In this document: positions 1-39,437 of the stretch, one piece after another
How the letters are laid out: each line of letters begins with the position of its first letter
Numbering within the stretch: position 1 is the stretch's first letter
DNA from: a virus
Lineage: Duplodnaviria; Heunggongvirae; Uroviricota; Caudoviricetes
Virus record (IMG/VR): IMGVR_UViG_2687453623_000006
Strand: one strand, 5' to 3'
DNA length: 39,437 nt
Made by a program: the position numbers and the translations under genes
The notes under the pieces: model-generated
Databases searched by the model: none
Told to the model about the DNA's origin: nothing
Seen by the model: the letters and a program-made list of their open reading frames with translations, nothing else

Positions 1-342
1 CTACGCGACCTTTTTTGCACGCTCTTCACGGCGTGCCAAATATTCAGCCACTGTTTCAATCCGTCCCAATTCTTCCTGGGTACGCATGTTGTTTTCAACT
101 TCCCAAAGATCAACTGCCGCCTGGAGGTTTAGCCAAAAATCGACTGTGGTATCAAAAACTTTCGCCAGACGGAATGCCATCTCAGTGGTGAGTTTACGAT
201 TGTTATTGATCAGTGCACTGACGCTATTACGATGAACATGCAGCAACTCTGCTAACTCATTGATTTTCAAATCGAGCGGTTCCAGATATTCATAGAGAAG
301 AATATCTCCGGGTGTCGTCGGTTTTCTTGTTGCCTGTTTCAT
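1..342 (-). CDS. higA: HigA-family antitoxin (XRE-type HTH)
   Basis: 113-aa ORF with HTH core PGDILLYEYLEPLDLKINELAELLHVHRNSVSALINNNRKLTTEMAFRLAKVFDTTVDFWLNLQ typical of HigA antidotes; 35 bp downstream of a HigB-like ORF on the same strand. Confidence 0.8.
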   Translation of the reverse strand: MKQATRKPTTPGDILLYEYLEPLDLKINELAELLHVHRNSVSALINNNRKLTTEMAFRLAKVFDTTVDFWLNLQAAVDLWEVENNMRTQEELGRIETVAEYLARREERAKKVA

Positions 343-377
343 AGTTTTACCTTTCTCGTCAATACGACAGCTATGTT

Positions 378-680
378 TTAGTAGTTGTGTGGGTCTAAAA
401 ACAATTCTTCGGCCTTGCCATTAACCCATTTAAAAATCAGTCGGTACTGTTTATTCACTCTAATGGAGGAGTATTCCTGTAATTTCCCGGATAACTCTTC
501 GTATCGGTTCCCCGGAGGGGAGCGTAAATCCCGATGAGAAGTGGCAGCATTAATGATGTCCAACTTTCGTGATAACGTGGTATGGATTTCAGCAGGGATC
601 TTTCGATGTGGCGTTGAATGGACAAAAAAATCAGCCAACCAGGCATCACGAAAACTCCTTATATTTTTCTTTTGAGCCAT
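378..680 (-). CDS. higB: HigB-family toxin (RelE/ParE superfamily mRNA interferase)
   Basis: 100-aa ORF; IRSF near N-terminus, SPPGNRYEELSGK and WRxxF-like RLIFKW segment and C-terminal HNY match the HigB killer-protein pattern; toxin-first operon order with higA. Confidence 0.75.
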   Translation of the reverse strand: MAQKKNIRSFRDAWLADFFVHSTPHRKIPAEIHTTLSRKLDIINAATSHRDLRSPPGNRYEELSGKLQEYSSIRVNKQYRLIFKWVNGKAEELFLDPHNY

Positions 681-1069
681 TCCTCTCTCATCTCCTTGTC
701 CATTATTTAATCATTGTAATGCACACAAGCACTGTGCACAAGTGCAACAATCAACTCCATTTGCGCCATCCCTCCCCGCGCGCTAGCATGATATTTCACA
801 AAGGGAGGTCGTATGGATCTGTTGTACCGGGTAAAAACGCTTTGGGCCGCGCTGCGCGGTAATCATTACACCTTGATCAGACATGAGATAAATGAAGGGG
901 GATCCGTGAGATAAATAACGAATTGGAGTGGGTTAACATGGGTTCTGGTGAACAGAACTGAAATTCTTTTCCGCTATACGATAGATAAGTCGGGCATTGA
1001 AATCATCCTTCCTGGCAACTTAGAATCGAGTTTGCTGAAACATGACCCGTAACAAAAAGGATGATTCCA

Positions 1070-1231
1070 ATGACTACTCAAAACAATAAGCATGACAGCC
1101 TGGATTACTCAGAAAAGCCCAAAAGCAAGCACATTGTGACGTTCGAGCGCGATTCCGGTAGAAAAGGAGAATCGTCTTCCTCTGCCAATAAAACCACTAT
1201 GCCGGCAGCTCCTGCTCCAGGGAAAAAATAA
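1070..1231 (+). CDS. hypothetical small hydrophilic protein (53 aa), doubtful
   Basis: ATG at 1070 preceded by AAGGA about 9 nt upstream; below the ORF-track cutoff; stop abuts the stop of a convergent minus-strand gene. Confidence 0.2.
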   Translation: MTTQNNKHDSLDYSEKPKSKHIVTFERDSGRKGESSSSANKTTMPAAPAPGKK

Positions 1232-1234
1232 ACA

Positions 1235-1867
1235 TCATTCATCGTTCGTTGCACGAACGCGCCTGATCTCCACTCTGGCAATCTGATCTGCTGGAATATA
1301 GGTTGCCAGAGCTCCCCAGTACTTATCAACCACGCCTTTATACTCTTCCCATTCGTTACTTCCTGAAGGGCTGCTGTGCGTGACGTAAAGAACCATATCG
1401 CCTTTATTTCCCAGGGTAAACGGACCGTTAGGCCACTCTTCAAAGTTCCCTGGCAGCCGTGACATCATACCGGAACCATCGCGAAGAATCACTCTGACCT
1501 CGGTGACGCTGAAGCCTGTTTGATCAAACATTGCCTGCCATGCTGAGCTGGTATTGTCAGACCATGAAATATCATTATTCCACAGTAATCTGTACATCCA
1601 TTTGCGACCGTACCTGCGCCACCACGCACCGCATGTAACGGCACACAGAAGTGCTGGGGGGGTTGCCAGCCAGGCATTCAGACCTGCCCACATAACAGCC
1701 TGGTAAGCCATCATTGCTGTCAGGCCAAAAATCAGCGAAGAAAAAGTCACCTCAATGGGTTTGTGGTGATCCTTCAGCCCCACATTCGCAATAAAATACC
1801 CAATATAGCCACTGGTCAGGGTCACCAGTGTTGCCCATGGCAGATTTAATAACGAAACGTCAAACAT
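1235..1867 (-). CDS. membrane protein of unknown function (N-terminal transmembrane segments plus soluble C-terminal domain); prophage cargo candidate
   Basis: Long minus ORF (1235..1945); preferred start is the internal ATG at 1867 (MFDVSLL...) with GGGAGAA RBS; hydrophobic stretches LVTLTSGYIGYFIANVGL, FSSLIFGLTAMMAYQAVMWAGL, PALLCAVTCGAWW; same strand and just downstream of mor. Confidence 0.6.
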   Translation of the reverse strand: MFDVSLLNLPWATLVTLTSGYIGYFIANVGLKDHHKPIEVTFSSLIFGLTAMMAYQAVMWAGLNAWLATPPALLCAVTCGAWWRRYGRKWMYRLLWNNDISWSDNTSSAWQAMFDQTGFSVTEVRVILRDGSGMMSRLPGNFEEWPNGPFTLGNKGDMVLYVTHSSPSGSNEWEEYKGVVDKYWGALATYIPADQIARVEIRRVRATNDE

Positions 1868-1981
1868 ATTTTCTCCCTGCATCCTGAATATTACATAGAG
1901 AGCATAAAAAAAGCACGGTAAAGGGTCTACCGTGCTCTTATACAATAAGGAGATTTTTGAAAGGACTTTAACAAGCAGGAA

Positions 1982-2380
1982 TTATCTGGATTTGTTAACG
2001 TCTTTCGTCTCCTCTGGCAGATCTTCATCAAACAACCTGCCCTGCATCCGATCCAGTTCTTCTTTTCTGACCCGCTTAACCACGCTGTAGACCCACTGAA
2101 GCGAAACACCAAACTTGCGGGCCAGTTCGTGGTGGTTGCGTCCGTTAAACTCCCTGAAGATTTCCCGGTCGCGCTGACTGACCTTCCATACCATGCCCAT
2201 CGGGAAATAAACGTTTTGCCCGCCCCAGACCTGCATCATTCGGTTCGCGACGGCCTGACCAATCTGGTCGGCAATTGCGGGCTCAATATCAATAATCTCG
2301 CGAACGGTCTCAGAGGTATGCTGTGCCAGCTCCACCAGGAGTTCCGGCCCTTTACTTCGAAACTGATTCAGGTCGCTCAT
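1982..2380 (-). CDS. mor: Mor/C-family transcriptional activator
   Basis: 132-aa ORF with C-terminal HTH (HHELARKFGVSLQWVYSVVKRVRKEE) and size typical of Mu Mor; last recognisable early gene. Confidence 0.75.
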   Translation of the reverse strand: MSDLNQFRSKGPELLVELAQHTSETVREIIDIEPAIADQIGQAVANRMMQVWGGQNVYFPMGMVWKVSQRDREIFREFNGRNHHELARKFGVSLQWVYSVVKRVRKEELDRMQGRLFDEDLPEETKDVNKSR

Positions 2381-2804
2381 GTTTGACTCCCGCAGCTCTG
2401 CGCTGCCACTTCTTCAGTTTCTCAATAACACTGCTTGCCTGTTCAGTACTGAGCCAGCGCAGGGCGCTGATGCCCGTTTCCCGCTTGATCCACCGCGCTA
2501 ATGCATTTTCTGAACGGTCACGAACAATGCCGGCAGCAGCCATTTCAAGCCATAGCGCACGGATTTTCCTGGACTGCGGATGGTTATCCAGCGGTAAACC
2601 GGAGCTGGCTTTTCCGGCAGGCTTAACGCGAAAGCCTTTCCTTTTCATGGATTCCAGCACGCAGTTTAGTTGTGTGGTATCCATTCCTTTGGTTGAGGCT
2701 TTACCGGTCAGCCCCTGTAACATCTGGCGGTAGGTGTCTTCATCCATACCCAGTTCATTACGGGCAATATGAATGAGCTGGATAAGACGTTGTTTAGTCA
2801 TCAT
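2352..2804 (-). CDS. gemA: GemA-like protein (Mu gp16 family)
   Basis: ORF 2352..2843; preferred start ATGATG at 2804 with AAGGAG RBS; N-terminal MTKQRLIQLIHIARNELGMDEDTYRQML resembles GemA; lies immediately upstream of mor as in Mu. Confidence 0.6.
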   Translation of the reverse strand: MMTKQRLIQLIHIARNELGMDEDTYRQMLQGLTGKASTKGMDTTQLNCVLESMKRKGFRVKPAGKASSGLPLDNHPQSRKIRALWLEMAAAGIVRDRSENALARWIKRETGISALRWLSTEQASSVIEKLKKWQRRAAGVKHERPESVSK

Positions 2805-3009
2805 CGTTGCTCCTTTTACCTGCGCCACCGATATAATCGACATATAAAGGAAGCGCCACAGGCCAGCACAGGAACATCACCGACCAGCTAATCCAGTAGC
2901 CAGCACCACTGTAACGTGAATAAAACCCTGAACGGCGGTGCAGTTCAGCAGTACACCAACCGACAAAACAATACCAGAACAGGGCACATACAACAGATTC
3001 AGCCGTCAT
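2794..3009 (-). CDS. small hydrophobic protein (about 71 aa), hypothetical
   Basis: Internal start of ORF 2794..3165 (MTAESVVCALFWYCFVGW...) gives a tightly packed small gene with two hydrophobic segments. Confidence 0.3.
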   Translation of the reverse strand: MTAESVVCALFWYCFVGWCTAELHRRSGFYSRYSGAGYWISWSVMFLCWPVALPLYVDYIGGAGKRSNDDD

Positions 3010-3229
3010 TCTGAATATCCCCCCAACTGATATGAATATTACGGGCAGCAATGACAGGGTCGTTATTCCACCATGCACCTGACATGTATTTTTCAACCTG
3101 TTCGCGTCCGGCAATAACACCAATTGTGATCCCCGGCCTGACGTTCTTAAAAAAGGCGCGGGCAAAAAGGTATCTGGCAGATATTCGGCAGGCTTTTAAT
3201 TTCCGGCTTTTACCTGATAGCGTAATCAT
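2999..3229 (-). CDS. hypothetical protein (76 aa)
   Basis: ORF packed between the DUF2786-like gene and the small membrane ORF in the early operon; no recognisable motif. Confidence 0.3.
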   Translation of the reverse strand: MITLSGKSRKLKACRISARYLFARAFFKNVRPGITIGVIAGREQVEKYMSGAWWNNDPVIAARNIHISWGDIQNDG

Positions 3230-3909
3230 CTGGCCTCCAGTTTCTGTTGTTCCTGCCCACTGACCGGGCGGTGCAGTCTGACGTTCTGCCCTTCAAGAAA
3301 CCCCGCATAGCGCGAGGCGTCGCCATTGCGGCTTCTTCCCGGTTTACGCGCCCTGGTGGTTTGCGTCTGCGGGTATTTATGTTCCAGCCACTGCTGCATC
3401 AGTTCACGTTCGTCATCGGTCAGGGCGAAGGACTGTATTTCACTGATAACGGCCAGCACCCAGCCTTCAGCAAACTGGTCACCACGGCTGGTACGGGTGG
3501 CAGTTTTTATTCTTTTGTTCTGTGCGCTGATATATTGCTGACGCGCCTTTTTCAGCTGGCGGGCCAGCACTTCCCAGGTGTACGCAGCCAGTGCAGCCCG
3601 TTCCCGGTTGCCGTAGAACCCCACACCCGGATATGTGCCGGGGTGAATGATGGAGTTAACACCAAATGCCTCGCGGATGATGTTCATCAGGCCCAGCATG
3701 TAGCGCGGTGGACGGAGGCTGCCTGTCGGCCAGTAGTGACTGATGGTTTCATCAATATCACTCATGGCGATGTCGGAATGTGTGATGCCGTGAACATCCA
3801 TCAGTTTACGGGCACGGCGCAGTGCCAGAGCGGCCTCGTGAGGGTTGCCGGATGCGGCCAGCGCCAGCAACTTTTTCAGTTTCTCAATGTGTTTATCCTG
3901 GTCTGTCAT
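3226..3909 (-). CDS. DUF2786-like phage protein
   Basis: 227 aa; N-terminal IEKLKKLLALAASGNPHEAALALRRARKLM is the characteristic DUF2786 motif; start overlaps the upstream stop. Confidence 0.55.
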   Translation of the reverse strand: MTDQDKHIEKLKKLLALAASGNPHEAALALRRARKLMDVHGITHSDIAMSDIDETISHYWPTGSLRPPRYMLGLMNIIREAFGVNSIIHPGTYPGVGFYGNRERAALAAYTWEVLARQLKKARQQYISAQNKRIKTATRTSRGDQFAEGWVLAVISEIQSFALTDDERELMQQWLEHKYPQTQTTRARKPGRSRNGDASRYAGFLEGQNVRLHRPVSGQEQQKLEAR

Positions 3910-4211
3910 TGTTCAGTATCTCCGGTGTACATGACGCCCAGCCGTGCGGCAAGGCGTTCCAGTTTTTTCTGTTTGTGGAAGTCAATCAGCCGGTCCATTC
4001 CCTGAAGGCGCAGCTGCTCTGTCATGATTTCCACGTCTGCCAGCTCTGCCGCGAGGTCACTTTCGCTGCCCTGTCCGTTCAGGTTGCGGGCGGCACTGGC
4101 CGCCAGTTCAGCGGCCTCTTCTGTCAGTTTCAGGGCCTGTGCGTCCGGCCCGAAACGCTGCAGGGCCAGACGGTAGAGGGCGGTGCGGGTGAGTTCGGTG
4201 TTCCGTGTCAT
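3906..4211 (-). CDS. hypothetical protein, possible MazG-like all-alpha NTP pyrophosphohydrolase domain
   Basis: 101 aa; acidic helical motifs LTEEAAELAASAARNL and SDLAAELADVEIMTEQL resemble the EExxE/ExxD metal-binding helices of MazG/HisE-type domains; weak. Confidence 0.4.
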   Translation of the reverse strand: MTRNTELTRTALYRLALQRFGPDAQALKLTEEAAELAASAARNLNGQGSESDLAAELADVEIMTEQLRLQGMDRLIDFHKQKKLERLAARLGVMYTGDTEQ

Positions 4212-4220
4212 GCCGCGCCC

Positions 4221-4493
4221 TCAGTGTTTCCGGTCGACGGTGATGTGCAGGCCGCCTTCTGCAGTGGTTTCCATCCGGTACGGCACCTCATGCTCTGCCG
4301 TGTGGGTGAGTGTGTTCATCAGTACCTGCAGGGCAGCCTCCTTTCCGTTGGTCGCCACAATGGCCTGTGTGGCCATGCTGATTAGCGCCGTCAGGACGTG
4401 CTTCACATCGGTGAGGTCGCGGCATTCACACTCGTTGACATAGTGTTCAACAAGGGTTCGGGTGCGCTGTCGTGCTTCCTGTGGGGTAATCAT
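4221..4493 (-). CDS. hypothetical early protein (90 aa)
   Basis: ORF in the co-directional early gene string; start overlaps the upstream stop (ATGA-type coupling). Confidence 0.4.
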   Translation of the reverse strand: MITPQEARQRTRTLVEHYVNECECRDLTDVKHVLTALISMATQAIVATNGKEAALQVLMNTLTHTAEHEVPYRMETTAEGGLHITVDRKH

Positions 4494-4684
4494 TGCGCGT
4501 CCTCCCTGTCAGGGCGGGAGAATTCCATGACGGGCACGTCCGCCGAAAAATGCTGGCTGCAGTACGGGCAGACCAGGGTGACACGTACTGCAGGTATGTG
4601 ATACTTACCGGACATCACGGCGATGGCGCTGTGAAAACGCAGGGCTGTTATATCCCTCTCGCACTGAATACATTTAAATATCAT
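4490..4684 (-). CDS. small zinc-ribbon-like protein (64 aa)
   Basis: Two Cys pairs, CIQC and CPYC, spaced about 33 residues apart; GAGGAG upstream of the start. Confidence 0.4.
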   Translation of the reverse strand: MIFKCIQCERDITALRFHSAIAVMSGKYHIPAVRVTLVCPYCSQHFSADVPVMEFSRPDREDAQ

Positions 4685-4781
4685 AATTTAATTCTCCTCT
4701 GTTTCCGGCGTGCAGAAGCCCACGGCGCTGACGCCGGAATAAAAAAGAAAATGTTTTTATTAAATAATTAACGTGGTGTGT

Positions 4782-5312
4782 TTACTGCACATCCTGCTCA
4801 AAAGGAATTATTGAAAAATCCTCAATGTCGCTTTTAATGGAAATACCGGGAATATTTTTCACGGCCTCTTTTTCATTCAGAATGGCATCTTTATTTATTT
4901 CCTCCTTTACACGAATAAAGCGCTCAAGCCCCAGACGTCTCAGCAGTTCAATGACATTATCCGCCCCGCGAATGCTGACTGACGGCGGACGGTTTCGCCA
5001 CTGCACCTCGCCGGTGGTGAGGTTAGCGAACTTCACCTTCCCGTTGCCGGTCAGTTCATCACGGTGCGCCTCACACCATGTCTGGATACCGGACTGCAGT
5101 TCGGCCATGCGTTTTTTCAGGCTCTCGGTGAGCGGGGCATAACGTGCAGTGATGTCGCCAATGGTGTCATTCATTTCTGTTTCAGCCCTGACCAGTTCAC
5201 GTTGCGCGTCACCAAGCAGTCTGATTCCCTCAATGACCTCTTCGCGTGTCCCCGGCACCCAGAGTGCTGCTGCGGCTTTGATACGTTTTGCCCCTTTTGT
5301 ACTTTTTGCCAT
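4782..5312 (-). CDS. gam: Gam-like host-nuclease inhibitor (Mu Gam / Ku-like DNA-end binding)
   Basis: 176 aa; MAKSTKGAKRIKAAAA..., ETEMNDTI, WCEAHRDELT, RPPSVSIRG and C-terminal IEDFSIIPFEQ closely match Mu Gam. Confidence 0.8.
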   Translation of the reverse strand: MAKSTKGAKRIKAAAALWVPGTREEVIEGIRLLGDAQRELVRAETEMNDTIGDITARYAPLTESLKKRMAELQSGIQTWCEAHRDELTGNGKVKFANLTTGEVQWRNRPPSVSIRGADNVIELLRRLGLERFIRVKEEINKDAILNEKEAVKNIPGISIKSDIEDFSIIPFEQDVQ

Positions 5313-5339
5313 ATTTTATGACTCCTCCTGTTGTGCTGA

Positions 5340-5609
5340 TTACCACAAAGATTCCGGCCACACGACGCGACAGCCGTGCAGTTCGAAAACGCCCTGACGG
5401 AAATATCCCCTGTGGTCATGTCCGGTATACAGATAACAGGCCTTTCCCTGCTCAAGCATGCGCATGCAATGCGCACTCCGGGAAACGCGGATGACAGGTT
5501 TGTTACCCCTGATGGTGATGCTTTGTACATCCGTGTTCGTCGCCTTAAGCGCCATAATGGCTGACTGCACTTTGCTGATTTGCTGGTTGATACCTGTGGT
5601 GGATTTCAT
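5340..5609 (-). CDS. hypothetical early protein (89 aa) in the position of Mu kil
   Basis: ORF immediately downstream of the B gene on the same strand; no recognisable motif. Confidence 0.35.
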   Translation of the reverse strand: MKSTTGINQQISKVQSAIMALKATNTDVQSITIRGNKPVIRVSRSAHCMRMLEQGKACYLYTGHDHRGYFRQGVFELHGCRVVWPESLW

Positions 5610-5611
5610 TA

Positions 5612-6778
5612 TTAAACCCCTTTGACAACGTCAGCGTTGACCTGTGGAACCCCGATTTCAGCGGCCAGATTCATGGCGGCTATCACCAGGTTACTGACGG
5701 CCAGCGGATACAGCAGGCTGACCATATTTTTACGATGACTTCCCGGATTGCTCAGGCGGGCACGTATGGCATCCACTGCGCTGGCGTCCATAATGTCCGT
5801 CAGTTGTTTACCGGCCCGTTGCAGTTTGAACGTCAGAAATTCTTCAAGGTTATTGTCCAGAGGCAGAAGTTCGACCACCTCACAACGCTGAACGACTTCA
5901 CGGACTTCCATATTGCGTTCAGACAGTTTTGTCGCCAGTTCCGGCTGGCCAATCAGCACGATGGACAGCAGTTTTTTGAAACCGGACTCCAGCTCAAAAA
6001 AGCGTTTGAGGTGTTTCAGTGTCGGAATGGGCAGACTGTGGGCCTCCTCAATCACCAAAACGTGGCTGAACCCCGCCTGGCTGCTGTCTTTCAGGACGCG
6101 ATGCAACTGGCGAAAGCGGGCGTCCTGACTGCGTCTGATGCTTTCCAGTGGTGCGATGGTACTGATAATGGCTTCGGCAATCGCTGCTGCCTTCAGGGTT
6201 TTCCCTTTCACATCGTTGTCTTCCATAGCGATGATGTATGGCTCGATAACAATTACCGGCGCATTCTCGCGGTTGATACGTTCAGTCAGGTCGCGGCGCA
6301 GCGTGGATTTACCCGCACCGGACTCACCGATGACGGCCATAAACCCACCATGACGGGCTGTCTGGTACAACGCCTCACGCACGTAGCGAATGTCCGGGGT
6401 GGTGAACACATCATCAGAACCCTGCATGGCTTCATCGGCGAACGGGTCACGGAAAAGACCAAACGCTTTTTTGGTTGCTGGAAATAACACCTGTTTTTTG
6501 AGTAACATATTCTCTTCCTCACTGAGGCTCGTTTTATCTGTGGTACCCGCTGTACGGGGCGTGGCTGCGCCCTGTACAGCATCAAAACTCTTCGTTGTAT
6601 CAATCCCCTGAGTTTCCAGCCAGGACGCAAGACGCCGGCGCACTTCTCCGGGGCTGGTGCGGGGCCACGCGTTATGATTCACAATCTGGGCCAGCGTGGC
6701 CTCAGAAACATCGACAGCTCTCGCCACCACCGCCTGTGGGATACGGGCCTCTTTCAGTTGCTGCTTCAGTACCAGCAT
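5612..6778 (-). CDS. transposition ATPase B (AAA+ / TniB-like)
   Basis: Walker A GESGAGKST, Walker B-like HVLVIEEAH; preferred ATG at 6778 with GAGGAGG RBS 11 bp after transposase stop (the track ORF extends to a GTG at 6817). Confidence 0.75.
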   Translation of the reverse strand: MLVLKQQLKEARIPQAVVARAVDVSEATLAQIVNHNAWPRTSPGEVRRRLASWLETQGIDTTKSFDAVQGAATPRTAGTTDKTSLSEEENMLLKKQVLFPATKKAFGLFRDPFADEAMQGSDDVFTTPDIRYVREALYQTARHGGFMAVIGESGAGKSTLRRDLTERINRENAPVIVIEPYIIAMEDNDVKGKTLKAAAIAEAIISTIAPLESIRRSQDARFRQLHRVLKDSSQAGFSHVLVIEEAHSLPIPTLKHLKRFFELESGFKKLLSIVLIGQPELATKLSERNMEVREVVQRCEVVELLPLDNNLEEFLTFKLQRAGKQLTDIMDASAVDAIRARLSNPGSHRKNMVSLLYPLAVSNLVIAAMNLAAEIGVPQVNADVVKGV

Positions 6779-6788
6779 GTTTTCCTCC

Positions 6789-8558
6789 TCAGTTGCCGTT
6801 AACAATGCTGATAACACTGCTGCGTGCCGGCGTGGTCAGCGTGGCCATGACTTCATCCAGTGCAGCTTCCGGTACGCCGTCCGGGTACTGTGCCGTTAAC
6901 TGGCGGTAATGTTCCGGCGTCCAGGTAAGGCCGTCGGCGCTGAACTTATCGCGCAGGGCTTTCGCGGCCTCCACATGAGTCATGGGACGTTGTTCAGTGC
7001 GCGGCCCGCGTACGTCAGAGGCCTGACCACGCTTCGGCATATAGGCCGGAAGTGTGGTGTCGTCGATATGTTTATACGGGTCAAGCCGCCCGCCGAACGG
7101 CAGCGCCTTCGCCTTGCGTGCGGCAGCTGCATCTGCGGCGTTGTCTGTACCGGTGACCAGCGCTTCGGTTTCTTTTGCCGCCATCTGCGCCGGGGTTTCC
7201 GGCAGGGCTTTGTAACTTTCGCCAAATACCGCCGCGCCTTCAGCAAAGCCAAACTCGTTCTTTCTGACCTCTTCGACCAGGAAGAACGTCTCGTGGCCGT
7301 CCTCACCGGTCAGAACCACCTGTGCCACATCGCTGCGCCACGGGTTACGGGTAATCATCAGTTTTTCACCAACCAGTACGCCCGGTACCGTTGATACGTC
7401 AAATTCAGTGCCCCGGAACGAGACACGAAGTTTTGGCGTGACTTTGCGGAGTTCTGGTGCCGCCACAGCCAGTTCACGACATACCTCAACGGAAGGCGCT
7501 TTTTTCAGCTGCTCAGCAGTAATCTTCAGCCAGATATCCGTGCGGGTTTTACCGTGGCGGCTGTGAACAGCCGTGGCGTTAAAGTGGCTGCGCCATTTCG
7601 CGGCCAGCGCGTTGAGTTCTTCCAGACTGTGAACCGGCCGGAACTTCAGACCCGGCTCCAGCTTGCGTTCGATAATGTCCCGCGCCTTTTCCACCTGTCC
7701 GGTGGCGCGGGCGTTATGCGGCTTGTGCGCTATCAGGTCGATGCCCAGTGAGCGGCACATGTTTTTCGTCATACCCGCGGTGTTTGCCGAGCCGGGGTCG
7801 AGATAGAGTATTTTCGGCACACCGTGCAGCACGTCTGCGCCGCCACGCTCCTGCATGGCGTTGATAAGCACAGAACACAGGTTCTCACCTGATTCCGCGC
7901 CCGTCACATACTCAACGTAAATCCAGCCGCTGGCATGGTCGGTAATCTCGTAACTCCACACGCGGTCACTGGCGATACGGGCAAGGTTAGCGGGCTTGTT
8001 CTTGTAGAACTTCGCGCTGTCCATCACCTGCAGCCCTTTATGTCCATTGCTCAGGTAGTAAAGCGTGCAGAGTGAGGCGTCAATCTGCCAGACATGATTG
8101 GGATGCAGACTGGCCACTTCGGTATGCGGCGCAGGGGCATCCAGTTGTTCCGGGTGCAGGCCATAGTTACGCAGGGCTCGGCTGATGGCATCTTCGGACA
8201 ACGGGAAAAACTCACCGGTGGTTTCATCTGTTCTGCCTGCGGATATAAAGCCGTTAGCCCGCAGGGTTTCCACTGCATCCGCGATGGAATAGAGACGCTT
8301 ACCGTTCTTGCGGGTGGCCTCACGCAGTGTGGCAGATATCAGCGCGGCTTCGTCGCGGGTCAGGGCGCTGCGCCCGGCATCGGCGCGTTTTTTGCGTTTA
8401 TCAGTCACAGATACCTCCTTCAGCCTGCGCAGCAGAGTGGCGCGGGACATGCCAAGTTCAGCACAGGCAGCGTCGTATACTGCGCCGCGTTTACCATGCC
8501 CCGCGTCACGTGCCGCGCGGGCGACATAAACCAGTCGTTCAGTCAGGGCAGCATTCAT
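6789..8558 (-). CDS. DDE transposase (Mu A functional equivalent, integrase-core type)
   Basis: 589 aa; N-terminal DNA-binding region followed by catalytic-core-like segments HVWQIDAS and ILYLDPGSANT; immediately upstream of the AAA+ B gene. Confidence 0.8.
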   Translation of the reverse strand: MNAALTERLVYVARAARDAGHGKRGAVYDAACAELGMSRATLLRRLKEVSVTDKRKKRADAGRSALTRDEAALISATLREATRKNGKRLYSIADAVETLRANGFISAGRTDETTGEFFPLSEDAISRALRNYGLHPEQLDAPAPHTEVASLHPNHVWQIDASLCTLYYLSNGHKGLQVMDSAKFYKNKPANLARIASDRVWSYEITDHASGWIYVEYVTGAESGENLCSVLINAMQERGGADVLHGVPKILYLDPGSANTAGMTKNMCRSLGIDLIAHKPHNARATGQVEKARDIIERKLEPGLKFRPVHSLEELNALAAKWRSHFNATAVHSRHGKTRTDIWLKITAEQLKKAPSVEVCRELAVAAPELRKVTPKLRVSFRGTEFDVSTVPGVLVGEKLMITRNPWRSDVAQVVLTGEDGHETFFLVEEVRKNEFGFAEGAAVFGESYKALPETPAQMAAKETEALVTGTDNAADAAAARKAKALPFGGRLDPYKHIDDTTLPAYMPKRGQASDVRGPRTEQRPMTHVEAAKALRDKFSADGLTWTPEHYRQLTAQYPDGVPEAALDEVMATLTTPARSSVISIVNGN

Positions 8559-8561
8559 TGG

Positions 8562-9473
8562 TTATGCCTCCAGCCCGTTAATCTGTGGCGTCGGCTCAGT
8601 CAGCCATGAAGGCGCTGCATTGCCTGTTGGCTCGTCCGGCAGGTCAAATGTGGAGCGCAGGCTACGCGCTGTGCTTTCCAGTTGACAGACCAGGCCTGCC
8701 ATGAAGTCTCTGGGGGTATCAATCATGTTTTCAGCACAATATGCGCACAGCGTCTCAAAAGCGCTGGACAGTCGAACGGCGATGGCAGATTCCGCCTCAA
8801 CCGCTAACGCGGTCACTTCTGCCCGCAGTTTCTTCACCTCTTCATCAGGCTCAGGTGGCTGAATACGGGATTTCTTCTCCAGTCTGGTGGAGAGTGAGTC
8901 TATTTTTTCATTTTTGTCGGCGAGTACGCGCTGTTGTGCTGCGTTGGTTTCGCGCGCTTCGCGCAGGGCCTGACGCAATTCACGTACTGACATGCGATCA
9001 ACATCGTCAAGCGTCAGTCCGGCAACTGTGCCACCGTCGGCCAGTTCAGCAAGGTCGTCGTCATCTTCAGCAACAAGTTCAAATAATTTTGCCTTACCTA
9101 AAAGCGACAACGTTGTCGCTTTTGGCTCTAGTTTTGGTGAAAGGTATTTCAAAGATGCTTTCATCATTCGTTGTGCTGCGCGCACATGCAGACCAAGTTG
9201 TTCTTCTACAATTCCAACAAAGTCCCCGTGAGGTTCATTTTCTTTGAGAATAATAAGTCGTTTACCTGCTTCCAGCATGGCCTCAGCGCTCTGTGCCATA
9301 TAAAACCGAGCCTCATGAACTATGCGATCACGCTCATAGGGCTGACCATCGCCAAACTGCTGCATGATCTCCATACGATGCTGTGTCATGGCGTTCAGAC
9401 TGACATTGAGATCATCCGACAGCGGTACCTCGGCGTTCAGTTCAGTGTTAATCGGTGATTTGGTGCGTCCCAT
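8562..9473 (-). CDS. DUF3102-like phage protein with acidic/coiled-coil C-terminal half
   Basis: 303 aa; EARFYMAQSAEAMLEAGKRLIILKENEPHGDFVGIVEEQLGLHVRAAQRMMKAS resembles the DUF3102 core (HGxF/W ... AQRxM); directly upstream of transposase. Confidence 0.45.
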   Translation of the reverse strand: MGRTKSPINTELNAEVPLSDDLNVSLNAMTQHRMEIMQQFGDGQPYERDRIVHEARFYMAQSAEAMLEAGKRLIILKENEPHGDFVGIVEEQLGLHVRAAQRMMKASLKYLSPKLEPKATTLSLLGKAKLFELVAEDDDDLAELADGGTVAGLTLDDVDRMSVRELRQALREARETNAAQQRVLADKNEKIDSLSTRLEKKSRIQPPEPDEEVKKLRAEVTALAVEAESAIAVRLSSAFETLCAYCAENMIDTPRDFMAGLVCQLESTARSLRSTFDLPDEPTGNAAPSWLTEPTPQINGLEA

Positions 9474-9483
9474 TTATTACTCC

Positions 9484-9798
9484 TTACAAACGACTACCTG
9501 AAATGACACGTTGGTTGATTTCGTTAATGCGATCCTGTGCACGTGCCATCTCGTTACTGTGGGCCATAGCGATCTGCAGTAACTGGATGCCCGGCGCGAA
9601 ACGCCCGTTTTCCAGTTTCAGGGCCAACCCTTCTTCAATGAGGGTGTTGAGTGCCCGGTTGATGTTTGCCGGTGACTCGTGCAGTGCTGCCGCCAGTTCA
9701 CCGTTGGAAATACCGTTCAGGGCATGACCGCGCAGCGCTTTGAGTACCCGGAGGATGCGACTGCCGGAGCTTGAAACATTCGTCTTACTCATCTGCAT
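9484..9798 (-). CDS. winged-helix DNA-binding protein
   Basis: 104 aa; RILRVLKALRGHALNGISNGELAAALHESPANINRALNTLIEEGLA resembles an IclR/MarR-type N-terminal wHTH. Confidence 0.45.
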   Translation of the reverse strand: MQMSKTNVSSSGSRILRVLKALRGHALNGISNGELAAALHESPANINRALNTLIEEGLALKLENGRFAPGIQLLQIAMAHSNEMARAQDRINEINQRVISGSRL

Positions 9799-9844
9799 AC
9801 CTCTTTTGCGATATGTGATAACCTTTTACAAAGACTCAAAATCT

Positions 9845-10033
9845 TCAGGCTGCCTGAGCTGTTGATTTCAGCCCCAACTTCACGGCGATTTCATGGGATT
9901 TACCGTAACGGGCTTTGGTCTGCCCATTGAGAACGCGGTATACCTCATTGCGGTTGTAGCCGTTTTCTTCTGCCCAGCGGGTGAAAGTGATCCCGCGCTG
10001 GCGGAAGAGAGCTTTGACTTGTTCTGCAGTCAT
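9845..10033 (-). CDS. ner: Ner-like small DNA-binding regulator (Cro functional analogue)
   Basis: 62 aa; first gene of the leftward early operon, divergent from the repressor; ATG at 10033 with AAGGAG RBS; HTH-like GITFTRWAEENGYNRNEVYRVLNG. Confidence 0.55.
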   Translation of the reverse strand: MTAEQVKALFRQRGITFTRWAEENGYNRNEVYRVLNGQTKARYGKSHEIAVKLGLKSTAQAA

Positions 10034-10133
10034 CGTTGTCTCCTTTGTTGATGCAATGATGTTTGCCTTATGTGTGATAGATTATGGTGCAGATTACCTC
10101 ACCAGTCAACTTAAAGAGTGCAGAAAAACTCAC
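10034..10133. promoter_or_regulatory. divergent early/repressor promoter-operator region
   Basis: 100-bp AT-rich spacer between divergent ner-like and repressor starts; position equivalent to the Mu Pe/Pc operator region; individual sites not resolved. Confidence 0.4.
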
Positions 10134-10472
10134 ATGATCGGGTTACGTATTAAAGAAGAAAGAGAGCGTCTATCTCTTACACAGCAAGGGTTGGCTGATG
10201 CTATAGGTGTGGCAAAGAGAACTTTCATTGATTGGGAAAAAGATCGCACTTCTCCTACTGCAGTGCAGTTATCTGCACTATCAGAAATCGGTGTAGATAT
10301 TTTGTATGTAGTTACTGGGGTGCGGAGTCAGCCTGTTGTTGCACCTTATGTGTCACAAGAAAAGAAAGAGTTAATGGATGCATTCGACGAAATGAGCCCC
10401 GAACAACGGAGGGCAATTCTTGAGGTCGGCAAAGTCTTCATTCAACCCAAACCAAGCAAACTCGCAGGCTGA
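10134..10472 (+). CDS. XRE-family HTH repressor (lysogeny repressor candidate)
   Basis: Track ORF 9981..10472; HTH domain begins at the internal ATG 10134 (MIGLRIKEERERLSLTQQGLADAIGVAKRTFIDWEKDRTSPT); divergent from the early operon. Confidence 0.65.
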   Translation: MIGLRIKEERERLSLTQQGLADAIGVAKRTFIDWEKDRTSPTAVQLSALSEIGVDILYVVTGVRSQPVVAPYVSQEKKELMDAFDEMSPEQRRAILEVGKVFIQPKPSKLAG

Positions 10473-10557
10473 TTTTGACCTGGACACAAAGGACAGGTGG
10501 TTGATCTGGATGCTTTCAGAAAACATCGCCAGTGACATAGTGGAAGTTGTTTGGTTT

Positions 10558-10590
10558 ACCGGAAAGCATTGTGCTTTCCGGTTTTGTTTC
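10558..10590 (+). terminator. Rho-independent terminator downstream of the repressor
   Basis: Perfect 11-bp stem ACCGGAAAGCA/TGCTTTCCGGT with 3-nt loop followed by TTTTGTTTC. Confidence 0.5.
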
Positions 10591-11353
10591 AGAAGTTGCA
10601 GATTACCAGTTCACGGCGCGGCGTAGATTTCCCCGCCAGACTGTAGTTGATGTTCACTGTCTGTATGTTCAGTCCAGTGAACACCTCGCGCATCTGTGGG
10701 ATATCGTTCACCGAAATTATCATTTTTCCTCTGATGCACCGGGCCAGCTCTGCCAGCCGCGAGTAGTTCCCTTCAGGAAAATCCACACCATAGCCTTCCG
10801 TACCCAGGTACGGTGGGTCGCAGTAGAACAGTGTGTGCGGACGATCATAACGCTCAATGCACTGTTGCCAGTCCATGTGTTCTATGACTGTTCTGGAAAG
10901 CCGCAGGTGTGCTGCTGACAGTTCTTCTTCAATACGCAGCAGGTTGAAGCGTGGCGGGGATGTGGTGGAGGTACCGAAGCTGTGCTCTGCCACCTTGCCG
11001 CCAAACGCCTGCTTCTGAAGGTAGTAGAACCGTGCCGCACGCTGGATATCCGTCAGTGTTTCTTCCGGGGTGATCTGCAGCCATTTGTAGATCTGACGGC
11101 TGACCAGCGCCCATTTGAACTGGCGGACAAATTCTTCCAGGTGATGCTTTACCACCCGGTACAGATTCACCAGTTCACCGTTGATATCATTGATGACTTC
11201 GATCTTGCCGGGTGTCTTAAGAAAATAGAGCGCTGCTGCCCCACAAAACGGCTCCACATAACATTCATGCGCCGGAAACAGCGGCAGGATGTGTTTTGCC
11301 AGGCGACGTTTGCCACCAATCCATGGAACGATGGGTAATGTCTTCATTTTCAT
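10589..11353 (-). CDS. dam: Dam-family DNA N6-adenine methyltransferase (orphan)
   Basis: 254 aa; N-terminal WIGGKRRL, SAM-binding motif EPFCGAAALYF, catalytic motif DPPY; no adjacent restriction endonuclease. Confidence 0.8.
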   Translation of the reverse strand: MKMKTLPIVPWIGGKRRLAKHILPLFPAHECYVEPFCGAAALYFLKTPGKIEVINDINGELVNLYRVVKHHLEEFVRQFKWALVSRQIYKWLQITPEETLTDIQRAARFYYLQKQAFGGKVAEHSFGTSTTSPPRFNLLRIEEELSAAHLRLSRTVIEHMDWQQCIERYDRPHTLFYCDPPYLGTEGYGVDFPEGNYSRLAELARCIRGKMIISVNDIPQMREVFTGLNIQTVNINYSLAGKSTPRRELVICNF

Positions 11354-11544
11354 AATCTGTAAGCCTTTTACAATTATTAAAAATATGGCAGGCTAGTCTG
11401 GTCTCGCGAGACTGACTGAACCTCGGTCGGCTCACAGCCACTTCTGTGGGACGATGGCCAGCCCGGTGGGTCCGAAGCACCGGGCTGGTCGTTCTTTCAT
11501 GATGCGGCAGGGATAGTGGGATTTCTGTTAATGTGGTTTAGGGA

Positions 11545-11760
11545 TTATCCGGGGCGATTTTCTGACCTTATCCGGTCCAGGGCATAAGTAATACCTTCTG
11601 CAAAAACAGAAGTATCAAACTGCTTTTGTATTCCCTGAAAATGAAAAGCGGCACGACAGACACTCAGTTCTCCGCGATGTAACCGGATAATATCTTCCAG
11701 AACATTGTTCACTGCTTCAGCACGGCGCTGATGTTCTGTTAACGTTAATCGGGGATTCAT
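11545..11760 (-). CDS. hypothetical protein (71 aa)
   Basis: ATG at 11760 preceded by AAGGAG at good spacing; no recognisable motif. Confidence 0.4.
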   Translation of the reverse strand: MNPRLTLTEHQRRAEAVNNVLEDIIRLHRGELSVCRAAFHFQGIQKQFDTSVFAEGITYALDRIRSENRPG

Positions 11761-12163
11761 GATGCACTCCTTAAATGATGATTTTTATGCACTCACCGGC
11801 AAAATATTCTGCCGATTACTGAACACGCATCCGGCACCTCAGGTTTTGATTTATTCTGGTTTTTTCGATATCCCGGACCAGGTTGATCACGACCAGAAAA
11901 AGTGCCGGTATTTTATTGATACGCTGATATGGCTTCGGGATAACAGCTATATTCGTTACTCTCAGTTGCTGGCTGTGGGAGCGGCTGATGTCGTCCTCAC
12001 GGAAAAAACGCTCCGTCTGCTCAATGCCACGCCGACCCTTCTGCAGCCCCGGCCCGCACCATTTAAAGAGTCACTTCTGGATGCAGTAAAAACCGGTGAA
12101 AATGCAGTCATCGCTGAATGCGTATCCCGGATTATGCGTTACGTGTTTAATGAACGTAAGTGA
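11759..12163 (+). CDS. hypothetical protein (134 aa)
   Basis: Start codon overlaps the start of the divergent 71-aa ORF; GGGGA upstream; 3' end overlaps the convergent P-loop gene by 25 bp. Confidence 0.3.
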   Translation: MMHSLNDDFYALTGKIFCRLLNTHPAPQVLIYSGFFDIPDQVDHDQKKCRYFIDTLIWLRDNSYIRYSQLLAVGAADVVLTEKTLRLLNATPTLLQPRPAPFKESLLDAVKTGENAVIAECVSRIMRYVFNERK

Positions 12164-12882
12164 GGTTTATCCGCTGTCTGCATAATCCCGATAGCCAGTG
12201 CGAGGGGAAGTAATTCCGGGGAAACTCTTTCAAACAGCGACTCCCATTCTCCTCTCGCCATCACTCTGTCCAGCCCGCCCCCCAGTTGCATTTCAGCAAT
12301 CTTCCTGATTTCCCGGAACAACGCCGCTTTGATCTCTTCGTGCTCAGCTTTATTTTCCGGTGTCAGAATGTATTCGTCGAAGAACCGGGGAGGCTGGTTA
12401 ACGGGGAGCGTGTTCACCGGGATGTGTTCCTGTTTCCCGTACTTCGGGGCAGAAAAACATTCTGTTGGCTGACCGGTGAGTTTACGTAGCTCCTTCATGA
12501 GCAGCTCCTGATCGTAAACTGTCATCAGTGCCGCAATGGTGGCATGCAGTGCATCGGGCAGTATCCAGGGTTGCCGGCCCGTGGGGCATATAACATCCAG
12601 CAGCTCATTCGTCCGACAGATACGCTCCTCGCCGTATGACAACAGGCCCTGTCCCGTGTATTCCTCCAGCCTGATCACTGTGCCACCCCGTGGCTTCTGC
12701 CAGGTCGTCAGATCATCGCCACTCATACGCCGCTCATCATCTACGTCTGCAGCATCGACAATGACGCTGCCCCCGAATTCCTGTTTCACCACTTCCTCTA
12801 TCCGCGCCAATATGTAACTTTTACCGCTGCCCACAGGACCGGACACGGTGACAGTGATGACCGGATTCAGTGTCTGCGTCAT
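12139..12882 (-). CDS. P-loop NTPase of unknown function
   Basis: 247 aa; Walker A GPVGSGKS at residues 15-22, candidate Walker B VIVDAADVDDE; GAGGAG RBS; transcribed divergently from the late operon. Confidence 0.55.
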   Translation of the reverse strand: MTQTLNPVITVTVSGPVGSGKSYILARIEEVVKQEFGGSVIVDAADVDDERRMSGDDLTTWQKPRGGTVIRLEEYTGQGLLSYGEERICRTNELLDVICPTGRQPWILPDALHATIAALMTVYDQELLMKELRKLTGQPTECFSAPKYGKQEHIPVNTLPVNQPPRFFDEYILTPENKAEHEEIKAALFREIRKIAEMQLGGGLDRVMARGEWESLFERVSPELLPLALAIGIMQTADKPHLRSLNT

Positions 12883-13012
12883 ATCGTATTCTCCTCTGTG
12901 AATAATTCATCGTTTATCCTGCACATCCCGTATCCCCGGCTCTCTTAACGCGCTTTAAAATCCTTCGCGCCCTGTATTTGTGATGCTGTCTCCACCAGAC
13001 AAGGAGACACAC

Positions 13013-13363
13013 ATGAAAAACCTGAAAAAATTCATTCCCCCTGTTAAAAAACCTCGCCTCAGCGGCTGGCTGCTGACCTCAGTGCTGTTGCTGGGCACCA
13101 TCGCTCTGGTCTCGCCACAGCAGTTGCCTGTTGTGATCTACAAGCTGGCACTCATCACGCTGGCAGCAGTGCTGGGTTACTGGCTTGACCGTTCGCTCTT
13201 CCCCAAAGCCCGTCCCGGTCAGTACCTGAAACATGACGACAGGCTGATGGCTGATGGGCGTTTCCCGGTACAGACCGGCCTTCACCTGGTGTTTTCTGCT
13301 GCGTTAATCCGCCGTGCACTGATTGTTGCAGCGGTCTGTCTGGCTGTTGCGATGGGGCTTTAA
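13013..13363 (+). CDS. putative holin / lysis membrane protein
   Basis: Track ORF from GTG 12980; preferred ATG 13013 with AAGGAG RBS; three hydrophobic segments; immediately upstream of the endolysin. Confidence 0.45.
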   Translation: MKNLKKFIPPVKKPRLSGWLLTSVLLLGTIALVSPQQLPVVIYKLALITLAAVLGYWLDRSLFPKARPGQYLKHDDRLMADGRFPVQTGLHLVFSAALIRRALIVAAVCLAVAMGL

Positions 13364-13365
13364 TC

Positions 13366-14103
13366 ATGAACTGGCCGCAGATCACCTGGATTGTATGCAT
13401 GTCCCTGAAACTGGCTTTCGAAGCCTTTAGGGTCTTCATCAGAACCGAACGCCTGTCAGTCCGCGCCGGGACCTTTCTGGTTCATATGGCACGGGTATTC
13501 TTTGTCGCAATGTTGCTCTGGTGTGGCGGCTTCTTCAGTCAGGCCCGCGCAGCGCAGCCTCCGCAGGCAGCGCTGCAGTATCGCGATGATGTGATCCGTA
13601 ATGCCCGGCTTGAATGGGGACTGTCTGCGCCGGTGGCTGATTTCGCTGCGCAACTGCATCAGGAAAGCGGCTGGCGACCTGATGCGATCTCGCCGGTTGG
13701 CGCTCAGGGACTGGCGCAGTTCATGCCCGCCACCGCCGACTGGATAAGTCAGTTGATGCCGGGGCTTAACAGCCGTGAGCCATTTAATCCGGCATGGGCC
13801 ATCCGGGCGCTGGTCAGCTATGACCGCTGGCTGTGGCAGCGCGTCAGCGCCGCCAGTGACTGCGAGCGTATGGCCATGACACTGTCGGGCTATAACGGTG
13901 GTCTGGGCTGGGTACAGCGGGACAGGCGGCTTGCATCACAAAAAGGGCTGGACAGCACCCGCTGGTTTGGTCATGTCGCCACGGTGAATGCCGGACGCAG
14001 CACTGCCAGCTGGCGGGAGAACCGTCATTATCCCCAGCGCATCCTGTTCACGCTGGCCCCGCGTTATCTCTCATGGGGAGGGGCAAGCTGTGTGGGTACG
14101 TAA
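13366..14103 (+). CDS. lytic transglycosylase endolysin (SLT domain) with hydrophobic N-terminal SAR/signal-like segment
   Basis: SLT motif QLHQESGWRPDAISPVGAQGLAQFMPATA; hydrophobic MARVFFVAMLLWCGGFF upstream of the catalytic domain; true start may be the internal ATG at 13486. Confidence 0.75.
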   Translation: MNWPQITWIVCMSLKLAFEAFRVFIRTERLSVRAGTFLVHMARVFFVAMLLWCGGFFSQARAAQPPQAALQYRDDVIRNARLEWGLSAPVADFAAQLHQESGWRPDAISPVGAQGLAQFMPATADWISQLMPGLNSREPFNPAWAIRALVSYDRWLWQRVSAASDCERMAMTLSGYNGGLGWVQRDRRLASQKGLDSTRWFGHVATVNAGRSTASWRENRHYPQRILFTLAPRYLSWGGASCVGT

Positions 14104-14131
14104 GTTACGGTCGCTGCCGTGGCGGGTCATT

Positions 14132-14743
14132 ATGCTGGCCATTCTCCTGAACACCTTCCTGCTGGCGATCTGGTGGCTGGGATACAGCACAGGCCACGAC
14201 CGGGCCTCCGCTGACGGTCAGGCGGCGCTCAGCCGCCTGCAGGCGGATTTTGACGGATACCGGGCAGAACAGGCCCGGCGTGAGGTGGCGGCGTTGCGCG
14301 CATGGTCTGAGCGTTATCAGGAGCAGGTAGCCGCCGGGCAACGGGCTGAAGCTGGTTATCTTGAGCAGATTGCTCAACTGGAGGACCAGAACAAACAACT
14401 ACAGGGGCAAATTAACGATGTCACACAGCGCTGGATTGATGAAAAAGGTAAGAGCCATCCCATTGAGTGCGTGTTTACTCGCGGTTTCGTGCGCCAGTAC
14501 AACGCCGCACTCGGATACGACAACGCATCCGTCGACACCGGTCATTCAGACTCAGTTGCCGCCGCTGGCACCGGCACTGGCGCAGCGACCGGGCAACCTG
14601 AAACCGCTGACGCCCGGTTACGCAATTCGGGTGTCTCCCAGCTTGACGTCCTTGCCAACATCATCGACAACGCAGGGCAATGTCGTCGCTGGCGAAACCA
14701 GATAAACGCGCTACTGGATGAACGGGAAGGATTACAGAAATGA
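14132..14743 (+). CDS. Rz-like inner-membrane spanin (i-spanin)
   Basis: N-terminal transmembrane helix MLAILLNTFLLAIWWLGY then coiled-coil-like region; start could alternatively be GTG at 14090 overlapping the endolysin stop. Confidence 0.6.
   Translation: MLAILLNTFLLAIWWLGYSTGHDRASADGQAALSRLQADFDGYRAEQARREVAALRAWSERYQEQVAAGQRAEAGYLEQIAQLEDQNKQLQGQINDVTQRWIDEKGKSHPIECVFTRGFVRQYNAALGYDNASVDTGHSDSVAAAGTGTGAATGQPETADARLRNSGVSQLDVLANIIDNAGQCRRWRNQINALLDEREGLQK
14439..14705 (+). CDS. Rz1-like outer-membrane lipoprotein spanin (o-spanin), embedded in Rz in another frame
   Basis: MKKVRAIPLSAC with lipobox LSAC followed by proline-rich mature peptide; entirely nested within the Rz ORF. Confidence 0.55.
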   Translation: MKKVRAIPLSACLLAVSCASTTPHSDTTTHPSTPVIQTQLPPLAPALAQRPGNLKPLTPGYAIRVSPSLTSLPTSSTTQGNVVAGETR

Positions 14744-15066
14744 CACTGCAGGTTGAATTCTGGACGGTGGTGAGTTTTTTGCTCACCTTCATGGGGTTTG
14801 TGGGAGGGCTCGCCAAATGGTTGTTCAGTAAAACAGAAGAACGCCAGGCGGCACGATTCGCCTCCCTTGAGCAGGCCCTGCAACAGTCCGCCTCCAACTG
14901 GGGCGAACTGGAAAAAGAATTTATGCGATTTAAAGCGGATTTACCGCTGAATTATGTCCGTCGCGAGGATTATATCCGTGGCCAGACAGTCATCGAGGCC
15001 AAACTGGACGCGCTCTACAACAAACTGGAAGTGGTACAGCAGTACCGCAATACCGGAGGTCAATAA
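14740..15066 (+). CDS. small membrane protein with coiled coil (Mu gp25-like position)
   Basis: 108 aa; N-terminal transmembrane helix FWTVVSFLLTFMGFVGGLAKWLF; start overlaps Rz stop. Confidence 0.4.
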   Translation: MTLQVEFWTVVSFLLTFMGFVGGLAKWLFSKTEERQAARFASLEQALQQSASNWGELEKEFMRFKADLPLNYVRREDYIRGQTVIEAKLDALYNKLEVVQQYRNTGGQ

Positions 15067-15377
15067 TGGTCGATATTACCCGGGTACGCCGCGAATCCCT
15101 GCGCTGGAGTCTGCTGGTTGCCCTGAACAAAACCCGCCCTTATACCGCCAGCGAGACGCTGCTGCTGGAAGTGTCCCGCGCCATCTACCCGGACACCACG
15201 CAACTGGAGCTGCGCCGTGAGCTTGATTACCTGGCAGATCGCAAGATGGTGGAACTGGAGAAGAGGCCTTCCGGTGACTGGTTTGCCGATCTGAGTCGCC
15301 TTGGTGTGGATATTGTGGAATACACCGTGGAATGCGGCCCCGGTATTGCCCGCCCGGAAAAATACTGGAGTGAGTGA
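15066..15377 (+). CDS. hypothetical late protein (Mu gp26-like position)
   Basis: 103 aa; translationally coupled (ATG overlaps upstream stop). Confidence 0.4.
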   Translation: MVDITRVRRESLRWSLLVALNKTRPYTASETLLLEVSRAIYPDTTQLELRRELDYLADRKMVELEKRPSGDWFADLSRLGVDIVEYTVECGPGIARPEKYWSE

Positions 15378-15379
15378 TT

Positions 15380-15922
15380 ATGGGACGTCGCAGCAGCATT
15401 GATTCTCTGCCGAAGGAGGTCCGTCGCTGGCTTGAGCGGGCACTGACGGAGAATAATTTCACCGGCTATGCAGAGCTTGAAAGTCTGTTGAAGGAAAAGG
15501 GGTACAGCATCACCCGCTCTTCCCTGCAGCGGTTTGGCTACAAAATGGAGCAGCAACTGGCCCGGGTGCGGGCGGCAACCGAGGCAGCGCGTCTGCTTGC
15601 CCGGGAGGCCGGAGACGATCCTGATGACCGTTCAGCCGGGCTGATAACCCTCGTCCAGACCGAAATGACGGATATCCTGATGCGCCTGCAGGAGTCGCGG
15701 GAAAACGACGATCCCTTCGCCCGGGCAAAACTGCTGGCAACGGCTTCAAAAAATATCGCCACACTGACCCGCGCCTCGGTCAACCTCAAGCGCTATCAGG
15801 CAGAAGTCAGAGAGAGGGTTGAACGTGCTGCCGCTGCCGCCGAGAAAATTGCCCGTAAGGGCGGGCTCTCTGCGGAAGCCGTACAGGCACTGCGCCGGGA
15901 AATTCTGGGGGTGGTATCATGA
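15380..15922 (+). CDS. Mu gp27-like protein (DUF3486; small-terminase-like)
   Basis: Immediately precedes the large terminase; basic N-terminus and helical body; preferred ATG at 15380 (track ORF begins at GTG 15374). Confidence 0.55.
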   Translation: MGRRSSIDSLPKEVRRWLERALTENNFTGYAELESLLKEKGYSITRSSLQRFGYKMEQQLARVRAATEAARLLAREAGDDPDDRSAGLITLVQTEMTDILMRLQESRENDDPFARAKLLATASKNIATLTRASVNLKRYQAEVRERVERAAAAAEKIARKGGLSAEAVQALRREILGVVS

Positions 15923-17442
15923 CGGAGCTGCCGCCGCACATTCCTGACACCGCGAGTTATAAGGCCCCTCCCGTTCTGTTGCCCTACCAGCAGCGCTGGG
16001 TGGCAGATGCCTCTCCGCTTAAGGTGATAGAAAAGAGCCGTCGTACCGGTATTACATGGGCTGAGGCATCCGATAACGTACTGACCGCCGCCTCTTCTGC
16101 GCCAGCAGGCGGGATGAATGTGTATTACATCGCTTATAACCAGGACATGACCGTCGAATACATTCAGGCGTGTGCGATGTGGGCACGGGCATTCAACTAT
16201 GCGGCCAGTGAAATTGAAGAAGGATTCTGGGAAGAGGACGACGACGACAAACACATCAGGACTTACACCATCAAATTTCCTGACTCCGGCTTTCGTATTG
16301 TTGCGCTCTCCAGCCGCCCGTCTAACCTGCGTGGCCGTCAGGGTATTATTGTTATCGACGAAGCGGCGTTCCATGAGCAACTGGACGAACTGCTGAAAGC
16401 GGCGCTGGCGATGCTTATCTGGGGGGGAAAGGTACGCGTTATCTCCACCCATGACGGTGACGACAATCCGTTCAATACGCTTATCGGGGATATCCGTGCC
16501 GGACGTCAGGGAGGCAGCGTACATCGCATCACTTTCCGGGAAGCCGTATCTGAGGGGCTGTTCCGGCGCGTTTGTCTGCGCACCGGGAAGGAATGGTCGG
16601 AGGCATCCGAGCAGGCCTGGATGGCGTCGGTGTACAAATTCTACGGTGCCGGTGCATCCGAAGAGCTTGACTGTATTCCGGCCAACGGTGGCGGTGCCTG
16701 GCTGTCCCGAGCCCTGATAGAGTCCCGCATGTCCGCTGATACGCCGGTATTGCGTCTGACCTGCAAGGAAGGTTATGAACTGCTGTCTGATGAGGTTCGC
16801 TTCCGCGAGACGCAGGACTGGCTTGATGAGCATCTGAAACCATTACTGGAGGCGCTCCCCGCTGGTGCCCGCTCTTTTCTGGGGCGTGACTTTGGCCGTA
16901 GCGGGGATTTGTCGGTGGACTACCCGTTGTTGCAGGAGAAGAACCTGATACGACGCGTGCCATTCGTACTGGAGTTGCGTAACGTGCCGTTCAGGCAGCA
17001 GGAGCAAATCACCTGGTATCTGATGGATGGCCTGCCCGGTCTGCTGGGTGCAGCGTTTGATGCCCGTGGTAATGGTGCCTATCTGGCTGAATACGCCATG
17101 CAGCGCTACGGCTCCGGCCGGGTTCAGCAGGTGATGCCAACCGAAGGCTGGTACCGGGAGCATATGCCTCCGGTCAAAGCTGCACTGGAAGACGGTAACC
17201 TGGTGGACTTACCAAAGGATGAAGACACACTGGATGACCTGCGGGCCGTTCAGGTGGTGAACGGTGTCCCCCGCGTGCCGGAGCAACGCTCAAAAGCAAA
17301 GGCTGATGGTGGTAAACGTCACGGGGATTCAGCCATCGCACTGGCGCTGGCGTATTTCGCCAGCCGTGAAATTAACAAAGGGCCGGTGAAGGCAAGCTCA
17401 CGCCGTCGTCGTCAGGCGGCCCGTATGCTGGAGGGATTCTGA
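15919..17442 (+). CDS. terminase large subunit (Mu gp28-like)
   Basis: 507 aa; ATPase Walker B-like GIIVIDEAAF; followed directly by the portal gene; start overlaps upstream stop. Confidence 0.8.
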   Translation: MTELPPHIPDTASYKAPPVLLPYQQRWVADASPLKVIEKSRRTGITWAEASDNVLTAASSAPAGGMNVYYIAYNQDMTVEYIQACAMWARAFNYAASEIEEGFWEEDDDDKHIRTYTIKFPDSGFRIVALSSRPSNLRGRQGIIVIDEAAFHEQLDELLKAALAMLIWGGKVRVISTHDGDDNPFNTLIGDIRAGRQGGSVHRITFREAVSEGLFRRVCLRTGKEWSEASEQAWMASVYKFYGAGASEELDCIPANGGGAWLSRALIESRMSADTPVLRLTCKEGYELLSDEVRFRETQDWLDEHLKPLLEALPAGARSFLGRDFGRSGDLSVDYPLLQEKNLIRRVPFVLELRNVPFRQQEQITWYLMDGLPGLLGAAFDARGNGAYLAEYAMQRYGSGRVQQVMPTEGWYREHMPPVKAALEDGNLVDLPKDEDTLDDLRAVQVVNGVPRVPEQRSKAKADGGKRHGDSAIALALAYFASREINKGPVKASSRRRRQAARMLEGF

Positions 17443-18938
17443 TGGCGAGGGGTATCTGGGTTTCACCCGATGAATTTGTTGCTTTTTCTGAGCCTCAGAA
17501 ATCACTGACCGCGCAGATTGCCTCCCGCAGCCGCGCGATCGACTTTTACGGACTGGGCATGTATCTGCCCAATCCTGATCCCATTCTCAAGGCTCAGGGA
17601 CGGGATATCCGTATCTACCGCGAACTGCGCACCGACCCGCTGGTCGGGGGCTGTATCCGCAGACGTAAAGCAGCGCTCAAATCACTGGAGCGTGGACTGG
17701 AGCGCGGTCACGCTTCTGCCCGGGTCTTCCGTTTCATCCGCGACATGCTCGACGATCTGGATCTGTCCCGCATCATCGGTGAGATGAGTGATGCCGTGCT
17801 CTACGGGTATCAGCCCTGTGAAATCATGTGGGGCCGTTCGGTCAGGGCGTGGGCAGTGACGGATATTGTCGGCAAACCGCCTGAGTGGTTTCAGTTTGAT
17901 ACGGACAACTGCCTGCGCTTCCGGGCGCGTGATGCGGGTGTGGAGGGTGAGCTGCTGTCACCGTCAAAATTCGTGGTGCCGGCACAGGATGCCTCGTATG
18001 ACAATCCTTACGGTTTCCCGGACCTGTCCATGTGCTTCTGGCCGGTCGCCTTCAAGAAAGGCGGGATGAAATTCTGGCTCCGCTTTGCCGAAAAGTTTGG
18101 CTCCCCGTGGGTGATCGGTAAGCACCCGAGGGGTGCAAATGATGCAGAGATTGAAAAACTGCTGGACTCCATGGAGCAGATGGTGGAGGACGCGGTGGCC
18201 GCCATCCCCGATGACAGCAGCATCGAACTCAAAGCCGCGGATGGTAAGGCGGACAGCAGCGAGGTATTCCGCGAGCTGATCACACTGTCACGCAGTGAGA
18301 TCTCCATTGCATTACTTGGTCAGAATCAGACCACGGAAGCGAACAGTAACAAGGCCTCTGCACAGGCCGGGCTGGAGGTAACGGCTGATATCCGCGATGC
18401 GGATGCGGACATCATTCAGGCAGCAGTGAATCAGGTTATCAGAACGGTGGTCACCCTGAACTTCGGCGATGTGCCGTGTCCGGTCTGGGCCATGTGGGAA
18501 CAGGAGGCCATTGATGACACCCGTGCCACCCGCGACGAAAAACTCACCCGGGCGGGTCTGCGTCTGACCCCGCAGTACTTTAAGCGTGAGTACCAGCTGC
18601 AGGACGGCGATATTGACGAGACACCACCGTCGGAACGCCAGAATAACATGCTGCCGCTGTCATTTGCCGAGGCGATTGATGCCGATATTCAGGCTCAGCA
18701 GCAGCTTGACGACGCGCTGGACATTCTGATGAACGGAGGTGTGTTAAATGGCACGCTGGAACCCGTCCTGGCACCTCTGTTTAAGCGGGTCGAAAACGGG
18801 GTTAACCCGTCTGAGCTGCTGGGCGAACTGGCGGAGCTCTACCCTCAGATGAACACGGACGATCTGCAGGAACGGCTGGCCCGCATTCTCTTTGTGGCAA
18901 ATATCCGGGGACGTCTGCATGAGCGTGACAACGGCTGA
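17442..18938 (+). CDS. portal protein (Mu gp29-like)
   Basis: 498 aa; position between terminase and Mu F-like gene; ATG overlaps terminase stop (TGATG). Confidence 0.8.
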   Translation: MARGIWVSPDEFVAFSEPQKSLTAQIASRSRAIDFYGLGMYLPNPDPILKAQGRDIRIYRELRTDPLVGGCIRRRKAALKSLERGLERGHASARVFRFIRDMLDDLDLSRIIGEMSDAVLYGYQPCEIMWGRSVRAWAVTDIVGKPPEWFQFDTDNCLRFRARDAGVEGELLSPSKFVVPAQDASYDNPYGFPDLSMCFWPVAFKKGGMKFWLRFAEKFGSPWVIGKHPRGANDAEIEKLLDSMEQMVEDAVAAIPDDSSIELKAADGKADSSEVFRELITLSRSEISIALLGQNQTTEANSNKASAQAGLEVTADIRDADADIIQAAVNQVIRTVVTLNFGDVPCPVWAMWEQEAIDDTRATRDEKLTRAGLRLTPQYFKREYQLQDGDIDETPPSERQNNMLPLSFAEAIDADIQAQQQLDDALDILMNGGVLNGTLEPVLAPLFKRVENGVNPSELLGELAELYPQMNTDDLQERLARILFVANIRGRLHERDNG

Positions 18939-19740
18939 ACTGGCGTACTGCATGACGCTTCCCCCGAAGCGGGCAGTCAGTTACCTGAAGTCCAAAGGGT
19001 ATCAGATTACCTGGGACTGGGAAGAAATGTGGCAGGAAGCCCATGCCCGCGCCTTTACCGTCGCTAAAGTGACCCGCCTGGATATTCTGGAAGATATTCG
19101 CGGGGCACTGCAGCAGGCTGTCGATGAAGGAAAAACCGATCGCTGGTTCCGGCAGGAGCTGGAGCCGGTGCTGAAGCGTAAGGGATGGTGGGGACCACGT
19201 GACACGACTGACCCGGTAACGGGTGAGCCGGTCACCATTCAGCAGGGCAGCCCGTGGCGGCTCGACACCATCTTTCGCACCAATATGTCCGTACTCTACA
19301 GCGCCGGTCGTTGGGCGGAGCAGATGGAAAACGTCGACGACAGGCCGTACTGGATGTATACCGGCATCAACGACAGCCATACCCGCAGGAGCCATCTGGC
19401 GCTGCATGGTCTGGTGCTGCGCTGGGATGACCCGTTCTGGCAGGCATTTTACCCGCCGAACGGCTGGCGCTGCCGCTGTAGTGTGATTGCCCTGAGTGCG
19501 GCGGATGTCCGTGCCCGTGGCCTGAAGGTTATCAGCTCCGGCTCTGCCATGGGCCAGGAACTGAAACTGGTCTCAGAGAAAACCGGCGAAATGCGGAACG
19601 TGGCCACCTTTAATACCGGCACCACGAAGGTGACCACCGACGTCGGCTGGTCTTATGCACCGGGGGCAGCATACCGTCCCGACCTGGCCCGCTATCAGGG
19701 TACGCTTCAGCCACTGGCACAACAGGAACTGAGAGGATAA
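18919..19740 (+). CDS. head morphogenesis protein (Mu F / gp30-like)
   Basis: ORF 18892..19740; preferred ATG 18919; synteny after portal. Confidence 0.65.
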   Translation: MSVTTAELAYCMTLPPKRAVSYLKSKGYQITWDWEEMWQEAHARAFTVAKVTRLDILEDIRGALQQAVDEGKTDRWFRQELEPVLKRKGWWGPRDTTDPVTGEPVTIQQGSPWRLDTIFRTNMSVLYSAGRWAEQMENVDDRPYWMYTGINDSHTRRSHLALHGLVLRWDDPFWQAFYPPNGWRCRCSVIALSAADVRARGLKVISSGSAMGQELKLVSEKTGEMRNVATFNTGTTKVTTDVGWSYAPGAAYRPDLARYQGTLQPLAQQELRG

Positions 19741-19742
19741 CA

Positions 19743-20201
19743 ATGGCTTCCGATAACCTGGTCAGTATCACCATTAACGATAAGTCCCTGCGCCGGAGCC
19801 TCCGTGCGCTGGATCTTGCTGCCACAGACCTGGAGCCCGCGATGCGCAAAATCGCCGGAACCCTGCTGGCGGAAACACAGTTTAACTTTCTTGATGAGGG
19901 GCGTCCGGGGTGGATGCCCTCGCTGGCAGCGGAAGAACGTGACGGGCAGACACTGCAGGATACCGGGCGTCTGATGGGGTCAGTATCAACCGACCATGAC
20001 GACCGGCAGGCTGTTGTGGGGACCAACGTTGTTTACGGTGCCATTCACCAGTTCGGGGGTAAAACGGGGCGTAATGAGTCTGTTGAACTTCCGGCCCGCC
20101 CGTTCCTGCCGGTGACGGGGGATGGAGAACTACAGCCTGAAGTGGTAATCCCCATCCTCGATACCATTGTCCGCCATCTTGAATCAGCGGCCCGTCGCTG
20201 A
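19743..20201 (+). CDS. virion morphogenesis protein (Mu G-like)
   Basis: 152 aa; synteny between F-like and I-like genes. Confidence 0.6.
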   Translation: MASDNLVSITINDKSLRRSLRALDLAATDLEPAMRKIAGTLLAETQFNFLDEGRPGWMPSLAAEERDGQTLQDTGRLMGSVSTDHDDRQAVVGTNVVYGAIHQFGGKTGRNESVELPARPFLPVTGDGELQPEVVIPILDTIVRHLESAARR

Positions 20202-20415
20202 GTTTTCTCTCTTCAGGCGGGTGATTTATCATTGCCAGCGAATGAGGGGCTGTATTACCTTTATAAAGGCTTTACAGCCTCTGTTTTATAACCGCCTCCG
20301 GTTCACCGCATTGCTTTCCCTGTCCTTCTCCCCTGATGTTTTCTAAAGCAGATTAAAATCGCCGGGCCTGCATTTCTCACAAACTGTCTCCGACAACATA
20401 ACGCGGGACAGCAAA

Positions 20416-21531
20416 ATGTCAGCCATTCACATTTTTAAAGCCGGTACTCATACCGATATGCACGGCAAAAAACTGCCGTTCACGCCAGACGATCTTGCCG
20501 CCTGCGTGAAAGCCTATGACCCGTCCGTCCATGAAGCACCACTCGTGATTGGTCATCCCAGAACGGAAGACCCGGCGTGGGGCTGGGTGAAAGCCCTGTC
20601 GCTCAGCGGCGTCGATCTGATGGCAGAGCCTGCCCAGCTGGACCCGCAGTTTGCTGAGATGGTCACCGACGGACGATTCAAAAAAGTGTCCGCCTCTTTC
20701 TACCTCCCGGATTCACCGTCCAATCCGAAGCCCGGCGTGCTCTACCTTCGCCATGTGGGCTTTCTCGGGGCACAGCCACCTTCCGTCAAGGGGCTGAAAC
20801 AGGTGTCCTTCAGTGAGCAGGAAGAAGGTGTGGTGGAGTTCGCCGACTGGCAGGCCATCACGAATGCCTCCCTGTGGGGAAAGCTGCGCGATTTTCTGAT
20901 CTCCCGCTTCAGTCTGGACGAGGCAGAAAAAGTCCTGCCGGAATGGCAGCTCAACAGTCTGCGCGAAGAGGCGTACCGCGACACACTGTCGCAGGATGCA
21001 GCAGGTGCACAATTCAGTGAGACAGGCCCGGGGCCGTCTTCCGCAAGTAACGAGGAATCATCGATGACAAAAGAAGAGATTGAAGCCCTTCAGGAGGAGA
21101 ACCGCCGCCTGAAGCAGCAGGCTGCTGATCGCGATGCGCGTGATGCACAGGTCAGACAGGAGCAACTGCATAAGGACAATGTGGCCTTTGCAGAAAAACT
21201 GGTCGCAGAGGGCCGTCTGGCTCCCCGCGCCTCCTCCGTGGTGGTTGCCCTGCTGGATGCCGTCGCCGGTGGCGACAAGCCGGTGGAGTTTGCTGAGGGG
21301 GAAAGCCGCACACCGCTGGCCACCGCCTTTCGTTCATTGCTCTCCGACGGGGAGCCGGTGATGAATTTCGCCGAACAGGCCACAAAAGAGCGTGTCGGCG
21401 ACACGGTGAAGGTGGATGTGGCAGAGTTTGCGGAAGCCGATCCTGAGCGTCTGGCCCTGCATCAGAAAGCAGTGGCCCTGTCCAAAAAAGAAGGCATCAG
21501 CTATGAGGCTGCTGTCGCACGCTGCCTGTAA
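20416..21531 (+). CDS. head maturation protease / scaffold (Mu I-like)
   Basis: 371 aa; precedes major head gene; C-terminal acidic coiled-coil scaffold-like region; long upstream intergenic gap consistent with a late promoter. Confidence 0.7.
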   Translation: MSAIHIFKAGTHTDMHGKKLPFTPDDLAACVKAYDPSVHEAPLVIGHPRTEDPAWGWVKALSLSGVDLMAEPAQLDPQFAEMVTDGRFKKVSASFYLPDSPSNPKPGVLYLRHVGFLGAQPPSVKGLKQVSFSEQEEGVVEFADWQAITNASLWGKLRDFLISRFSLDEAEKVLPEWQLNSLREEAYRDTLSQDAAGAQFSETGPGPSSASNEESSMTKEEIEALQEENRRLKQQAADRDARDAQVRQEQLHKDNVAFAEKLVAEGRLAPRASSVVVALLDAVAGGDKPVEFAEGESRTPLATAFRSLLSDGEPVMNFAEQATKERVGDTVKVDVAEFAEADPERLALHQKAVALSKKEGISYEAAVARCL

Positions 21532-21545
21532 TTTAAGGAGAGAGC

Positions 21546-22499
21546 ATGTCTGATTACTTAAAAGGTAAACGTGTCGTTGATCCGGTACTGACCAGTATCG
21601 CCCGTGGCTATAAAAATGCCGCATTCATCGGCGAACGTATTTTCCCCGTCGTGCTGACGGACAAGGAAGGCGTGCGTGTACCGACCTTCGGGAAAACCGC
21701 CTTTGTGGAATATGACACCGAGCGTGCCGTCGGGGCGGACAGCAATGTTCTGGTCCGTGAAAAAACAGGCACGCTGGACCTGGTGCTGGGTGAACACGAT
21801 CTGGCTGCGCCGGTGGACTATCGCGAGCAGGCGGAGTCCATGTTTAACGAAGAGAGCAAGGCCATCCGTCGCGCCACGAATGGCGTGAACCTGCGCCGTG
21901 AACTTATCGCTGCCCGTCTGGCTCAGGATGAAAAGGTCTACCGTACCGGGCACGTCAAAAAACTGACAGCCAGTGATCGCTGGGCCGGTGGTAAGGGGGA
22001 CCCCATCGGGGTGATTGAAGCCGGTATGGAAGCGGTCCGTACGGCCACGGGGCTGCGTCCTAACCTGATGACCATGGGGGCCGGCGTGATGGCGCTGCTG
22101 AAGTTCCACCCGGCGATTCAGGCCGCCATCGGAGCCAACGAACGCAAGCGCATCACCACAGAAATCCTGCAGGACCTCTTTCAGATCGAAGAGATCGTCA
22201 TCGGTGCCCCAGTCTCCCTGCCGTCCATGAAAGCGGCAATGGATAAGAACAGCGTGCCGGCGGATATCTGGGGAGACAATCTGATGCTGCACTATGTCGG
22301 CAAACCGCAGCCGGGGGCGGACAGCGCGGACGAGAACGAGCCGTCCTTCGGCTACACCCTGCGTCGTAAGGGGATGCCTGTTGCCGACAAATACGACGGA
22401 GCCGGTGGCAAGGTGAAGTACTGCCGTTATACCGATATCTACAAAGTCGCCGTGGTTGGTGGCGATGCCGGGTATCTCATTACCGGTATCAGTAAATAA
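21546..22499 (+). CDS. major head subunit (Mu T-like)
   Basis: 317 aa; strong RBS AAGGAGAGAGC; synteny after I. Confidence 0.75.
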   Translation: MSDYLKGKRVVDPVLTSIARGYKNAAFIGERIFPVVLTDKEGVRVPTFGKTAFVEYDTERAVGADSNVLVREKTGTLDLVLGEHDLAAPVDYREQAESMFNEESKAIRRATNGVNLRRELIAARLAQDEKVYRTGHVKKLTASDRWAGGKGDPIGVIEAGMEAVRTATGLRPNLMTMGAGVMALLKFHPAIQAAIGANERKRITTEILQDLFQIEEIVIGAPVSLPSMKAAMDKNSVPADIWGDNLMLHYVGKPQPGADSADENEPSFGYTLRRKGMPVADKYDGAGGKVKYCRYTDIYKVAVVGGDAGYLITGISK

Positions 22500-22508
22500 G
22501 GAGGCGTT

Positions 22509-22847
22509 ATGGGAACCACTCAGCAGGTCATTCTGATCACAACCGTAACGGCAGGGGCAGCACTGGCACAGCAGCGTTTTGTCGGGGCAGATAATACCCC
22601 CTGTAAAGCCGGTGCCGCAGCGCTCGGGGTTGCCGAAGTGGATGCTGTTACCGGCGACAGCACGCCGGTGTGCGTTCTGGGCATTATTGCTGTCGAGGCC
22701 GGGGCCGCTGTCAGCCGTGGTGTGGCTGTTCAGTCAGATGCTCAGGCCAGAGCCGTGCCGCAGTCCGGCGACGGTAAATCCTGTGGTATTGCACTTGATG
22801 AAGCCGGGGGTGAAGGCGACGTCATTCGTATCCTGCGCGGGGTGTGA
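22509..22847 (+). CDS. DUF2190-like small head-associated protein
   Basis: 112 aa Gly/Ala/Val-rich protein immediately after major capsid gene. Confidence 0.5.
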   Translation: MGTTQQVILITTVTAGAALAQQRFVGADNTPCKAGAAALGVAEVDAVTGDSTPVCVLGIIAVEAGAAVSRGVAVQSDAQARAVPQSGDGKSCGIALDEAGGEGDVIRILRGV

Positions 22848-22848
22848 C

Positions 22849-23295
22849 ATGTACTGCACCCTGGAGGATTTGCTTGCGCAGGTGCCGGAGCGGACGCTTA
22901 TCGAGCTCACCAGTGAAGAGATGGACTTCGACTCACCTGCAACAGTGAATACCCGTGTGGTGGACAGCTGTATCCGCTATGCCGACGAGCTGATTGATGC
23001 CCATCTGCGCGGACGCTATATCCTGCCACTGGCAGAGATACCGACTGTTCTGCGGGACATTGCCATCACGCTGGTCCGTTACCGGCTCTACGCCCGCCGC
23101 CCGGAAGGTGACCTCCCGGATACGGTGAAGGATGACCACAAAGAAGCGCTGCGGCAACTCAGGGAGTTACGTGATAACAGGCTCACGCTGGGGCTGCCGT
23201 CCACTCAGAAAGATGTGCCTGAGCCTGGCGAGTTTCGTGTACGCAGTCGCCCGGCTACTTTCGGCGGTCGTGACGGTTTACTGGAGAAATACTGA
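22849..23295 (+). CDS. Mu gp36-like protein (DUF1320)
   Basis: Preferred start ATG 22849 right after the upstream stop (track ORF begins 22579 and overlaps); N-terminus MYCTLEDLLAQVPERTLIELT. Confidence 0.6.
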   Translation: MYCTLEDLLAQVPERTLIELTSEEMDFDSPATVNTRVVDSCIRYADELIDAHLRGRYILPLAEIPTVLRDIAITLVRYRLYARRPEGDLPDTVKDDHKEALRQLRELRDNRLTLGLPSTQKDVPEPGEFRVRSRPATFGGRDGLLEKY

Positions 23296-23759
23296 TGAAC
23301 GTTCTGCCCGTCCTTGATGCGGTACTGGCCCGGTTACGCGAGAAGCTGCCGCAACTGCAGGTGGAGTACTTCCCGGAGAAACCGGCTGAATATCGCCTGA
23401 ACCATCCGGTTGGCGCGTTGCTGTTGAGCTATGCCGGTTCGCGCTTTGACAGGCCGGATGATACCGGTGCGGTGATCCAGTCTCAGACTATCCAGCTCTG
23501 CGTCACGGTGGTCTTCCGCCAGCTCAACGGTAAAAAAGGGGCGATTAATGTCCTGGATGCTGTCCGCCGCATTCTCGGTGGCCACACCCCGCCCGGCTGC
23601 CGCCGCCGTATCTGGCTGACCCGCGAGGTGTTTATCGGTGAAGTCAGGGGGCTGTGGCAGTACGCCCTCGACTTCGCGACTGAAAGCGTCTTTATCGAAG
23701 ACAGCGATTTACCGTCCGGCCCGCTGTTAACCGAAGTGAACTATGAGGAAAGCGAGTGA
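23295..23759 (+). CDS. Mu gp37-like protein (DUF1834)
   Basis: 154 aa; synteny; ATG overlaps upstream stop. Confidence 0.5.
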   Translation: MNVLPVLDAVLARLREKLPQLQVEYFPEKPAEYRLNHPVGALLLSYAGSRFDRPDDTGAVIQSQTIQLCVTVVFRQLNGKKGAINVLDAVRRILGGHTPPGCRRRIWLTREVFIGEVRGLWQYALDFATESVFIEDSDLPSGPLLTEVNYEESE

Positions 23760-24010
23760 TGAAAGAATACCGCTATTCCGGCCCGGCCAGCGGCGTCACG
23801 CTGTCGGACGGAACCGAAATCCTGCTCTGGCCGGGGAAGACGGTTTCCCTGCCGGAGGAGCATGACTACGTGAAGGTACTGGTGGCGCTGAAACATCTGA
23901 CGCCGGTACCTGAAGAGACTAAACCCGCCGGCACACCGGCTGTGCAGTCACCAAAGCGCAGAAGCAGCAGTGACAGCGAAGTGAAAACGGAGGACACCCA
24001 TGGCAGCTAA
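23756..24010 (+). CDS. small hypothetical protein preceding tail sheath (Mu gp38-like)
   Basis: 84 aa; translational coupling on both sides. Confidence 0.4.
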   Translation: MMKEYRYSGPASGVTLSDGTEILLWPGKTVSLPEEHDYVKVLVALKHLTPVPEETKPAGTPAVQSPKRRSSSDSEVKTEDTHGS

Positions 24011-25427
24011 CTATCTGCATGGTCCCGAAACCATTGAGGTGGAAAACGGTGCCCGCCCGGTTAAAACGGTGAAATCTGCCGTTATTGGCCTGATTGGTAC
24101 CGCCCCGATGGGGGATGTCAATACGCTGGTACAGTGCCTGTCTGAGAAAGACGCAGCGGCATTTGGCAGCCAGTTCACCGGCTTTACCATTCCGCAGGCG
24201 CTGGATGCGATTTATGACCATGGTGCAGGCACCGTTCTGGTCATTAACGTCCTCGACCCGGCGAAACATAAAACGGCGATCGAGGATGAGGTGGTTACCT
24301 TTGACAAATCGACAGGGCAGGCCAGACTGGCGCATCCGGTTGTCGCTAATGTGGTGGTGAAAAACAGTGAAGGCAGCACCACCCACACGGCGAACACGGA
24401 CTACCGTGTTGATGCGCAGGCGGGTGTGCTCACGAACCTGGGCAAGGCTATTGAGGCCGGTGGCAGCGTGAAGGTGAGCTATGAGTACGCGGACCCGTCG
24501 AAGGTGACTGCGGCGGACATCATCGGCGGGGTGAACAGCGCCGGAAACCGAACCGGCATGAAGCTGCTTAACGACAGCTTCAACCTGTACGGCTATTTCG
24601 CCAAAATTCTGATTGCGCCGGTGTTCTGCACCCAGAAGAGTGTCGCAGTTGAGCTTATCGCCATGGCAGAGAAGCTGGGCGCGGTAACCTACATTGATGC
24701 GCCTGTCGGTACCACCTTTGCACAGGCTCTGGCAGGTCGTGGCCCGGAAGGCACCATCAACTTCAATACCAGCTCCGACCGCGTCCGTCTGTGCTATCCG
24801 CATGTGAAGGTATATGACCCGGTGACAAACACAGAGCGTCTGGAGCCGCTCAGCCAGCGTGCAGCAGGTCTGCGTGCCAGAGTCGATCTGGACAAGGGCT
24901 ACTGGTGGTCATCCTCCAATCAGGAGATTCTGGGGATCACCGGCGTGGAGCGCCAGCTGTCCGCGATGATTGATGACCCGCAGAGTGAGGTGAACCTGCT
25001 TAACGAACAGGGGATCACCACGGTATTCAGCAGTTACGGCAGCGGCCTTCGTCTGTGGGGTAACCGGACGGCAGCATGGCCAACGGTCACCCATATGCGT
25101 AACTTTGAGAACGTTCGCCGCACCGGTGATGTGATCAACGAGTCCATTCGTTATTTCAGCCAGCAGTACATCGACATGCCGATTACTCAGGCGCTGATTG
25201 ATGCACTGACGGAGTCGGTCAACGCCTACGGTCGCAAAATGACTGGTGATGGTGCGGTACTGGGCTTCCGTTGCTGGTTTGATCCGGCCCGCAATCCGGA
25301 GACGGAGCTGGCCGCCGGGCACCTGTTGCTGAGCTACAAATATACGCCACCACCGCCGCTGGAGCGACTGACGTTTGAGACTGAGATCACCTCGGAATAC
25401 CTGTTAACCCTGAAAGGGGGCAACTGA
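24000..25427 (+). CDS. contractile tail sheath protein (Mu L-like)
   Basis: 475 aa; immediately followed by tail tube gene. Confidence 0.8.
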   Translation: MAANYLHGPETIEVENGARPVKTVKSAVIGLIGTAPMGDVNTLVQCLSEKDAAAFGSQFTGFTIPQALDAIYDHGAGTVLVINVLDPAKHKTAIEDEVVTFDKSTGQARLAHPVVANVVVKNSEGSTTHTANTDYRVDAQAGVLTNLGKAIEAGGSVKVSYEYADPSKVTAADIIGGVNSAGNRTGMKLLNDSFNLYGYFAKILIAPVFCTQKSVAVELIAMAEKLGAVTYIDAPVGTTFAQALAGRGPEGTINFNTSSDRVRLCYPHVKVYDPVTNTERLEPLSQRAAGLRARVDLDKGYWWSSSNQEILGITGVERQLSAMIDDPQSEVNLLNEQGITTVFSSYGSGLRLWGNRTAAWPTVTHMRNFENVRRTGDVINESIRYFSQQYIDMPITQALIDALTESVNAYGRKMTGDGAVLGFRCWFDPARNPETELAAGHLLLSYKYTPPPPLERLTFETEITSEYLLTLKGGN

Positions 25428-25948
25428 TGTCAAAGATTGAGATAAACCGCATCACGAATGCCAACATCTATCTGGATGGTACTAACCTGCTGGGACGGGC
25501 TGAGGAAGTCAAACTCCCCGATGTCTCCATGATTATGCAGGAACACAAGGCGCTGGGGATGGTGGGTAAGGTGGAACTCCCGGCTGGTTTTGACAAGCTG
25601 GAAGGCGAAATCAAATGGAACAGCTTTTACCGCGATGCGATGCTGTCTGCCGCGAACCCGTACAGGTCGCTGGCACTGCAGTGTCGTTCCAGCGTCCAGC
25701 GCTACAGCTCGCAGGGGCTGATTGACGAAATCCCGCTGGTCACCTTCCTGACGATTATGTTCAAGAAGAACCCGCTGGGGACGTTCAAACAGCACGAGAA
25801 CGCCGAGTTCTCCAGTAGCTTCACCTGCACGTATATCAGACAGGTACTGGATGGTGAAGAGCTGCTGCAACTGGACTATCTGGCCAACATCTTCCGGGTC
25901 GGCGGTGTTGATCAACTGACTGACTACCGTATCAATATCGGGGGCTGA
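25427..25948 (+). CDS. tail tube protein (Mu M-like)
   Basis: 173 aa; position after sheath; ATG overlaps sheath stop. Confidence 0.75.
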   Translation: MSKIEINRITNANIYLDGTNLLGRAEEVKLPDVSMIMQEHKALGMVGKVELPAGFDKLEGEIKWNSFYRDAMLSAANPYRSLALQCRSSVQRYSSQGLIDEIPLVTFLTIMFKKNPLGTFKQHENAEFSSSFTCTYIRQVLDGEELLQLDYLANIFRVGGVDQLTDYRINIGG

Positions 25949-25950
25949 CG

Positions 25951-26232
25951 GTGAGTGTTGAACTGACGGATAAAGGAGGACGATGTGCGGCACTGGGCAT
26001 GTCAAATGGTACGTGGTTTACCCTCCTTGATATTCCGGGGGTGGAAACCCTTTTTAATACCCGTAAAACCAATGACCCGATTGACTGCACACGTTCAAAG
26101 GCCCGCAAACTGGCGGATTTGATTGAAGCATGGGAGCCTCCCGACCACTGGTTCTCCGGCATCGGCAAATCTGAGGGAAAGACGCTTCTCATCGCTTTCC
26201 TGCGTAACTGCAAGGGGTTTCGCACTTGCTGA
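25951..26232 (+). CDS. hypothetical protein (93 aa, GTG start) between tube and tail chaperone
   Basis: ORF starting GTG 3 bp after the tube stop; Cys-containing; no recognisable motif. Confidence 0.3.
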   Translation: MSVELTDKGGRCAALGMSNGTWFTLLDIPGVETLFNTRKTNDPIDCTRSKARKLADLIEAWEPPDHWFSGIGKSEGKTLLIAFLRNCKGFRTC

Positions 26233-26329
26233 CATCACAGGGGCTCCGGCCCCTTCTTCTTAATCTCCTTTAATATCCGTCACGCGCTTCTCCCGACATA
26301 CTGCCCTGAACTTACACAGGAGCACAATC

Positions 26330-26665
26330 ATGTCACAGACCCCATCCGATACTTTTAAATTGTCTTATCCCTTCACCACTGCTGCAGGCACCAGAATTGA
26401 GCTGGTTGAACTGAAACGCCTGACGGTAAAAGACCTGAAGCAGGTGCGCAAAATCAGCAAAAACCCGGCAGACTGGGACGAACCGCTGATTGCCCGCAGT
26501 ACTGGTCTTCTCCCGGAAGATCTCGACAATATGGATCTGGCTGATTACCTGCAGTTACAGAAACGATTTCAGCTCATCACGGGGATGGGTGAGAGCAACC
26601 AGGGCGCTGACGCAGGCGCAGGGGCTGCTGGCGAGATGGTTCCGGTTTCAGCCGGGGGAGATTGA
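26330..26665 (+). CDS. tail assembly chaperone (short form)
   Basis: 111 aa acidic protein upstream of the tape measure gene. Confidence 0.55.
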   Translation: MSQTPSDTFKLSYPFTTAAGTRIELVELKRLTVKDLKQVRKISKNPADWDEPLIARSTGLLPEDLDNMDLADYLQLQKRFQLITGMGESNQGADAGAGAAGEMVPVSAGGD

Positions 26666-26747
26666 TGCCCTCGATACTGACGATCTGGAGATGTGGCTGG
26701 AGCAGGCTGAAGAGCAAATCAAAAGCGAGTACGGCGACAAATCATAG
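26490..26747 (+). CDS. tail assembly chaperone C-terminal extension, reached by putative programmed frameshift
   Basis: Overlapping ORF in the +1 frame continues past the chaperone stop at 26665 to 26747; run CCGGGGGAGAUUGA at the junction. Confidence 0.4.
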   Translation: MPAVLVFSRKISTIWIWLITCSYRNDFSSSRGWVRATRALTQAQGLLARWFRFQPGEIDALDTDDLEMWLEQAEEQIKSEYGDKS

Positions 26748-26822
26748 TACAGACAGCCGCCAGTAGCGGCTGTTCTGCGTTATCCCCTCACGTCTTTTCA
26801 CCTTCCCCGGAGGTTAACCACT

Positions 26823-29800
26823 ATGTCGGGACAGTTTTCAGTCGGCGTTGTTATCGGCGGGATGATTGGCAGCACATTCCGTTCTGCAATGAGCGGTACC
26901 CGCCGTGCGCTTGATTCCCTGAGCGATACCTCACGCCGCCTGCAGGAACGTCAGAACGCTTTAACCCGTGCAACAGAACGTTATGGTCAACTGGGTTCTT
27001 CCCGGATGCAGCATCTCAACAGCGAGCTGCTGCGGGTAAGCCGCACCATGGAGCAAATTGAGCGCCAGCAGCGCCGTCTGTCAGCGGCATCCGCTACCAG
27101 TGATGCGCTGAAAGCTAACCGCATGGCGCTGTATGGTCAGGGGATTGAAGCGTATGGCATGGCACAGACTGTTTATCATACGGTTTCCCCTGCCGTTCAG
27201 CAGTCCATGTCTTTTCAGGACAAAATGATTGATATGTCGATCACCGCAAAATATGACAATAAAACGCGGGATGCACTTGCCGGACAGATAAAAGGCTGGG
27301 CGCTTAAATACAATCAGTATCAGGATGAGCTGCAGGAGGCGGTGGGTTCACTCATCAGCGACAATATTGATAATGTGTCAGATATCGGTTTTCTGATGCC
27401 GGATATTGCCCGCGCGGCAACGGCAACACGCACGTCTGCTCAGGACTGGGCAAAAGTGGCCGCAGTCTGGCAAAACTCCCTGAAAGGTGCGGCCAGAGAT
27501 TTTGGTGCCGTTCAGAATATTATGGCTTATGCCGGTGACCAGGGGTCATTTGAAATCCCGGATCAGGTCAAGTGGATGCAGTCCCTGGCCCCAATGATGG
27601 CGGGTCTTGCCAGTGGAAAAGAGGCTGTTGCTGAAATCGGGGCCAGTCTCCAGATAGCAAAAATCGGTGCAGGTTCCACCGACGAAGCAGCCAATAATTT
27701 TAAAAACTTTCTTACCAAAATTTTTGCCCGCGATACTCAGAAACAGTTTGCTGATCTGGGTATTGATTTGCAGGGATCTATTGCGAGTTATAAAGCTGCG
27801 GGGATCTCTCCGATTGAAGGGATGTTGAGTGTTATAGAACGTTACCTCAATGCCAAAAGCCCCGAAGCGCTGGCCGGCTTCAAATCAGCCATGAAAATAA
27901 AGAATGATACGGCAAGAGATGAGGCACTTCAGGCTCTGGCGAAAAACTTTGGTCTGGGCGATATGTTCGCGGATATGCAGGTCATGGCATTTATCCGCCC
28001 GATGCTGGCCAACATGGACAGATATCGAGAGATCCGTGCCGGTGCTCTCAGGGCTGCGGATAACGATTTGCTTGCCAGTGCTTATGATCAGCGGCTGAAA
28101 TCTCCCCTTGAAGCCACTAAAACACTTATGGTCAGCAGTCGCGATCTGGCAATTACGCTGGGCGATCAATTAGCTCCATCTTTTATTTCTCTGACTCAGG
28201 AACTGCTCCCACTCATTCAGGGGACAAAACACTGGGTAGCGACTCACCCGCAATTTGTCAGTGGGGCTTTTAAGCTCATCAGTGCGCTCCTTGCGATTAA
28301 GATAGCGACTGTTGGTCTCAAACTGGGGCTGAATCTCCTTATTTCCCCCTTTGTGAACGTCTGGAAAACTACTGTTTTACTCCGGACCAACTGGCATCGA
28401 CTGACTACCGCACTCGGAGAAGGTGGCAAATTACGCTGGCTTGTCACTGGATTCAGCCGACTGACCAGCGGAGGACTGAAACTCAGCAAAGTTCTGGCGG
28501 GCAGCCTCGTTCGCGGTTTTATGAGCGCTGCACGTGCCGTTCTCTGGATTGGGCGAGCGCTGATGATGAATCCCATCGGTCTCGTTATCACCGCTGTCGC
28601 GACAGCAGCTTACCTTATCTACCGCAACTGGGGGGCTGTCAGTGGTTGGTTTAAACAGCGCTGGGCTGACATTCAGGAAGCCTTTAACGGCGGCATTGTG
28701 GGAATTGGTAAGTTGCTGATTAACTGGTCGCCGGCAGGCCTGCTCTATAAAGCCTTTGCGGCTGCGCTGAAATATTTCGGCGTTGCTCTGCCGGCAAAGT
28801 TCACCGACTTCGGTGGCCATCTTATCGACGGTCTGATTAACGGTATCAAAAGCAAATGGGGGTCGCTCAAATCCAGTGTAACCGGAATGGGTGACAGCAT
28901 CAGTAGCTGGTTTAAACAGCGCTGGGCTGACATTCAGGAAGCCTTTAACGGCGGCATTGTGGGAATTGGTAAGTTGCTGATTAACTGGTCGCCGGCAGGC
29001 CTGCTCTATAAAGCCTTTGCGGCTGCGCTGAAATATTTCGGCGTTGCTCTGCCGGCAAAGTTCACCGACTTCGGTGGCCATCTTATCGACGGTCTGATTA
29101 ACGGTATCAAAAACAAATGGGGGTCGCTCAAATCCAGTGTAACCGGAATGGGTGACAGCATCAGTAGCTGGTTTAAACAGTGCTGGGCTGACATTCAGGA
29201 AGCCTTTAACGGCGGTATCGCGGGAACTGGTAAGCTGCTGATTAACTGGTCGCCGGCAGGTCTGCTCTATAAAGCCTTTGCAGCTGCGCTGAAATATCTT
29301 GGTGTTGATCTGCCGGCAAAGTTCACCGACTTCGGTGGCCATCTTGTCGACGGTCTGATTAACGGTATCAAAAACAAATGGGAGTCGCTCAAATCCAGTG
29401 TAACCGGAATGGGTGACAGCATCAGTGGCTGGTTCAGCGAAAAGCTGGGCATTCATTCGCCGAGCCGCGTGTTTATGGGCTTTGGTGACAATATCGCGCA
29501 GGGGGCCGCCATTGGCCTGCAGCGGACCACTCCGCTTGCAGCTCTGGCCGGGCAGCGAATGGCCAGTGAACTGCTCCCCAGAATGCCCGTGAGCATTCAG
29601 GGGCCAGAAATACGGGATAACACTTCAGGTGTTCGCTTCAGTATGCCGTTGCCCGATATCAATGGGTTTATGTCGTCTGCTAAAAATGCGATCGGAGCCG
29701 TAATCAATAGTTTGTCTTCCATGCCCGTTATTCCGCTCTCCACCCGGGCATCGATTTTACCAGGGCAACGTCTGGCAAATGAGATGACACCGGATGTTCC

Positions 29801-30035
29801 CCGTATCCCCTCGCCTGAAATCCTGGCTGCCGGATATTCAGGCCGTGGTGCAGCTGCAACCGGCGGTGGAACGTCTGGTGGTATCCAGGTCAGCTTTAAT
29901 CCTCAGTTTTTCCTCAATGGCAGGGAAACCACAGCGCCTGCAGGACTGACTGGTGCCCTGAATATGAGTCTGCATGAGCTGGAAAAAATGCTGGAGCGTC
30001 TGCTGGCTCAGAAACAACGTAAGGAGTACCGCTGA
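26823..30035 (+). CDS. tail tape measure protein
   Basis: 1070 aa, largest ORF, located between chaperone and baseplate genes; contains internal tandem repeats. Confidence 0.8.
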   Translation: MSGQFSVGVVIGGMIGSTFRSAMSGTRRALDSLSDTSRRLQERQNALTRATERYGQLGSSRMQHLNSELLRVSRTMEQIERQQRRLSAASATSDALKANRMALYGQGIEAYGMAQTVYHTVSPAVQQSMSFQDKMIDMSITAKYDNKTRDALAGQIKGWALKYNQYQDELQEAVGSLISDNIDNVSDIGFLMPDIARAATATRTSAQDWAKVAAVWQNSLKGAARDFGAVQNIMAYAGDQGSFEIPDQVKWMQSLAPMMAGLASGKEAVAEIGASLQIAKIGAGSTDEAANNFKNFLTKIFARDTQKQFADLGIDLQGSIASYKAAGISPIEGMLSVIERYLNAKSPEALAGFKSAMKIKNDTARDEALQALAKNFGLGDMFADMQVMAFIRPMLANMDRYREIRAGALRAADNDLLASAYDQRLKSPLEATKTLMVSSRDLAITLGDQLAPSFISLTQELLPLIQGTKHWVATHPQFVSGAFKLISALLAIKIATVGLKLGLNLLISPFVNVWKTTVLLRTNWHRLTTALGEGGKLRWLVTGFSRLTSGGLKLSKVLAGSLVRGFMSAARAVLWIGRALMMNPIGLVITAVATAAYLIYRNWGAVSGWFKQRWADIQEAFNGGIVGIGKLLINWSPAGLLYKAFAAALKYFGVALPAKFTDFGGHLIDGLINGIKSKWGSLKSSVTGMGDSISSWFKQRWADIQEAFNGGIVGIGKLLINWSPAGLLYKAFAAALKYFGVALPAKFTDFGGHLIDGLINGIKNKWGSLKSSVTGMGDSISSWFKQCWADIQEAFNGGIAGTGKLLINWSPAGLLYKAFAAALKYLGVDLPAKFTDFGGHLVDGLINGIKNKWESLKSSVTGMGDSISGWFSEKLGIHSPSRVFMGFGDNIAQGAAIGLQRTTPLAALAGQRMASELLPRMPVSIQGPEIRDNTSGVRFSMPLPDINGFMSSAKNAIGAVINSLSSMPVIPLSTRASILPGQRLANEMTPDVPRIPSPEILAAGYSGRGAAATGGGTSGGIQVSFNPQFFLNGRETTAPAGLTGALNMSLHELEKMLERLLAQKQRKEYR
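28647..29429 (+). repeat. three in-frame tandem copies of a 261-bp (87-aa) unit inside the tape measure gene
   Basis: Unit beginning TGGTTTAAACAGCGCTGGGCTGACATTCAGGAAGCC recurs at 28647, 28908 and 29169; encodes SWFKQRWADIQEAFNGG...MGDSIS three times; partial fourth copy diverges at 29430. Confidence 0.85.
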
Positions 30036-30919
30036 TGTTTGCCGTACTGGGTGATATTGAGTTTGAGCTGATTACCTACTGGGACGGCTTCGAGGCCACG
30101 TTCGGCGTCGATTATGCGGAGCATGCCCGCATCGGGGGTAAGCCTGGCCTGCAGTTCGTCGGCGACAGGCTGGACGAAATCCAGATAACTCTGGTTTTCC
30201 ATCAGCATTATTGTGTACCCGATGTGGAGCTGGCGAGACTGCGAACAGCCATGAAAGCCCATCAGGCACTGGCGCTGGTCTTCGGCAACGGTGACTATCG
30301 CGGCTGGTTCGTGATTACCGATGTGACTGCAACCAGCGAGCAGACTGACAGTACCGGCAACGTGCTGGCTGTCAGTGCCACCGTGTCTCTCCGGGAATAC
30401 ACCGGTGACCCGAAAAATCCTCTGCAACCACCGGCAATACGCACGAAGCTCCCGGGTGTCGGGGCGGTCTCCGGTGCCATTCCTTCACCTTCCGGGGTGG
30501 CGCAGTTCATCCGCAACGGCGTCAACTATGCGAAACAGGCGCAGTCTGTACTCCAGACCACTATCAGCGCCGTTCGGGTGACACAGAAAATGAAGGATAA
30601 CCCCGTTGTCGCACTGACCCGTGTGCCGGGGCTGATGAGCGGACTGGGTAATATCTCCGGGGCTCTGGGGAAAAGTGTTCCGGCGTTTAACGCACTCTCT
30701 GAATCCATGCCCGATGCCATCAGTCTGGCCAGAACAGCCAGCGAAGCAGCCACGTATGTACAGCAGGCACAGTCTGCGCTGAGTGGTGTGGACAAAAGAA
30801 ATATTGCAGGTGCTCTGGATACCGTTTCCGGGCAGCTTAACGCCGTCGGAACAGCATTCAACCGCATGTCTCCGGGATTAAGTGCAATGGCCGCCAGAAT
30901 ACTGACGAGGAGTGTGTGA
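30035..30919 (+). CDS. tail protein, P2 gpU-like N-terminal domain (Mu N position)
   Basis: N-terminus MFAVLGDIEFELITYWDGF...GKPGLQFVGD...ITL resembles gpU-family tail proteins; ATG overlaps tape measure stop. Confidence 0.55.
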   Translation: MFAVLGDIEFELITYWDGFEATFGVDYAEHARIGGKPGLQFVGDRLDEIQITLVFHQHYCVPDVELARLRTAMKAHQALALVFGNGDYRGWFVITDVTATSEQTDSTGNVLAVSATVSLREYTGDPKNPLQPPAIRTKLPGVGAVSGAIPSPSGVAQFIRNGVNYAKQAQSVLQTTISAVRVTQKMKDNPVVALTRVPGLMSGLGNISGALGKSVPAFNALSESMPDAISLARTASEAATYVQQAQSALSGVDKRNIAGALDTVSGQLNAVGTAFNRMSPGLSAMAARILTRSV

Positions 30920-31131
30920 TGTTTCTTGAACATGTTACCCGTGACGGAGAGCGCTGGGATTCGCTGGCATGGCAGTACTACGGTGACCCGCTGGGCTATC
31001 CCCGGATTATTGCCGCCAATCCGCACGTGGCCATCACGCCGGTGCTGCCCTCCGGGCTGTTGTTACTGATCCCGGTGATTGAGGCTGAAGAAGCCCGTAC
31101 AGAAGAGGATATTGCCCCATGGCTGAGATAA
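30916..31131 (+). CDS. tail protein X-like (P2 gpX family)
   Basis: 71 aa; motif RWDSLAWQYYGD typical of gpX. Confidence 0.6.
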   Translation: MMFLEHVTRDGERWDSLAWQYYGDPLGYPRIIAANPHVAITPVLPSGLLLLIPVIEAEEARTEEDIAPWLR

Positions 31132-32291
31132 ACAGCACTGCGCAAGTCACATCAGCGTTAACCGGCGTCAGCGATGTGCTGACACCGGTGTTCACTCTGT
31201 GGTATCTGCAGAAAAACATCACCTCTGATATCGCGCCTTATGTCACCCGTGTGACCTGGAGCGATAACATCAAAAATGAGTCCGATACCATTGAGGTGGA
31301 GCTGGACGACACCGATGGCCGCTGGCTGGATAAGTGGTATCCGGGCAAGGGTGACACGCTGACGCTGAAAATGGGCTATCAGGACGAGAAGCTGCTGTCC
31401 TGCGGTACGTTCTCTATAGACGAGATCGAAGTGAGTTCGCCCGCTTCCGTTGTTTCTATCCGTGGGGTGGCCACCTCGGTTAACAGTGCCCTGCGGACTA
31501 AAACCAGTCGTGGTTTTGAGAACACCACGCTGGCAGCTGTTGCGGGGCGGATTGCCAGAAAGCACCGGCTGAAACTGGTGGGCAGCATTGAGTCCATCAG
31601 AATCGACCGGGTGACCCAGTATGCTGAAACCGACGTGGGTTTTCTGCGCCGGCTGGCCAGCGAGTATGGTTATGCAGTGAAAGTGGTCAGTGACCAGCTG
31701 ATTTTTTCTCATCTGGCCACACTGCGCAGTCAGGAGCCGGTCAGGCAGTTAAAACCGCAGGATGTGGCCCGCTTTTCCCTGCGTGACACCATCAACCGGG
31801 TCTATAAATCTGCAAAGGTAAAACACCAGAAAAGCAGCAGTAAAAAACTGATCGTCTACGAAGCTGATGGTGGTACCCGTGAAAGCGACAAAAAGCTCAA
31901 AGGTGGTAAGGTTACCAGCGCTGACTCACTTAAAGTTAACAGCCGCGTCAGCGACCCGGACAGTGCCCGGATTAAAGCGGATTCAGCACTGGCCAGACAT
32001 AACGAATACCAGCAGAACGGCTCCCTGACGCTGACGGGAACACCTCAACTGACAGCAGGCAACAAAATTGAACTGGTGGGTTTTGGGCAGTTATCCGGGC
32101 CATGGCTCATAACCACTGCCCGCCATGCGTTTGACCGTAACAGCGGCTACACCACAGAGCTGGAAGTGGCACGGGGGCCGATCACACAGGGCAAGGCGAA
32201 GAAAGGTAAAAAAATCGGCAAAACCCGGATGCTGACCATCTATAAACCGGACGGCAGCACGTCCACAGTAATAAGAGAGAAGAAAAAATGA
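31119..32291 (+). CDS. baseplate hub / late control D-like protein (P2 gpD, Mu P position)
   Basis: 390 aa; synteny between gpX-like and gpV-like genes. Confidence 0.7.
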   Translation: MAEINSTAQVTSALTGVSDVLTPVFTLWYLQKNITSDIAPYVTRVTWSDNIKNESDTIEVELDDTDGRWLDKWYPGKGDTLTLKMGYQDEKLLSCGTFSIDEIEVSSPASVVSIRGVATSVNSALRTKTSRGFENTTLAAVAGRIARKHRLKLVGSIESIRIDRVTQYAETDVGFLRRLASEYGYAVKVVSDQLIFSHLATLRSQEPVRQLKPQDVARFSLRDTINRVYKSAKVKHQKSSSKKLIVYEADGGTRESDKKLKGGKVTSADSLKVNSRVSDPDSARIKADSALARHNEYQQNGSLTLTGTPQLTAGNKIELVGFGQLSGPWLITTARHAFDRNSGYTTELEVARGPITQGKAKKGKKIGKTRMLTIYKPDGSTSTVIREKKK

Positions 32292-32884
32292 CTGGTGTCA
32301 CTCGTCAGGTCGGTACGGTCAGTGCCGTTGATGCCGACAGGGTTCAGGCCCGCGTTCGTCTGCCTGAATGCGATAACCTGCGCACAAACTGGCTTAACGT
32401 GCTGCAGCGCAATACCCAGGATAACAAAGATTACTGGCTCCCTGACGTGGGGGAGCAGGTTGAGGTGCTGCTCGATGCCAACGGCGAGGATGGTGTTATT
32501 CTGGGCGCGGTGTATTCAGACGTCGATAAACCACCGTTCAGTGACAAAAATATCCGGGGAACCCGGTTTGCTGATGGTGCAGAGTACAGCTACAACCGGA
32601 AGACGCACACTCTGATCATCCGGGGCGGCATTGAGCATATTGTCATTGAGTGTGGTGCTGATGTGGTATTGAAAACACAGAAAGCCACGATTGACGCACC
32701 GGAAACCGAACTTACCGGAGATCTGCGTGTCAGGGGTAAGCTGATTTACGAAGGAGGCATGGCGGGTTCTGGTGGTGAAGGTGTTACCGCGACCATCCAT
32801 GGCAATATCGAGATTAAAGGGAATGCCCATGCCACGGGCAGTATGTTGTCTGATGGCGAAAACTCCAGCCACCACTCCCACTGA
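32288..32884 (+). CDS. baseplate spike protein (P2 gpV-like)
   Basis: 198 aa; Gly-rich beta-helix-like C-terminal region ending in His-rich tip NSSHHSH. Confidence 0.7.
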   Translation: MTGVTRQVGTVSAVDADRVQARVRLPECDNLRTNWLNVLQRNTQDNKDYWLPDVGEQVEVLLDANGEDGVILGAVYSDVDKPPFSDKNIRGTRFADGAEYSYNRKTHTLIIRGGIEHIVIECGADVVLKTQKATIDAPETELTGDLRVRGKLIYEGGMAGSGGEGVTATIHGNIEIKGNAHATGSMLSDGENSSHHSH

Positions 32885-32938
32885 GCTTTTTAAACGCCTT
32901 TAATATCAGCGTTCCCGCACGGGGGCAATACTGCCCCC

Positions 32939-33286
32939 ATGAAAACAACCTCAGTATTCTGGCAACCGACCCTGCAGGCTCCCGGCGAAATTGTCCGGGG
33001 GCTGGATGATATCCGGCAGGCGATTCAAATTATCCTGCGGACTCCCCGCGGCAGCGACCCGCATCGCCCGGAGTTCGGCAGCAATCTGCATCTTTATATC
33101 GACTGGCCTGTAGACCGGGCCATTCCGCATGTGGTGCGCGAATCCGTCGATGCCATCCGACGCTGGGAGCCCCGCTGCCAGCTTATGTCAGTTAAACCCG
33201 CCGTCGACGGCGAACATCTTACGCTCCGGGTGAGCTGGAAAGGCTCAGACGGACAGACCCGGACTCAGGAGTTGCTATGGCGCTGA
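32939..33286 (+). CDS. baseplate wedge protein (GPW/gp25-like)
   Basis: 115 aa; motif RGSDPHRPEFGSNLHLYID characteristic of GPW/gp25. Confidence 0.7.
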   Translation: MKTTSVFWQPTLQAPGEIVRGLDDIRQAIQIILRTPRGSDPHRPEFGSNLHLYIDWPVDRAIPHVVRESVDAIRRWEPRCQLMSVKPAVDGEHLTLRVSWKGSDGQTRTQELLWR

Positions 33287-34380
33287 CAGAACCCGATTTT
33301 ATTGAACGCGATGCCGACAAAATCACGGCAGAAATGATTGCGAAGTATGAAGCGGATACCGGCAAAACGCTGTACCCGGCACAGGCAGAACGTCTGCTGA
33401 TTGATCTGTGGGCCTATCGCGAAATGCTGGTCAGGGTTGCGGTACAGGAGGCAGCAAAGCAGAATCTGGTCGCCTTTTCACGAGAGCCGATGATTGATTA
33501 CCTCGGAGAACTGGTTGGTGTATACCGCCTTGCCGCGCAGCCTGCCACCACCACACTTCAGTTCTCTGTGGATGAGGCACTGACCATTGATGTGCTGATC
33601 CCGGCAGGCACCCGCGTCAGCGCTTCCGACAGCGTTATTTTTGCCACCGATACAGATGTGGTACTGAAGGCCGGATTGCTGCTGGTCAATGTCACGTCCA
33701 CCTGTACCGAACCCGGTACCGCTGGTAACGGCTGGCAACCTGCGCAGGTCAGTCAGTTACTCGATGAGATTGATAACGTCGACCTGCTGGTGAGCAATCT
33801 GACGGCCAGTTCCGGCGGTTCAGAACAGGAAGACGATGACAGGCTCCGGGAGCGTATCAGGCTGGCCCCGGAGTCATTCACCAATGCCGGAAGCCGTGGC
33901 GCATACCGCTTTCATGCCATGCAGGCCCATCCCAACATTGTCGATGTTGCTGTGCTTTCCCCGGTTCCCGGGACCGTAGATCTGTATCCGCTGCTCAGTA
34001 CCGGTCTGCCGGACGGCGGTGTTCTCACGCTGGTAGAGAGTTTCTGCTCTGATGAGAAAGTCAGGCCACTCACTGATACAGTGCGGGCTAAAACACCAGT
34101 GAAGGTGGATTACACCATTGAAGCCAGGATTACGATCTATCGTGATCAGGATGCCAGGTCTGTAAAAGATGCCGCTAACAGCGCCATACAGAACTGGGTG
34201 GCATCACGTGCCGCCACGCTGGGGCGTGATATTGTCCCCAGCCAGATTATCAGTGCATTGTCCGTTTCCGGGGTGTACCAGGTTGAACTGGTGACACCGG
34301 CACTGAGGGTGGTGGCAGAAAACGAATGGGCAAACTGTACGGCGATCACACTTAACATGAGTGGAGTGTCTGATGACTGA
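33277..34380 (+). CDS. baseplate J-like protein
   Basis: 367 aa; synteny after W-like gene. Confidence 0.75.
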   Translation: MALTEPDFIERDADKITAEMIAKYEADTGKTLYPAQAERLLIDLWAYREMLVRVAVQEAAKQNLVAFSREPMIDYLGELVGVYRLAAQPATTTLQFSVDEALTIDVLIPAGTRVSASDSVIFATDTDVVLKAGLLLVNVTSTCTEPGTAGNGWQPAQVSQLLDEIDNVDLLVSNLTASSGGSEQEDDDRLRERIRLAPESFTNAGSRGAYRFHAMQAHPNIVDVAVLSPVPGTVDLYPLLSTGLPDGGVLTLVESFCSDEKVRPLTDTVRAKTPVKVDYTIEARITIYRDQDARSVKDAANSAIQNWVASRAATLGRDIVPSQIISALSVSGVYQVELVTPALRVVAENEWANCTAITLNMSGVSDD

Positions 34381-34951
34381 GCCATTACAACTCCCGCCAC
34401 CGCTTGAGGGTGATATCAGTCTCAGGACGCTGGGAAGACTGGCAGGGCGGCTGGATAACATCGACCTGAGCGTACTGATGGTCTTTCTCGTCGATATCGT
34501 CGACAGTTCTGCGCTGCCATGGCTGGGCGAGCAGTTCTCACTGTCTGGCGATGGCTGGGAGCTGGCGGAATCGGACGATGTTCGCCGCATGCTTATAAAA
34601 GCAGCCATCGAACTACACCGGTATAAAGGGACGCCGTGGTCAATCCGGGAAGTTATCCGCCGTTTTGGCTTTGGTGAAGTGGATCTGATTGAAGGCACAG
34701 GTCGTCTCAGTTACGACGGCAATCGCAGCTATAACGGACTGTTTGTTCATGGAGATGCAGCCGCCTGGGCGGTTTATCGCGTTATTCTGAAACAGCCCAT
34801 TACTAACGATCAGGCCGCGATGCTGCGTCAGACGCTCGCTGCATTTGCACCGGCCCGCTGCCATCTGGCCAGCCTGGAGTATCAGTCTGTGGCCATTCGC
34901 TATAACAATACCGCCATCCATGATGGCAGTTATAACCACGGGAGCAGTTGA
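34373..34951 (+). CDS. tail protein I-like (P2 gpI family)
   Basis: Track ORF from GTG 34361; preferred ATG 34373 overlapping the J stop; precedes tail fibre. Confidence 0.6.
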   Translation: MTEPLQLPPPLEGDISLRTLGRLAGRLDNIDLSVLMVFLVDIVDSSALPWLGEQFSLSGDGWELAESDDVRRMLIKAAIELHRYKGTPWSIREVIRRFGFGEVDLIEGTGRLSYDGNRSYNGLFVHGDAAAWAVYRVILKQPITNDQAAMLRQTLAAFAPARCHLASLEYQSVAIRYNNTAIHDGSYNHGSS

Positions 34952-37146
34952 TTATGGGAAACCTGAATGAAACAGAAAAGTGGGAAGAAAAAATCTATCA
35001 ACTGGAGACATCAGATCCGGTTCTGGGTGGTGCTGACGGGATATCAAATCGAGCCCCCCGGCAACTGGCAAACAGGACGAAATGGCTGAAGAAAAAAACG
35101 GAGGAAGCCGCACAGTCACTGGCTGAACACGTACGTTCCCGTAACCACCCGGACGCGACACTGACAGCTAAGGGGTTCACCCAACTGAGCAGTGCCACCA
35201 ACAGCACCTCTGAAACGCTGGCCGCCACACCAAAAGCCGTCAAGGCTGCATACGACCTTGCAGCCGGCAAGGCACCCGTCAGTCACACTCACCCGTGGAG
35301 TCAGATAACGGGAGTGCCTGCTGCCTCGCTGACGGCAAAAGGCACCGTACAGCTGAGCAGTGCCACGGACAGTCAATCAGAAACTGAGGCTGCCACGCCG
35401 AAGGCTGTGAAAATCGCGTATGATCTGGCCCGGGGAAAATACACAGCCCAGGATGCAACAACGACCCGTAAAGGGATCGTACAACTGAGCAGTGCCACCA
35501 ACAGCACCTCTGAAACGCTGGCCGCCACACCAAAGGCCGTCAAGGCTGCATATGACCTAGCTGCCGGCAAGGCCCCCGTCAGCCACACTCACCCGTGGAG
35601 TCAGATAACGGGAGTGCCTGCTGCCTCGCTGACGGCAAAAGGCACCGTACAACTGAGCAGCGCCACGGACAGTCAATCAGAAACTGAGGCTGCCACGCCG
35701 AAGGCTGTGAAAATCGCGTATGATCTGGCCCGGGGAAAATACACAGCCCAGGATGCAACAACGACCCGTAAAGGGATCGTACAACTGAGCAGTGCCACCA
35801 ACAGCACCTCTGAAACGCTGGCCGCCACACCAAAGGCCGTCAAGGCTGCATATGACCTGGCTGCCGGCAAGGCCCCCGTCAGCCACACTCACCCGTGGAG
35901 TCAGATAACGGGAGTGCCTGCTGCCTCGCTGACGGCAAAAGGCACCGTACAACTGAGCAGCGCCACGGACAGTCAATCAGAAACTGAGGCTGCCACGCCG
36001 AAGGCTGTGAAAATCGCGTATGATCTGGCCCGGGGAAAATACACAGCCCAGGATGCAACAACGACCCGTAAAGGGATCGTACAACTGAGCAGTGCCACCA
36101 ACAGCACCTCTGAAACGCTGGCCGCCACACCAAAGGCCGTCAAGGCTGCATATGACCTGGCTGCCGGCAAGGCCCCCGTCAGCCACACTCACCCGTGGAG
36201 TCAGATAACGGGAGTGCCTGCTGCCTCGCTGACGGCAAAAGGCACCGTACAACTGAGCAGCGCCACGGACAGTCAATCAGAAACTGAGGCTGCCACGCCG
36301 AAGGCGGTCAAGGCTGCATACGACCTTGCAGCCGGCAAGGCCCCCGTCAGCCACACTCACCCGTGGAGTCAGATAACGGGAGTGCCTGCTGCCTCGCTGA
36401 CGGCAAAAGGCACCATACAATTGAGCAGTGCCATCAACAGCACGTCTGAAATACTGGCCGCCACACCGAAAGCGGTCAAGGCTGCATACGATCTGGCAAA
36501 CGGAAAACAACCGGCAGATGCCACGCTCACTGCTCTGGCAGGACTTGCCACTGCAGCAGATCGGTTGCCTTATTTTACCGGAGCAGACCGCGCAGCGCTG
36601 GCAACCCTTACAGCTATTGGTCGCGCTATTATCGCTAAGGGCAGTATAAAAGATGTCCTCAATTACCTTGGTTTGGGGGAAGGCTCTGCATTGCCTGTTG
36701 GTGTGCCTGTTCCGTGGCCCACCGCCACACCGCCAGCAGGCTGGTTACAGTGCAACGGAGCTACGTTCACCAAAGAACAATATCCTGTTCTGGCCAGAGT
36801 CTACCCGACCCTCCGTCTTCCCGATTTACGCGGTGAGTTTATCCGTGGATGGGACGACGGGCGCAAGATTGACGAGGGGCGTAAGTTGCTTTCATGGCAG
36901 AAAGGTACACTGGTCGGCGGTCATGACGATAACGATTCTTCGCTGGATATCTCGTACATGAGTAACGGAAATAATATTGACTATGGCGGCGATAAGGTGT
37001 TTGCGGGGAATTACCGTAGCGATTATTTGTGGTACGCAATTCTGGGTGGAACAAACAGTCGCGCAAAAGCCGAATTAAACGGAGCATTCTTTAACATAAC
37101 CCGCCCCCGCAATATCGCGTTTAACTATATCGTGAGGGCGGCGTGA
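34948..37146 (+). CDS. tail fibre protein (constant N-terminus, repeat-rich shaft, exchangeable C-terminal cassette)
   Basis: 732 aa; repeated LSSAT(N/D)S(T/Q)SET(L/E)AATPKAVK(A/I)AYDLA motifs; C-terminal region homologous to two inverted downstream cassettes. Confidence 0.8.
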   Translation: MIMGNLNETEKWEEKIYQLETSDPVLGGADGISNRAPRQLANRTKWLKKKTEEAAQSLAEHVRSRNHPDATLTAKGFTQLSSATNSTSETLAATPKAVKAAYDLAAGKAPVSHTHPWSQITGVPAASLTAKGTVQLSSATDSQSETEAATPKAVKIAYDLARGKYTAQDATTTRKGIVQLSSATNSTSETLAATPKAVKAAYDLAAGKAPVSHTHPWSQITGVPAASLTAKGTVQLSSATDSQSETEAATPKAVKIAYDLARGKYTAQDATTTRKGIVQLSSATNSTSETLAATPKAVKAAYDLAAGKAPVSHTHPWSQITGVPAASLTAKGTVQLSSATDSQSETEAATPKAVKIAYDLARGKYTAQDATTTRKGIVQLSSATNSTSETLAATPKAVKAAYDLAAGKAPVSHTHPWSQITGVPAASLTAKGTVQLSSATDSQSETEAATPKAVKAAYDLAAGKAPVSHTHPWSQITGVPAASLTAKGTIQLSSAINSTSEILAATPKAVKAAYDLANGKQPADATLTALAGLATAADRLPYFTGADRAALATLTAIGRAIIAKGSIKDVLNYLGLGEGSALPVGVPVPWPTATPPAGWLQCNGATFTKEQYPVLARVYPTLRLPDLRGEFIRGWDDGRKIDEGRKLLSWQKGTLVGGHDDNDSSLDISYMSNGNNIDYGGDKVFAGNYRSDYLWYAILGGTNSRAKAELNGAFFNITRPRNIAFNYIVRAA
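35150..36520 (+). repeat. in-frame tandem array of near-identical 300-bp (100-aa) units in the tail-fibre shaft, about 4.5 copies
   Basis: CTGAGCAGTGCCACCAACAGCACCTCTGAAACGCTGGCC recurs at 35185, 35485, 35785 and 36085; identical antisense ORFs in the track at 300-bp offsets. Confidence 0.85.
36661..36867 (+). repeat. inversion-site homology block A inside the tail-fibre gene (gix-like crossover site at its 5' edge)
   Basis: About 200 bp nearly identical in inverted orientation to 38086..38290 and 38599..38811; 5' edge ACCTTGGTTTGGGGG resembles the Gin/Hin crossover core (AAACC-NN-GGTTT). Confidence 0.7.
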
Positions 37147-37152
37147 TACCGT

Positions 37153-37767
37153 TCAGCTGGCAAGTGCCAGTGGCGCTTCCGGCCAGCTGATTTCAGGTGC
37201 CGTGCTGATATCCAGTGCGTTCAGCTCGTCGATATAATCCAGCACGGCGTTCAGTTTTGCCGTTTCTTCTGGTGTCAGACTGCGACCAGCACGCAGTTTG
37301 AGGTTGATAAGATCGACGGACGCCATCGCCTGTTTCACCCGTTGCTGGCGTTGCTGTCTGGCAACCTCCAGTTCTGCGGCTCGCTGCCGTTCAGTATCGG
37401 TTACCCACGCCTCACCGTTCCAGGTATCCCATGGCGTGGCCGGCTGTTTTGTGGTGGTGTCCGCCGGGTAATCACCCGGTTGGGTAATCAGAACGGGGTT
37501 ACCGTTCTCCGTGCTGTATACCGTCTCGCCGCGGTGATCAGGCACATGCTCCCACCCGTTCAGCGTGGCAGTCCGGCAAACCACGTAACCCGAAATTGCC
37601 TCCGGCGGTGCATCGGCGCACGAATGTGCCGGAGTACCCACCCCAAGGGCGAGATACTCCACAGAGGATGAGGTGTATTCCCGGGTTTCCTCGTCATAGT
37701 GATATACAGTGATCTCGCCCGCTACAGTGGCGATACCGTTTTCATCCAGAACTGCAGTGTTACTCAT
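37153..37767 (-). CDS. tail fibre assembly chaperone (Mu U-like), in currently silent orientation
   Basis: 204 aa; directly downstream of the minus-strand cassette at 37767..38249 with overlapping stop/start. Confidence 0.7.
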   Translation of the reverse strand: MSNTAVLDENGIATVAGEITVYHYDEETREYTSSSVEYLALGVGTPAHSCADAPPEAISGYVVCRTATLNGWEHVPDHRGETVYSTENGNPVLITQPGDYPADTTTKQPATPWDTWNGEAWVTDTERQRAAELEVARQQRQQRVKQAMASVDLINLKLRAGRSLTPEETAKLNAVLDYIDELNALDISTAPEISWPEAPLALAS

Positions 37768-38249
37768 TAAACTGCCCTCACAATGTAATTAAGTGCAATG
37801 CTACGGGGTCTGACAGTGATACCCTTCGCATACCCGCTTCTGATAGAGGTCAGAATAGTAGCCTGCATACCATTGTCTGACATTGCCACGACAGGATCGC
37901 TGAATGTTGTCCCGTCCGGCATTTTAAAGCTGCCCTCACGAAGGTCTGTAATGGAATCTTCATTGTTGAATCCCATGCCGACTATCCCCGAGGTTCCCGT
38001 AGTGTCCTGGTTATAATAATCCAGCATTGCTGTTCTTAACAGCGTTGCCCCTTGTGCGGACAGCAACTTACGTCCTGTATCAACTTTGCGCCCGTCGTCC
38101 CATCCACGGATAAACTCACCGCGTAAATCGGGAAGACGGAGGGTCGGGTAGACTCTGGCCAGAACAGGATATTGTTCTTTTGTAAAGGCGCGCCCGTCGC
38201 ACTTTAACCAGCCTGCTGGCGGTGTGGCGGTGGGAAACGGAACAGGCAC
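37767..38249 (-). CDS. alternative tail-fibre C-terminal cassette B (currently unfused)
   Basis: N-terminal 60 aa PVPFPTATPPAGWLKCDGRAFTKEQYPVLARVYPTLRLPDLRGEFIRGWDDGRKVD nearly identical to the C-terminal region of the expressed fibre, then diverges. Confidence 0.7.
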   Translation of the reverse strand: MPVPFPTATPPAGWLKCDGRAFTKEQYPVLARVYPTLRLPDLRGEFIRGWDDGRKVDTGRKLLSAQGATLLRTAMLDYYNQDTTGTSGIVGMGFNNEDSITDLREGSFKMPDGTTFSDPVVAMSDNGMQATILTSIRSGYAKGITVRPRSIALNYIVRAV

Positions 38250-38290
38250 ACCAACGGGTAGCGCCGAGCCTTCTCCTAAACCAACGTTTT
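38086..38290 (-). repeat. inversion-site homology block B
   Basis: Inverted copy of block A; gix-like core AAAACGTTGGTTTAGG on the minus strand at about 38262..38290. Confidence 0.65.
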
Positions 38291-38793
38291 TATGCGGCCC
38301 TTACGATGTAATTAAACGCAACATTGCGGGGGCGCATTGATATCCATGCCCCGGTAAAATTATCCTCCGCTGTCCTTTGAATACCCGTTATAGAGTTATC
38401 TGCTGATGCAGGAACATAATCGCTATTATTTCCTGCTTTAGGATTAGCTGGGTTTCCAACGGTTATAACAGAATCAGCAGTAGCAAAAGCGATACCTACT
38501 TTGACATTAGTATTCAGATCGTAACCGTAATAATCCTGCAAAGCTGTACGAATAAATGTTGCAGCCTGACCACTTAGCAATGAACGCCCCGTATCAACTT
38601 TGCGCCCGTCGTCCCATCCACGGATAAACTCACCGCGCAAATCGGGAAGACGGAGGGTCGGGTAGACTCTGGCCAGAACAGGATATTGTTCTTTTGTAAA
38701 GGCGCGCCCGTCGCACTTTAACCAGCCTGCTGGCGGTGTGGCGGTGGGCCATGGAACAGGCACACCAACAGGCAGTGCAGAGCCTTCCCCCAA
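38290..38793 (-). CDS. alternative tail-fibre C-terminal cassette C (currently unfused)
   Basis: N-terminus GEGSALPVGVPVPWPTATPPAGWLKCDGRAFTKEQYPVLARVYPTLRLPDLRGEFIRGWDDGRKVD matches the expressed fibre, then a distinct C-terminal domain. Confidence 0.7.
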   Translation of the reverse strand: MGEGSALPVGVPVPWPTATPPAGWLKCDGRAFTKEQYPVLARVYPTLRLPDLRGEFIRGWDDGRKVDTGRSLLSGQAATFIRTALQDYYGYDLNTNVKVGIAFATADSVITVGNPANPKAGNNSDYVPASADNSITGIQRTAEDNFTGAWISMRPRNVAFNYIVRAA

Positions 38794-38811
38794 ACCAACG
38801 TTTATCTCTCA
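38599..38811 (-). repeat. inversion-site homology block C
   Basis: Inverted copy of block A; gix-like core GATAAACGTTGGTTTGGGGG on the minus strand at about 38786..38811. Confidence 0.65.
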
Positions 38812-38864
38812 AATCCTCCCCACATTATCTCAGTACTTTAACCACTCAAAAGGGAGTATTTTTA

Positions 38865-39437
38865 ATGCTGATTGGCTACATACGTGTGTCAACAAATGAC
38901 CAAAACACAGATTTGCAACGCAATGCATTAATGTGCGCAGGATGTGAACAGATTTTTGAGGACAAAATGAGCGGAACCAAGTCGGAACGACCAGGCCTGA
39001 AACGCGCTTTAAAGTGCCTTAAAAGAGGGGATACATTGGTGGTCTGGAAGCTGGATCGGTTGGGTAGAAGAATGAAACACCTCATTGCTCTCACAGAAGA
39101 GCTACGCGCAAAAGGTGTCAATTTTCGCAGTCTGACGGATTCAATCGATACCAGCACTCCGATGGGAAGGTTCTTTTTTCATATGATGGGTGCACTGGCA
39201 GAAATGGAGCGTGAACTGATAGTTGAGCGCACGCTGGCAGGACTGGCTGCTGCGCGAGCACAAGGAAGAGTTGGAGGACGTCGCCCGAAACTGACGAAGG
39301 AGCAGCATGAGCAGATCGCAAGATTGCTCCAGAAAGGGTATGACAGAAAGCGGCTGGCAATTATCTATGATATTGGACTGTCAACGATCTACCGCTACCA
39401 CCCTGTTGGGACTGTCATAACGCAACCTGAAATGTAA
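38865..39437 (+). CDS. gin: Gin/Hin/Cin-family serine DNA invertase
   Basis: 190 aa from ATG 38865 (AAGGGAG RBS); MLIGYIRVSTNDQNTDLQRNAL with catalytic Ser, C-terminal HTH; near-identical in pattern to Mu Gin as recalled; adjacent to inverted-repeat-flanked fibre cassettes. Confidence 0.85.
   Translation: MLIGYIRVSTNDQNTDLQRNALMCAGCEQIFEDKMSGTKSERPGLKRALKCLKRGDTLVVWKLDRLGRRMKHLIALTEELRAKGVNFRSLTDSIDTSTPMGRFFFHMMGALAEMERELIVERTLAGLAAARAQGRVGGRRPKLTKEQHEQIARLLQKGYDRKRLAIIYDIGLSTIYRYHPVGTVITQPEM

Follow-up and report, generated by a model that had tools for sequence, protein, structure and literature searches.

What does a gene for an inner-membrane protein do when it is placed between the last backbone gene of a Mu-type prophage and the end of that prophage? 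The question is raised by positions 1235-1867 of a 39,437-nucleotide stretch of viral DNA (IMGVR_UViG_2687453623_000006), referred to below as the window. A first-pass annotation made from the sequence alone had described this gene as left-end cargo encoding a membrane protein, and as a candidate single-gene factor for defence or lysogenic conversion. The features that bear on where the prophage begins are as follows.

1-342, minus strand: higA, recognised by a HigA family match, in the host flank
378-680, minus strand: higB, recognised by a HigB family match, in the host flank
875-935, plus strand: left end of the BcepMu-like prophage, beginning TGATCAGACATGAGATAAATGA..., placed by the match boundary and by the ends of relatives
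884-893 and 907-916, plus strand: two TGAGATAAAT repeats, presumed transposase-binding sites

Positions 1-874 of the window are E. coli chromosome flanking the prophage and lie outside the element. A query spanning 690-2000 finds matches in 5423 of 5426 complete E. coli genomes but only 113 of them match from 873, 874 or 875 onwards, as would be expected if 690-873 is common host DNA. The genes that lie outside the boundary differ among these 113 genomes and include gudD, zraS, mdfA, yfiB, fimbrial genes and others. In Klebsiella relatives the prophage end reads ...CTGATCA and is followed by unrelated host DNA, and across the relatives the ends are either ...CTGATCA or TGATTAGACTTGAGATAAATGA. 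The match boundary at 873-875 with its varying flanks, together with the Klebsiella ends, puts the prophage start at 875, in agreement with the left-end location assigned by the first-pass annotation. With 1-874 being host flank, it would be a mistake to regard higBA as cargo of the phage.

The early genes point towards this left end and the late genes are on the opposite strand, which is the layout of BcepMu-type phages and not that of Mu; the phage PhiKM, a close relative of the prophage in the window, is classified as a Bcepmuvirus. Upstream of mor, and on the same strand, an early operon of the Mu type continues with gemA and its other genes. A small hydrophobic ORF of this operon (2794-3165, minus strand), located between gemA and a DUF2786/DUF7168 gene, matches phrog_6436 (unknown function) and encodes another uncharacterised membrane protein. 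The gene under study and its neighbours on the mor side are arranged as follows.

1235-1867, minus strand: ORF for a 210-aa inner-membrane protein (RefSeq WP_001571573.1), a distant relative of DUF6338
1909-1939, minus strand: strong intrinsic terminator with a 14-bp stem and a T-run, between mor and the 210-aa gene
1982-2380, minus strand: mor, a late activator of the Mor/C family (Pfam Mor, E 1e-43) and the last backbone gene

The ORF runs on the minus strand from an ATG at 1867 to a TGA at 1235-1237 and is preceded by a GGGAG Shine-Dalgarno sequence 6-7 nt before the start. It is co-directional with mor and distal to it, as the first-pass annotation had it, at a distance of 114 bp, and lies about 360 bp inside the left end. 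Hydropathy and an AlphaFold2 model, built on 32 homologues with a mean pLDDT of 81.7, concur in placing three TM helices at approximately residues 11-27, 37-60 and 65-97, after which come a short helix and, at 119-205, a soluble domain rich in beta structure. The N-terminal TM segments and the soluble C-terminal domain that had been described for a protein of about 210 aa are thus both borne out. In an alignment of 73 sequences the lysine plus arginine counts are 0.3 for the N-terminus, 2.0 for loop 1, 0.3 for loop 2 and 4.6 for the region after TM3, a distribution that points to an N-out/C-in topology and therefore to a cytoplasmic location of the soluble domain.

In the model the soluble domain has the elements of an Sm fold, an N-terminal helix and a five-stranded bent sheet, and is predicted to form an Sm/SH3-like beta-barrel, a likeness for which all Foldseek E-values are 0.03 or above. 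It differs from Sm and LSm proteins in that the barrel is tethered to the membrane and in that the protein shows no significant sequence similarity to PDB chains (best E 0.84 in a sequence profile search of the PDB). The mechanosensitive channel MscS likewise consists of three TM helices and an Sm-like domain. An MscS-like mini-channel was considered and rejected, as hhalign gives it a probability of 0.4 % and MscS is absent from the structural hits listed.

Residues that are invariant or near-invariant among the homologues fall into three clusters. The first covers TM1 and the first cytoplasmic loop (L9, P10, W11, G20, Y21, Y24, N28, G30, H34 and H35), the second is located at the exit from the membrane (W83, R84 and R88), and the third is distributed over the barrel (S101, D104, A109, W110, G131, G148, G153, D157, Y161, T163, G185, P192 and R202). 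The motif LPWATLVT..GY..Y..N.G..HHK in TM1 and its loop is conserved as strongly as the soluble domain, which argues that the N-terminus is more than an anchor.

Searches of Pfam, NCBIfam and PADLOC return no family match for the 210-aa protein, consistent with the earlier description of a soluble domain with no recognisable motif, and its only match in PHROGs is phrog_12870 (unknown function). At E<=1 no family in PADLOC-DB v2 matches either this protein or the product of the small ORF described below. No similarity to a known defence, housekeeping or solved-structure family was detected; the homology to a housekeeping protein that the first-pass annotation had set against its own reading was thus looked for and not found. 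The protein nevertheless belongs to a real conserved gene family, albeit one without a characterised member. There are 69 close homologues, and a profile search recovers at least 500 clusters at 50 % identity (E<=1e-3). Nearly all of the best 150 of these matches are 196-260 aa long and align over almost their full length, and the eight longest contain no recognisable fused domain, only extensions attributable to start codons or low complexity.

On sequence evidence the family appears to be a distant branch of Pfam DUF6338 (PF19865), itself a family of unknown function. The 210-aa protein does not match PF19865 even at E<=1, but 18 of the 32 aligned relatives do so weakly (best E 1.4e-6), precomputed PF19865 tags are present on P0050-53 and P0060, and NCBI names one relative a 'DUF6338 family protein'. 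The architecture is also shared, since proteins of both groups are around 200 aa long and have a membrane region at the N-terminus and a further domain at the C-terminus, and the 210-aa protein falls within the approximately 170-230 aa that characterise PF19865.

Comparison across related prophages, which the first-pass annotation had named as a check, shows that the gene is cargo and not part of the core. Of 5426 complete E. coli genomes, 641 have the gemA-mor backbone and only 131 the 633-bp gene, which about 80 % of near-identical prophages lack. In EC958, 503829 and PhiKM mor is the last gene and the phage end follows within about 165 bp. The similarity of these three to the window is confined to 874-913 and to the sequence from 2022 onwards, and the approximately 1.1 kb between about 914 and 2021 is therefore an insert, an accessory cassette or moron that separates mor from the left end of a BcepMu-like prophage. 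KP12 and PhiKM had been taken for phages that carry another gene behind mor, and for PhiKM this is wrong. Its annotated 'Fe2+ ABC transporter permease protein 2' CDS (3430-3774 of L001) is located beyond the TGATTAGACTTGAGATAAATGA end, in host DNA. The GenBank record of PhiKM (L001, PQ738613.1) is permuted or partial and holds host DNA past the left end.

The cassette has also moved between backbones, since in prophages that share 97-99 % identity with the window in GemA, DUF2786 and MuB the alleles of the 210-aa gene are no more than 68-72 % identical. Other Enterobacterales, among them Serratia, Klebsiella, Citrobacter, Salmonella and Symbiopectobacterium, carry homologues of 56-70 % identity in this slot behind mor. 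This behaviour corresponds to that of the prophage morons and lysogenic-conversion cassettes whose concept has been reviewed (PMC3594210): an optional insert, missing from near-identical phages, supplied with its own terminator and exchanged among backbones. It departs from that of a typical moron in that the main gene has no evident promoter and in that the cassette comprises two convergent genes instead of one.

In 11 of 16 enterobacterial loci a hairpin followed by a T-run, with a stem unrelated to that at 1909-1939, precedes the start codon by 35-45 nt, and this conserved terminator is likely to insulate the gene from the early operon. No promoter of the 210-aa gene passes a consensus scan, leaving its expression from the prophage unsupported by a promoter; the sole candidate is an extended -10-like element, TGTAATATT, that was read by eye. 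The orientation of the gene with the early operon and the lack of a clear promoter of its own would suit an accessory of the lytic cycle, for example a holin-like factor or one that acts in the timing of lysis, which would be expressed by read-through from the early or middle operon. The three-TM region has weak Foldseek matches in BFVD to LydA-type holins (E 0.03-1), but these are not significant, and 210 aa with a folded cytoplasmic domain is unlike a holin. The terminator that separates the gene from mor, the lack of the gene in about 80 % of sister prophages and the copies in non-phage islands make a lytic-cycle role the least likely of the alternatives, and a very improbable one. Holin function as such was rejected, because the matches are only of a weak and generic three-TM kind and the gene, behind mor at the end of the prophage, is not one of the late genes.

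The description as a single-gene factor could not be upheld, as the first-pass annotation had overlooked a second gene that faces the first. The features of this side of the cassette are as follows.

995-1012, plus strand: left arm of an inverted repeat (CATTGAAATCATCCTTCC), overlapping the -35 element of the small-ORF promoter
997-1026, plus strand: putative sigma-70-like promoter of the small ORF, TTGAAA-18-TAGAAT, matching the consensus at 10 of 12 positions
1056-1072, plus strand: right arm of the inverted repeat, containing the Shine-Dalgarno sequence and ATG of the small ORF
1070-1231, plus strand: partner gene, encoding a 53-aa microprotein (WP_001571575.1; phrog_15726, E 1e-41)

The partner ORF has an AAAGGA Shine-Dalgarno sequence 8 nt before its start, and its stop codon is 3 nt from that of the 210-aa gene, so that the two genes are convergent. 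The microprotein is hydrophilic, disordered and rich in proline, serine and lysine, with the sequence MTTQNNKHDSLDYSEKPK...PAAPAPGKK. Nearly all loci with sufficient DNA downstream have a small convergent ORF at the stop of the membrane-protein gene, either abutting it or overlapping it. Homologues of only 31-46 % identity, from metagenomes and from unrelated alphaproteobacterial prophages and islands (Bradyrhizobium, Afipia, Devosia, Ensifer, Pseudochrobactrum and Sphingobium), have such an ORF as well. By strict criteria such an ORF accompanies 26 of 35 membrane-protein genes as against 25 of 227 control genes drawn from the same loci (Fisher p 1e-14), and as the nine misses are for the most part ORFs that fall slightly beyond the interval that had been set, the real figure is about 32 of 35. 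Values of pN/pS between 0.01 and 0.48 in nine pairs of small ORFs indicate that the reading frame is under purifying selection.

The partner products are hydrophilic, 40-57 aa long and 15 % proline. They start in the manner of MT(x)K, contain a motif of the YSE/YTP type and have a basic C-terminus rich in proline that ends, for example, in PAPGKK, PPPPKK, PKPPGK or PPSPKKK. Partners of the Sphingobium type are nearly pure polyproline (…KAPPPPPPEAPPPPPPSR; L068 2008-2229, L102 1703-1804 and L103 3877-3993). Leave-clade-out HMMs establish no significant link between the enterobacterial and the alphaproteobacterial partners, nor from either to the Pseudomonas stutzeri microproteins discussed below, and the claim is therefore one of conserved position and composition and not of homology. 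The two-gene rule is broken by a single lineage, the prophages of the Arsenophonus/Pantoea persica type (L038, L057 and L059), in which an intact membrane-protein gene is followed by the phage end and no small ORF is present. An all-against-all BLASTP comparison of the neighbours identified no third gene that recurs with the pair.

The TTGAAA and TAGAAT elements of the small-ORF promoter are conserved across the enterobacterial loci, and transcripts that start there would run antisense into the 210-aa gene. The pairing of 995-1012 with 1056-1072 is kept in spite of changed bases in most of the enterobacterial loci that were folded (L007, L012, L035, L053, L056 and L058, for example) and is lost in L031, L033 and L041. 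The inverted repeat might silence the translation of transcripts that read through from host DNA, or it might structure the 3' end of the opposite transcript.

A further arrangement of this kind has been reported in P. stutzeri, where three novel proline-rich proteins of less than 50 aa are encoded directly downstream of the DUF6338 gene Pstu14405_RS12030 and were detected by digest-free mass spectrometry with 44-114 PSMs (PMC10433244). The authors regarded these microproteins as species-specific, and two of the sequences, MVSS...APTAPPPPKK and MTKK...SAPPPPPKKGG, are given in their report (PMC10433244). Both follow a pattern like that of the alphaproteobacterial partners. The likeness to the window consists in small proline-rich proteins of the form MTxKK...PPPPKK(G) that are encoded directly 3' of a DUF6338-type gene, and the mass spectrometry supports the notion that such partners are translated and abundant. 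The P. stutzeri genes differ in being triplicated and in lying on the same strand as the DUF6338 gene, whereas the window has a single convergent gene. Convergent orientation is thus not universal, and any control by antisense transcription is not general. Two tandem copies of the partner in L068 echo the three in P. stutzeri, and the copy number and orientation of the microprotein gene vary between lineages. In the literature library searched, for the RefSeq accessions, for membrane defence proteins of the Sm-like kind and for cargo of Mu-like prophages, the family is covered only by PMC10433244, and there appears to be no earlier description of a general pairing of the family with microproteins rich in proline.

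The surroundings of more distant homologues offer an indication of what the pair may do. Within unrelated prophages they occupy moron-type positions, amid head-completion genes (L046/L064), amid distal-tail and peptidase genes (L048, L049 and L066) and elsewhere among structural genes (L050 and L069). Outside prophages, one homologue is accompanied by a DRT reverse transcriptase (RT_UG17) with its SLATT partner, an IetA-like AAA-M41 protein and PDC-S10 (L060), a second has the Thoeris genes ThsB and ThsA directly upstream (L067), a third is located with Abi_alpha/PDC-S47 and PDC-S67 beside a serine recombinase (L061), and a fourth has a DUF4145 neighbour (L062). A 29 %-identical homologue is found at the very end of the 20.4-kb record of 'Synechococcus phage Ssp-JY41' (L003, PP438431.1). 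The 5.7-kb end that was examined also encodes a type IIG restriction-methylase, the toxin BrnT and a Bro-N/BstA-like protein, and looks like a defence-laden island or satellite rather than a typical phage genome. Among 40 neighbours from a second batch of ten more loci there are one strong IetA, one PD-Lambda-5_B and one Dam-type methylase, the rest being housekeeping or mobile-element genes. Overall, a recognisable defence neighbour is present in about 7 of about 19 distinct non-Mu contexts, which is a small sample.

Proximity to DRT, Thoeris, Abi_alpha and type IIG restriction-modification genes lends contextual support to a function in defence or exclusion. The defence reading is weakened by the lack of a PADLOC match, by the restriction of defence neighbours to about 7 of about 19 contexts and by the predominance of housekeeping and mobile-element genes in the second batch. 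On balance it is tentatively proposed that the pair could form a mobile module that acts at the membrane against phages, by abortive infection or in the manner of a toxin-antitoxin system. The membrane protein, probably oligomeric, would be the effector and would act through TM1 and the His-His loop, both of them highly conserved. Until infection upsets the balance, the effector would be kept low or inactive by the abundant microprotein and by the antisense transcript from the microprotein's promoter, and the proline-rich tail of the microprotein may bind to the barrel. A strict antidote role in this model is disfavoured by the Arsenophonus/Pantoea lineage, which has no partner gene, and by the co-directional genes of P. 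stutzeri. Such a module would resemble lambda RexAB, Kiwa KwaAB and toxin-antitoxin systems in pairing a membrane protein with another component that is small or soluble and in being carried by prophages or defence islands, with neighbours such as Thoeris, DRT and RM. It would differ from them in having no similarity to PADLOC families and in having a disordered, proline-rich and convergently encoded partner of 40-57 aa.

The same contexts bear on superinfection exclusion, in which the membrane protein would block the entry of incoming DNA or steps of its injection without killing the cell, as do P22 SieA, T4 Imm and HK97 gp15, with the microprotein in an accessory or regulatory role. An inner-membrane protein that is optional prophage cargo, many copies of which reside within prophages of unrelated types and which has a strongly conserved TM1 face, would suit such a function. 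However, no annotated exclusion family in PHROGs or Pfam resembles the 210-aa protein, most of its conserved mass is cytoplasmic, and the island copies beside Thoeris, DRT and RM are more typical of general defence than of phage-specific exclusion. Exclusion therefore seems unlikely.

It is equally doubtful that the pair is a selfish addiction module that, in the manner of a toxin-antitoxin system, stabilises its own mobile element and has no anti-phage role. A compact two-gene unit that is mobile among prophages, integrative elements and islands, and that in one locus adjoins BrnT and similar genes, is compatible with addiction, and an abundant, small and disordered partner is suited to be a labile antidote. 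The products of the two genes nonetheless show no similarity to known toxins or antitoxins, and the convergent layout and protein partner fit neither the type I nor the type II convention. Type II pairs are co-directional and co-transcribed, and here the genes converge with stops that are 3 nt apart or overlap; type I pairs combine a hydrophobic toxin of less than 60 aa with an antisense RNA, and here the membrane protein has 210 aa and the partner is protein-coding. The Arsenophonus/Pantoea lineage, which keeps an intact membrane-protein gene without the small ORF, also disfavours an obligate antidote.

A last alternative is that the cassette is a lysogenic-conversion factor that benefits the host through a non-defence role in the membrane, such as ion or stress homeostasis or envelope remodelling. 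The moron-like behaviour, the size of a family of at least 500 clusters with many chromosomal members, the housekeeping nature of many neighbours and the production of the P. stutzeri microproteins in ordinary growth conditions all agree with this. However, the searches link the 210-aa protein to no family of transporters, channels or enzymes, the comparison with MscS is negative, and copies recur beside defence systems and at variable slots in prophages, so that a conversion factor of this kind is considered improbable.

To return to the proposed anti-phage module, a bolder and rather unlikely version would extend it to DUF6338-type proteins and their microproteins at large, as a widespread and hitherto unrecognised two-component immune or toxin module. 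Tails of polyproline and lysine, with which the microprotein ends, are generally hard to translate. In the extended version the microprotein would be a short-lived reporter of the state of translation that restrains the membrane-anchored Sm/SH3-like effector; once an infecting phage had shut off the expression of host genes, the microprotein would be lost and the effector would bring about the collapse of the membrane.

If the pair does prove to be a defence or toxin module, a function would be assigned to DUF6338 and its relatives, at least 500 clusters at 50 % identity, and the P. stutzeri microproteins that were thought to be species-specific would belong to a general two-gene unit. The carriers are Mu-type prophages that occur in clinical E. 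coli, O25b:H4-ST131 and ABU 83972 among them; prophages of this kind can influence susceptibility to phages, which is of relevance to phage therapy. With about 1.1 kb the system is small and easy to clone. Whatever its function, the fixed end-to-end arrangement of the two genes across large evolutionary distances represents an unusual regulatory architecture that can be tested.

At the far side of the window the last base is that of the stop codon of a Gin/Hin-type serine invertase (MLIGYIRVSTNDQ...; 38866-39437, plus strand), and the right end of the prophage lies beyond it. The invertase is preceded by oppositely oriented ORFs (37153-38793, minus strand) that probably represent an invertible tail-fibre segment as in Mu.

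Follow-up and report, generated by a model that had tools for sequence, protein, structure and literature searches.

Positions 1982–10472 of the DNA analyzed here (a stretch of 39,437 nucleotides, hereafter the window) are, with a probability of roughly 95%, the early arm of a BcepMu-type transposable myovirus prophage in the Escherichia coli chromosome, carrying the genes for regulation, transposition and replication. The finding is correct but ordinary and holds nothing new in kind: both the split layout and the non-Mu transposition proteins have been published before. BcepMu is described as having its genes in two divergent clusters and a transposase without relationship to MuA (PMC2771037), B3-like phages as having an inverted early operon and differing transposition proteins (PMC5977238), and BcepMu-type prophages as having TG...CA ends and an rve core (PMC2628397). 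The original prediction spoke of a less-studied lineage, which is fair for the biochemistry; the genome layout, however, is textbook knowledge for the group (PMC2771037; PMC5977238).

Prophage Extent and Termini

The prophage of which the early arm is part starts at position 874. This single transposable element of ~38.6 kb continues to the window end and is nearly complete within the window; positions 1–873 are E. coli host DNA, and the right end, read in L003 and L004, lies ~78 bp past the window end. The left junction was placed by comparing flanks across three genomes. The left end, attL (874..940, +), begins with TG; within it, the 10-nt sequence TGAGATAAAT occurs twice (884–893 and 907–916), and both copies are presumed to be transposase-binding sites. 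The termini read TGATCAG... on the left and ...GCGCATCA on the right, i.e., TG...CA, and each bears paired 10-nt repeats with a spacing of 23 bp; in a gap-free alignment of both ends with those of BcepMu and B3, the TGA and two boxes are conserved at fixed spacing. No copies of the end-repeat motif GMGATAAAT were found inside the prophage. The sequence ACACCT at 868..873 is the presumed left copy of a 6-bp target-site duplication whose right copy lies outside the window; duplications of 6 bp surround the same prophage at two independent insertions, ACAAAT in EC11 and GCCTGA in KK19-02. At least 80% of the window's first 12 kb was found in 110 of 5426 complete E. coli genomes, and the prophage occupies differing loci in the E. 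coli records examined; insertion has taken place at many chromosomal positions.

The insertion site of the present copy is absent among the 5426 complete genomes, as might be the case for a defective, domesticated remnant that has lost transposition and particle formation. Such a remnant is nonetheless unlikely: the expected genes are all intact and full length relative to BcepMu, identical copies reside at different loci in recent clinical isolates, and a 94.8%-identical relative, PhiKM, is on record as a phage, albeit with a partial genome.

Organization of the Early Arm

Minus-strand ORFs run unbroken from mor to a 62-aa helix-turn-helix (HTH) gene (1982..10033), in agreement with the RefSeq annotation of identical prophages, and the late genes run rightward from 13013 to 37146, so that the predicted opposition of leftward early and rightward late genes is borne out. 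Relative to Mu, the entire early operon is inverted as a block, and therefore the repressor adjoins the late arm and mor adjoins attL. Between attL and mor lies a cargo block (1070..1867) of orf53 (1070..1231, +) and orf210 (1235..1867, −; phrog_12870, E 1.9e-133), for which searches of Pfam, PADLOC, BcepMu and Mu returned no matches. The final gene of the leftward operon, mor (1982..2380, −), encodes a Mor/C-family transcription activator (Pfam Mor, E 1.1e-43; 56% identity to BcepMu gp1 and 31% to Mu Mor) that presumably activates the rightward late operons. It is preceded by a homologue of GemA (Mu gp16; 2352..2801, −; Pfam GemA, E 1.3e-40; 45% identity to BcepMu gp2 and 36% to Mu GemA) and by six early genes (2794..4684, −) without matches to BcepMu or Mu, which the ORF list, RefSeq and Pfam resolve into a DUF2786/DUF7168 protein (3226..3909) and five small ORFs. 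The host-nuclease inhibitor Gam (4782..5312, −; Pfam Phage_Mu_Gam, E 1.9e-40) is 61% identical to Mu Gam, and no counterpart was found in BcepMu; next to it, downstream of the B-like ATPase gene, is the small gene orf89 (5340..5609, −; phrog_2041, E 3.1e-36). On the other side of the transposition genes, a DUF3102 protein (8562..9473, −) equivalent to BcepMu gp10 and B3 ORF13 (phrog_1748, E 1.9e-140; 44% identity to gp10; Pfam DUF3102 at 24.2 bits, slightly below the 24.4 cut-off) is encoded directly upstream of the transposase gene, always its place and also that in B3, and is followed by a winged-helix regulator equivalent to BcepMu gp12 (9484..9798, −; Pfam HTH_IclR, E 3.1e-6; phrog_1368; 33% identity).

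The first gene of the operon (9845..10033, −) encodes the 62-aa HTH protein, a member of the BcepMu gp16 family (NCBIfam TIGR04111 BcepMu_gp16, 97.4 bits; cut-off, 34). It occupies the position of Ner in Mu and reaches the Ner-family model Pfam HTH_35 only at a sub-threshold E of 0.003; the name "Ner-like" given to it originally thus fits its position more than its sequence, whereas the XRE assignment of the facing gene holds. That gene (10134..10472, +) encodes an XRE/cI-type repressor equivalent to BcepMu gp17 (Pfam HTH_3, E 1.6e-7; 36% identity), for which RefSeq gives a longer form starting at ~10014. The intergenic gap between the two genes (10034..10133) forms a divergent control region of 100 bp; divergence and gap are as had been proposed, but the switch is not central, lying ~24% along the prophage. 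By consensus match only, the gap holds a leftward σ70-like promoter candidate (TTGACT-17-CATAAT, 10109 to 10081) flanked by a 16-nt direct repeat (10087–10102 and 10118–10133) that is a candidate operator; in the promoter scan, the site count of the scanned region was not above shuffled-sequence expectation.

Transposase and ATPase

The 589-aa transposase (6789..8558, −), of the length first reported, is a DDE enzyme of the rve type, rve being its only Pfam match. It is 68% identical to BcepMu gp9 over 581 residues and ~57% identical to the transposase of phage B3; BLASTP finds no similarity to MuA, and the Pfam domains of MuA (DDE_2, HTH_Tnp_Mu_1, HTH_Tnp_Mu_2, and Mu-transpos_C) are absent. 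Both proteins fall in the remote-homology PHROG 310. The catalytic triad D160, D254, and E290, in which 35 residues separate D254 from E290, is invariant across 20 homologues and lines up with the catalytic motifs of retroviral integrases. The closest non-phage relatives belong to the IS481 family (NCBIfam IS481, E 1.4e-18 over residues 25–333, at 67 bits against a family cut-off of 224 bits; ~26% identity by tblastn). The AlphaFold model is poor (mean pLDDT 57; catalytic core below 50), and its fold matches to TnsB, IstA, and integrases (TM-score at most 0.37) indicate the general class only.

The 388-aa B-like transposition ATPase (5612..6778, −; Pfam AAA_22, E 3.8e-20; phrog_296) starts at ATG 6778, where its homologues all begin and where a Shine-Dalgarno sequence (GAGGAGGA) overlaps the transposase stop codon; the 401-aa form from GTG 6817 is a mechanical ORF, disfavored by this Shine-Dalgarno and by the homologue starts. 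The protein is 59% identical to BcepMu gp8 over its full length. BLASTP finds no similarity to MuB, the C-terminal Pfam domain of MuB (Phage-MuB_C) is absent, and both proteins belong to the remote-homology family phrog_296. The original description of the transposition module as non-canonical is therefore upheld for both proteins. An N-terminal HTH-like helical domain (approximately residues 1–60; pLDDT 79–86), conserved across the family alignment, precedes a variable linker and an AAA_22 core of the ExeA type, in which the Walker A motif reads GESGAGKST and the Walker B motif VLVIEEAH. The N-terminal extension that had been claimed exists relative to ExeA-type cores, but MuB aligns over the same region in a weak full-length hhalign match. 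The closest non-phage relatives are ExeA-type proteins (~25% identity over residues 106–325), and the NCBIfam PEP-CTERM ATPase model is matched with an E of 8.8e-19 (68 bits; cut-off, 324 bits); with IS481-family and ExeA/PEP-CTERM-type proteins nearest outside phages, the sequences give no support to the TnsB/TniB-type alternative. This AlphaFold model is also poor (mean pLDDT 63.5; catalytic core below 50), and matches to Cdc6/ORC/RFC (TM-score at most 0.37) again define the general class only. By analogy with Mu, the ATPase may capture and deliver the target DNA as MuB does.

Late Arm and Identity of the Prophage

An accessory block of 2.4 kb and mixed orientation (10589..12882) separates the repressor from the late arm; it contains a Dam-type N6-adenine methyltransferase (10589..11353, −; Pfam MethyltransfD12; PADLOC MTase_II, E 5.9e-113), orf71 (−), orf134 (+), and the P-loop orf247 (−), and has no matches to BcepMu or Mu. 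The late arm (13013..37146, +) gives colinear tblastn matches of 30–76% identity to BcepMu genes 21–52 and, with its RefSeq annotation, encodes a holin, an SLT lysin (Pfam Holin_2-3 and SLT), a spanin-like gene, terminase, portal, Mu F and G homologues, protease, and capsid, then a P2-type sheath, tube, tape measure, baseplate, and tail fibre. An invertible tail-fibre segment (37153..39437) follows, with an assembly gene in reverse orientation, two alternative C-terminal cassettes, inverted repeats of 226–229 nt, and a Gin-type serine invertase (38865..39437, +; Pfam Resolvase and HTH_7; 76% identical to Mu Gin). The Mu-type Gam, the Gin-type tail-fibre inversion system, and a tail-fibre repeat of 300 nt count as minor extras.

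The early arm of phage B3 has the same gene order, including the DUF3102 gene and the divergent repressor, and its transposase is similar enough that a B3-type (Beetrevirus-like) transposable siphovirus prophage might be considered. This is very unlikely: the BcepMu transposase is the closer one, RefSeq names tail sheath-type and baseplate genes, and the entire late arm matches the P2-type contractile tail genes of BcepMu (sheath 76%, tube 67%, and homologues of baseplate V, W, J, and I). A true Mu relative (Muvirus), with an early region inverted by assembly or orientation error or by a recent inversion, would suit the E. coli host and several Mu homologues (Gam, Gin, TerL at 49%, F at 48%, Mor, and GemA), but this reading is refuted: transposase and ATPase match BcepMu gp9 and gp8 rather than MuA and MuB, whose Pfam domains are absent; no pairwise similarity to Mu A, B, Ner, or repressor was detected; the gene matches follow BcepMu; and the target duplication is 6 bp, compared with 5 bp for Mu. 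An artefact is likewise rejected, with the same layout in 110 complete E. coli genomes and in the independently sequenced PhiKM, KP12, BcepMu, and B3. A further reading, in which an independent IS481/Tn-like transposon with an ATPase makes up the early arm and stands by chance beside an unrelated P2-like prophage, draws on the IS481-family relatives and the P2-like tail genes but is scarcely credible, given matching inverted termini that enclose all 38.6 kb, one 6-bp duplication around the unit at two sites, joint movement of the whole unit among genomes, end-repeat motifs confined to the ends, and a gene combination kept from Burkholderia to E. coli.

Proposed Mechanism

For the BcepMu-type prophage, a cycle can be proposed largely by analogy with Mu. 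In the lysogen, the XRE repressor would silence the leftward promoter of the early genes within the 100-bp switch. Induction would yield a single leftward transcript encoding the gp16 regulator at the Ner position, the winged-helix protein, the DUF3102 protein, and the rve-type DD35E transposase and, in its later part, the HTH-AAA+ (ExeA-type) target-capture ATPase, Gam, the small early proteins, GemA and, lastly, Mor. The transposase is predicted to bind two repeats per end, nick at the terminal CA, and join the ends with a 6-bp stagger to a target that the ATPase would capture and deliver; repeated transposition, probably replicative rather than conservative, would amplify the genome. Mor would then activate the rightward late operons, which provide for lysis, headful packaging and head formation of the Mu type, and the P2-type contractile tail.

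Comparison with Known Systems

Backward-facing early genes with a non-Mu transposase pair of the BcepMu/B3 type were reportedly described in 2004; the reference for BcepMu is Summer et al. (2004, J Mol Biol 340:49) and that for B3 is Braid et al. (2004). The annotations of both phages share the order mor, gemA, ..., B, A, DUF3102, regulator, HTH gene, and divergent repressor, then holin and lysin. BcepMu (NC_005882; Burkholderia; relatives include the SalMu, PhotoMu, and ChromoMu prophages) has, as here, a bottom-strand early cluster, a top-strand late cluster, and a control region at their interface. Of the 54 prophage genes tested, 38 match BcepMu with order and strands kept, and this genome-wide, same-strand synteny confirms the originally proposed BcepMu/SalMu-type group; Mu matches are limited to Mor, GemA, Gam, TerL, portal, F, G, baseplate J, a short tail-fibre segment, and Gin. 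Common to BcepMu and the E. coli prophage are the orthologous transposase and ExeA-type ATPase, the DUF3102 protein, the gp12 and gp16 regulators, the XRE repressor, the holin/SLT lysis cassette, Mu-type terminase, portal and head genes, the P2-type tail, and TG...CA ends with paired repeats. Unlike BcepMu, the E. coli prophage carries a Mu-type Gam, the Dam methylase block, other small early genes, and a Gin-type tail-fibre inversion system, of which BcepMu has none (PMC2771037), and it lacks BcepMu gp3–7, gp18–20, and the gp53 acyltransferase.

Escherichia phage PhiKM (PQ738613) and Klebsiella phage KP12 (OM835952) have the same gene order, with 94.8 and 85.8% nucleotide identity, respectively, over the shared part. 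The PhiKM record is partial, covers only 63% of the first 20 kb, and differs at the tail-fibre end and in some accessory genes. PhiKM is filed in GenBank under Bcepmuvirus; since megablast gave no nucleotide match to BcepMu, membership in the same genus by nucleotide-identity criteria is nevertheless doubtful. Pseudomonas phage B3 (Beetrevirus) shares the inverted early operon and the left-end design. It differs in being a siphovirus; the tail genes of the present late arm are those of a P2-type contractile tail.

Mu is likewise transposable, with random insertion, TG...CA ends, and homologous Mor, GemA, Gam, TerL, portal, F, G, and Gin, and MuB and the ATPase share the order of N-terminal HTH and AAA+ core. 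Mu has three sites per end compared with the two repeats seen here, and its early genes are colinear with the late genes rather than opposite to them. The best non-phage sequence relatives are IS481-family (rve, DD35E) transposases and ExeA/GspA or PEP-CTERM-associated AAA_22 ATPases; relative to these, the phage transposase has an extra C-terminal region and the phage ATPase an extra N-terminal HTH, and the two phage proteins, unlike those relatives, presumably work as a pair inside a 38-kb element.

Relationship to BcepMu

The original prediction likened the split layout to the BcepMu/SalMu-type group of transposable phages, and this reading proved accurate: the element's transposase (A) and ATPase (B) are orthologous to those of BcepMu, a transposable phage of Burkholderia, and 38 of the 54 prophage genes tested match BcepMu in a gene-by-gene tblastn comparison, with order and strands kept and protein identities of 30–76%. 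Matches in the early arm comprise Mor, GemA, B, A, the DUF3102 protein, a winged-helix regulator, the gp16-family HTH protein and the repressor; those in the late arm comprise the holin, SLT lysin, small and large terminase subunits, portal, F, G, protease and capsid, together with the tail sheath (76%), tail tube (67%), tape measure, baseplate and N-terminus of the tail fiber. The Mu-type terminase, portal and head genes and the P2-type contractile tail cassette are both present, and all are colinear with BcepMu. Matches to Mu (tblastn) are limited to Mor, GemA, Gam (61%), TerL (49%, versus 62% to BcepMu), portal, F, G, baseplate J, a short fiber segment and Gin (76%). Among the traits that define BcepMu-like phages, the layout, the orthologous A/B pair, the termini, the varied insertion sites, and the Mu-type head with a P2-type tail are all found here. 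A further trait of the group is virion DNA with random host sequence at its two ends, a mark of replicative transposition and headful packaging.

Membership in the genus Bcepmuvirus is a separate matter. ICTV practice sets the genus criterion at ~70% nucleotide identity. High nucleotide identity to the type species was not found (protein identities are 30–76%), and because megablast of the first 20 kb of the window returns no match to BcepMu, strict membership by nucleotide identity to that phage appears doubtful; the related phage PhiKM is filed under Bcepmuvirus in GenBank.

Extent and Layout of the Prophage

The ORF map of the window has three parts: a short left flank, a minus-strand run and a long plus-strand run. 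The flank carries a HigB/HigA-like toxin-antitoxin pair (RelE/ParE-family toxin and HTH antitoxin; 1..680), and megablast identifies positions 1..873 as ordinary chromosome, present in 5424 of 5426 complete E. coli genomes and adjoining ybaP. From 864–874 onward the sequence is an accessory element, with at least 80% coverage in 110 complete E. coli genomes. In the records examined the prophage occupies varied chromosomal positions. The same accessory, varied-position behavior is seen for the right third of the window as for the left part; insertion at the window's own site, beside the higBA-like pair, is absent from all 5426 complete E. coli genomes searched. The window stops where a serine invertase gene ends, at its stop codon. 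Since the element runs 78 bases past this point in two other genomes, ending ...GCGCGGCGCATCA, the window contains an almost complete prophage of ~38.6 kb (874 to about 39515 in window numbering).

Minus-strand genes run unbroken from 1235 to 10033 and plus-strand genes from 13013 to 37146. The early arm extends leftward from a 62-aa HTH gene (9845..10033), its first gene, to mor (1982..2380) at its far end, and contains the 589-aa transposase ORF described in the original prediction (6789..8558, minus strand). Across a 100-bp gap (10034..10133) lies the rightward XRE-type repressor gene (10134..10472). The minus-strand genes at 1982..10033, the switch at 10034..10133, and the plus-strand repressor and late arm reproduce the layout of BcepMu-like phages, which have two divergent clusters, with the early genes, including the transposase, on the bottom strand, lysis and morphogenesis genes on the top strand, and lysogeny control at the interface (PMC2771037). 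Every described feature of an early arm opposite in strand to the late arm is in place, with two corrections: the switch, described as central, stands roughly one quarter along the prophage, and the repressor does diverge from the early genes as proposed but is parted from the lysis genes by a 2.4-kb block of mixed orientation (10589..12882). The layout is no artifact of assembly or orientation; it recurs in 110 finished genomes, in the related phage records PhiKM (94.8% nucleotide identity) and KP12 (85.8%), in BcepMu, and in the Pseudomonas transposable siphovirus B3.

The first early gene belongs to the NCBIfam 'BcepMu_gp16 family' (TIGR04111; 97 bits against a cut-off of 34) and gives only a below-threshold match to Ner's Pfam family; its earlier description as Ner-like therefore suits its position better than its sequence.

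Prophage Ends and Target Duplication

The left end lies at 874 and reads TGATCAGACATGAGATAAATG..., as shown by comparing the junctions in the window with those of the same prophage at other sites in E. coli strains EC11 and KK19-02. The target duplication is 6 bp, since ACAAAT flanks the prophage in EC11 and GCCTGA in KK19-02; the presumed left copy in the window is ACACCT at 868–873. The left end carries a 10-nt repeat, TGAGATAAAT, at 884 and 907, 23 bp apart, and the right end carries two 10-nt repeats with the same 23-bp spacing, the complement of GCGATAAATG. Aligned without gaps, the two prophage ends, the two BcepMu ends and the left end of B3 share TGA at positions 1–3 and have both boxes in register, and the motif GMGATAAAT occurs nowhere else in the window. 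TG...CA termini with presumed transposase-binding repeats, varied insertion sites and a target duplication (here 6 bp, at two sites) are BcepMu-like features, and the ends agree with the TG...CA termini and rve core reported for BcepMu-type prophages (PMC2628397).

The Transposase

Comparison with MuA, called for in the original prediction, identifies the transposase as an rve-type protein orthologous to BcepMu gp9 (68% identical over 581 residues) and not MuA-like. BLASTP against MuA returns nothing, and a family profile aligned to the single MuA sequence with hhalign gives no signal (probability 0.2%). The only Pfam domain is the rve integrase core; a control search on MuA detects DDE_2, HTH_Tnp_Mu_1, HTH_Tnp_Mu_2 and Mu-transpos_C, none of which is found in the prophage proteins at E ≤ 0.01. 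Residues D160 (WQIDAS), D254 (YLDPGSANT) and E290 (GQVEKA) are invariant in 20 transposase homologs and line up with the catalytic motifs WQGD, D-x-G and G-x-V-E in the HTLV-1 and foamy-virus integrases, so the predicted catalytic triad is D, D-35-E. The last two catalytic residues of MuA, D336 and E392, are 55 residues apart.

The nearest non-phage relatives are IS481-family transposases (NCBIfam E 1.4e-18, 67.5 bits, residues 25–333), and those encoded on plasmids are ~26% identical (tblastn); this agrees with placement in a 'Tn552-IS1604' rve family (PMC2771037). Membership in IS481 proper takes more than 224 bits (the NCBIfam equivalog cut-off) and a single-gene insertion sequence of about 1 kb; a score of 67.5 bits in a 38.6-kb phage dismisses the reading of the element as an IS481 insertion sequence.

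The ATPase

The ATPase is 388 and not 401 aa long: it starts at the ATG at 6778, preceded by GAGGAGGA, and all homologs start at that methionine. This Shine-Dalgarno sequence overlaps the transposase stop codon, and the A and B genes are adjacent. Across the full length it shares 59% identity with its ortholog BcepMu gp8, and an ExeA-type AAA ATPase encoded directly downstream of the transposase gene is itself a BcepMu-like feature. Its four-helix N-terminal domain (residues 1–60) is modeled confidently (pLDDT 79–86), with a Pfam HTH_3 match in some homologs, and is followed by a variable linker, a conserved FGLFRDPF segment and an AAA core (Walker A, GESGAGKST; Walker B, VLVIEEAH). The nearest non-phage relatives are ExeA/GspA-type and PEP-CTERM-associated ATPases.

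Pfam finds only AAA_22/AAA_16 in the ATPase, and a control search on MuB returns Phage-MuB_C and AAA_22, of which only AAA_22 is common to both. BLASTP against MuB returns nothing, and the ATPase family profile gives a weak full-length hhalign match to the single MuB sequence (E 0.012, probability 3.7%) that pairs HTH with HTH, Walker A with Walker A and Walker B with Walker B.

Nature and Origin of the Transposition Module

By sequence, the pair is not of the TnsB/TniB type, since neither Mu-transpos_C nor TniB (PF05621) is detected at E ≤ 0.01. In Foldseek searches TnsB and IstA rank first, at TM-scores ≤0.22 and with a low-confidence transposase model, a ranking that carries no information; across both proteins TM-scores are ≤0.37 and indicate only 'DDE/integrase-like' and 'AAA+ initiator/clamp-loader-like' folds. 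The AlphaFold2 models are poor (mean pLDDT 57 for the transposase and 63.5 for the ATPase, with catalytic cores <50), and their input alignments of 19–20 close homologs are too shallow, since all those listed are ≥64% identical. Single-sequence and profile searches of PDB chains give, for both proteins, only weak retroviral-integrase core and generic P-loop matches, which do not separate MuA, TnsB and IstA. In a spread sample of plasmid tblastn matches outside the close phage-type homologs, those with annotation are IS481-family or generic DDE transposases or ExeA-type ATPases.

The transposase shares phrog_310 with MuA, and the ATPase shares phrog_296 with MuB; this common membership suggests, only indirectly, a remote homology. 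Given the weak hhalign match and the shared PHROGs, the module is best described as a very distant analog of MuA/MuB with different accessory domains, and possibly a remote homolog.

The pair joins an IS481-like DD35E transposase to an AAA+ ATPase of the HTH-ExeA type, and a DUF3102 protein is always found with them. The DUF3102 gene (8562–9473) lies directly upstream of the transposase gene, as it does in BcepMu (gp10) and B3 (ORF13), and its product is a conserved third component of the module. A broader reading, that the BcepMu/B3-type pair transposes replicatively by rules unlike those of MuA/MuB and that the E. coli lineage is a recent mosaic on a BcepMu backbone, is offered tentatively, at roughly three chances in ten. 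Possible differences in the rules are two sites per end, a 6-bp stagger, the lack of a Mu-type enhancer domain and a required third protein; if they are real, they would point to a DDE/AAA+ pair that a phage recruited separately, and not to divergence from MuA/MuB. No biochemical study of the BcepMu/B3-type module was found in the literature, so the form that is widespread in enterobacteria could offer a tractable model, in E. coli, to set against MuA/MuB.

Mosaic Additions and Tail-Fiber Variation

The Gam gene (4782–5312), which lacks a BcepMu counterpart, shows 61% identity to Mu Gam; positions 4978–5078 match gam of the Pseudomonas B3-like phage H72 at 84% nucleotide identity, a pattern that points to mosaic exchange between transposable phages. 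The mixed-orientation block between the repressor and the lysis cassette (10589–12882) encodes a Dam-type N6-adenine methyltransferase (minus strand), a 71-aa ORF, a 134-aa ORF (plus strand) and a 247-aa P-loop protein (GPVGSGKS), none of which matches BcepMu or Mu; PADLOC finds no defense system among the accessory genes besides the methyltransferase. Between the left end and mor (1070–1867), in a moron-like position at the prophage edge, lie a 53-aa ORF (plus strand) and a 210-aa predicted membrane protein (minus strand, phrog_12870), both without known domains or a PADLOC match.

Directly before the tape-measure gene, ORFs 26330..26665 and 26490..26747 overlap in the place where a programmed-frameshift tail-chaperone pair usually lies; BcepMu gp42/gp43 are annotated as such a pair. 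Within the tail-fiber gene (34954..37146), a 300-nt (100-aa) unit is repeated 3.7 times in tandem at 35182–36305 (98% matches), and because the gene measures 1593 nt in EC11, 1893 nt in KK19-02 and ~2193 nt in the window, the fiber shaft differs among strains by single-repeat steps.

A Gin-type fiber inversion system with more than one alternative cassette occupies 36663–39437. Inverted repeats of 226–229 nt pair 36665–36890 with both 38576–38801 and 38059–38287; the system also includes an assembly gene (37153..37767) and two C-terminal cassettes (37767..38249 and 38290..38793), all in reverse orientation. Homology among the three cassettes starts at the motif ACNTTGGTTT. The invertase is 76% identical to Mu Gin. 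The 26-nt Mu gix site is absent from the window at up to three mismatches, in a search checked against Mu, and the inversion sites of the prophage are different. BcepMu has no inversion system (PMC2771037). The E. coli lineage looks like a recent mosaic in which a Mu-type Gam and a three-cassette Gin inversion system were added to a BcepMu backbone.

Distribution and Significance

The family is very large: its homologs number at least 2359 for the transposase and at least 5000 for the ATPase, and one 90%-identity cluster holds 5173 sequences. Its genera include Escherichia, Salmonella, Klebsiella, Enterobacter, Serratia, Yersinia, Dickeya, Pectobacterium, Photorhabdus, Burkholderia and Pseudomonas. 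RefSeq annotates identical prophages in many E. coli genomes, and Bcepmuvirus prophages are routinely reported in this species, including ST131 (bioRxiv 10.1101/2022.05.07.487787). The layout and the non-Mu transposase/ATPase pair are already known: their descriptions for BcepMu and B3 date from 2004, and recognized phage genera are now defined by them. Of mild interest are the mosaic additions, that is, the Mu-type Gam, the Gin-type multi-cassette inversion and the 300-nt fiber repeat with its copy-number variation. The practical value lies in correct annotation. The region is a mobile, probably active prophage that inserts at random, can disrupt genes at any landing site and is common among clinical E. 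coli, ST131 included.

Proposed Mode of Action and Comparison with Mu and B3

The mode of action proposed here draws on analogy with Mu and on gene order. The XRE repressor would hold the leftward early promoter off; a candidate promoter known from consensus matches only (TTGACT-17-CATAAT, 10109 to 10081) is bracketed by a 16-nt direct repeat, and a promoter/terminator scan of the switch region gives no excess of sites over shuffled sequences. Derepression would yield a single leftward transcript ending with Mor. The transposase, on the paired end repeats, and the ATPase, on target DNA, would then drive round after round of replicative transposition, with a stagger of 6 bp, while Gam shields DNA ends; Mor would next switch on the rightward lysis, head and tail operons, and the Mu-type terminase would package integrated copies by the headful.

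B3 has its early arm in common with this prophage but not its tail. Of the features that distinguish Mu (MuA/MuB domains, a colinear early operon and a 5-bp duplication), the prophage has none: its target duplication is 6 bp, whereas that of Mu is 5 bp, and the whole early operon is flipped relative to Mu. In Mu the early operon is colinear with the late genes and the repressor adjoins attL; here the early operon is inverted, and it is mor that adjoins attL.

Follow-up and report, generated by a model that had tools for sequence, protein, structure and literature searches.

The closest described counterparts of the locus analysed here are the com-mom module of phage Mu and the D12-class methylases that hold the mom position in Mu-like prophages (Hin1523, Hia5, Nma1821, B3 ORF47-48). 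These methylases stay silent in lysogens until lytic growth, and protection of phage DNA has been suggested as their role (PMC3299994). The methylase of the present locus belongs to a D12-class family with members in many temperate phages, including B3, phiE125, VP882 and KS9. Silence in lysogens is not general, as the dam homologue of phi1026b is transcribed in lysogens (21,563 versus 1,000-4,700 for structural genes; PMC2920897). A further described enzyme, M.EcoMIV of the ST131 strain EC958, belongs to the D12 class, has no methylation motif assigned and is transcribed far below dam (PMC4659465).

The window, i.e. the whole stretch of 39,437 nt that we analysed (IMG/VR record IMGVR_UViG_2687453623_000006), corresponds to a BcepMu-like prophage of the genus Bcepmuvirus with 96.6% identity to Escherichia phage PhiKM, and prophages of this kind are common in E. 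coli, ST131 included. The segment of interest is flanked, as the preliminary description of this DNA had it, by a repressor gene (XRE-type, ending at 10472) and by a lysis cassette (holin/SLT genes) on the opposite side. Its left edge is formed by a terminator-like hairpin of the intrinsic type, found by terminator scan directly past the repressor gene, with an 11-bp stem followed by a T-run (10558..10582, plus strand). Its right edge is formed by the late lysis promoter dyad TTAACGCGCTTTAAAA (12945..12960, plus strand), which is conserved from BcepMu to E. coli and is followed, ∼42 nt further downstream, by the likely transcription start; sites related to this dyad occur 11 times in the window versus 0.41 expected. 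All four open reading frames reported between these edges were recovered at the same coordinates by ORF calling, and the same four genes appear in the NCBI PGAP annotation of an identical E. coli chromosome. They are also open, and their layout is kept, in a Serratia prophage with protein identities of 83% (methylase), 31% (71-aa gene), 53% (134-aa gene) and 48% (247-aa gene), so that they are genes rather than chance reading frames. They had been described as oriented against their neighbours, which holds for the three genes on the minus strand and not for the 134-aa gene, which lies on the plus strand.

The proposal that this is a moron or hotspot position was borne out by comparing the gap between repressor and lysis genes across related prophages: it is a real variable cargo site whose content differs among relatives, with fixed flanks enclosing interchangeable genes. 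At the same position BcepMu carries gp18-20, and Klebsiella phage KP12 carries a Dam together with two different genes. One E. coli prophage variant has a nucleoid-associated protein, a 401-aa protein and a Dam at this site, and another has two unrelated genes and a 158-aa P-loop stub. In a set of complete E. coli genomes (n = 5,426), we counted 705 places with the lysis module, 573 with this dam, and 530 with the segment made of the 71-aa gene, the 134-aa gene and the C-terminal part of the 247-aa gene. As a cargo hotspot, the gap between repressor and lysis genes in BcepMu-like prophages merits mining for further variants.

The first gene of the segment (10589..11353, minus strand) encodes an orphan D12-class N6-adenine DNA methyltransferase of 254 aa, recognised by Pfam, NCBIfam and PADLOC. 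The Dam-family membership read earlier from the sequence is confirmed by PF02086 (E 5.9e-29; 102 bits, cut-off 22) and TIGR00571 (117.4 bits, cut-off 114.85), as is the lack of a partner endonuclease, the neighbouring genes showing no nuclease or restriction endonuclease domain in Pfam, NCBIfam or PADLOC. The protein aligns to DpnM and EcoDam and contains the catalytic DPPY motif (FYCDPPYLG) and a SAM-binding motif of the FxGxG type (EPFCGAAAL). It does not qualify as an orthologue of the GATC-specific E. coli Dam in NF008152 (68 bits, cut-off 441), and two DNA-contact residues of EcoDam are replaced in the alignment (K9 by P, R124 by A). Purifying selection on the gene is strong, with 123 synonymous versus 41 non-synonymous codon differences between this prophage and the Serratia one. 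In the Mu-like prophage of EC958, which has the same four-gene island, the methylase has a counterpart with 99% identity; this counterpart is very probably M.EcoMIV, its locus tag (EC958_1101) having been mapped by position and description. The methylase family is present in ∼10% of complete E. coli genomes (527/5,426) and extends to well-studied Burkholderia, Pseudomonas and Vibrio phages.

The methylase shares 63% identity with ORF48 of phage B3, which follows a Com homologue. Com-like zinc-finger ORFs lie directly upstream of dam in ∼12 IMG/VR loci, and Com, which activates translation of the modification gene in com-mom cassettes, is present in the relatives L056, L064-L072, L079, L094 and B3; no com ORF was found in the window. 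Since a com gene precedes the methylase in some relatives, we consider the methylase a counterpart of the Mu com-mom system.

Between the start codon of dam and the next gene lies a 191-nt gap that would ordinarily be called intergenic; it holds an RNA leader that does not figure in the preliminary description. Alignment and RNAalifold define this leader as a structured element of ∼145 nt whose 3' end lies at the start codon of dam (11351..11498, minus strand). It comprises the helices P0 (11491-11493/11419-11421), P1 with a UUCG loop (11458-11488), P2 (11433-11448) and P3 (11390-11422), and a start-region helix in which 11357-11366 pairs either with 11390-11394 (P4) or with 11429-11437 (P5). 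The leader of the window has a minimum free energy of -54.6 kcal/mol (z = -4.06) and matches our covariance model R1 with 123 bits (E 2.8e-31). Among 29 diverse leaders, 92.4% of cells are paired versus 27-44% in slid controls, with 105 double-change cells versus 13-25, and the observed values were reached by none of 500 shuffles. When the set was enlarged to 40 leaders, including those of phiE125, VP882 and B3, 93.0% of cells were paired (26-44% in slid controls), and 161 cells carried compensatory double changes (control maximum 41). In these analyses, double changes affected 17 of 23 pairs, and the covariation score was 0.51 versus at most 0.11 in the slid controls. The unpaired junction nucleotides are highly conserved, and covariation of the start-sequestering helices P4 and P5 is much weaker than that of P1, P2 and P0. 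The leader thus exists as a covarying, dam-linked RNA.

Its distribution follows that of the methylase. The motif was found at 70 of 80 dam loci, invariably on the sense strand and ending at the first start codon, be it that of dam or of com. A DNA pattern search with the RNA core alone retrieved 120 loci, and in 115 of the 116 with sufficient room a dam homologue was located 40-90 nt downstream (one at ∼200 nt). The leader is absent from phage Mu. We considered that it might substitute for Com and discarded this idea, as the leader precedes com wherever com occurs. In Rfam 15, no family matched the leader of the window at E<=1, and the sole match in 12 diverse loci was ctRNA_pGA1, below threshold, on the opposite strand and in one locus. 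In the literature that we searched, we found no earlier account of a dam-associated RNA motif. The conserved structured leader before dam appears to be a new result and belongs to no Rfam 15 family; it also corrects the annotation of phage B3, in which a pair of small ORFs has been placed over this region.

How might the cassette be expressed? A weak dyad-like sequence, CTAAACCACATTAAC, lies ∼30-40 nt upstream of the leader 5' end (11524..11541, minus strand), and at the equivalent place in locus L007 a strong lysis-promoter dyad is found ∼50 nt upstream of the leader. On this sequence pattern, CTAAACCACATTAAC may serve dam as a late promoter site of the Mor/C type. The dam cassette would then be self-contained, consisting of a probable late promoter, the ∼145-nt leader RNA and the D12-class methyltransferase. 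In the lysogen it would stay almost silent; in the lytic phase, the methylase would modify replicating phage DNA, and the methylated progeny would escape restriction in the next host. Most likely the leader gates translation. Directly before the AUG lie nucleotides that are predicted to pair with either of two upstream segments, one of which doubles as the 3' strand of P2, so that formation of P2 would free the ribosome-binding region. In this view the leader probably controls, at the level of translation, a methylase that acts late and against restriction. An anti-restriction role had been suggested before and, as regards the methylase, agrees with what has been published on Mu-like prophages (PMC3299994). 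GATC clusters occur upstream of dam in some relatives, and the methylase may itself be GATC-specific; a GATC enzyme in Dam+ hosts would weaken a simple anti-restriction role.

Taken as a whole, we read the segment as the part of a transposable, BcepMu-like prophage that holds its cargo, a mosaic of exchangeable pieces that includes a self-contained, leader-gated dam cassette, and we give this reading a probability of roughly 60%. A bolder and more tentative version, against which the odds clearly lie, is that the leader represents an RNA switch of a new class, either a riboswitch or an element that responds to a factor, which licenses translation of a potentially harmful methyltransferase only at the proper stage of the phage cycle. 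If true, an RNA switch would be common to Mu-like, lambda-like and telomere-phage lineages across Proteobacteria, and an RNA-based layer would be added to the classic Mu com-mom model. The leader offers a testable handle on how temperate phages silence a DNA-modifying enzyme in the lysogen.

More specifically, the leader might be a riboswitch in which a small molecule (e.g. SAM, SAH or a metabolite of lytic growth) toggles between P2 and the start-sequestering helix. The multi-helix architecture with its highly conserved unpaired junctions, the two mutually exclusive pairings of the start region and the exclusive linkage to a SAM-dependent enzyme all speak for such a switch, as does the position of the leader upstream of com, which means that it acts on whichever ORF comes first. 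We nevertheless consider a riboswitch unlikely, as the leader resembles no riboswitch in Rfam, the alternative helices covary weakly, and a protein-binding or RNA-stability role fits the same data.

Somewhat less probable still is that the element acts as DNA, as a recombination or cassette-junction site, or as a passive part of the mRNA (a 5' stabiliser or processing signal). It does travel with dam as a unit irrespective of the upstream content, an inserted gene in L005/L018 has a copy on either side, as cassette recombination would produce, and the leader begins with a long GC-rich hairpin (P1), as mRNA stabilisers typically do. Yet the motif invariably ends exactly at the start codon, and its many G-U pairs and its UUCG and GNRA-type loops are compatible with the dam-sense strand alone. 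Together with the compensatory changes in four helices, these one-strand features point to an RNA fold, rather than a site in duplex DNA, as the object of selection.

It is also improbable that the methylase acts mainly in the lysogen, with an epigenetic or host "vaccination" function in place of late anti-restriction. Such a role would agree with the transcription of the phi1026b homologue in the lysogen (PMC2920897) and with the proposal that orphan methylases shield hosts from incoming restriction-modification systems (PMC4659465). The low transcription of M.EcoMIV in EC958, with no methylation motif attributable to it (PMC4659465), argues against it, and the Com-linked relatives and the analogy with the mom position point to late expression.

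The other three genes yielded no function in the remote-homology and structure searches that had been proposed for them, and their proteins have no match among PDB sequences. The 71-aa gene (11545..11760, minus strand; phrog_4490) and the 134-aa gene (11759..12163, plus strand; phrog_2266) are both fast-evolving. The latter is deleted in L026/L027 and carries an in-frame stop in L023, with intact neighbours in each case, and is thus demonstrably dispensable in natural variants; some prophages contain an inserted paralogue of it. We rejected a type II toxin-antitoxin pair formed by these two genes, which are divergent with overlapping start codons, as the 134-aa gene is lost or stopped while the 71-aa gene remains intact. 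The "DUF2513" label on the Serratia homologue of the 134-aa protein could not be recovered with Pfam at a cut-off as loose as E<=10, and a wHTH reading of this protein came from an impression of the alignment pattern alone and is not claimed. Its AlphaFold2 model (pLDDT 54.0, shallow alignment) is unusable, and Foldseek with this low-confidence model returned globin matches alone (E>1), which are meaningless.

The 247-aa protein (12139..12882, minus strand; phrog_3787) is modular. Its description as a P-loop protein stands as far as the Walker A motif (GPVGSGKS) is concerned; assignment to the ABC/AAA P-loop NTPases does not, the family matches falling below cut-offs and covering residues ∼3-52 alone. 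What is conserved is a Walker-A mini-domain (residues 1-75, nt 12658-12882) with invariant G15, G20 and K21; no Walker B is conserved, and the Walker-B-like D43 varies. The modules that follow the mini-domain, in the middle and at the C terminus, are optional and of mosaic make-up. In several phages the mini-domain adjoins the late or lysis region, and a scan of genome contigs detected the P-loop N-domain at four loci. The AlphaFold2 model is again unusable (pLDDT 43.5, shallow alignment). Against the defence models of PADLOC 2.0, the non-methylase genes gave no convincing match; the two weak ones, mad8 (E 0.0046) and SngB (E 0.028), both fall in the Walker A region.

The preliminary description had ranked the four genes as one undescribed system, with methylase and NTPase as partners in a defence or anti-defence module. 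Neither the partnership nor the joint module holds up: the four genes have been gained, lost or truncated independently among relatives, dam occurs without the P-loop gene in L007, KP12 and Serratia, the P-loop N-domain occurs without Dam in L006, and the methylase is already catalogued, very probably as M.EcoMIV, which also counts against an undescribed system. A single system thus seems very unlikely even though its genes are adjacent in a cargo hotspot, form the commonest arrangement in E. coli (530/705 prophage copies), keep their layout in Serratia and include small, fast-evolving members as often seen in arms-race genes, because its parts are found separately (Dam alone in L007, the P-loop stub alone in L006, a Serratia version without the P-loop domain), the 134-aa gene is deleted or stopped beside intact neighbours, PADLOC sees no defence match beyond methyltransferase models, and the genes are divided between the two strands and overlap at start codons as well as at 3' ends.

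Compared with known systems, the segment resembles other prophage cargo hotspots in its fixed flanks and in gene content swapped across relatives, and differs from them in that the present variant contains no recognised defence system. With the Mu-like prophage of EC958 it shares the whole four-gene island, including a methylase of 99% identity that is very probably M.EcoMIV. The mom-position enzymes belong to the same enzyme class and phage type; they have an experimentally shown relaxed specificity, whereas the present enzyme is known from its sequence, and the RNA leader is not part of those reports (PMC3299994). The leader itself recalls riboswitches and other cis-regulatory mRNA leaders in which the ribosome-binding site is sequestered, with its multi-helix 5' UTR abutting the start codon, its conserved junctions and its alternative start-region pairings, although it fits no Rfam 15 family. 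The Mu com-mom module, finally, differs in its enzyme, which is Mom and not a D12 SAM-dependent methyltransferase, in its com gene, which the present prophage lacks, in its location at the right end instead of between repressor and lysis genes, and in having no 145-nt leader. Both nevertheless represent an accessory DNA-modification function of a transposable phage, relatives of the present methylase have a Com zinc-finger gene directly upstream, and the tight, multi-layer control with sequestration of the start that is known in Mu would, by our inference, have its parallel here.

The dam genes of many temperate phages, that of the window included (10589-11353, minus strand, 254 aa), carry a conserved structured leader. 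This is a new result, which opens the control of phage DNA modification to direct testing; no Rfam 15 family matches the leader, and literature searches found no description of the motif. Upstream of dam, a stretch of ~150 nt is conserved across E. coli, Klebsiella, Serratia and Salmonella, regardless of which gene lies next upstream. The alignment of 29 diverse upstream regions, taken from 80 dam loci in IMG/VR, describes a multi-helix RNA with a junction-closing helix (P0), a long hairpin with UUCG or GNRA-type loops (P1), a further helix (P2), a hairpin found in every sequence (P3), and a start-region helix involving the nucleotides directly 5' of the AUG. In this MAFFT alignment, paired cells reach 92.4% (versus 27-44% in slid controls), double-change cells 105 (versus 13-25) and the covariation score 0.47 (versus at most 0.10), and none of 500 shuffles matched the observed percentage paired, double-change count or covariation score. 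A model-based alignment of 40 sequences, including those of phiE125, VP882 and B3, gives 93.0% (26-44% in slid controls), 161 (at most 41) and 0.51 (at most 0.11), respectively. The window's leader (11351-11498, minus strand) scores 123 bits with the covariance model and has a minimum free energy of -54.6 kcal/mol (z = -4.06).

The covariance model detects the leader in 70 of the 80 dam loci, on the dam-sense strand in every case, and the 3' end of each match is the first start codon, that of dam or, where present, of com. It was not found in Mu or BcepMu. Independent retrieval with a degenerate pattern of the P2/junction core alone yielded 120 viral loci: a dam homologue (54-99% identical to the window protein) lies on the same strand in 115 of the 116 with room downstream, starting 40-90 nt away (one at ~200 nt), and the one locus without dam is an apparent remnant. 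In phage B3 (L115), the motif (1211-1346; 41 bits) overlaps with the tiny annotated ORF46 and directly adjoins ORF45, two ORFs that precede com; ORF46 is probably not protein-coding, and perhaps neither is ORF45. Two related E. coli prophages carry two full leader copies each (L005, 2379-2524 and 3014-3161; L018, 3960-4105 and 4595-4740), located on either side of an inserted paralogue of the 134-aa gene, and therefore the leader may double as a recombination junction at which cassettes are exchanged.

The anatomy of the leader would fit a translational switch, in which P2 competes with pairing of the start region. Two alternative pairing partners are available to the conserved GGCUUACAG directly 5' of the AUG: AGCCU, which follows P3 (pairing P4), and CUGUGAGCC (pairing P5), a segment including the 3' strand of P2, which makes P2 and P5 mutually exclusive. 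Covariation is strong in P2, and modest in P5 and P4.

The window represents a BcepMu-like transposable prophage, based on the genes flanking the island (XRE repressor, Ner-like protein, IclR-type HTH protein, DUF3102 protein and DDE transposase to the left; holin, SLT endolysin and Mu-type packaging genes to the right) and on Escherichia phage PhiKM (genus Bcepmuvirus) being the closest isolated phage (96.6% identity). Transcription of the early operon is leftward, that of the late operon rightward. The longest open reading frame of the holin spans 12980-13363 from a GTG, yet the probable translation start is the ATG at 13013, the one chosen by PGAP and preceded by a good GGAG ribosome-binding site. 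The four island ORFs of the preliminary description, dam and those of 71 aa (11545-11760, minus), 134 aa (11759-12163, plus) and 247 aa (12139-12882, minus), were found exactly as delimited there, and an identical E. coli chromosome bears all four in its NCBI annotation. The layout recurs in a Serratia prophage of this type: Dam (256 aa, minus, 83% protein identity), a 73-aa gene (minus, 31% to the 71-aa one), a 139-aa gene (plus, 53% to the 134-aa one) and an 89-aa gene (minus, 48%) aligning only with the C-terminal module of the 247-aa protein. Judged by sequence comparison, all four are real genes. Codon-position counts indicate strong purifying selection on dam (123 synonymous versus 41 non-synonymous differences), and a weaker coding signature for the 134-aa gene (51/36/77 differences at positions 1/2/3). 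Among close E. coli variants, changes in the 71-aa and 134-aa genes are mostly non-synonymous, which points to weak constraint or else to diversifying selection. Identity between the E. coli and Serratia prophages is 83% for Dam, 51% for the transposase, 59% for the portal and 65% for the SLT endolysin; the dam cassette is either horizontally exchanged or under much stronger constraint than the phage backbone.

The suspected hotspot between repressor and holin is supported by the gene content of relatives, which also shows that the four genes are not an invariant core. BcepMu has gp18-gp20 there, without Dam; Klebsiella phage KP12 a 177-aa gene, Dam and a 188-aa gene; and in Salmonella diarizonae the site is filled by a P-loop protein that differs at its C-terminus, by Dam and by three genes sharing the repressor's orientation. 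Among E. coli variants, L005 and L018 have the window's four genes plus the 134-aa paralogue, L006 has two unrelated genes followed by a 158-aa P-loop protein stub, L026 and L027 retain just 18 codons of the 134-aa gene after a deletion, and L023 has an in-frame stop in it. L007 carries a nucleoid-associated protein and a 401-aa protein, co-oriented with the repressor (1690-3905), beside Dam; this pair may be a better candidate for lysogen-expressed defence than the window's genes. A survey of 5,426 complete E. coli genomes located 705 copies of the lysis module, 573 of window-type dam and 530 of the 71/134/247-C-terminal segment, which makes the window's arrangement the commonest. Despite this, the parts of the island assort independently, and PADLOC recognised nothing among the island genes except methyltransferase models, so that the proposal of a single undescribed defence or anti-defence system was not supported.

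The 247-aa protein belongs to a narrow E. coli family that includes deletion variants. Its first ~75 residues form a domain that recurs across 55 representative clusters, where the C-terminal modules joined to it are mosaic, with G15, G20, K21, W61 and P64 invariant; the Walker-B-like aspartate is not conserved across the aligned domain. Genes of this type are divergent and adjoin the holin promoter in enteric BcepMu-like prophages, and one lies between lysis-like genes and terminase in a Pseudomonas prophage. Ten repeated stretches of a giant 2018-aa protein (P0055) match the middle module (residues ~107-142). A single distant homologue of the 134-aa protein is encoded by a Campylobacter prophage, in its early region, and relatives of the 71-aa protein were not detectable outside BcepMu-like prophages of the island type.

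The methylase is of a known, already catalogued kind, D12-class with catalytic and SAM-binding motifs present. It fails the EcoDam equivalog model and does not retain K9 and R124, the contact residues of EcoDam, so GATC specificity should not be assumed. The Mu-like prophage of EC958 (ST131) carries the same island with a 99% identical methylase, very probably M.EcoMIV, a D12-class orphan on prophage Phi2 whose motif was not assignable and which is transcribed far below dam in LB (PMC4659465). Burkholderia phages KS9, phiE125 and phi1026b, Vibrio VP882, Halomonas phiHAP-1, Pseudomonas B3 and others encode homologues with 60-66% identity, and a Com-type zinc-finger ORF lies immediately upstream of dam in B3 and about a dozen IMG/VR loci. 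In one IMG/VR contig (L079, 2303-3250), Com zinc-finger and Dam domain share one uninterrupted reading frame, which may be a natural fusion. As D12 methylases stand in for Mom behind com in Mu-like prophages, with activity not detectable in lysogens (PMC3299994), these Com-linked homologues lead us to read the window's dam as a Mom-equivalent, phage-protective DNA modification enzyme, with the caveat that the phi1026b homologue is transcribed at a moderate level in the lysogen (PMC2920897).

A promoter dyad upstream of the holin, TTAACGCGCTTTAAAA (12945-12960), has been conserved all the way from BcepMu to E. coli. Related sites number 11 in the window, versus 0.41 expected by chance, and include 20343-20358, 32888-32903 and 39007-39024; they probably serve as Mor/C-type late promoter sites in the BcepMu-like group. 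A 24-nt direct repeat (75% identity) with TTAAC-type half-sites, one copy upstream of the dam leader (11523-11546) and one where the 71-aa and 134-aa genes overlap at their starts (11734-11757), may be an operator or due to chance. The dam relatives L073-L075 lack the leader and have four to five GATC sites within ~60 nt, ~100 nt upstream of dam, which recall Mu's Dam/OxyR-controlled mom promoter. A weak copy of the lysis promoter dyad lies upstream of the window leader, and in L007 the strong dyad itself is found ~50 nt upstream of that prophage's own leader, suggesting that dam transcription would be late and activator-dependent, as is that of mom in phage Mu.

Follow-up and report, generated by a model that had tools for sequence, protein, structure and literature searches.

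A predicted structured RNA divergent from dam in an Escherichia coli prophage is a member of a family linked to phage DNA-modification genes

The phage Mu gene mom is strictly controlled and harmful when expressed; in Mu-like prophages, com and adenine methylases occupy the position of mom (PMC3299994). The Mu promoter region Pmom contains the divergent promoters momP1 and momP2, which compete for RNA polymerase (PMC4287176). A structured RNA product of momP2 is not reported in either account (PMC3299994, PMC4287176). The control of mom is a classic multi-layered regulation that has been described in Mu only and through proteins, namely C, OxyR/Dam and Com.

Regulatory RNAs provide other points of comparison. 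Type I antitoxin RNAs (IstR-1/tisB, OhsC/shoB) have a constitutive-looking promoter, are divergent from a potentially harmful gene and carry a segment related to translation signals. The rpoS leader hides its ribosome-binding region, and a mimic of that region in the small RNAs DsrA and RprA competes for the inhibitory arm. In the immunity RNAs P1 c4 and P4 CI, a terminal stem encloses two hairpins.

The window analyzed here, a stretch of 39,437 nt, comes from E. coli, where it forms a BcepMu-like transposable prophage with its insertion site in ssuB. Many E. coli chromosomes carry it at 100% identity, and its nearest isolated phage is PhiKM, classified as Bcepmuvirus. The dam product is a D12-class adenine methyltransferase (Pfam PF02086, E = 6e-29), and dam forms a convergent pair with an HTH repressor-like gene. 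The spacer upstream of dam is bounded by the dam ATG (11353, minus strand) and by the stop codon of a 71-aa minus-strand ORF (11545). A second 71-aa ORF with a GTG start, called mechanically at 11265..11480 on the minus strand, overlaps the spacer. Of 5426 complete E. coli genomes, 555 (about 1 in 10, ST131-type strains among them) contain the spacer, and none has a feature annotated beneath it. We conclude from sequence comparison and predicted structure that this region is more than an ordinary terminator and is a member of a large RNA family linked to phage DNA-modification genes. The features of the spacer and its borders are listed below.

11351..11367, minus strand: dam translation initiation region, read from the sequence (start codon 11353-11351, SD AAGG 11367-11364).
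11366-11388, no strand: AT-rich block (11368..11385 counted as the part between the divergent genes), read from the sequence, with a putative role.
11386..11394, plus strand: predicted extended -10 promoter (TG 11386-11387, CAGGCT 11389-11394; family consensus TGnTAGGCT).
11399..11414, plus strand: P1, 5'-terminal hairpin and perfect palindrome (TGGTCTCG and CGAGACTG), based on the palindrome in homologues and a G.T excess.
11415..11421, plus strand: 5' strand of the basal stem, ACTGAAC, predicted to pair with 11491-11497 and to close a three-way junction.
11422..11430, plus strand: junction J1, CTCGGTCGG (family consensus CCUUGG...).
11431..11450, plus strand: P3 hairpin, based on covariation (CTCACAG 11431-11437, loop CCACTT, CTGTGGG 11444-11450).
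11456..11490, plus strand: P4, long GC-rich hairpin and terminator stem whose core is a perfect 11-bp stem (11458-11468 / 11478-11488).
11491..11500, plus strand: 3' strand of the basal stem, GTTCTTT (11491-11497), and pyrimidine/U-rich tail, the predicted RNA 3' end.
11527..11546, plus strand: degenerate copy of a late-promoter-like motif, TCTGTTAATGTGGTTTAGGGAT, outside the RNA and at the edge of a 1.4-kb insertion.

A preliminary description of the spacer, made from the sequence alone, had pointed to several of its elements. The perfect 11-bp stem with a 9-nt loop is present (CCAGCCCGGTG / CACCGGGCTGG), at 11458-11468 and 11478-11488 instead of about 11452..11482, and the T-rich tract does follow it on the plus strand (TCGTTCTTTC, 11489-11498). 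The 10-bp palindrome TCTCGCGAGA also exists, at 11402-11411 and not at about 11416..11425, and extends to 12 bp (GTCTCGCGAGAC, 11401-11412). Coordinates in that description are off by 6-14 nt. The AT-rich block was correctly recognized (11366-11388), and RNA folding agrees that the region is highly structured. The plus-strand spacer folds at -76.9 kcal/mol (z = -4.3), with 0 of 200 shuffles equally good, and the minus-strand fold also beats shuffles (z = -3.7). As a single structured unit the spacer holds only in part: 11355-11499 is conserved in other genera and 11500-11544 lies outside the element.

Similarity to the spacer in blastn is confined to window positions 11355-11499 and ends just past the hairpin and T-rich tract. 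A Dam-anchored protein scan of a set with a single genome for each species yielded 80 loci. Inspection by eye places the conserved block ahead of dam in Enterobacterales, Burkholderia, Paraburkholderia, Chromobacterium, Iodobacter, Nitrosomonas, Methylophilaceae and others, and the helices of these relatives differ in sequence and retain pairing. An RNAalifold alignment of 35 diverse sequences has 25 pairs, 22 of them with compensatory changes, and served to build the covariance model R1. This model matches 73 of 73 searched loci from beta- and gamma-proteobacteria (E = 1e-10 to 1e-27), and every match is antisense to dam. Scores of independent sequences range from 47 to 109 bits; the opposite strand reaches only about 20 bits. 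The window itself matches at 11379-11508 on the plus strand (74.5 bits, E = 6e-18, model positions 1-129), by construction, as it is in the seed.

R1 also matches viral sequences. A scan of IMG/VR with an RNA-only pattern (J1 and P3) found 89 contigs and returned 80 loci, and all 80 viral contigs match the model. Three isolated phages carry matches as well: Burkholderia vB_E438, which has a lambdoid layout, Pseudomonas Bise and Stenotrophomonas phiSHP3. No R1 homologue was found in Mu 31000-36717 at E <= 10, and none in BcepMu, where dam is absent from the corresponding position. A homologous RNA in Mu or BcepMu was rejected on this ground. The Mu com-mom region differs from the loci described here in having neither sequence nor structure homology to the RNA family (31000-36717, E <= 10). 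The literature searched yielded no description of the RNA. The family is widespread among temperate phages and apparently undescribed.

The helices are maintained by compensatory change. Across 72 distinct sequences, 94.1% of cells are paired and double-sided changes occur in 24 of 25 pairs. The covariation score of this set is 0.641 against 0.236 for shuffled alignments, and pairing drops to 38-49% when partners are slid. A replicate with 68 distinct IMG/VR sequences gives 98.3% paired cells and compensation in 12/12 P4 pairs; both alignments, of 72 and of 68 sequences, were fitted to the model. Since the stems of relatives change by compensatory substitutions, the pattern is that of RNA structure and not of coding sequence, in line with the earlier statement that no protein-coding ORF explains the spacer. 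The same alignments identify the strand. Among the 72 sequences, G.U or U.G occupies 203 cells and A.C or C.A only 29, and 84% of cells would pair if the dam strand were read, compared with 94% on the plus strand. The large excess of G.U over A.C shows that the helices belong to the window plus strand, antisense to dam.

The RNA is predicted to begin with P1. An even palindrome through the exact center of P1 (at least 6 pairs, Watson-Crick or G.T) is found in 50 of 58 distinct homologues, whose sequences here are unrelated, and the tetraloop is therefore self-complementary. G.T outnumbers A.C in the P1 pairs (49 vs 22), and P3 and P4 have no such central palindromy. A regulatory operator for dam had been suggested for the spacer. 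The palindrome is not supported as a protein operator: no further copy beyond chance was found in the 39-kb window, so that P1, unique in the window, is not an operator shared by a late activator or repressor, and the palindrome forms the 5' hairpin of the RNA. A P1 extension by pairing of the -10 region (TAGGCT) with AGCCUUGG of J1 was also considered; by eye, it fails in 17 homologues with TAGAAT.

Across the family, the remaining helices form a three-way junction. All seven basal-stem pairs show compensatory changes across the family. In the window this stem is weak (GAAC/GTTC and one A-U), and the minimum free energy fold prefers a local hairpin, GACUGA/UCGGUC. To judge from its predicted fold, the E. 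coli variant is a somewhat degenerate family member. The J1 motif CCTTGG is nearly invariant in two alignments. P3 has compensatory changes in 5 of 6 pairs and is 94.8% paired, with U.G conserved at one pair in 45 of 72 sequences. All 12 pairs of P4 have compensatory changes in two independent sequence sets. By inspection, about 21 codons starting from a plus-strand ATG at 11454 run through P4, but a small peptide inside the RNA was rejected because P4 varies by compensatory changes and the peptide would not be conserved.

A promoter-like element precedes P1 on the plus strand. The -10 hexamer of the 72 distinct homologues has T at position 1 in 63, A at position 2 in 71 and T at position 6 in all 72, with variants TAGGCT, TAGAAT, TAAACT, TACGCT and TATGAT. 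G is found at -14 in 58/72 and TG ahead of the hexamer in 29/72. The window hexamer, CAGGCT, has C in place of T at position 1 (-12) and retains the TG; it is absent from the list of a consensus promoter scan. The promoter that the scan did propose, TTTTCA-16-TACAAT at 11347-11374, is not kept in relatives. The AT-rich block has a GAAAATA-like, A/T-rich counterpart in many relatives, and no minus-strand sigma-70 consensus match was detected in it by the promoter scan. A dam promoter with a short leader would have to sit in this block, back to back with the RNA promoter.

The predicted 3' end resembles an intrinsic terminator. The window has P4 with its 11-bp core followed by six T in the ten positions of the tract, and a terminator scan flags 11469-11486 and the tail. 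Across the family, the tail is 53% U and 84% pyrimidine, compared with 22% U in the RNA body, and U runs of at least four occur in only 30 of 72 tails. The RNA is predicted to be 99-108 nt long across the family and to span about 11401 (11400-11402) to about 11498 in the window. The preliminary description had offered a small RNA and a terminator of an unannotated plus-strand transcript as alternatives. A small RNA is indicated by the conserved plus-strand -10 element and by covarying structure with G.U pairs on the plus strand only, and the 11-bp hairpin with its T-rich tract is the predicted 3' end of that RNA. The evidence thus supports both readings together, not as alternatives. A plus-strand RNA gene of this family at 11386-11500 is in our view probable.

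The RNA could conceivably have been the leader of a late operon. A good copy of the late-promoter-like motif (TCTTAACGCGCTTTAAAATCC, 12941-12962) lies ahead of the holin ATG at 13013, and relatives have the order RNA, late-promoter-like motif and holin without the intervening insertion. This layout fits some Enterobacterales only; elsewhere, mostly the downstream genes converge on the RNA, and a role as leader of the holin operon was rejected.

The RNA appears to belong to no described family. Rfam 15 gave no match at gathering over the whole window, so the covariance-model check proposed earlier did not reveal a known family. At E <= 10, 11200-11800 and 12 homologous loci gave nothing credible, only subthreshold matches at the level of shape, and ARAGORN found 0 tRNA or tmRNA genes in the window. 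The subthreshold matches include SymR (28.4 bits, gathering 61) and PtaRNA1 (22.9 bits, gathering 47) in homologous loci. C4 (RF01695) scores 14.8 bits on homologue L016 (gathering 45) and is not reported for the window. Like the P1 c4 and P4 CI RNAs, the RNA described here is phage-encoded and structured, with a terminal stem around two hairpins, a likeness of fold that we take as a lead only. It differs from them in genomic context and shows no sign of processing from a longer leader.

The plasmid counter-transcript ctRNA_pGA1 (RF00236) scores 24-31 bits in 4 of the 12 homologous loci (best 30.8, L016; gathering 45) and has no match in the window. These matches cover P3, P4 and the tail on the correct strand. 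In both RNAs, a long GC-rich terminator hairpin and a U tail come after a short hairpin whose loop has 6-7 nt, and both are encoded antisense to the leader of the gene that they control or, here, would control. In contrast, ctRNA_pGA1 lacks a counterpart of the basal stem, P1 and J1, and its context is plasmid replication and not a phage modification module.

The neighbors of the RNA are DNA-modification genes. A Dam homologue (54-81% identity) is adjacent and divergent in 67 of the 80 returned IMG/VR loci. The rest comprise four loci with insufficient flank and nine with flank and without Dam. In one of these nine, the RNA is followed by Com and a true Mom (Pfam PF25680, E = 3.6e-73). Two others have Com and then an N6_N4 methylase, and in one an N6_N4 methylase follows directly. 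Several Dam loci also have a Com zinc-ribbon gene (Pfam PF10122) between RNA and dam. The neighbor is divergent, and its start codon is 40-100 nt from the RNA in most cases. As the neighboring enzyme varies and the RNA stays, the RNA belongs to a DNA-modification cassette that is mom-like and anti-restriction. The similarity to Mu com-mom is one of role and position: the RNA sits directly upstream of a phage anti-restriction gene (in Mu, one that does harm when expressed at the wrong time, PMC3299994), its predicted divergent promoter is back to back with the promoter region of that gene (for Mu, PMC4287176), many family members have Com between RNA and enzyme, and one has a genuine Mom.

The RNA also resembles the start of the gene that it faces. 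In the window, GGCTTACAG at 11365-11357 on the minus strand and GGCTCACAG at 11429-11437 on the plus strand, which includes the P3 5' arm, are identical at 8 of 9 positions. Among relatives, the divergent gene (dam or com) has, from SD to start codon, a stretch that resembles the P3 5' arm and follows its lineage-specific changes, tracking the P3 types CTTGCAG, TTCAC, CCTACG and CCGCCAC. When each P3 type is represented once, cognate pairs agree at 6.25 of 9 positions and non-cognate pairs at 5.38 of 9, and the cognate value is reached in 0 of 10000 permutations. In 22 of 26 cases, the end of the mimic falls between -3 and +4 nt relative to the start codon. Since the initiation region mimics the P3 5' arm, any dam-sense read-through transcript would carry the complement of that arm, an anti-TIR. 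In minimum free energy folds of the sense leader, the anti-TIR pairs with the initiation region in 36 of 68 loci, the window included, and the alternative P3' hairpin forms in 24 of 68.

Strong direct pairing in trans between the small RNA and the dam initiation region was rejected. RNAduplex energies are no better than those of shuffles (mean z = -0.04). P3 pairs with itself at 6.50 of 7 positions, its 3' arm with the initiation region at only 5.68 of 7. Genes upstream and co-directional with dam are present and a scan found no minus-strand terminator, which makes read-through dam-sense transcription across the RNA gene plausible on sequence grounds. A part in the regulation of dam had been proposed for the spacer. 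This is supported indirectly, by the tight link of the RNA to DNA-modification genes and by co-variation of the dam ribosome-binding region with P3.

Our preferred account, which we hold tentatively, joins the RNA gene to a regulatory link with its neighbor. The RNA may control expression of that neighbor through P3 and the initiation region; as to its effect, we favor a negative one, with low confidence. We infer a counter-transcript-type regulator of a potentially harmful modification gene. Transcription from the extended -10 promoter would start near 11401, divergent from dam, and yield a product of about 100 nt with P1, then P3 and P4, closed in most relatives by the 7-bp basal stem and ending in a U/C-rich tail near 11498. 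In a read-through dam-sense transcript, the complement of the P3 5' arm could base-pair with the dam SD and start region and so mask them. The small RNA would have full complementarity to this leader. The RNA promoter, back to back with the dam promoter region, could compete with it as momP2 does in Mu. The role would be an insulating one, with the methylase kept silent unless transcription begins at the proper dam promoter. Silencing could come about through competition between promoters, through antisense pairing or through cleavage of read-through transcripts, with the leader adding its own sequestration of the ribosome-binding region.

The leader part of this regulator model requires sense transcription through the RNA gene. 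Such transcription is plausible in the window, where the upstream 71-aa ORF is co-directional, and in Mu-like layouts; it is not obvious in relatives with a holin gene on the other side. The perfect palindromy of P1 falls outside the model and is counted against it. Type I antitoxins are a parallel in layout, being likewise small RNAs that are divergent from their neighbor and have a segment related to target translation signals. The neighbor here is a 250-aa enzyme, sometimes after Com, and not a small toxic peptide, and the RNA segment looks like the ribosome-binding region instead of being just its complement.

This resemblance makes activation a serious rival, as mimicry of an initiation region is typical of activators. 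The small RNA, whose P3 5' arm is a perfect match to the anti-TIR, would then act against the antisense element of the leader, pairing with the leader or triggering RNase III cleavage and so freeing the initiation region of dam (or com). The initiation region is similar and not complementary to the P3 arm and co-varies with it, and the predicted sense leader alternates between the P3' hairpin (24/68) and the sequestering helix (36/68). The G.U pairs of P3 turn into A.C mismatches in the leader, which weakens P3' and favors sequestration. DsrA and RprA act in a comparable setting, with a hiding segment in the leader and a ribosome-binding mimic in the RNA, here deduced from the mimicry and predicted leader folds. 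They are, on the other hand, trans-encoded and Hfq-dependent with limited complementarity, whereas the present RNA lies opposite the leader strand and would be fully complementary. Known counter-transcripts are repressors, and it is hard to see where control would act if an activator of a potentially harmful gene were made from a seemingly constitutive sigma-70 promoter. In relatives that lack upstream co-directional genes, there would be no long leader to target. We regard activation as unlikely.

We think it quite unlikely that the RNA stands alone, acting elsewhere on a host mRNA, on a host protein or in a function of defence or anti-defence, and merely shares the mobile cassette. Some features of the RNA do look independent of the neighbor. 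Whatever the neighboring enzyme, very distant hosts share J1 CCUUGG and the apical helix of P4 (GUGY/RCAC, where U.G is exchanged for C.A), the three-way junction goes beyond what most antisense RNAs require, and P1 palindromy suggests dimerization or a symmetric partner. Against this stand the very tight linkage to modification genes of three unrelated families and the fixed divergent geometry, and a stand-alone RNA would leave the co-variation with the neighbor's initiation region unexplained.

A decoy promoter like Mu momP2 with a strong hairpin could also insulate dam at the level of DNA or transcription, its RNA product being functionless. The predicted back-to-back promoters resemble momP1/momP2 in geometry, a strong GC hairpin, P4, separates convergent units in vB_E438, phiSHP3, Bise and the window, and P1, as DNA, is a perfect palindrome. 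No conserved three-way junction is needed for a terminator or decoy promoter, yet all helices, the basal stem and P3 included, covary with strand-specific G.U pairs; moreover, no U run follows P4 on the dam-sense strand of the window. Insulation of this kind is very unlikely.

A cis-acting 5' leader of dam mRNA on the minus strand (riboswitch- or attenuator-like, with no separate plus-strand RNA) is suggested by the minus-strand fold (z = -3.7), which is predicted to sequester the dam SD, and by ligand sensing being conceivable for Dam, an enzyme that uses S-adenosylmethionine, but was rejected as highly improbable on the strand asymmetry (84% of cells pair vs 94% on the plus strand; G.U 203 vs A.C 29), the strand-specific model scores (about 20 bits vs 50-109 bits in the plus sense), conservation of the plus-strand -10 element TAnnnT at an appropriate spacing from P1, and the absence of an Rfam riboswitch match.

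The regulator model can be extended to a switch that uses both strands, and we speculate, while considering it somewhat unlikely, that such an RNA switch times harmful phage DNA-modification enzymes in place of the protein-based C/OxyR/Dam control of Mu. The dam-sense anti-TIR would silence read-through, and the divergent RNA with the ribosome-binding mimic in P3 would set the lock open or closed. The palindromic 5' hairpin could then be a dimerization or symmetric recognition element. The cassette would move among Mu-like, BcepMu-like and lambdoid phages and be re-used with three unrelated enzyme families.

The RNA family is supported by covariation, absent from Rfam and unannotated in all E. 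coli genomes carrying it. It points to a conserved RNA component at equivalent anti-restriction modules (Dam-like, N6_N4 and Mom) in many temperate phages. Its features offer a concrete hypothesis, a ribosome-binding-site mimic combined with anti-TIR pairing, and a puzzle, the palindromic 5' hairpin. If the RNA gates broad-specificity methylases, it would bear on how prophages silence such enzymes and on how phages evade restriction.

The 5' palindromic hairpin P1 of the predicted plus-strand small RNA (window 11399-11414; columns 17-45 of A3, the alignment of RNA homologues) shows perfect even palindromy, with no break at the centre, in 50 of the 58 distinct homologues. Its tetraloops are self-complementary, for example UCGA, GGCC, GCGC and GUAC, and palindromy is kept although the P1 sequences are unrelated among homologues. 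The short hairpin P3 and the GC-rich, putative terminator hairpin P4, unlike P1, are not perfect even palindromes. The P1 pattern could arise if the RNA dimerises, if a protein binds a symmetric site there, or through mutation templated by the hairpin. At the apex of P4 (A3 columns 114-130), beta- and gamma-proteobacterial copies alike retain the sequence GUGY...RCAC; the loop-adjacent pair exchanges U.G for C.A, and the tetraloop is variable. This combination suggests that the P4 apical helix serves as a recognition site for a conserved partner.

Pseudomonas phage Bise (L085, region 1061-2264) carries the RNA, a Com-like ORF and a reverse-transcriptase family gene. The latter is convergent with the RNA and ends 42 nt from its 3' end, and the approximately 190 nt from the RNA promoter to dam code for the Com-like ORF, an unannotated zinc-ribbon protein (MTEIRCAACSRKL...). 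RNA copies on three IMG/VR contigs (L114, L139 and L166) have a lower score (62.5 bits) and a changed -10 region. Their neighbor is a 506-aa tail-fibre-like ORF, with no modification gene there, and they may be remnants after module loss.

The deposited dam CDS of phage PhiKM (L002, 5289-6143) is 855 bp long, compared with the 765-bp gene conserved elsewhere. Because this 5' excess of approximately 90 nt extends into the divergent promoter region, the PhiKM start was probably mis-called.

To the right of the RNA, the following features were recorded in the window:

11527-11546: degenerate second copy of the TCTTAACGCnCTTTAAAATCC motif, immediately right of the RNA
11760..11545, minus strand: 71-aa ORF, hypothetical in RefSeq
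11759..12163, plus strand: 134-aa ORF, hypothetical in RefSeq
12941-12962: conserved motif TCTTAACGCnCTTTAAAATCC; the holin start (ATG 13013) lies ~50 nt downstream

The segment of approximately 1.4 kb at about 11500-12940 holds these two ORFs and a 247-aa minus-strand ORF with a weak AAA match. The back-to-back start codons of the 134-aa and 71-aa ORFs share 2 nt (11757-11762), leaving no space for promoters between them. Since both are hypothetical in RefSeq and neither has a Pfam match, one or both of these ORFs may be spurious, or their promoters may be embedded in the ORFs. In the relatives L018 and L006 the RNA is followed by the motif and then the holin gene, with nothing between. The segment looks like an insertion separating the small-RNA gene from the late promoter-like motif.

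On the other side of dam lies a further candidate element:

10558-10582: 11-bp hairpin ACCGGAAAGCA..TGCTTTCCGGT with a plus-strand T-run after it

It lies between two converging genes, dam (minus strand, stop 10589) and an HTH repressor-like gene (plus strand, 10134-10472), and is a candidate bidirectional terminator.

Across the whole window, a relaxed pattern of the TCTTAACGCnCTTTAAAATCC motif gave 9 matches against 1.9 expected. The motif is probably the late promoter of BcepMu-like phages in Enterobacterales, and this promoter might conceivably be Mor-dependent.

What the first reader, a model, noticed from the sequence alone, without database searches (positions are those of the whole stretch)
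11545..12163. Divergent ORF pair with overlapping start codons
The 71-aa minus ORF starts at 11760 and the 134-aa plus ORF at 11759, leaving no intergenic promoter space. Each has a Shine-Dalgarno-like sequence embedded in the other's coding region (AAGGAG for the minus gene, GGGGA for the plus gene). Either one ORF is spurious, or the promoters are nested in coding sequence, which would imply tight mutual or antisense regulation.
Basis: seen in the sequence. Interest (0 to 1): 0.4.

Follow-up and report, generated by a model that had tools for sequence, protein, structure and literature searches.

The report
Head-to-head prophage gene pair sharing CATG
Two small prophage genes on opposite strands really do start on the same four bases, and the arrangement is conserved in many phages and bacteria, so it is a real, uncharacterised two-gene cassette whose genes can only be expressed through mutually antisense transcripts.

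Summary
A 71-aa ORF (minus, 11545-11760) and a 134-aa ORF (plus, 11759-12163) share CATGATG, and each has a Shine-Dalgarno-like sequence inside the other's first codons.

Neither ORF is spurious. Both are under purifying selection. The same CATG junction recurs with homologues only 25-53% identical: BcepMu-like prophages of E. coli, Serratia and Salmonella, P2-like phages (45/45 loci), and 17 of 47 species-representative genomes, mostly Pseudomonas.

- **Large protein:** a confidently modelled winged-helix fold, from a big family with no Pfam match.
- **Small protein:** an unannotated partner. Two apparently unrelated partner families occupy the same slot.

The cassette is AT-rich and sits in accessory slots of phage operons. 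With one exception, the neighbour beyond the winged-helix gene's 3' end lies on the small gene's strand, so the winged-helix gene is an antisense island.

No consensus promoter lies near the junction. My best reading is that the small gene rides on the flanking operon transcript, while the winged-helix gene starts inside or just beyond the small gene. That would give reciprocal, excludon-like interference. This is inferred; no transcript data were available. Function is unknown and no defence-system model matches.

The parts
11545..11760 (-). Small partner gene, 71 aa, hydrophilic, function unknown (PHROG 4490; the wider partner family is PHROG 25421).
   Evidence: ORF; RefSeq CDS; PHROG hits. 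Homologues sit at the same head-to-head position in 21 loci. pN/pS is 0.49 (BcepMu-type set) and 0.31 (P2-type partner family), with excess third-position variability.
11759..12163 (+). Winged-helix-fold protein gene, 134 aa. It belongs to a large family with no Pfam match (PHROG 2266).
11758..11764 (.). CATGATG junction. CAT is the minus-strand start, ATG the plus-strand start (2-nt overlap), followed by a second in-frame ATG.
   Evidence: CATG is invariant in homologous loci. The family N-terminal alignment (Phe at residue 9) fits the first ATG.
11767..11772 (-). AAGGAG Shine-Dalgarno sequence of the small gene, encoded by codons 3-5 (His-Ser-Leu) of the winged-helix gene.
   Evidence: An equivalent CTCC/CCTC/TCCT is present at +4..+19 in 16 of 18 loci that have the partner ORF, against 3 of 29 that lack it (Fisher p = 8e-8).
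11751..11755 (+). GGGGA Shine-Dalgarno-like sequence of the winged-helix gene, encoded by codons 2-4 (Asn-Pro-Arg) of the small gene.
   Evidence: Equivalent GGAG/AGGGA/AAGGGA sequences lie 5-10 nt upstream of the plus-strand ATG in homologous loci.
12139..12882 (-). 247-aa gene convergent with the winged-helix gene (25-nt 3' overlap). It has an N-terminal P-loop-like segment and a C-terminal domain (residues 183-241) paralogous to the small partner.
   Evidence: hhalign of the partner profile against this protein gives 94.7% probability, E = 6e-8. The same holds for the Serratia 89-aa and Salmonella 258-aa neighbours. PHROG 3787. Pfam P-loop hits are weak.
11378..11500 (+). Conserved structured element ending in a terminator-like hairpin (11458-11488) plus a T-rich tract, at the left edge of the variable cassette. 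It would block plus-strand transcription entering from the left.
   Evidence: perfect 11-bp stem. The fold z-score is -3.87. It is conserved, with stem-preserving changes, in PhiKM, Serratia, Salmonella and KP12, although the cassette genes differ.

Best explanation
Both ORFs are real genes, and together they form a conserved, horizontally mobile two-gene cassette. One gene encodes a roughly 130-150-aa winged-helix-fold protein. The other, on the opposite strand, encodes a roughly 63-90-aa partner.

**Superimposed start sites (shown).** The two translation-initiation regions lie on top of each other. The start codons share CATG, and each Shine-Dalgarno sequence is written in the first five codons of the other gene.

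**Placement (shown).** The cassette is a moron-like insert in prophage operons. The phage gene just beyond the winged-helix gene's 3' end is, with one exception, on the small gene's strand. The winged-helix gene is therefore an antisense island with no insulating terminator between it and that neighbour. In the window the order on the minus strand is 247-aa gene, then the antisense of the 134-aa gene, then the 71-aa gene, then dam.

**Transcription (inferred).** The small gene is transcribed by read-through of the flanking phage operon. The winged-helix gene is transcribed from a non-consensus promoter inside or just beyond the small gene, to the right of the conserved plus-strand terminator at 11458-11497. 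Each mRNA would then be antisense to the other across both ribosome-binding sites. Transcriptional collision and RNA duplex formation would make expression either/or, like an excludon.

**Function (more speculative).** The winged-helix protein would be made from the otherwise silent prophage. The partner would be made when the operon fires in lytic growth, and would bind and neutralise the winged-helix protein.
For: **Both genes are real.**
- The ORFs are intact in every homologous locus checked. pN/pS is 0.14-0.49 with a third-position excess, and codon periodicity is visible in the Pseudomonas alignment.
- Indels come in multiples of three (63/64 aa and 71/73/74 aa).

**The junction is conserved.**
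- CATG is kept in Serratia (53% / about 29% identity) and Salmonella (30%).
- It is kept in the P2-like phages Midge, ST147-VIM1phi7.1 and FSL SP-004 and in 42 viral contigs.
- It is kept in a Desulfovibrio-type locus, where the gene caller missed the small ORF.
- It is kept in 17 of 47 species-representative genomes.

**The embedded Shine-Dalgarno sequence is under selection.** The anti-SD codon choice (CTCC) tracks the presence of the partner ORF, 16/18 against 3/29, p = 8e-8. The junction block is nearly invariant among eight Pseudomonas species that are otherwise about 76% identical.

**The start region is accessible.** Both strands of the junction fold less stably than shuffled controls (z = +1.8 and +1.4).

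**The cassette is mobile.**
- GC is 44-47% against 55% for the prophage.
- KP12, with the same backbone, carries a different cassette.
- The insertion sites differ: P2 A-Q hotspot beside RT, Fic or DinI genes; P2 baseplate-V/tail site; between terminase gpA and lambda-type portal; after tail tube FII; after Mu F; after P2 gpR; after gpU.

**Orientation rule.** The neighbour beyond the winged-helix gene's 3' end is on the small gene's strand in every context except FSL SP-004 (same calls).

**No nearby promoter.** No consensus promoter lies near the junction in five loci. In two P2-type loci the small gene's strand ends in an intrinsic terminator about 140 nt beyond the small ORF.

**Signs of coupling between the two proteins.**
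- The winged-helix tree groups roughly by partner family.
- A partner-like domain is also fused to the neighbouring 247-aa protein.
Against: - No transcriptomic, TSS, Ribo-seq or proteomic data were available, so read-through, promoter position and mutual exclusion are all inferred.
- Consensus scans miss weak or activator-dependent promoters. Nested promoters for both genes are therefore not excluded.
- About 400 nt of untranslated antisense RNA ahead of the small gene would be exposed to Rho-dependent termination. That argues against simple read-through unless the phage antiterminates.
- In FSL SP-004 the neighbour is on the other strand.
- The left-flank gene is not always co-oriented with the small gene (Salmonella L072, Midge).
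- The winged-helix family is mostly acidic (median pI 5.1), and the fold matches are generic. DNA binding and any regulator role are unproven.
- Binding between the two proteins was not tested.
- The Fisher test and the orientation counts are not corrected for shared ancestry.
Confidence: 0.5

Rival explanations
1. One of the two ORFs is a chance open frame, most likely the small one or the plus one that the PhiKM annotators left out. The locus would then be an ordinary single gene with an upstream control region.
For: The PhiKM GenBank record annotates only the 71-aa CDS. A gene caller skipped the small ORF in L068/L069. Divergent overlaps in annotations are rare and often suspected to be errors (PMC2174442).
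Against: Both frames stay open and show purifying selection across 25-99% identity. The 134-aa ORF is intact in PhiKM. The 134-aa protein gives a confident fold and belongs to a 198-cluster family. The small protein has homologues at the same position in 21 loci.
Confidence: 0.03
2. Both genes have their own promoters, each nested in the first 20-150 nt of the other's coding sequence. The winged-helix protein binds the shared junction and represses one or both. This would be a compact regulator-payload unit like an aca-acr or repressor-moron pair, with short complementary 5' leaders.
For: The fold is shared with many bacterial repressors such as Rrf2, IclR, MarR and PadR. Synonymous sites are more conserved in the first roughly 20 codons of the plus gene and the first roughly 10 codons of the small gene in P2-type loci. 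Two unrelated small-protein families pair with one winged-helix family, which recalls variable payloads with a conserved regulator. The Midge annotators called it a putative transcriptional regulator.
Against: No consensus promoter lies near the junction in five loci. The region 15-60 nt upstream of the plus-strand ATG is poorly conserved and carries indels. No palindromic operator was found beyond the GGAG...CTCC pair. The family is acidic. The strong orientation bias relative to flanking operons is not predicted by a self-contained unit.
Confidence: 0.3
3. The pair is a toxin-antitoxin or abortive-infection style defence module. One product would be toxic or antiviral and the other its antidote, kept in prophage defence hotspots for the host's benefit.
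For: It sits in the P2 A-Q hotspot next to reverse-transcriptase and Fic genes (hotspot concept from PMC9122126). It is AT-rich and swappable. It diverges fast within one locus (30% identity between the E. coli and Salmonella BcepMu-like versions).
Against: No PADLOC, Pfam or NCBIfam model matches either protein. Type II TA pairs are co-directional operons, and this pair is divergent. No toxin-like domain or membrane segment is evident. Neither hotspot paper consulted mentions such a pair.
Confidence: 0.15

Closest known systems
Excludons (overlapping divergent transcription units, e.g. in Listeria; ExcludonFinder paper PMC12288877)
   Same: Divergent neighbours whose transcripts overlap. The expected result is transcriptional interference and RNase III cleavage, giving mutually exclusive expression.
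   Different: Described excludons rely on a long 5' or 3' UTR crossing a neighbour that still has its own intergenic region. Here there is no intergenic region at all. The two start codons and both ribosome-binding sites are superimposed, and this exact geometry is conserved across distant homologues. Transcript overlap has not been measured here.
Phage morons and P2 lysogenic-conversion genes in variable hotspots (P2 hotspot of antiviral systems, PMC9122126; old/tin from my own knowledge)
   Same: An AT-rich, swappable insert between conserved phage genes. It is found in the P2 A-Q hotspot and other known moron slots, with one gene oriented against the lytic operon.
   Different: A classic moron is one gene with its own promoter and terminator. 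This is a fixed two-gene unit with overlapping starts, no recognisable promoter or terminator of its own, and no match to any catalogued defence system.
Tn10/IS10 RNA-IN / RNA-OUT (my own knowledge)
   Same: Divergent promoters give transcripts that are complementary across the Shine-Dalgarno sequence and start codon, so pairing blocks translation.
   Different: RNA-OUT is non-coding. Here both strands encode conserved proteins, and the complementarity covers two ribosome-binding sites.
acr-aca anti-defence operons (my own knowledge)
   Same: A conserved helix-turn-helix-type protein is paired with small, rapidly changing and even unrelated partner proteins. These are inserted at moron positions, including within Mu-like head gene clusters.
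   Different: acr and aca are co-directional in one operon with a strong promoter. Here the genes are divergent, the large protein matches no Aca or HTH Pfam model, and no anti-defence activity is known.
YjcQ / DUF2513 winged-helix proteins
   Same: Small prophage-associated winged-helix proteins. UniProt labels two family members as DUF2513 domain-containing. YjcQ appears among weak PDB hits.
   Different: hmmscan finds no DUF2513 or YjcQ match for the window protein, the Serratia homologue or 81 family members. The PDB profile hit to YjcQ has E = 0.38.

Membership tests
Real protein-coding gene (each ORF) | The reading frame is kept open and under purifying selection in diverged homologues. 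| tested here: met
   pN/pS is 0.14-0.49 with a third-position excess, and the ORFs are intact in all loci.
Excludon | Divergently oriented neighbouring genes. | tested here: met
Excludon | Experimentally observed overlapping transcripts and mutually exclusive expression. | not testable with these tools
   No RNA-seq or TSS data were available. Overlap of at least about 30 nt is implied only if both embedded Shine-Dalgarno sequences are on the mRNAs.
Type II toxin-antitoxin system | Co-directional two-gene operon. | tested here: not met
   The genes are on opposite strands.
Type II toxin-antitoxin system | Recognisable toxin or antitoxin domain. | tested here: not met
   No Pfam, NCBIfam or PADLOC match for either protein.
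Catalogued anti-phage defence system (PADLOC-DB 2.0) | Match to a system protein model. | tested here: not met
   Zero hits for the 71-aa and 134-aa proteins. The 247-aa neighbour gives only weak hits, E >= 0.0046.
acr-aca operon | Small protein gene followed on the same strand by an Aca-type HTH regulator. | tested here: not met
   Divergent arrangement. No HTH Pfam hit for the 134-aa protein.
DUF2513 / YjcQ winged-helix family | Significant match to PF10711 or PF09639, or to the YjcQ structure. | tested here: not met
   No hit at E<=1 for the Serratia homologue or at E<=0.01 for 81 members. YjcQ has E = 0.38 in the PDB profile search and Foldseek E = 0.26.
Winged-helix fold | H1-S1-(H2)-H3-S2-S3 topology in a confident model, with structural matches to winged-helix domains. 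| tested here: met
Sequence-specific DNA-binding transcription regulator | Demonstrated or strongly predicted DNA binding, such as a basic surface or an operator repeat. | tested here: inconclusive
   The family is acidic (median pI 5.1). No operator-like repeat lies at the junction. The fold alone does not decide.
Phage moron | Insert between conserved phage genes, absent from or replaced in related phages, with atypical base composition. | tested here: met
   KP12 and Phi06_2974 B share the flanks but not the cassette. GC is 44-47% against 55%. Insertion sites vary.
Phage moron | Own promoter and terminator. | tested here: inconclusive
   No consensus promoter and no terminator between the 134-aa and 247-aa genes. 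A conserved plus-strand terminator lies at the left border.

The most novel reading that the evidence does not exclude
The cassette is a new kind of self-neutralising prophage module, built as a hard-wired either/or switch. The winged-helix protein would be the lysogen-expressed effector, for exclusion, defence or host modulation. The partner, translated only when the surrounding lytic operon is transcribed through the antisense of the effector gene, would be its dedicated antidote. The CATG superposition of the two ribosome-binding regions would be the device that stops both from being made together. The partner-like domain fused to the neighbouring P-loop protein would be a second way of engaging the same winged-helix protein.
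Probability: 0.2. Interest if true: 0.75.

Novelty: new variant of a known kind. Interest (0 to 1): 0.55.

Why it matters
Divergent gene overlaps are the rarest class in bacterial genomes. They are usually blamed on annotation error, because start regions need promoter and ribosome-binding signals (PMC2174442). Here the overlap is demonstrably real and kept for a long evolutionary time, with the Shine-Dalgarno sequence of each gene encoded in the other's N-terminal codons.

This provides three things:
- a clean natural test case for how two genes can be expressed with no intergenic DNA;
- two sizeable protein families with no Pfam annotation that travel together through prophage accessory and defence hotspots, in about 10% of complete E. 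coli genomes and many Pseudomonas;
- a simple sequence signature (CATG flanked by GGAG...CTCC) that gene callers sometimes miss.

If the either/or expression model holds, it would be a compact design principle linking lysogeny and lytic growth.

Tried and rejected
**Searches that found nothing**
- Pfam, NCBIfam and PADLOC scans of both proteins gave nothing. PHROGs gave only families of unknown function.
- Rfam on 9000-13500 gave nothing meaningful.
- Foldseek against PDB and BFVD gave nothing significant. The afdb50 library was unavailable.
- The first genome-contig scan, with the close alignment, found no relatives. The broad alignment A2 was too diverse for pattern scans.
- Literature searches for DUF2513, the RefSeq accessions, BcepMu-like E. 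coli prophages and 'overlapping start codons' turned up nothing on this pair. The two P2/P4 hotspot papers do not mention it.

**Analyses that gave no usable result**
- The first structure prediction, from a 4-sequence alignment, was useless (pLDDT 46). It succeeded with 81 sequences.
- A profile comparison of the two small-partner families found no relationship.
- A hit of the P2-type partner profile to the PP7 coat protein (E = 4e-5 for a tandem dimer, 0.056 for the monomer) was judged spurious.
- Reading the sequence by eye, and consensus scans, for sigma-70 promoters or leaderless starts near the junction found nothing consistent across homologues.
- SD-sequestering hairpins are not supported, because the junction folds less stably than shuffled controls.

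**Ideas set aside**
- The repeats of the junction sequence at 11496-11546 are individually compatible with chance and were not pursued.
- There is no GATC at the junction, so a Dam-methylation link like Tn10 pIN was dropped.

Full report
**Setting.** The window is an almost complete BcepMu-like (Bcepmuvirus) transposable prophage of E. coli.
- The region 10500-13400 is 96.7% identical to Escherichia phage PhiKM.
- The 900 bp around the finding occur in 535 of 5426 complete E. coli genomes, always chromosomal.
- The local gene order is: early genes on the minus strand; an IclR-like and a Ner-like HTH gene; a plus-strand HTH repressor; a D12-class Dam methylase (minus, 10589-11353); the 71-aa ORF (minus); the 134-aa ORF (plus); a 247-aa ORF (minus, 12139-12882); then holin, SLT lysin and the late genes on the plus strand.

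**Observation.** The ORF coordinates and both Shine-Dalgarno-like sequences are exactly as described.
- CAT is at 11758-11760 and ATG at 11759-11761, so the overlap is 2 nt. A second in-frame ATG is at 11762.
- AAGGAG for the minus gene is the complement of 11767-11772, 6 nt from its ATG.
- GGGGA for the plus gene is at 11751-11755, 3 nt from ATG1 and 6 nt from ATG2.
- RefSeq annotates both CDSs. The PhiKM record annotates only the small one, although the large ORF is intact there.

**Are both ORFs genes?** Yes.
- A Serratia-type BcepMu-like prophage has a 139/140-aa homologue (51-53% identity) and a 73-aa homologue (about 29%) joined by the same CATGATG.
- A Salmonella BcepMu-like prophage has a 147-aa homologue (30%) and a 69-aa partner with the same 2-nt overlap.
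- tblastn against phage genomes found roughly 30%-identical homologues in the P2-like phages Midge, ST147-VIM1phi7.1 and FSL SP-004. Each has a divergent 63-64-aa CDS annotated with the same 2-nt overlap, and the Midge record even marks a ribosome-binding site for both.
- In 42 further P2-type viral contigs (76-99% identity) and 10 BcepMu-type contigs, CATG is invariant and the small ORF is always open. One contig has a truncated large ORF.
- Nei-Gojobori counts give pN/pS of 0.31 (small) and 0.14 (large) in the P2-type set, and 0.49 and 0.47 in the BcepMu-type set. Variable columns are concentrated at third positions.

**How wide is the family?**
- An exhaustive profile search found 198 clusters (50% identity level) of mostly 125-150-aa proteins at E <= 1e-3. 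None of 81 sampled members hits a relevant Pfam family.
- A scan of species-representative genomes with a Pseudomonas-type subfamily returned 53 loci.
- In 18 of the 47 loci analysed, a minus ORF of at least 60 aa starts at offset +1, that is at CATG. Seventeen of these encode a homologue of the window's small protein. A P2-type locus (L074) has the partner 4 nt away instead.
- Loci without the CATG arrangement have no detectable partner nearby, apart from Kushneria L095, where a weaker partner-like match lies 33 nt upstream.
- The partner of the P2-type and Desulfovibrio-type loci shows no detectable similarity to the window-type partner (hhalign probability 0.15%). Two apparently unrelated small proteins therefore occupy the same head-to-head slot.
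- A rough NJ tree of the large proteins groups them by partner type.
- Every source name for either family is 'hypothetical protein', except two automatic DUF2513 labels.

**Anatomy of the junction.** Across subfamilies the consensus is GGAG-N5-10-CATG-N5-6-CTCC.
- The CTCC comes from a Ser TCC codon preceded by a codon ending in C, in the conserved N-terminal S-N-I motif of the large protein. Read on the other strand it is the GGAG in front of the small gene.
- Loci with the partner ORF carry CTCC/CCTC/TCCT at +4..+19 in 16 of 18 cases. Loci without it do so in 3 of 29, using AGC, AGT, TCA or TCT for the same serine (Fisher p = 8e-8, not corrected for relatedness).
- In the other direction, a Pro or Ser codon at residues 3-5 of the small protein supplies the G-rich Shine-Dalgarno sequence of the large gene.
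- Among eight Pseudomonas species, the 34-nt junction block is almost invariant while the rest of the alignment is about 76% identical with clear codon periodicity.
- Both strands of the window's junction fold less stably than shuffled sequences (z = +1.8 and +1.4), as expected for open initiation regions.
- The N-terminal alignment (Phe at residue 9) fits the first ATG, the one that forms CATG.

**The proteins.**
- With an 81-sequence alignment, AlphaFold2 gives a confident model of the 134-aa protein (pLDDT 91.3, pTM 0.86). It is a winged-helix domain (residues about 1-90) followed by two C-terminal helices.
- The family is mostly acidic (median pI 5.1), so I do not treat DNA binding as established.
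- The small protein is hydrophilic and has no database match.
- The 247-aa neighbour, which overlaps the 3' end of the 134-aa gene by 25 nt on the other strand, ends in a domain paralogous to the small partner (hhalign 94.7%, E = 6e-8). So do its Serratia (89 aa) and Salmonella (258 aa) counterparts.

**Context and orientation.**
- The cassette is AT-rich: GC 44-47% and GC3 33-50%, against 55% and about 62% for the prophage.
- It is replaced by a different gene in KP12, which shares the flanks.
- It occurs at many different sites:

| Site |
|---|
| BcepMu-like dam-holin gap |
| P2 A-Q hotspot, beside reverse-transcriptase, Fic or DinI genes |
| P2 baseplate-V/tail site |
| Between terminase gpA and the lambda-type portal, in eight Pseudomonas species |
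| After tail tube FII, Mu F, P2 gpR and gpU |

- In every context except FSL SP-004, the gene just beyond the large gene's stop codon is on the small gene's strand. It usually abuts or overlaps that stop (same calls).
- The large gene is thus an antisense island in a phage operon, with the small gene lying in the operon's orientation on its downstream side.

**Transcription (inference).**
- Consensus scans find no sigma-70-like promoter within about 300 nt of the junction, in the window or in four homologous loci. A site 2 nt upstream of the Salmonella L072 start is placed wrongly to serve it. The stretch 15-60 nt upstream of the plus-strand ATG is poorly conserved.
- A conserved structured element ends in a strong hairpin plus T tract on the plus strand (11378-11500). 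It lies just left of the cassette in all four BcepMu-like backbones, with stem-preserving substitutions. It should stop plus-strand transcription coming from the left.
- In two P2-type loci, the small gene's strand ends in a canonical terminator about 140 nt past the small ORF.
- The simplest reading is that the small gene is read from the flanking operon's transcript, after it crosses the antisense of the large gene. The large gene would then have a weak or regulated promoter within or just beyond the small gene.
- Either way, the two mRNAs must be complementary across both ribosome-binding sites. The expected outcome is collision and duplex-mediated, excludon-like reciprocal expression (concept: PMC12288877).
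- A self-contained unit with two nested promoters and autoregulation by the winged-helix protein remains a serious rival.

**Function.** Function is unknown. No defence, toxin, anti-CRISPR-associated or regulator model matches, and I found no paper on the pair.
- Several features point to the two products acting together: the hotspot location, the fast divergence, the partner swapping, the correlated phylogeny, and the partner-like domain on the neighbouring P-loop protein.
- My working guess is that the winged-helix protein is expressed in the lysogen and the partner counteracts it in the lytic phase. This is speculation and is marked as such.

**Verdict.** Divergent overlaps are the rarest class of gene overlap (PMC2174442). 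The 'spurious ORF' reading is rejected. The 'nested promoters, antisense regulation' reading is partly right but unproven. The cassette is best filed as a new variant of overlapping-divergent (excludon-like) moron architecture, built from two protein families with no Pfam match.

Noticed in passing
window 11378-11500 (+): A conserved, strongly structured element ends in a perfect 11-bp hairpin (11458-11488) and a T-rich tract. The fold z-score is -3.87. It is conserved, with stem-preserving changes, in PhiKM, Serratia, Salmonella and KP12 backbones, even where the adjacent genes differ. It could be a plus-strand terminator or insulator, or a small RNA. A promoter-like site (11347-11374) lies just upstream. 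There is no Rfam match.
   Followed up: partly
window 12139-12882 (-): The 247-aa protein has a weak N-terminal P-loop signature and a variable middle. Its C-terminal domain is paralogous to the 71-aa partner. The gene overlaps the 3' end of the 134-aa gene by 25 nt in convergent orientation. The Salmonella version shares the N-terminus (54% identity), and the Serratia version is just the partner-like domain (89 aa).
   Followed up: partly
window 11496-11546 versus 11734-11766: The junction sequence TTCATGATGC recurs exactly at 11496-11505, right after the terminator hairpin. A 24-nt stretch just upstream of the junction recurs at 75% identity at 11523-11546. This could be a relic of cassette recombination or simply chance.
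   Followed up: no
L002 (PhiKM, PQ738613.1) locus 4259-4660; L068/L069 283-508: Annotation gaps exist in public records. PhiKM lacks a CDS for the intact 134-aa ORF. The gene caller missed the 74-aa partner ORF in the Desulfovibrio-type contigs.
   Followed up: yes
L063 (IMG/VR contig), match at 2501: One viral contig carries the small ORF intact, but the large ORF is truncated to 40 codons. It is the only disrupted copy seen.
   Followed up: no
L009 174-198 (-) and L010 2134-2156 (-): In P2-type loci a canonical intrinsic terminator lies on the small gene's strand about 140 nt beyond the small ORF. It falls inside an ORF that Midge annotates on the opposite strand (CPTMidge_047). The strand of that 90-aa ORF is called differently in another assembly (L071).
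   Followed up: no
window 10558-10582 (+): A strong plus-strand intrinsic terminator (11-bp stem plus TTTTGTTT) follows the HTH repressor gene, about 7 nt from the stop codon of the convergent dam gene.
   Followed up: no
alignment A4 (P2-type partner proteins): The profile of the P2-type small partner hits the Pseudomonas phage PP7 coat protein in the PDB (E = 4e-5 for a tandem-dimer construct, 0.056 for the monomer). I judged this probably spurious.
   Followed up: no
L012 1468-2429: In a high-GC contig, a family member (142 aa) has an ordinary 104-nt divergent intergenic region and a different 142-aa divergent neighbour. The compact CATG form is therefore not universal in the family.
   Followed up: partly

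Follow-up and report, generated by a model that had tools for sequence, protein, structure and literature searches.

The leftward gene that faces the lysis operon of this prophage encodes a 247-aa protein that we read as a dispensable, mosaic accessory factor of host interaction, in which a nucleotide-binding head would be carried on swappable adaptor modules. We give this reading a probability of about 40%. At the level of sequence, the comparisons establish the domain limits of the protein, the conservation of its residues, its mosaicism with fission and fusion, its dispensability and a domain held in common with Ea22-like proteins. The window, that is, the whole stretch of 39,437 nucleotides that was analyzed, is a BcepMu-like transposable prophage of E. 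coli.

Setting of the gene and its divergent spacer

The P-loop gene lies within a variable cargo island, with the repressor on one side and the lysis genes on the other, and opens a leftward accessory block divergent from the lysis/late operon (Table 1). The prophage in the window also carries a HigBA module. The open reading frame described in the initial annotation is present with its ATG start, its own ribosome-binding site could be read in the sequence, and the proposed 130-bp divergent spacer indeed runs to the holin ATG at 13013. The description of the gene as stand-alone held only in part: it is divergent from the late operon, but it lies head-to-tail with orf71 and the Dam methylase and overlaps the convergent orf134.

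Table 1. The P-loop gene, the parts of its product and its neighbors, in window positions.
Feature	Coordinates	Strand	Basis and remarks
P-loop gene, 247 aa, ATG start, stop codon 12139-12141	12139-12882	-	ORF list and sequence; phrog_3787; RefSeq; codon-position bias
Mini P-loop head, residues 1-75 (core ~8-75)	12658-12882	-	sole part conserved in distant relatives; hhalign; AF2
Walker A GPVGSGKS, residues 15-22	12817-12840	-	read in sequence; conserved in family
Helical module M, residues 82-137, includes PWILPDALHATIAALMTVYDQELLMKELRKL	12472-12639	-	absent/present pattern in relatives
Proline-rich linker, residues 138-177, predicted disordered	12352-12471	-	pLDDT ~26-28; 15-bp in-frame indel 12403-12417 in close relatives
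Helical module C, residues 178-247	12142-12351	-	absent or separate in relatives
Shine-Dalgarno GAGGAG, 8 nt before ATG	12891-12896	-	read in sequence
130-bp divergent spacer, common to P-loop gene and holin	12883-13012	.	highly conserved; core TTAACGCGCTTTAAAA at ~12946-12961
Holin, first gene of late/lysis operon	13013-13363	+	Pfam Holin_2-3, E 1.5e-41; RefSeq
SLT endolysin, after holin	13366-14103		Pfam SLT, E 2.1e-14; RefSeq
orf134, phrog_2266, optional cassette, convergent with P-loop gene, 25-nt overlap	11759-12163	+	ORF list, PHROG, RefSeq
orf71, phrog_4490, next same-strand gene	11545-11760	-	ORF list, PHROG, RefSeq
Orphan Dam-type N6-adenine DNA methyltransferase, last gene of same-strand block	10589-11353	-	Pfam MethyltransfD12, E 5.9e-29; RefSeq

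The whole product, residues 1-247, aligns with phrog_3787 (profile positions 1-242; E 3.8e-164), a family with no assigned function that covers the close 242-247-aa form only, and its RefSeq CDS is WP_000194949.1. Among eight close copies of the gene, substitutions are distributed 15/11/33 over the three codon positions, and the sole indel, of 15 bp, is in frame. Judged from its sequence, the gene is a genuine coding sequence and no chance ORF, and purifying selection on it is indicated. It matches approximately one in nine complete E. coli genomes (the island that carries it, 634 of 5,426), many of them from human isolates, and its phenotype should therefore be easy to study; lysis-lysogeny balance, counter-defence and host physiology are the candidates. 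Relatives carry lipoproteins and membrane proteins in the cargo island. Searches of the cargo genes of variant islands gave no PADLOC matches and DUF-level Pfam matches only. A literature search for the accession WP_000194949.1, phrog_3787 and small P-loop anti-defence proteins returned nothing relevant, and the KS10 paper does not discuss the slot of the P-loop gene.

Around the slot, orf134 is reduced to 18 codons in two variants (L027 and L029), where 56 nt separate the P-loop gene from orf71 downstream of it. A homologue of orf134, 28% identical, occupies the same relative position in locus L006, and a second copy, also 28% identical, is present in L030. In the eight close copies, 7 of the 130 sites of the divergent spacer are variable, compared with 38 of 191 for the spacer at 11354-11544; the divergent spacer also includes blocks that are invariant in six diverged BcepMu-like phages. 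A simple scan of the divergent spacer for sigma-70-like promoters found none. Expression of the P-loop gene would probably start from this conserved spacer, common with the late operon, in one transcription unit with orf71 and the orphan Dam methylase. We also considered that the product, transcribed divergently, might regulate the late promoter, and rejected this since the C-terminal modules vary freely beside a nearly invariant spacer. The conservation of the 5' part of the gene could in part be a side effect of the adjoining regulatory spacer serving as a recombination anchor.

A conserved head and its variable modules

In an exhaustive profile search, conservation beyond the close relatives was limited to residues ~1-75. 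This head stands N-terminal in proteins of 224-364 aa whose tails are unrelated, and it also forms stand-alone proteins of 74-90 aa; N-terminal fusions, C-terminal fusions and the stand-alone proteins together bound it to ~65-75 aa. Comparison by hhalign with two other subfamilies gave probabilities of 98.9% (E 2e-17) and 99.5% (E 3e-22). Two long repeat proteins from the exhaustive search were discarded as spurious, and a search of genome contigs for related loci, dominated by generic GSGK patterns, returned two loci, one of them a false T2SS ATPase. The contexts of the head comprise lambdoid Pseudomonas prophages, a chimallin-encoding jumbo phage, a Vibrio phage, BcepC6B and the P1-like D6. 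In Vibrio phage 1.101.O, an 82-aa stand-alone homologue is encoded between thymidylate synthase and DHFR; across the stand-alone homologues, no conserved neighbor gene was found.

Conservation was counted in 51 non-redundant domains (<80% identical). Gly20 and Lys21 are invariant (51/51), Gly15 is kept in 50 and Ser or Thr at position 22 in 49, so that the Walker A motif reported at residues 15-22 stands beyond chance. The Walker B candidate proposed with it, VIVDAADVDDE, did not survive the comparison: position 43 is acidic in 24 of the 51 domains (Asp in 13, Glu in 11), and the conserved acids are instead Glu50 (48/51) and Glu74 (47/51). The latter belongs to the closing hydrophobic strand TVIRLEE and could act as a Walker B-like acid at the strand end. 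Key residues are kept across the family at 28-45% identity. A few members present GK-N in place of GK-S/T, and Mg-dependent catalysis is for this reason not universal in the family.

The predicted order of the head is a strand, the Walker A motif, a helix (residues 21-39), a strand (40-44), a second helix (45-54, with Glu50-Arg51), the W61..P64 segment and a strand (68-74) ending in Glu74. With a shallow alignment, AF2 gave a poor model (pLDDT 46); with 47 sequences, residues 10-70 reached a pLDDT of 84-91 and the remainder of the protein stayed low. DSSP assigned no strands to the confident head model, and the attribution of a P-loop fold rests on the sequence pattern. Whole-chain fold searches with the model of the protein gave no match.

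Behind the head, the C-terminal region of ~170 aa that had been taken as one piece really consists of two separable helical modules (~82-137 and ~178-247) and a low-confidence, indel-tolerant linker. The close relatives have 247, 182, 158 or 141 aa, and the shorter forms are without one or the other module: module M is missing in the 182-aa forms and module C in those of 141 and 158 aa. Module M is also the C-terminus of four unrelated mosaic proteins, and three proteins have tails related to module C; among the loci compared, both modules are confined to BcepMu-like slot genes. In locus L006, head, module M and module C are divided over three genes in a row; the first and second overlap by 4 nt, module M ends a separate 161-aa gene and module C forms a separate 76-aa gene.

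The slot gene is divergent from holin and SLT endolysin in all BcepMu-like loci examined, and phages whose holins are 98-99% identical have different C-terminal modules. In the related phage KP12, the same lysis cassette is kept and the slot gene has another module and no head. The anatomy first assigned to the protein had been misread, the putative nucleotide-binding part being a mini-domain of ~65-75 aa with no normal NTPase core and the C-terminal part a set of interchangeable modules. As far as sequence can tell, the P-loop protein is a dispensable patchwork prophage protein, with modules that are shuffled, deleted or split in its relatives.

Proposed role and competing explanations

The constant element of the protein is its head, in which the predicted order runs from a strand through the Walker A motif to a helix, with two further strands and another, short helix behind, and in which Lys21, Ser22, Glu50-Arg/Lys51 and Glu74 are the conserved residues. 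This head would bind a nucleotide or other phosphate ligand and, because it is too small for a complete NTPase core alone, would probably work as a dimer or higher oligomer. Both helical modules and the linker would be interchangeable adaptor or oligomerization pieces that set the partner or the assembly state. As is thought for the lambdoid mosaic Ea22, the protein would act on the host and not on virion production, with the developmental decision, host physiology and host immunity as possible targets.

A specific sub-case of such host interaction is counter-defence. Here the head would sequester or consume an immune signal or substrate derived from a nucleotide, or would poison the dimerization of host ABC/SMC-type defence ATPases as a decoy with the Walker A alone; the variable modules would be directed at different host systems. 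A mosaic architecture in the manner of an arms race agrees with it, as does the probable co-transcription of the gene with the orphan Dam methylase, which is a typical anti-restriction gene. It further fits that large, apparently virulent phages encode the head among their early or accessory genes. An Acb2/Tad1-hairpin gene lies ~4.5 kb from one homologue and a Lar restriction-alleviation gene is close to another; over the full length, the sequence most resembles Walker A segments of the ABC and kinase types. These neighborhood links are loose, however, with a partner conserved nowhere, and no known anti-defence family was matched; we consider this sub-case tentative and on the unlikely side. 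An improbable reading, close to the toxin or defence ATPase suggested in the initial annotation, is that of an anti-phage defence, superinfection-exclusion or toxin ATPase expressed from the lysogen. Its location in a variable cargo island, where relatives carry lipoproteins and membrane proteins, its own ribosome-binding site, its orientation away from the late operon and the HigBA module already in the prophage would fit. The suggestion nevertheless found no support, as PADLOC gave sub-threshold matches to the P-loop region only (mad8, E 0.0046; SngB, E 0.028) and none for the cargo proteins, the Zeta and KAP models stayed below their cut-offs, and the protein has neither an effector domain nor a conserved partner, its neighbor orf134 being dispensable. 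Moreover, jumbo and other large, apparently virulent phages have the same head, and lambdoid phages encode it in their early regions.

The chance of a minimal nucleotide kinase or helper of nucleotide metabolism, for example in the dTMP/dNMP pathway, is slim. The gene order in Vibrio phage 1.101.O speaks for it, together with weak adenylate, APS and cytidylate kinase matches spanning the whole head and a metagenomic homologue auto-annotated as thymidylate/uridylate kinase. On the other hand, ~70 aa are too short for the NMP-binding and LID elements, the kinase models reach at best 10-19 bits against cut-offs of 139-715, Asp43 is not conserved, and no nucleotide-metabolism gene is near the P-loop gene in the window prophage. 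A kinase ortholog kept in all related phages, which the initial annotation had set against its own view, was not what emerged: KP12 is without the head, and other BcepMu-like phages have truncated or alternative forms. With all curated models below cut-off, the gene is better described as a P-loop-bearing accessory gene than as a housekeeping kinase. Slimmer again is the chance of a lysis-timing regulator acting on the adjoining holin. The holin adjoins the gene in two unrelated groups, divergently in BcepMu-like phages and with the gene just downstream in Pseudomonas lambdoid prophages; but elsewhere the head is found in early or replication regions, KP12 retains its lysis cassette without it, and nearly identical holins stand beside different C-terminal modules. 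The many truncated or frameshifted copies in databases could suggest that the gene is what is left, without function, of a larger ATPase gene in decay, an extremely improbable reading given the codon-position bias, the sole indel in frame, the full-length form retained in hundreds of genomes and the key residues kept across the diverged family.

Relation to known P-loop families and to Ea22

The host-interaction factor that we favor would carry an unusual P-loop. The head presents the canonical Walker A pattern of P-loop NTPases (GxxxxGK[ST]), but at ~65-75 aa it falls short of the canonical core of at least five strands and ~140 aa or more. Sequence searches of Pfam, NCBIfam, PADLOC and PDB yielded generic Walker A matches only, all below cut-off. 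In adenylate, APS and cytidylate kinases (KG class), the Walker A GPxGSGKS, the helix, the second strand and the short helix align across the whole head at sub-threshold scores, whereas the head is less than half the size of these kinases and is without strands 4-5 and the NMP-binding or LID regions. It also resembles the opening part of an ABC nucleotide-binding domain (Walker A, helix and the "G-x-V-x-V-D" strand), yet it lacks the Q-loop, the LSGGQ signature, the Walker B-D-loop and the H-loop. The RefSeq name "ABC transporter ATPase", given to the 141- and 158-aa homologues, was rejected since there is no LSGGQ and ABC_tran, which matches no more than the Walker A region, reaches 13.6-16.4 bits where 25 are required; neither this name nor "KAP family NTPase" is justified for the truncated homologues in databases.

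The only PDB entries that align over most of the head are an engineered "phosphate-loop protein" (6c2u) and the de novo ATPase PL2x4_2 (9jix), the latter covering profile positions 8-76 (E 3.4e-4). Both are laboratory constructs with a very small strand, P-loop, helix unit, and their likeness to the head is at motif level only. If the head folds and binds nucleotide alone, it would be the equivalent in nature of the laboratory "P-loop prototypes" used in arguments on the origin of the oldest enzyme fold, and it would add to the poorly understood phage accessory genes a portable functional module with a mutational handle (Lys21, Ser22, Glu50 and Glu74). A bolder proposal, which we regard as rather unlikely, is that of a natural autonomous minimal P-loop, less than half the canonical core, which would work as an oligomer and serve as a portable head in the host-virus conflict of many unrelated phages, mounted on swappable adaptors or on the Ea22 coiled-coil scaffold. 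It could be, for example, a sponge for a nucleotide immune signal or a Walker-A-only decoy blocking the dimerization of host ABC/SMC-type defence ATPases.

Ea22 is a mosaic protein, a tetrameric coiled coil with swappable dimeric C-terminal domains, expressed early and with a pro-lysogenic effect (PMC10834534, PMC8614690, PMC7093339). In a subset of Ead_Ea22 proteins (PF13935, E down to 8.8e-43), the head forms the extreme C-terminal ~65 residues, a homology to which the hhalign comparison at 98.9% probability (E 2e-17) refers; such Ead/Ea22-like proteins include those of phiV10 (p48, with the head at residues ~152-220 of 232), O157 typing phages 9 and 10, phiv142-3, D6 and JL22. The characterized Ea22 C-terminal domains (lambda, V1-V3) are domains other than the head, and the papers on them make no mention of a P-loop; the head would be a fourth type of Ea22 head. 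Its position is N-terminal in the P-loop protein and C-terminal in the Ea22-like proteins, and the P-loop gene lies beside the lysis genes of a Mu-type phage, whereas Ea22-like genes are found in the exo-xis/early region. Since the P-loop protein is without the Ead_Ea22 signature (no PF13935 match at E<=1 in Pfam, and no coiled-coil signature), the analogy is architectural only: both proteins are mosaic, accessory and non-structural, and both are built from swappable modules.

Coding status and setting of the P-loop gene

The gene divergent from the holin encodes a 247-residue P-loop protein beginning MTQTLNPVITVTVSGPVGSGKS. Its reading frame, Walker A motif, ribosome-binding site and divergent spacer, all proposed in the initial annotation, were recovered as described there. 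Comparison of eight close island copies gives 15/11/33 substitutions at codon positions 1/2/3 of the gene, and its single indel is an in-frame one of 15 bp. The family phrog_3787 aligns over the whole length of the protein (E 3.8e-164), and the product is listed in RefSeq as hypothetical. Complete E. coli genomes with a match to the island number 634 out of 5,426, and in 482 of these the match covers 80% or more of island length. On these grounds, the P-loop gene is truly a coding gene.

A BcepMu-like transposable prophage makes up the window, and across this region it shares 95.7% identity with Escherichia phage PhiKM, of the genus Bcepmuvirus. The leftward early operon encodes Ner, an IclR-type HTH protein, DUF3102, transposase, a B-like AAA protein, Gam, GemA and Mor, with HigB and HigA last; the HigB gene (Pfam HigB-like_toxin, E 2.7e-32) and the HTH_3 antitoxin-like gene after it, at the far end of the operon, mark a predicted toxin-antitoxin module of the prophage. 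The late operon opens with the holin, followed by an SLT endolysin. Directly past the repressor gene and the Dam stop codon lies a hairpin with an 11-bp stem followed by TTTTGTTT, a predicted terminator of the rightward repressor transcript; no leftward T-run is found there.

In two related loci (L027 and L029) orf134 is reduced by deletion to 18 codons, leaving the P-loop gene, orf71 and Dam consecutive with short gaps, so that these three genes would form one transcription unit and orf134 an optional inserted cassette. In the window, the start codons of orf71 and orf134 overlap back to back, and orf134 and the P-loop gene share 25 nt at their 3' ends. A second, 28%-identical copy of orf134 occurs in L030, and a 188-aa homologue lies at the equivalent position in the metagenomic BcepMu-like phage L006.

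Coordinates of the features around the P-loop gene (window numbering)
Feature	Position (nt)	Strand or direction	Remarks
HTH_3 antitoxin-like gene	1-342		
HigB toxin gene	378-680	minus	
Repressor gene	to 10472	rightward	
Hairpin	10558-10582		
Dam methylase	10589-11353	leftward block	
orf71	11545-11760	minus, leftward block	
orf71/orf134 start overlap	11758-11761		CATG
orf134	11759-12163	plus, rightward	wedged between orf71 and P-loop gene
P-loop gene	12139-12882	minus	247 aa
Walker A	12817-12840	minus	residues 15-22, GPVGSGKS
Ribosome-binding site	12891-12896	minus	GAGGAG, ATG 8 nt downstream
Divergent spacer	12883-13012		130 bp
Spacer core	about 12946-12961		TTAACGCGCTTTAAAA
Holin leader inverted repeat	12987-13009		TGTCTCC/GGAGACA
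Holin start codon	13013	rightward	RefSeq ATG

Limits and conservation of the head

Relatives of the P-loop protein found by word-indexed search are confined to E. coli (identity at least 65%). An exhaustive profile search covering 1.84 billion representatives returned 65 matches and, outside close relatives, the alignment is limited to residues about 1-75, hereafter the head. Some matches are proteins of 224-364 aa with the shared N-terminus and unrelated tails, while others, of 74-90 aa, are made up solely of the head segment. Its limits are fixed by its position: it begins no more than 8 residues from the N-terminus in window-type proteins, and many prophage proteins of enterobacteria have it as their last ~65 residues, preceded by a coiled coil and a region matching Ead_Ea22 (PF13935, best E 8.8e-43). 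At about 65-75 residues, the head is less than half of a canonical P-loop NTPase core.

Counted over 51 non-redundant head copies, G20 and K21 are invariant (51/51 each), followed by G15 (50/51), S/T22 and I28 (49/51 each), E50 (48/51), G37 and E74 (47/51 each) and R/K51 (42/51). The aspartate D43, initially proposed as the Walker B residue, does not stand up to this comparison, the position being Asp in 13/51 copies and Glu in 11/51. Profile-profile comparison joined the window's head subgroup to two others with 98.9% and 99.5% probability. Three relatives (P0028, P0051 and P0052) carry GAE(S/N/D)(S/A)GKN instead of GPxGSGKS, keeping the lysine and replacing with Asn the Walker A Ser/Thr, which normally binds Mg.

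No Pfam or NCBIfam model matched above cut-off, all matches being confined to the Walker A strand and helix, and the PDB alignments across most of the head were sub-threshold and comprised only a de novo designed ATPase (9jix) and an adenylate kinase. An AF2 model from a 47-sequence alignment (pLDDT 84-91 at residues 10-70) has helices at 21-39 and 45-54 and no strands assigned by DSSP; strands were present at 8-14, 41-44 and 69-74 in an earlier model of low confidence. Since the confident model lacks strands and whole-chain fold searches gave no useful match, the proposed P-loop fold rests on the sequence pattern. The head is a truncated, portable P-loop form without a Pfam or NCBIfam model, within a known fold class.

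Mosaic modules and the conserved spacer

Close relatives comprise 247-aa proteins with head, helical module M (residues 82-137), proline-rich linker (138-177) and helical module C (178-247), 182-aa proteins without M, and 141- or 158-aa proteins without C. RefSeq names the last two "ABC transporter ATPase"; an ABC ATPase was rejected, the Walker A region alone being present. Distant genes in the same slot join the head to no fewer than seven further modules, which recur in varying order. In L006 the pieces are encoded by a run of three adjacent genes, for the head (88 aa), for a protein of 161 aa with M at its end, and for C on its own (76 aa); the first and second genes overlap by 4 nt, and this fission-fusion pattern argues that the pieces may work together. 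Pseudomonas lambdoid prophages encode a 150-aa form (head and helical tail) between holin and HNH/TerS, and gp76 of phage MR15 is that tail without the head. In Klebsiella phage KP12, the slot holds an unannotated ORF (L002 2943-3266, minus), divergent from the holin and with the same conserved leader, which lacks the head and carries a module common to P0034, P0051, P0052 and P0063. Given the size variants, the split genes, KP12 and MR15, each module is optional, the P-loop head included.

In other E. coli prophages (L004, L032-L037 and L040) the slot holds the shortened 158- or 141-aa forms plus unrelated cargo, which includes predicted membrane proteins of 193 and 328 aa and a 173-aa protein with a coiled coil and paired cysteines. 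This cargo gave no PADLOC match.

Slot and spacer are constant across all BcepMu-like loci examined. Six diverged BcepMu-like phages, KP12 among them, have the spacer core in (nearly) invariant form, making it a candidate late-promoter or Mor-binding element; no sigma-70-like promoter was detected in the 130 bp by a simple scan. The holin 5' leader contains a perfect 7-bp inverted repeat, kept in six diverged BcepMu-like phages, whose 3' arm overlaps the holin Shine-Dalgarno AAGGAGA, which suggests that the holin may be under translational control.

Possible role and comparison with Ea22-like proteins

In our sample of loci, which carries no statistics, all head contexts are phage or prophage, with no conserved neighbour gene. 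The head occurs in Burkholderia and Ralstonia jumbo phages, beside DNA polymerase in a chimallin-encoding jumbo phage, in large phages that have TubZ-like, NAD-ligase or Acb2/Tad1-hairpin genes close by, amid tiny ORFs in a RecT-type phage, and as gp37 within a group of exonuclease, methyltransferase and polymerase genes in Burkholderia phage BcepC6B. In Vibrio phage 1.101.O, an 82-aa stand-alone head gene (NVP1101O_043, L047 2983-3231) is tightly packed between thymidylate synthase and dihydrofolate reductase.

The comparisons establish that the P-loop protein has an autonomous mini-domain with a conserved Walker A and a pair of conserved glutamates, that helical modules are fused to this mini-domain in some loci and split from it in others, that the protein is dispensable, and that its head recurs in some Ea22-like proteins. 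Our leading reading, at a probability of about 40%, is a nucleotide- or phosphate-binding, oligomerising head with helical assembly or target modules, acting on the host. Mechanistically, the head would bind a nucleotide or phosphate ligand, completion of the site would need head oligomerisation, the helical modules would provide assembly or target binding, and the protein would act on the host, with development, physiology or immunity as possible targets. Such oligomerisation is consistent with the head's place on Ea22-type scaffolds, which have a tetrameric coiled coil and otherwise carry dimeric domains at the C-terminus (PMC10834534).

A specific counter-defence version, with the protein as signal sponge or ATPase decoy, appears unlikely. 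The initial annotation had listed kinases and toxin or defence ATPases among small phage P-loop proteins. A prophage defence or toxin role is distinctly improbable: the best PADLOC match covers the P-loop only (E 0.0046) and effector and obligate partner are absent, so a recognisable ATPase of this class was rejected. Even a minimal kinase is very doubtful and a housekeeping nucleotide kinase was discarded, as the required regions are absent, no kinase model was passed and KP12 lacks the head; no such orthologue is conserved in all related phages. A lysis regulator has a slimmer chance still. Regulation of the adjacent late promoter is unlikely because the C-terminal modules vary beside an almost invariant spacer. 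That the gene is a relic is scarcely credible. Any function is putative, in a gene of unusual anatomy that is common and easy to test.

Carriers of the head annotated as Ea22 or ead/Ea22-like include phiV10 p48 (head at about 152-220 of 232 residues) and proteins of O157 typing phages 9 and 10, phiv142-3, APC_JM3.2 and the P1-like D6 and JL22. PF13935 proteins of phiV10 (L135, 3087-3785) and of IMG/VR loci L062-L126 end in the head, with the tail ...AGIRIKGE. Three accounts of Ea22 (PMC10834534, PMC8614690, PMC7093339) make no mention of a mini P-loop C-terminal head, of "P-loop" or "Walker", or of "ATP" as ligand, and the mini P-loop appears to be a fourth type of head at the Ea22 C-terminus. 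The subset of Ea22-like proteins that includes phiV10 p48 carries this same head at the C-terminus, whereas the window protein carries it at its N-terminus.

Follow-up and report, generated by a model that had tools for sequence, protein, structure and literature searches.

A copy-number-variable 261-bp segment in the tape measure gene of a BcepMu-like Escherichia coli prophage

The 39,437-nt IMG/VR record IMGVR_UViG_2687453623_000006, hereafter the window, carries a tape measure protein gene in which a segment of 87 codons stands three times in tandem. With a probability of roughly three in four, we read this array as a copy-number-variable tape measure segment that arose by an old duplication followed by recurrent unequal recombination, and that probably alters tail length unit by unit. 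The variation is real but ordinary for a phage; length change of tape measures by tandem units is already well known.

Array structure

The array is wholly contained in a plus-strand ORF of 1070 aa plus stop codon (26823-30035), and stop codons are absent from its units. Tandem Repeats Finder (TRF) delimits it at 28639-29434, with a period of 261, 3.0 copies (3.05), 96% matches, 0% indels and a score of 1466, and a gapless repeat finder returns 261-bp copies at 28639-28899, 28900-29160 (99%) and 29161-29421 (93%). Set to codon boundaries, the three units span 28638-28898, 28899-29159 and 29160-29420, each of 87 codons. The preliminary description of this DNA had reported three near-identical in-frame 261-bp copies of an 87-aa segment at 28647-29429, and both finders and the translation agree with it on unit length and copy number, its coordinates falling inside the array delimited here. 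Blocks of 261 bp flanking the array on either side gave no alignment with the units. Three blocks of this length at 93-99% identity make a chance origin impossible.

Divergence within the array is uneven, with 4 nt separating units 1 and 2, 14 nt units 2 and 3, and 18 nt units 1 and 3. Unit 1 (28638-28898, plus strand, aa 606-692) carries what we call the F-type (first) haplotype at 26 variable sites, along with two changes of its own, at unit nt 9 and 215. Unit 3 (29160-29420, plus strand, aa 780-866) is of the L type (last) and is identical to the last unit of three other alleles, L004, L005 and L008. By the variable-site table, unit 2 (28899-29159, plus strand) is a very recent chimera of the two: it has last-unit states over nt 1-9 (nt 1, 7 and 9) and first-unit states from nt 22 onward, and away from this junction it differs from unit 1 at 2 positions. 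Such a structure matches the middle unit expected from an unequal crossover in a two-unit allele. Immediately 3′ of unit 3, the translation continues with ISGWF (29421-29435, plus strand; the TRF array ends at 29434), the first five codons of a would-be fourth unit. Through this start, a short stretch of homology lies at the array's 3′ end.

The tape measure gene and its tail module

The ORF had been called a tape measure gene from the letters alone, a call that family matches and gene neighbourhood both uphold. It matches Pfam PF10145 (PhageMin_Tail; 1.3e-20, 74.6 bits against a cutoff of 33.2, aa 159-340) and PHROG 28, 'tail length tape measure protein' (2.8e-135), as well as PHROG 5690, and RefSeq labels identical gene copies 'phage tail tape measure protein'. 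Its place in the gene order, after the tail tube and chaperone E/E' genes and before gpU/gpX/gpD, is the one expected in a tail module. Upstream on the same plus strand lie the tail sheath gene (24000-25427; PF04984/PF17482), the tail tube gene (25427-25948; PF04985) and tail assembly chaperone E (26330-26665; PF10109) with the overlapping E' frame (to 26747), the equivalents of chaperone E in relatives being labelled 'GpE family phage tail protein' in RefSeq. Downstream, also on the plus strand, are a gpU-like gene (30035-30919), a gpX-like gene (30919-31131) and a gpD-like hub gene (31119-32291), assigned by PF06995, PF05954 and the annotation of near-identical loci. Virion copy numbers of the sheath and tube proteins would track tape measure length.

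Among its Mu-type genes, the prophage has Pfam matches to Portal_Mu (PF06074, 2.9e-90), to an AAA ATPase and to a transposase with an rve integrase core. With 97.9% identity in the tape measure gene, the closest deposited phage is Escherichia phage PhiKM, placed in Bcepmuvirus by its taxonomy line. Gene content and this similarity identify the element as a BcepMu-like transposable prophage of E. coli with a P2-type contractile tail. Other variable tail parts are present in it, namely a tail-fibre repeat (300 bp, in tandem) and an alternative fibre end that is inverted.

Directly 5′ of the array, the plus-strand interval 28251-28622 encodes a region with two hydrophobic, transmembrane-like segments (aa 477-510 and 572-600; Kyte-Doolittle scan, 19-residue window, mean >1.5). 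On the 3′ side follows the unique C-terminal part of the protein (29436-30035, plus strand), to which the PHROG tape measure families align and which holds a GIHSPSR motif at 29448-29468. A single-sequence AlphaFold2 model of aa 541-990 came out mostly helical with a mean pLDDT of 40.9, too poor for a fold search. We set aside a weak Protein Data Bank sequence match on the unit region (9m8o chain M, 'Gp14', E 0.0017), which shows only likeness to a common tape measure C-terminal motif.

Unit number among genomes

The gene is found in 633 of 5426 complete E. coli genomes (~12%), the ST131 lineage included. A sample of 60 evenly spaced matches gave 59 informative genomes, with three units in 12 (~20%), two in 42 (~71%) and one in 5 (~8%). 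Units were called by span, 1601 for three and ~1340 for two (41 genomes); genome H98 was counted as two-unit despite a span of 1274, its two units being confirmed next to a 66-nt deletion upstream. The proteins fall into clusters of 1070, 983 and 896 aa, of which the two-unit one (P0025) comprises 1995 sequences. Counting copies in related prophages, the check that the preliminary description had proposed, was thereby carried out and turned up one-, two- and three-unit alleles.

Only one to three units are confirmed; four are unconfirmed. A four-unit candidate, an IMG/VR locus with the order F-M-M-L (L014), is doubtful: an N and a scaffold join lie within its array and the two halves disagree at one site. 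A search of complete E. coli genomes with its four units plus right flank ranked only three-unit alleles at the top, each aligned in two pieces. Co-variation of unit number with tail-fibre repeat number is not supported, as KK19-02 and SF-173 have the same three-unit tape measure and different fibre lengths.

Beyond these alleles, a single unit prevails. In other genera (Pantoea, Mixta, Erwinia, Trabulsiella, Brenneria, Dickeya, Xenorhabdus and others) every relative has one unit, and the more distant E. coli relatives do too; their tape measures are ~800-830 aa long. Distant IMG/VR loci also have one unit, except for two, L039 and L085, where self-BLAST revealed larger, independent tandem duplications in the same tape measure region (564 nt and 705 nt, respectively; both missed by TRF, their periods being >500 nt). 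Counting the 87-aa unit, the family thus shows three or more independent duplications of this region, with periods of 87, 188 and 235 aa.

Tail length

A ruler rule of 0.15 nm per aa is used in PMC9928086 with reference to Mahony 2016 and Katsura & Hendrix 1984. Since the rule predicts ~13 nm for 87 residues, each unit probably adds about that much to the tail, or roughly three tail-tube rings (~3.3, at 40 Å per ring and 1.5 Å per aa), and tails of ~134, 147 and 160 nm would be predicted for one, two and three units. The preliminary description had expected a longer tail than in relatives with one copy; such a comparison is apt mostly against two-unit relatives, the commonest state, and less so against one-unit ones. 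Quantisation by tube rings was tried as an account of the duplicated lengths and dropped, the 87-, 188- and 235-aa periods giving ~3.3, 7.0 and 8.8 rings and no consistent integer pattern.

The unit adjoins the hydrophobic segments and is near the C-terminal end, which docks in the baseplate hub, so it might not extend along the tube lumen and could contribute less than 13 nm. Taken further, unit number could vary with no effect on tail length at all, either because the extra units are folded back or are placed in the hub-associated or membrane-active portion of the tape measure without lengthening the ruler, or because the prophage is defective and the variation is neutral recombination noise. 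We regard this as unlikely. It draws on the location of the unit, directly between two hydrophobic segments and the hub-proximal C-terminal region, on a structure model (pLDDT 41) that conveys only a helical tendency, and on one three-unit allele (L011) that is an incomplete pseudogene in RefSeq. The searched literature (PhiKM, Bcepmuvirus electron microscopy) returned no tail lengths or micrographs for this phage group, which likewise leaves room for it. However, no complete allele examined has lost the reading frame, and the near-identical PhiKM genome was deposited as a phage. Judging by substitution rates, both old units are maintained under purifying selection of a strength similar to that on the rest of the gene: dN/dS between the first and last unit is about 0.3 (0.28-0.32), and 0.275 elsewhere in the gene. 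Experimental precedent also stands against it, with in-frame tape measure indels leading to proportional change of the tail in all systems put to experiment (lambda, TP901-1 and T4; cited through PMC13585406 and PMC9928086). A probable effect on tail length is the reading we retain.

As to what such variation might serve, we can only speculate, and consider the following improbable: that selection tunes virion reach, through one to three (possibly four) tape measure units together with the 300-bp fibre repeat, against capsule or O-antigen depth, or that the unit is a periplasm-spanning module of the ejected tape measure, its number setting the length of the DNA conduit and not just that of the tail. 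The latter is conceivable because the unit comes right after the hydrophobic segments. Compatible with such readings are the three or more independent duplications of the region and the purifying selection on both old units.

Origin of the units

A near-isogenic comparison is with the two-unit allele L008 of strain AH21E028, which differs from the window at 2 of 2888 nt in the left flank and at none of 2930 nt in the right flank (2 nt in 5818), and whose units are unit 1 of the window, except at nt 215, and unit 3. A second three-unit allele, L004, has its breakpoint at unit nt 68-76 and sits on a flanking haplotype 69/1815 nt away from the window, 62 of these 69 sites lying within one 300-nt patch; its two-unit sibling L005 is only 6-7 nt apart from it in the left flank. 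The single unit of L003 is itself an F/L chimera, F-type to nt 102 and L-type from nt 123, and represents a contraction, and unit 1 of L002 carries a conversion patch at nt 57-76. Breakpoints consequently differ from allele to allele (nt 9-22 in the window, 68-76 in L004 and 102-123 in L003). At the protein level, the middle unit of every three-unit allele is L-type in its 5′ part and F-type in its 3′ part, in several breakpoint classes, and the 3′ part of each middle unit carries variants of its own first unit. The locus thus combines the hallmarks of a copy-number-variable repeat, i.e., different unit numbers on near-identical flanks and chimeric units with varying breakpoints. The recombinational length variation anticipated from the window alone is borne out by the one-, two- and three-unit alleles, with the chimeric units marking crossovers.

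Copy-number alleles on matched flanks, different breakpoints and a one-unit chimera together point to recurrent unequal homologous recombination. The ancestral gene had one 87-codon unit, flanked by the two hydrophobic segments on one side and by the conserved GIHSPSR region of the C terminus on the other. One unit is taken as ancestral because the relatives in other genera all have one and the outgroup units are no nearer to F than to L. This unit was duplicated long ago in the E. coli lineage, giving F and L, which have since diverged by ~7% under purifying selection; the duplication is old because the first and last units differ at 18/261 nt (~7%), with a dS of 0.13. Unequal homologous recombination, or slippage during replication, now acts on these 261-bp direct repeats. 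When L and F misalign, a crossover leaves a chimeric middle unit (5′ L, 3′ F) and so produces the three-unit allele of the window, and the reciprocal event gives the one-unit chimera (5′ F, 3′ L). L-type patches inside F units are taken to indicate gene conversion. As 261 is a multiple of three, all recombination products stay in frame. One expansion followed by gene conversion could in principle also yield different breakpoints; the paired flanking haplotypes argue against it, although 62 of the 69 sites that distinguish them are confined to one 300-nt patch. The array, its polymorphism, its history and the repeated events are thus shown by the sequences, and the step in tail length is a prediction of the ruler rule.

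A single recent triplication, in which one event made three copies that diverged slightly later, appears highly improbable on these grounds. It would account for three adjacent copies of equal length at 93-99% identity. It does not fit the strongly unequal divergence (4 vs 14-18 nt), the L/F chimerism of the middle unit, the majority state of two-unit alleles, or the fact that the last unit is identical to theirs and the first identical or nearly so to their first. Of the 'recent triplication' put forward in the preliminary description, recency holds for the middle unit, with its 2 differences from unit 1 outside the junction, and not for the first/last pair, which is old (dS 0.13) and shared with two-unit alleles.

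Programmed variation, by a site-specific recombinase or by contingency-locus switching of unit number at high frequency, we judge extremely improbable, although the prophage does have other variable tail parts in its tail-fibre repeat and inverted alternative fibre end. Breakpoints scattered over nt 9-22, 68-76 and 102-123 fit general homologous recombination and not a fixed site. In addition, a run of 30 successive genomes in the sample (H53-H82), which carry the ST131-type allele, share the same two-unit span and one bit score, which indicates that the array is stable on clonal timescales and not hypervariable; the frequent change of unit number within a clone that characterises contingency loci was not observed among them.

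An assembly artefact, that is, a repeat collapsed or expanded in one assembly, which the preliminary description had named as the finding that would overturn it, is virtually excluded by an identical 3213-nt gene (100%) that recurs in 28 or more complete E. coli genomes, assembled independently in unrelated projects, and by the substitutions distinguishing the three units, which exclude a simple read pile-up, even though short-read assemblies do break at the array (in PhiKM the gene bears the label 'disrupted by sequencing gap', contigs L026 and L027 terminate 34 codons into the first unit, L014 has its scaffold gap inside the array, and many proteins in the database are partial). Because the array is a reproducible short-read assembly breakpoint, unit numbers from draft genomes are not to be trusted.

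Implications

Recurrent unequal recombination at this array leaves the understanding of phage tails unchanged. Its value lies in a natural one-, two- and three-unit series in a contractile-tailed phage, two cases of it on near-identical backgrounds, which makes the ruler rule directly testable and could show how a non-integer increment of ~3.3 rings rounds off. Chimeric units also record single recombination events and are possible markers of prophage lineages.

Comparison with known systems

The tail module shares its gene order and Pfam families with the P2 gpT/BcepMu-type module (sheath FI, tube FII, chaperone E, PF10145, gpU, gpD). Relatives from other genera and more distant ones from E. 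coli have one unit and ~800-830 aa, whereas the present allele has three units and 1070 aa.

In lambda gpH, TP901-1 and T4 gp29, in-frame tape measure duplications and deletions lengthen or shorten the tail proportionally, at ~0.15 nm per residue, in work attributed to Katsura & Hendrix 1984, Mahony et al. 2016 and Abuladze et al. 1994 (cited through PMC9928086 and PMC13585406). Those variants were made in the laboratory and their tails measured, whereas here the alleles are natural.

That tape measures can owe part of their length to tandem repeats is known (PMC13585406, PMC3271669). A 2026 survey reports the majority of myovirus tape measures to be without one (PMC13585406). Our literature search (PhiKM, ST131 tape measure repeats) found no earlier description of the present array. 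It resembles the 11-residue tape measure repeats of mycobacteriophages (Belcaid, Bergeron & Poisson 2011, PMC3271669) in having in-frame tandem units whose number varies among related phages, and in both a history of duplication and loss can be read from substitutions. The mycobacteriophage repeats are of 11 aa and belong to non-contractile siphophages; here the unit is of 87 aa, in one to three copies, in a contractile-tailed Mu-like prophage.

Bacterial coding VNTRs, which change by unequal recombination or slippage, offer a second parallel, with perfect head-to-tail units, a unit length that is a multiple of three, crossover chimeras and alleles of both gain and loss. The present array differs from them in its long unit (261 bp), its low unit number and its stability in the sampled clonal ST131 genomes, and does not behave like a fast contingency locus.

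Tape Measure Gene and Element

The gene at 26823-30035 (+, 1070 aa) is indeed a tape measure gene, as first described, with family matches to Pfam PF10145 (1.3e-20) and PHROG 28 'tail length tape measure protein' (2.8e-135) and a place within a P2-type contractile tail module. It follows the genes for sheath (24000-25427), tube (25427-25948) and chaperone E (26330-26665); after it come gpU, gpX, gpD and then the baseplate genes V, W and J. The P2-type tail, together with a Mu-type portal, an rve-family transposase, an AAA ATPase and 97.9% identity of the tape measure gene to that of Escherichia phage PhiKM (the closest deposited phage, its record classified as Bcepmuvirus), identifies the element as a BcepMu-like transposable prophage of E. 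coli.

In relatives, an ORF overlapping the 3′ end of chaperone E and ending at 26747 is named 'GpE family phage tail protein'. Relative to E it is in the +1 frame, whereas tail-chaperone frameshifting normally uses -1; around the 3′ end of E the sequence is GCC GGG GGA GAT TGA, and no slip site was established.

Structure of the Array

Tandem Repeats Finder returned one array in the region (28639-29434; period 261, 3.0 copies, 96% matches, 0 indels, score 1466), and a gapless repeat finder placed the copies at 28639-28899, 28900-29160 (99%) and 29161-29421 (93%). In codon phase, units 1 to 3 (87 codons each, +) occupy 28638-28898, 28899-29159 and 29160-29420 within the tape measure ORF, so that both programs and the reading frame agree with the three in-frame 87-aa copies of the preliminary description. 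Given these copy match values and the fact that the flanking 261-nt blocks on both sides do not align with the units, a chance origin is impossible. There are 4 nt differences between units 1 and 2, 14 between 2 and 3 and 18 between 1 and 3. Two hydrophobic segments (aa 477-510 and 572-600) lie just before the first unit; the five codons directly after unit 3 (ISGWF) repeat the start of a unit, and the last full unit lies about 10 residues ahead of a conserved GIHSPSR motif. An antisense ORF of 341 aa (28431-29456, -) covers the entire array and is most likely spurious, kept open by repetition of a stop-free stretch.

An assembly artefact is ruled out, as at least 28 complete E. coli genomes, produced by unrelated projects, contain the entire 3213-nt gene in one aligned piece at 100.0% identity. 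The array is a known trap for short-read assembly: the PhiKM record gives the tape measure CDS in split form with the annotation 'coding region disrupted by sequencing gap', contigs L026 and L027 stop 34 codons into unit 1, the scaffold gap of the IMG/VR locus L014 falls within the array, and database proteins of this gene are often 'partial'. Since short-read assemblies break there, copy numbers from drafts need caution.

Copy Number in Relatives

The gene is carried by 633 of 5426 complete E. coli genomes. We sampled 60 evenly spaced hits from the ranking obtained with a 1601-nt query (array plus both flanks), 59 of which were informative, the remaining one being a partial match. Two units were present in 42 (span about 1340 nt in 41; the 1274 nt of H98, which was checked and is a two-unit allele, are due to a 66-nt deletion upstream), three in 12 (1601 nt) and one in five (1079 nt in one, the other four being more divergent relatives). 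Protein database lengths of 1070, 983 and 896 aa correspond to three, two and one units, and a single two-unit protein cluster represents 1995 member sequences. Two units are the common E. coli state and three a minority state. Every relative from another genus (Pantoea, Mixta, Erwinia, Trabulsiella, Intestinirhabdus, Brenneria, Dickeya, Xenorhabdus and others) has one unit, as do distant IMG/VR loci except L039 and L085, which harbor larger duplications; one unit is therefore the ancestral state.

Further length variants of the gene probably occur, since two-unit database proteins of 883 aa are not marked partial at source. Others have 922 aa, and one of two such proteins may be truncated, its contig also carrying a partial-labelled tape measure protein. 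E. coli S1-ZIM-01-A (L010, CDS 1074-3959) encodes a 961-aa, two-unit protein, its gene having lost 66 nt in frame ahead of the array, and the three-unit gene of E. coli Z0117EC0117 (L011, CDS 1074-3839) is annotated in RefSeq as an incomplete pseudogene without C-terminus. Tape measure genes at 96-99% identity on small, low-coverage contigs of Arthrobacter sp. GMC3 and Y81 (GTDB; L090, L110, L112) are almost certainly E. coli contamination.

An Old Duplication and a Recent Third Copy

Tabulation of 26 variable unit sites over alleles from complete genomes separates two distinct unit types, first (F) and last (L), differing at 18/261 nt; three other alleles (L004, L005 and L008) have a last unit identical to window unit 3. 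In two more distant E. coli relatives with 821-aa proteins (L006 and L007), the single unit is as far from F as from L (26-28 nt and 34-36 nt) and shares F and L states at diagnostic sites in about equal numbers; F and L are therefore products of one duplication after the split from these relatives. Between F and L, dS is 0.13 and dN/dS 0.28-0.32, close to the 0.275 of the gene's unique 5′ part compared between alleles, indicating that both types have long been under ordinary purifying selection.

Window unit 2 carries L-type bases at unit nt 1, 7 and 9 and F-type bases from nt 22 on; outside this junction it differs from unit 1 at two sites only (nt 9 and nt 215), both private to window unit 1. 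A two-unit copy whose L unit crosses over, out of register, with the F unit of a second such copy yields exactly this structure. The two-unit allele of AH21E028 (L008) matches the window with 2/2888 nt differences in the left flank and 0/2930 nt in the right; its first unit equals that of the window save for nt 215, and its second equals window unit 3. One recombination event separates the two alleles. The 'recent triplication' of the preliminary description thus holds for the third copy but not as a single event, the F/L duplication being old; the unit sequences point to a duplication long ago and a third copy gained recently and repeatedly.

Recurrence is argued for by the three-unit allele of Z0117EC0055 (L004), whose middle-unit breakpoint is at nt 68-76, whose flanking haplotype differs from the window at 69/1815 nt and whose nearest relative, 6 nt apart, is the two-unit L005: a different breakpoint, a different haplotype and a two-unit sibling indicate a second, independent gain. 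A single expansion followed by gene conversion is a less likely source of the differing breakpoints; in its favor, 62 of the 69 haplotype-separating differences in the gene's 5′ 1815 nt cluster within a single patch of 300 nt immediately 5′ of the array. This patch (28323-28637, nt 1500-1815 of the gene, the rest of which is nearly identical) looks like a recombination mosaic boundary adjoining the repeat. As to recurrent gain, protein-level comparison finds that in all three-unit alleles the middle unit starts as L-type and ends as F-type. Its end carries the same private variants as the first unit of that allele, and several of these alleles have a matching two-unit counterpart.

Loss occurs as well: the only unit of MLI121 (L003), on an L005-like haplotype, is F-type to nt 102 and L-type from nt 123, a chimera that marks a contraction. 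An L-type patch at nt 57-76 of the first unit of another allele (L002) indicates gene conversion. Because the breakpoints are scattered, general homologous recombination or slippage is favored over a site-specific mechanism. With one-, two- and three-unit alleles and chimeric units in relatives, the locus is prone to recombinational length variation, as had been proposed; it is not hypervariable, since 30 consecutive sampled genomes with an ST131-type allele (H53-H82) have an identical two-unit span and bit score.

Other Duplications in the Family

Two distant family members in IMG/VR have independent tandem duplications that include the unit: L039 (3020-4159; 564-nt period, 99.8% identity) and L085 (2950-4289; 705-nt period, 89.8% identity), both missed by Tandem Repeats Finder because their periods exceed 500 nt. 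L014 (IMGVR_UViG_2740892433_000005, 3316-5252) suggests a candidate four-unit allele in the apparent order F-M-M-L, M being a middle unit, with a scaffold join and N inside the array. Its left part holds flank, F, M, M and a partial unit, and its right part the last 8 nt of the left flank followed by F, M, M and L; the halves disagree at one site and the join is unreliable. No four-unit allele was found among the top-ranked complete E. coli genomes.

Many relatives among L044-L089 and L094-L102 are 70-89% identical to the window protein over aa 471-692 (hydrophobic region plus unit) and just 19-35% over aa 121-470. The tape measure family is mosaic.

Predicted Tail Length

In lambda, TP901-1 and T4, in-frame tape measure changes alter tail length proportionally, by about 0.15 nm per residue (PMC9928086; PMC13585406), a value taken here via PMC9928086, where Mahony 2016 and Katsura & Hendrix 1984 are cited for it. 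Each unit would then add a predicted 13 nm, giving tails of about 134, 147 and 160 nm for proteins of 896, 983 and 1070 aa. The tube-ring rise is about 4 nm, so one unit would correspond to roughly 3.3 rings. The longer tail originally predicted, and an effect of unit number in general, is plausible. Micrographs for this phage group were not found in the literature searched, and the quality of the structure model of the unit region is too low to tell an extended unit from a folded one.

Tail Fibre Region

The tail fibre gene (34948-37146, +) contains a tandem repeat of its own, larger than that of the tape measure gene (35182-36305 and 36070-36498; period 300 nt, 3.7 copies, 98% match). Nine matches to Pfam 'Phage tail fibre repeat' occur in its protein along with a Collar domain. 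The gene's span differs widely in related E. coli prophages, being exactly 300 nt shorter in one 99.6%-identical relative and about 650-1650 nt in others, so fibre length too varies by repeat number, and does so independently of tape measure unit number. The fibre gene is immediately followed, on the other strand, by a tail fibre assembly gene (Caudo_TAP; 37153-37767, -) and an ORF starting with a Collar domain (37767-38249, -). By gene layout, 37153-38249 (-) looks like a candidate alternative fibre C-terminus in inverted orientation, resembling the invertible host-range segments of Mu and P1.

Comparison with Known Tape Measure Repeats

Our literature search found no paper on this array. According to a 2026 survey, tandem repeats account for part of the length variation among tape measures, but those of myoviruses are mostly without them (PMC13585406). 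The main value of the array is a ready-made allelic series for testing, in a contractile tail, the rule that tape measure length sets tail length. In mycobacteriophages, tape measure genes have variable numbers of tandem units whose history of duplication and loss has been reconstructed (PMC3271669), and the E. coli prophage array is alike in both respects: variable tandem units, with traceable gain and loss.
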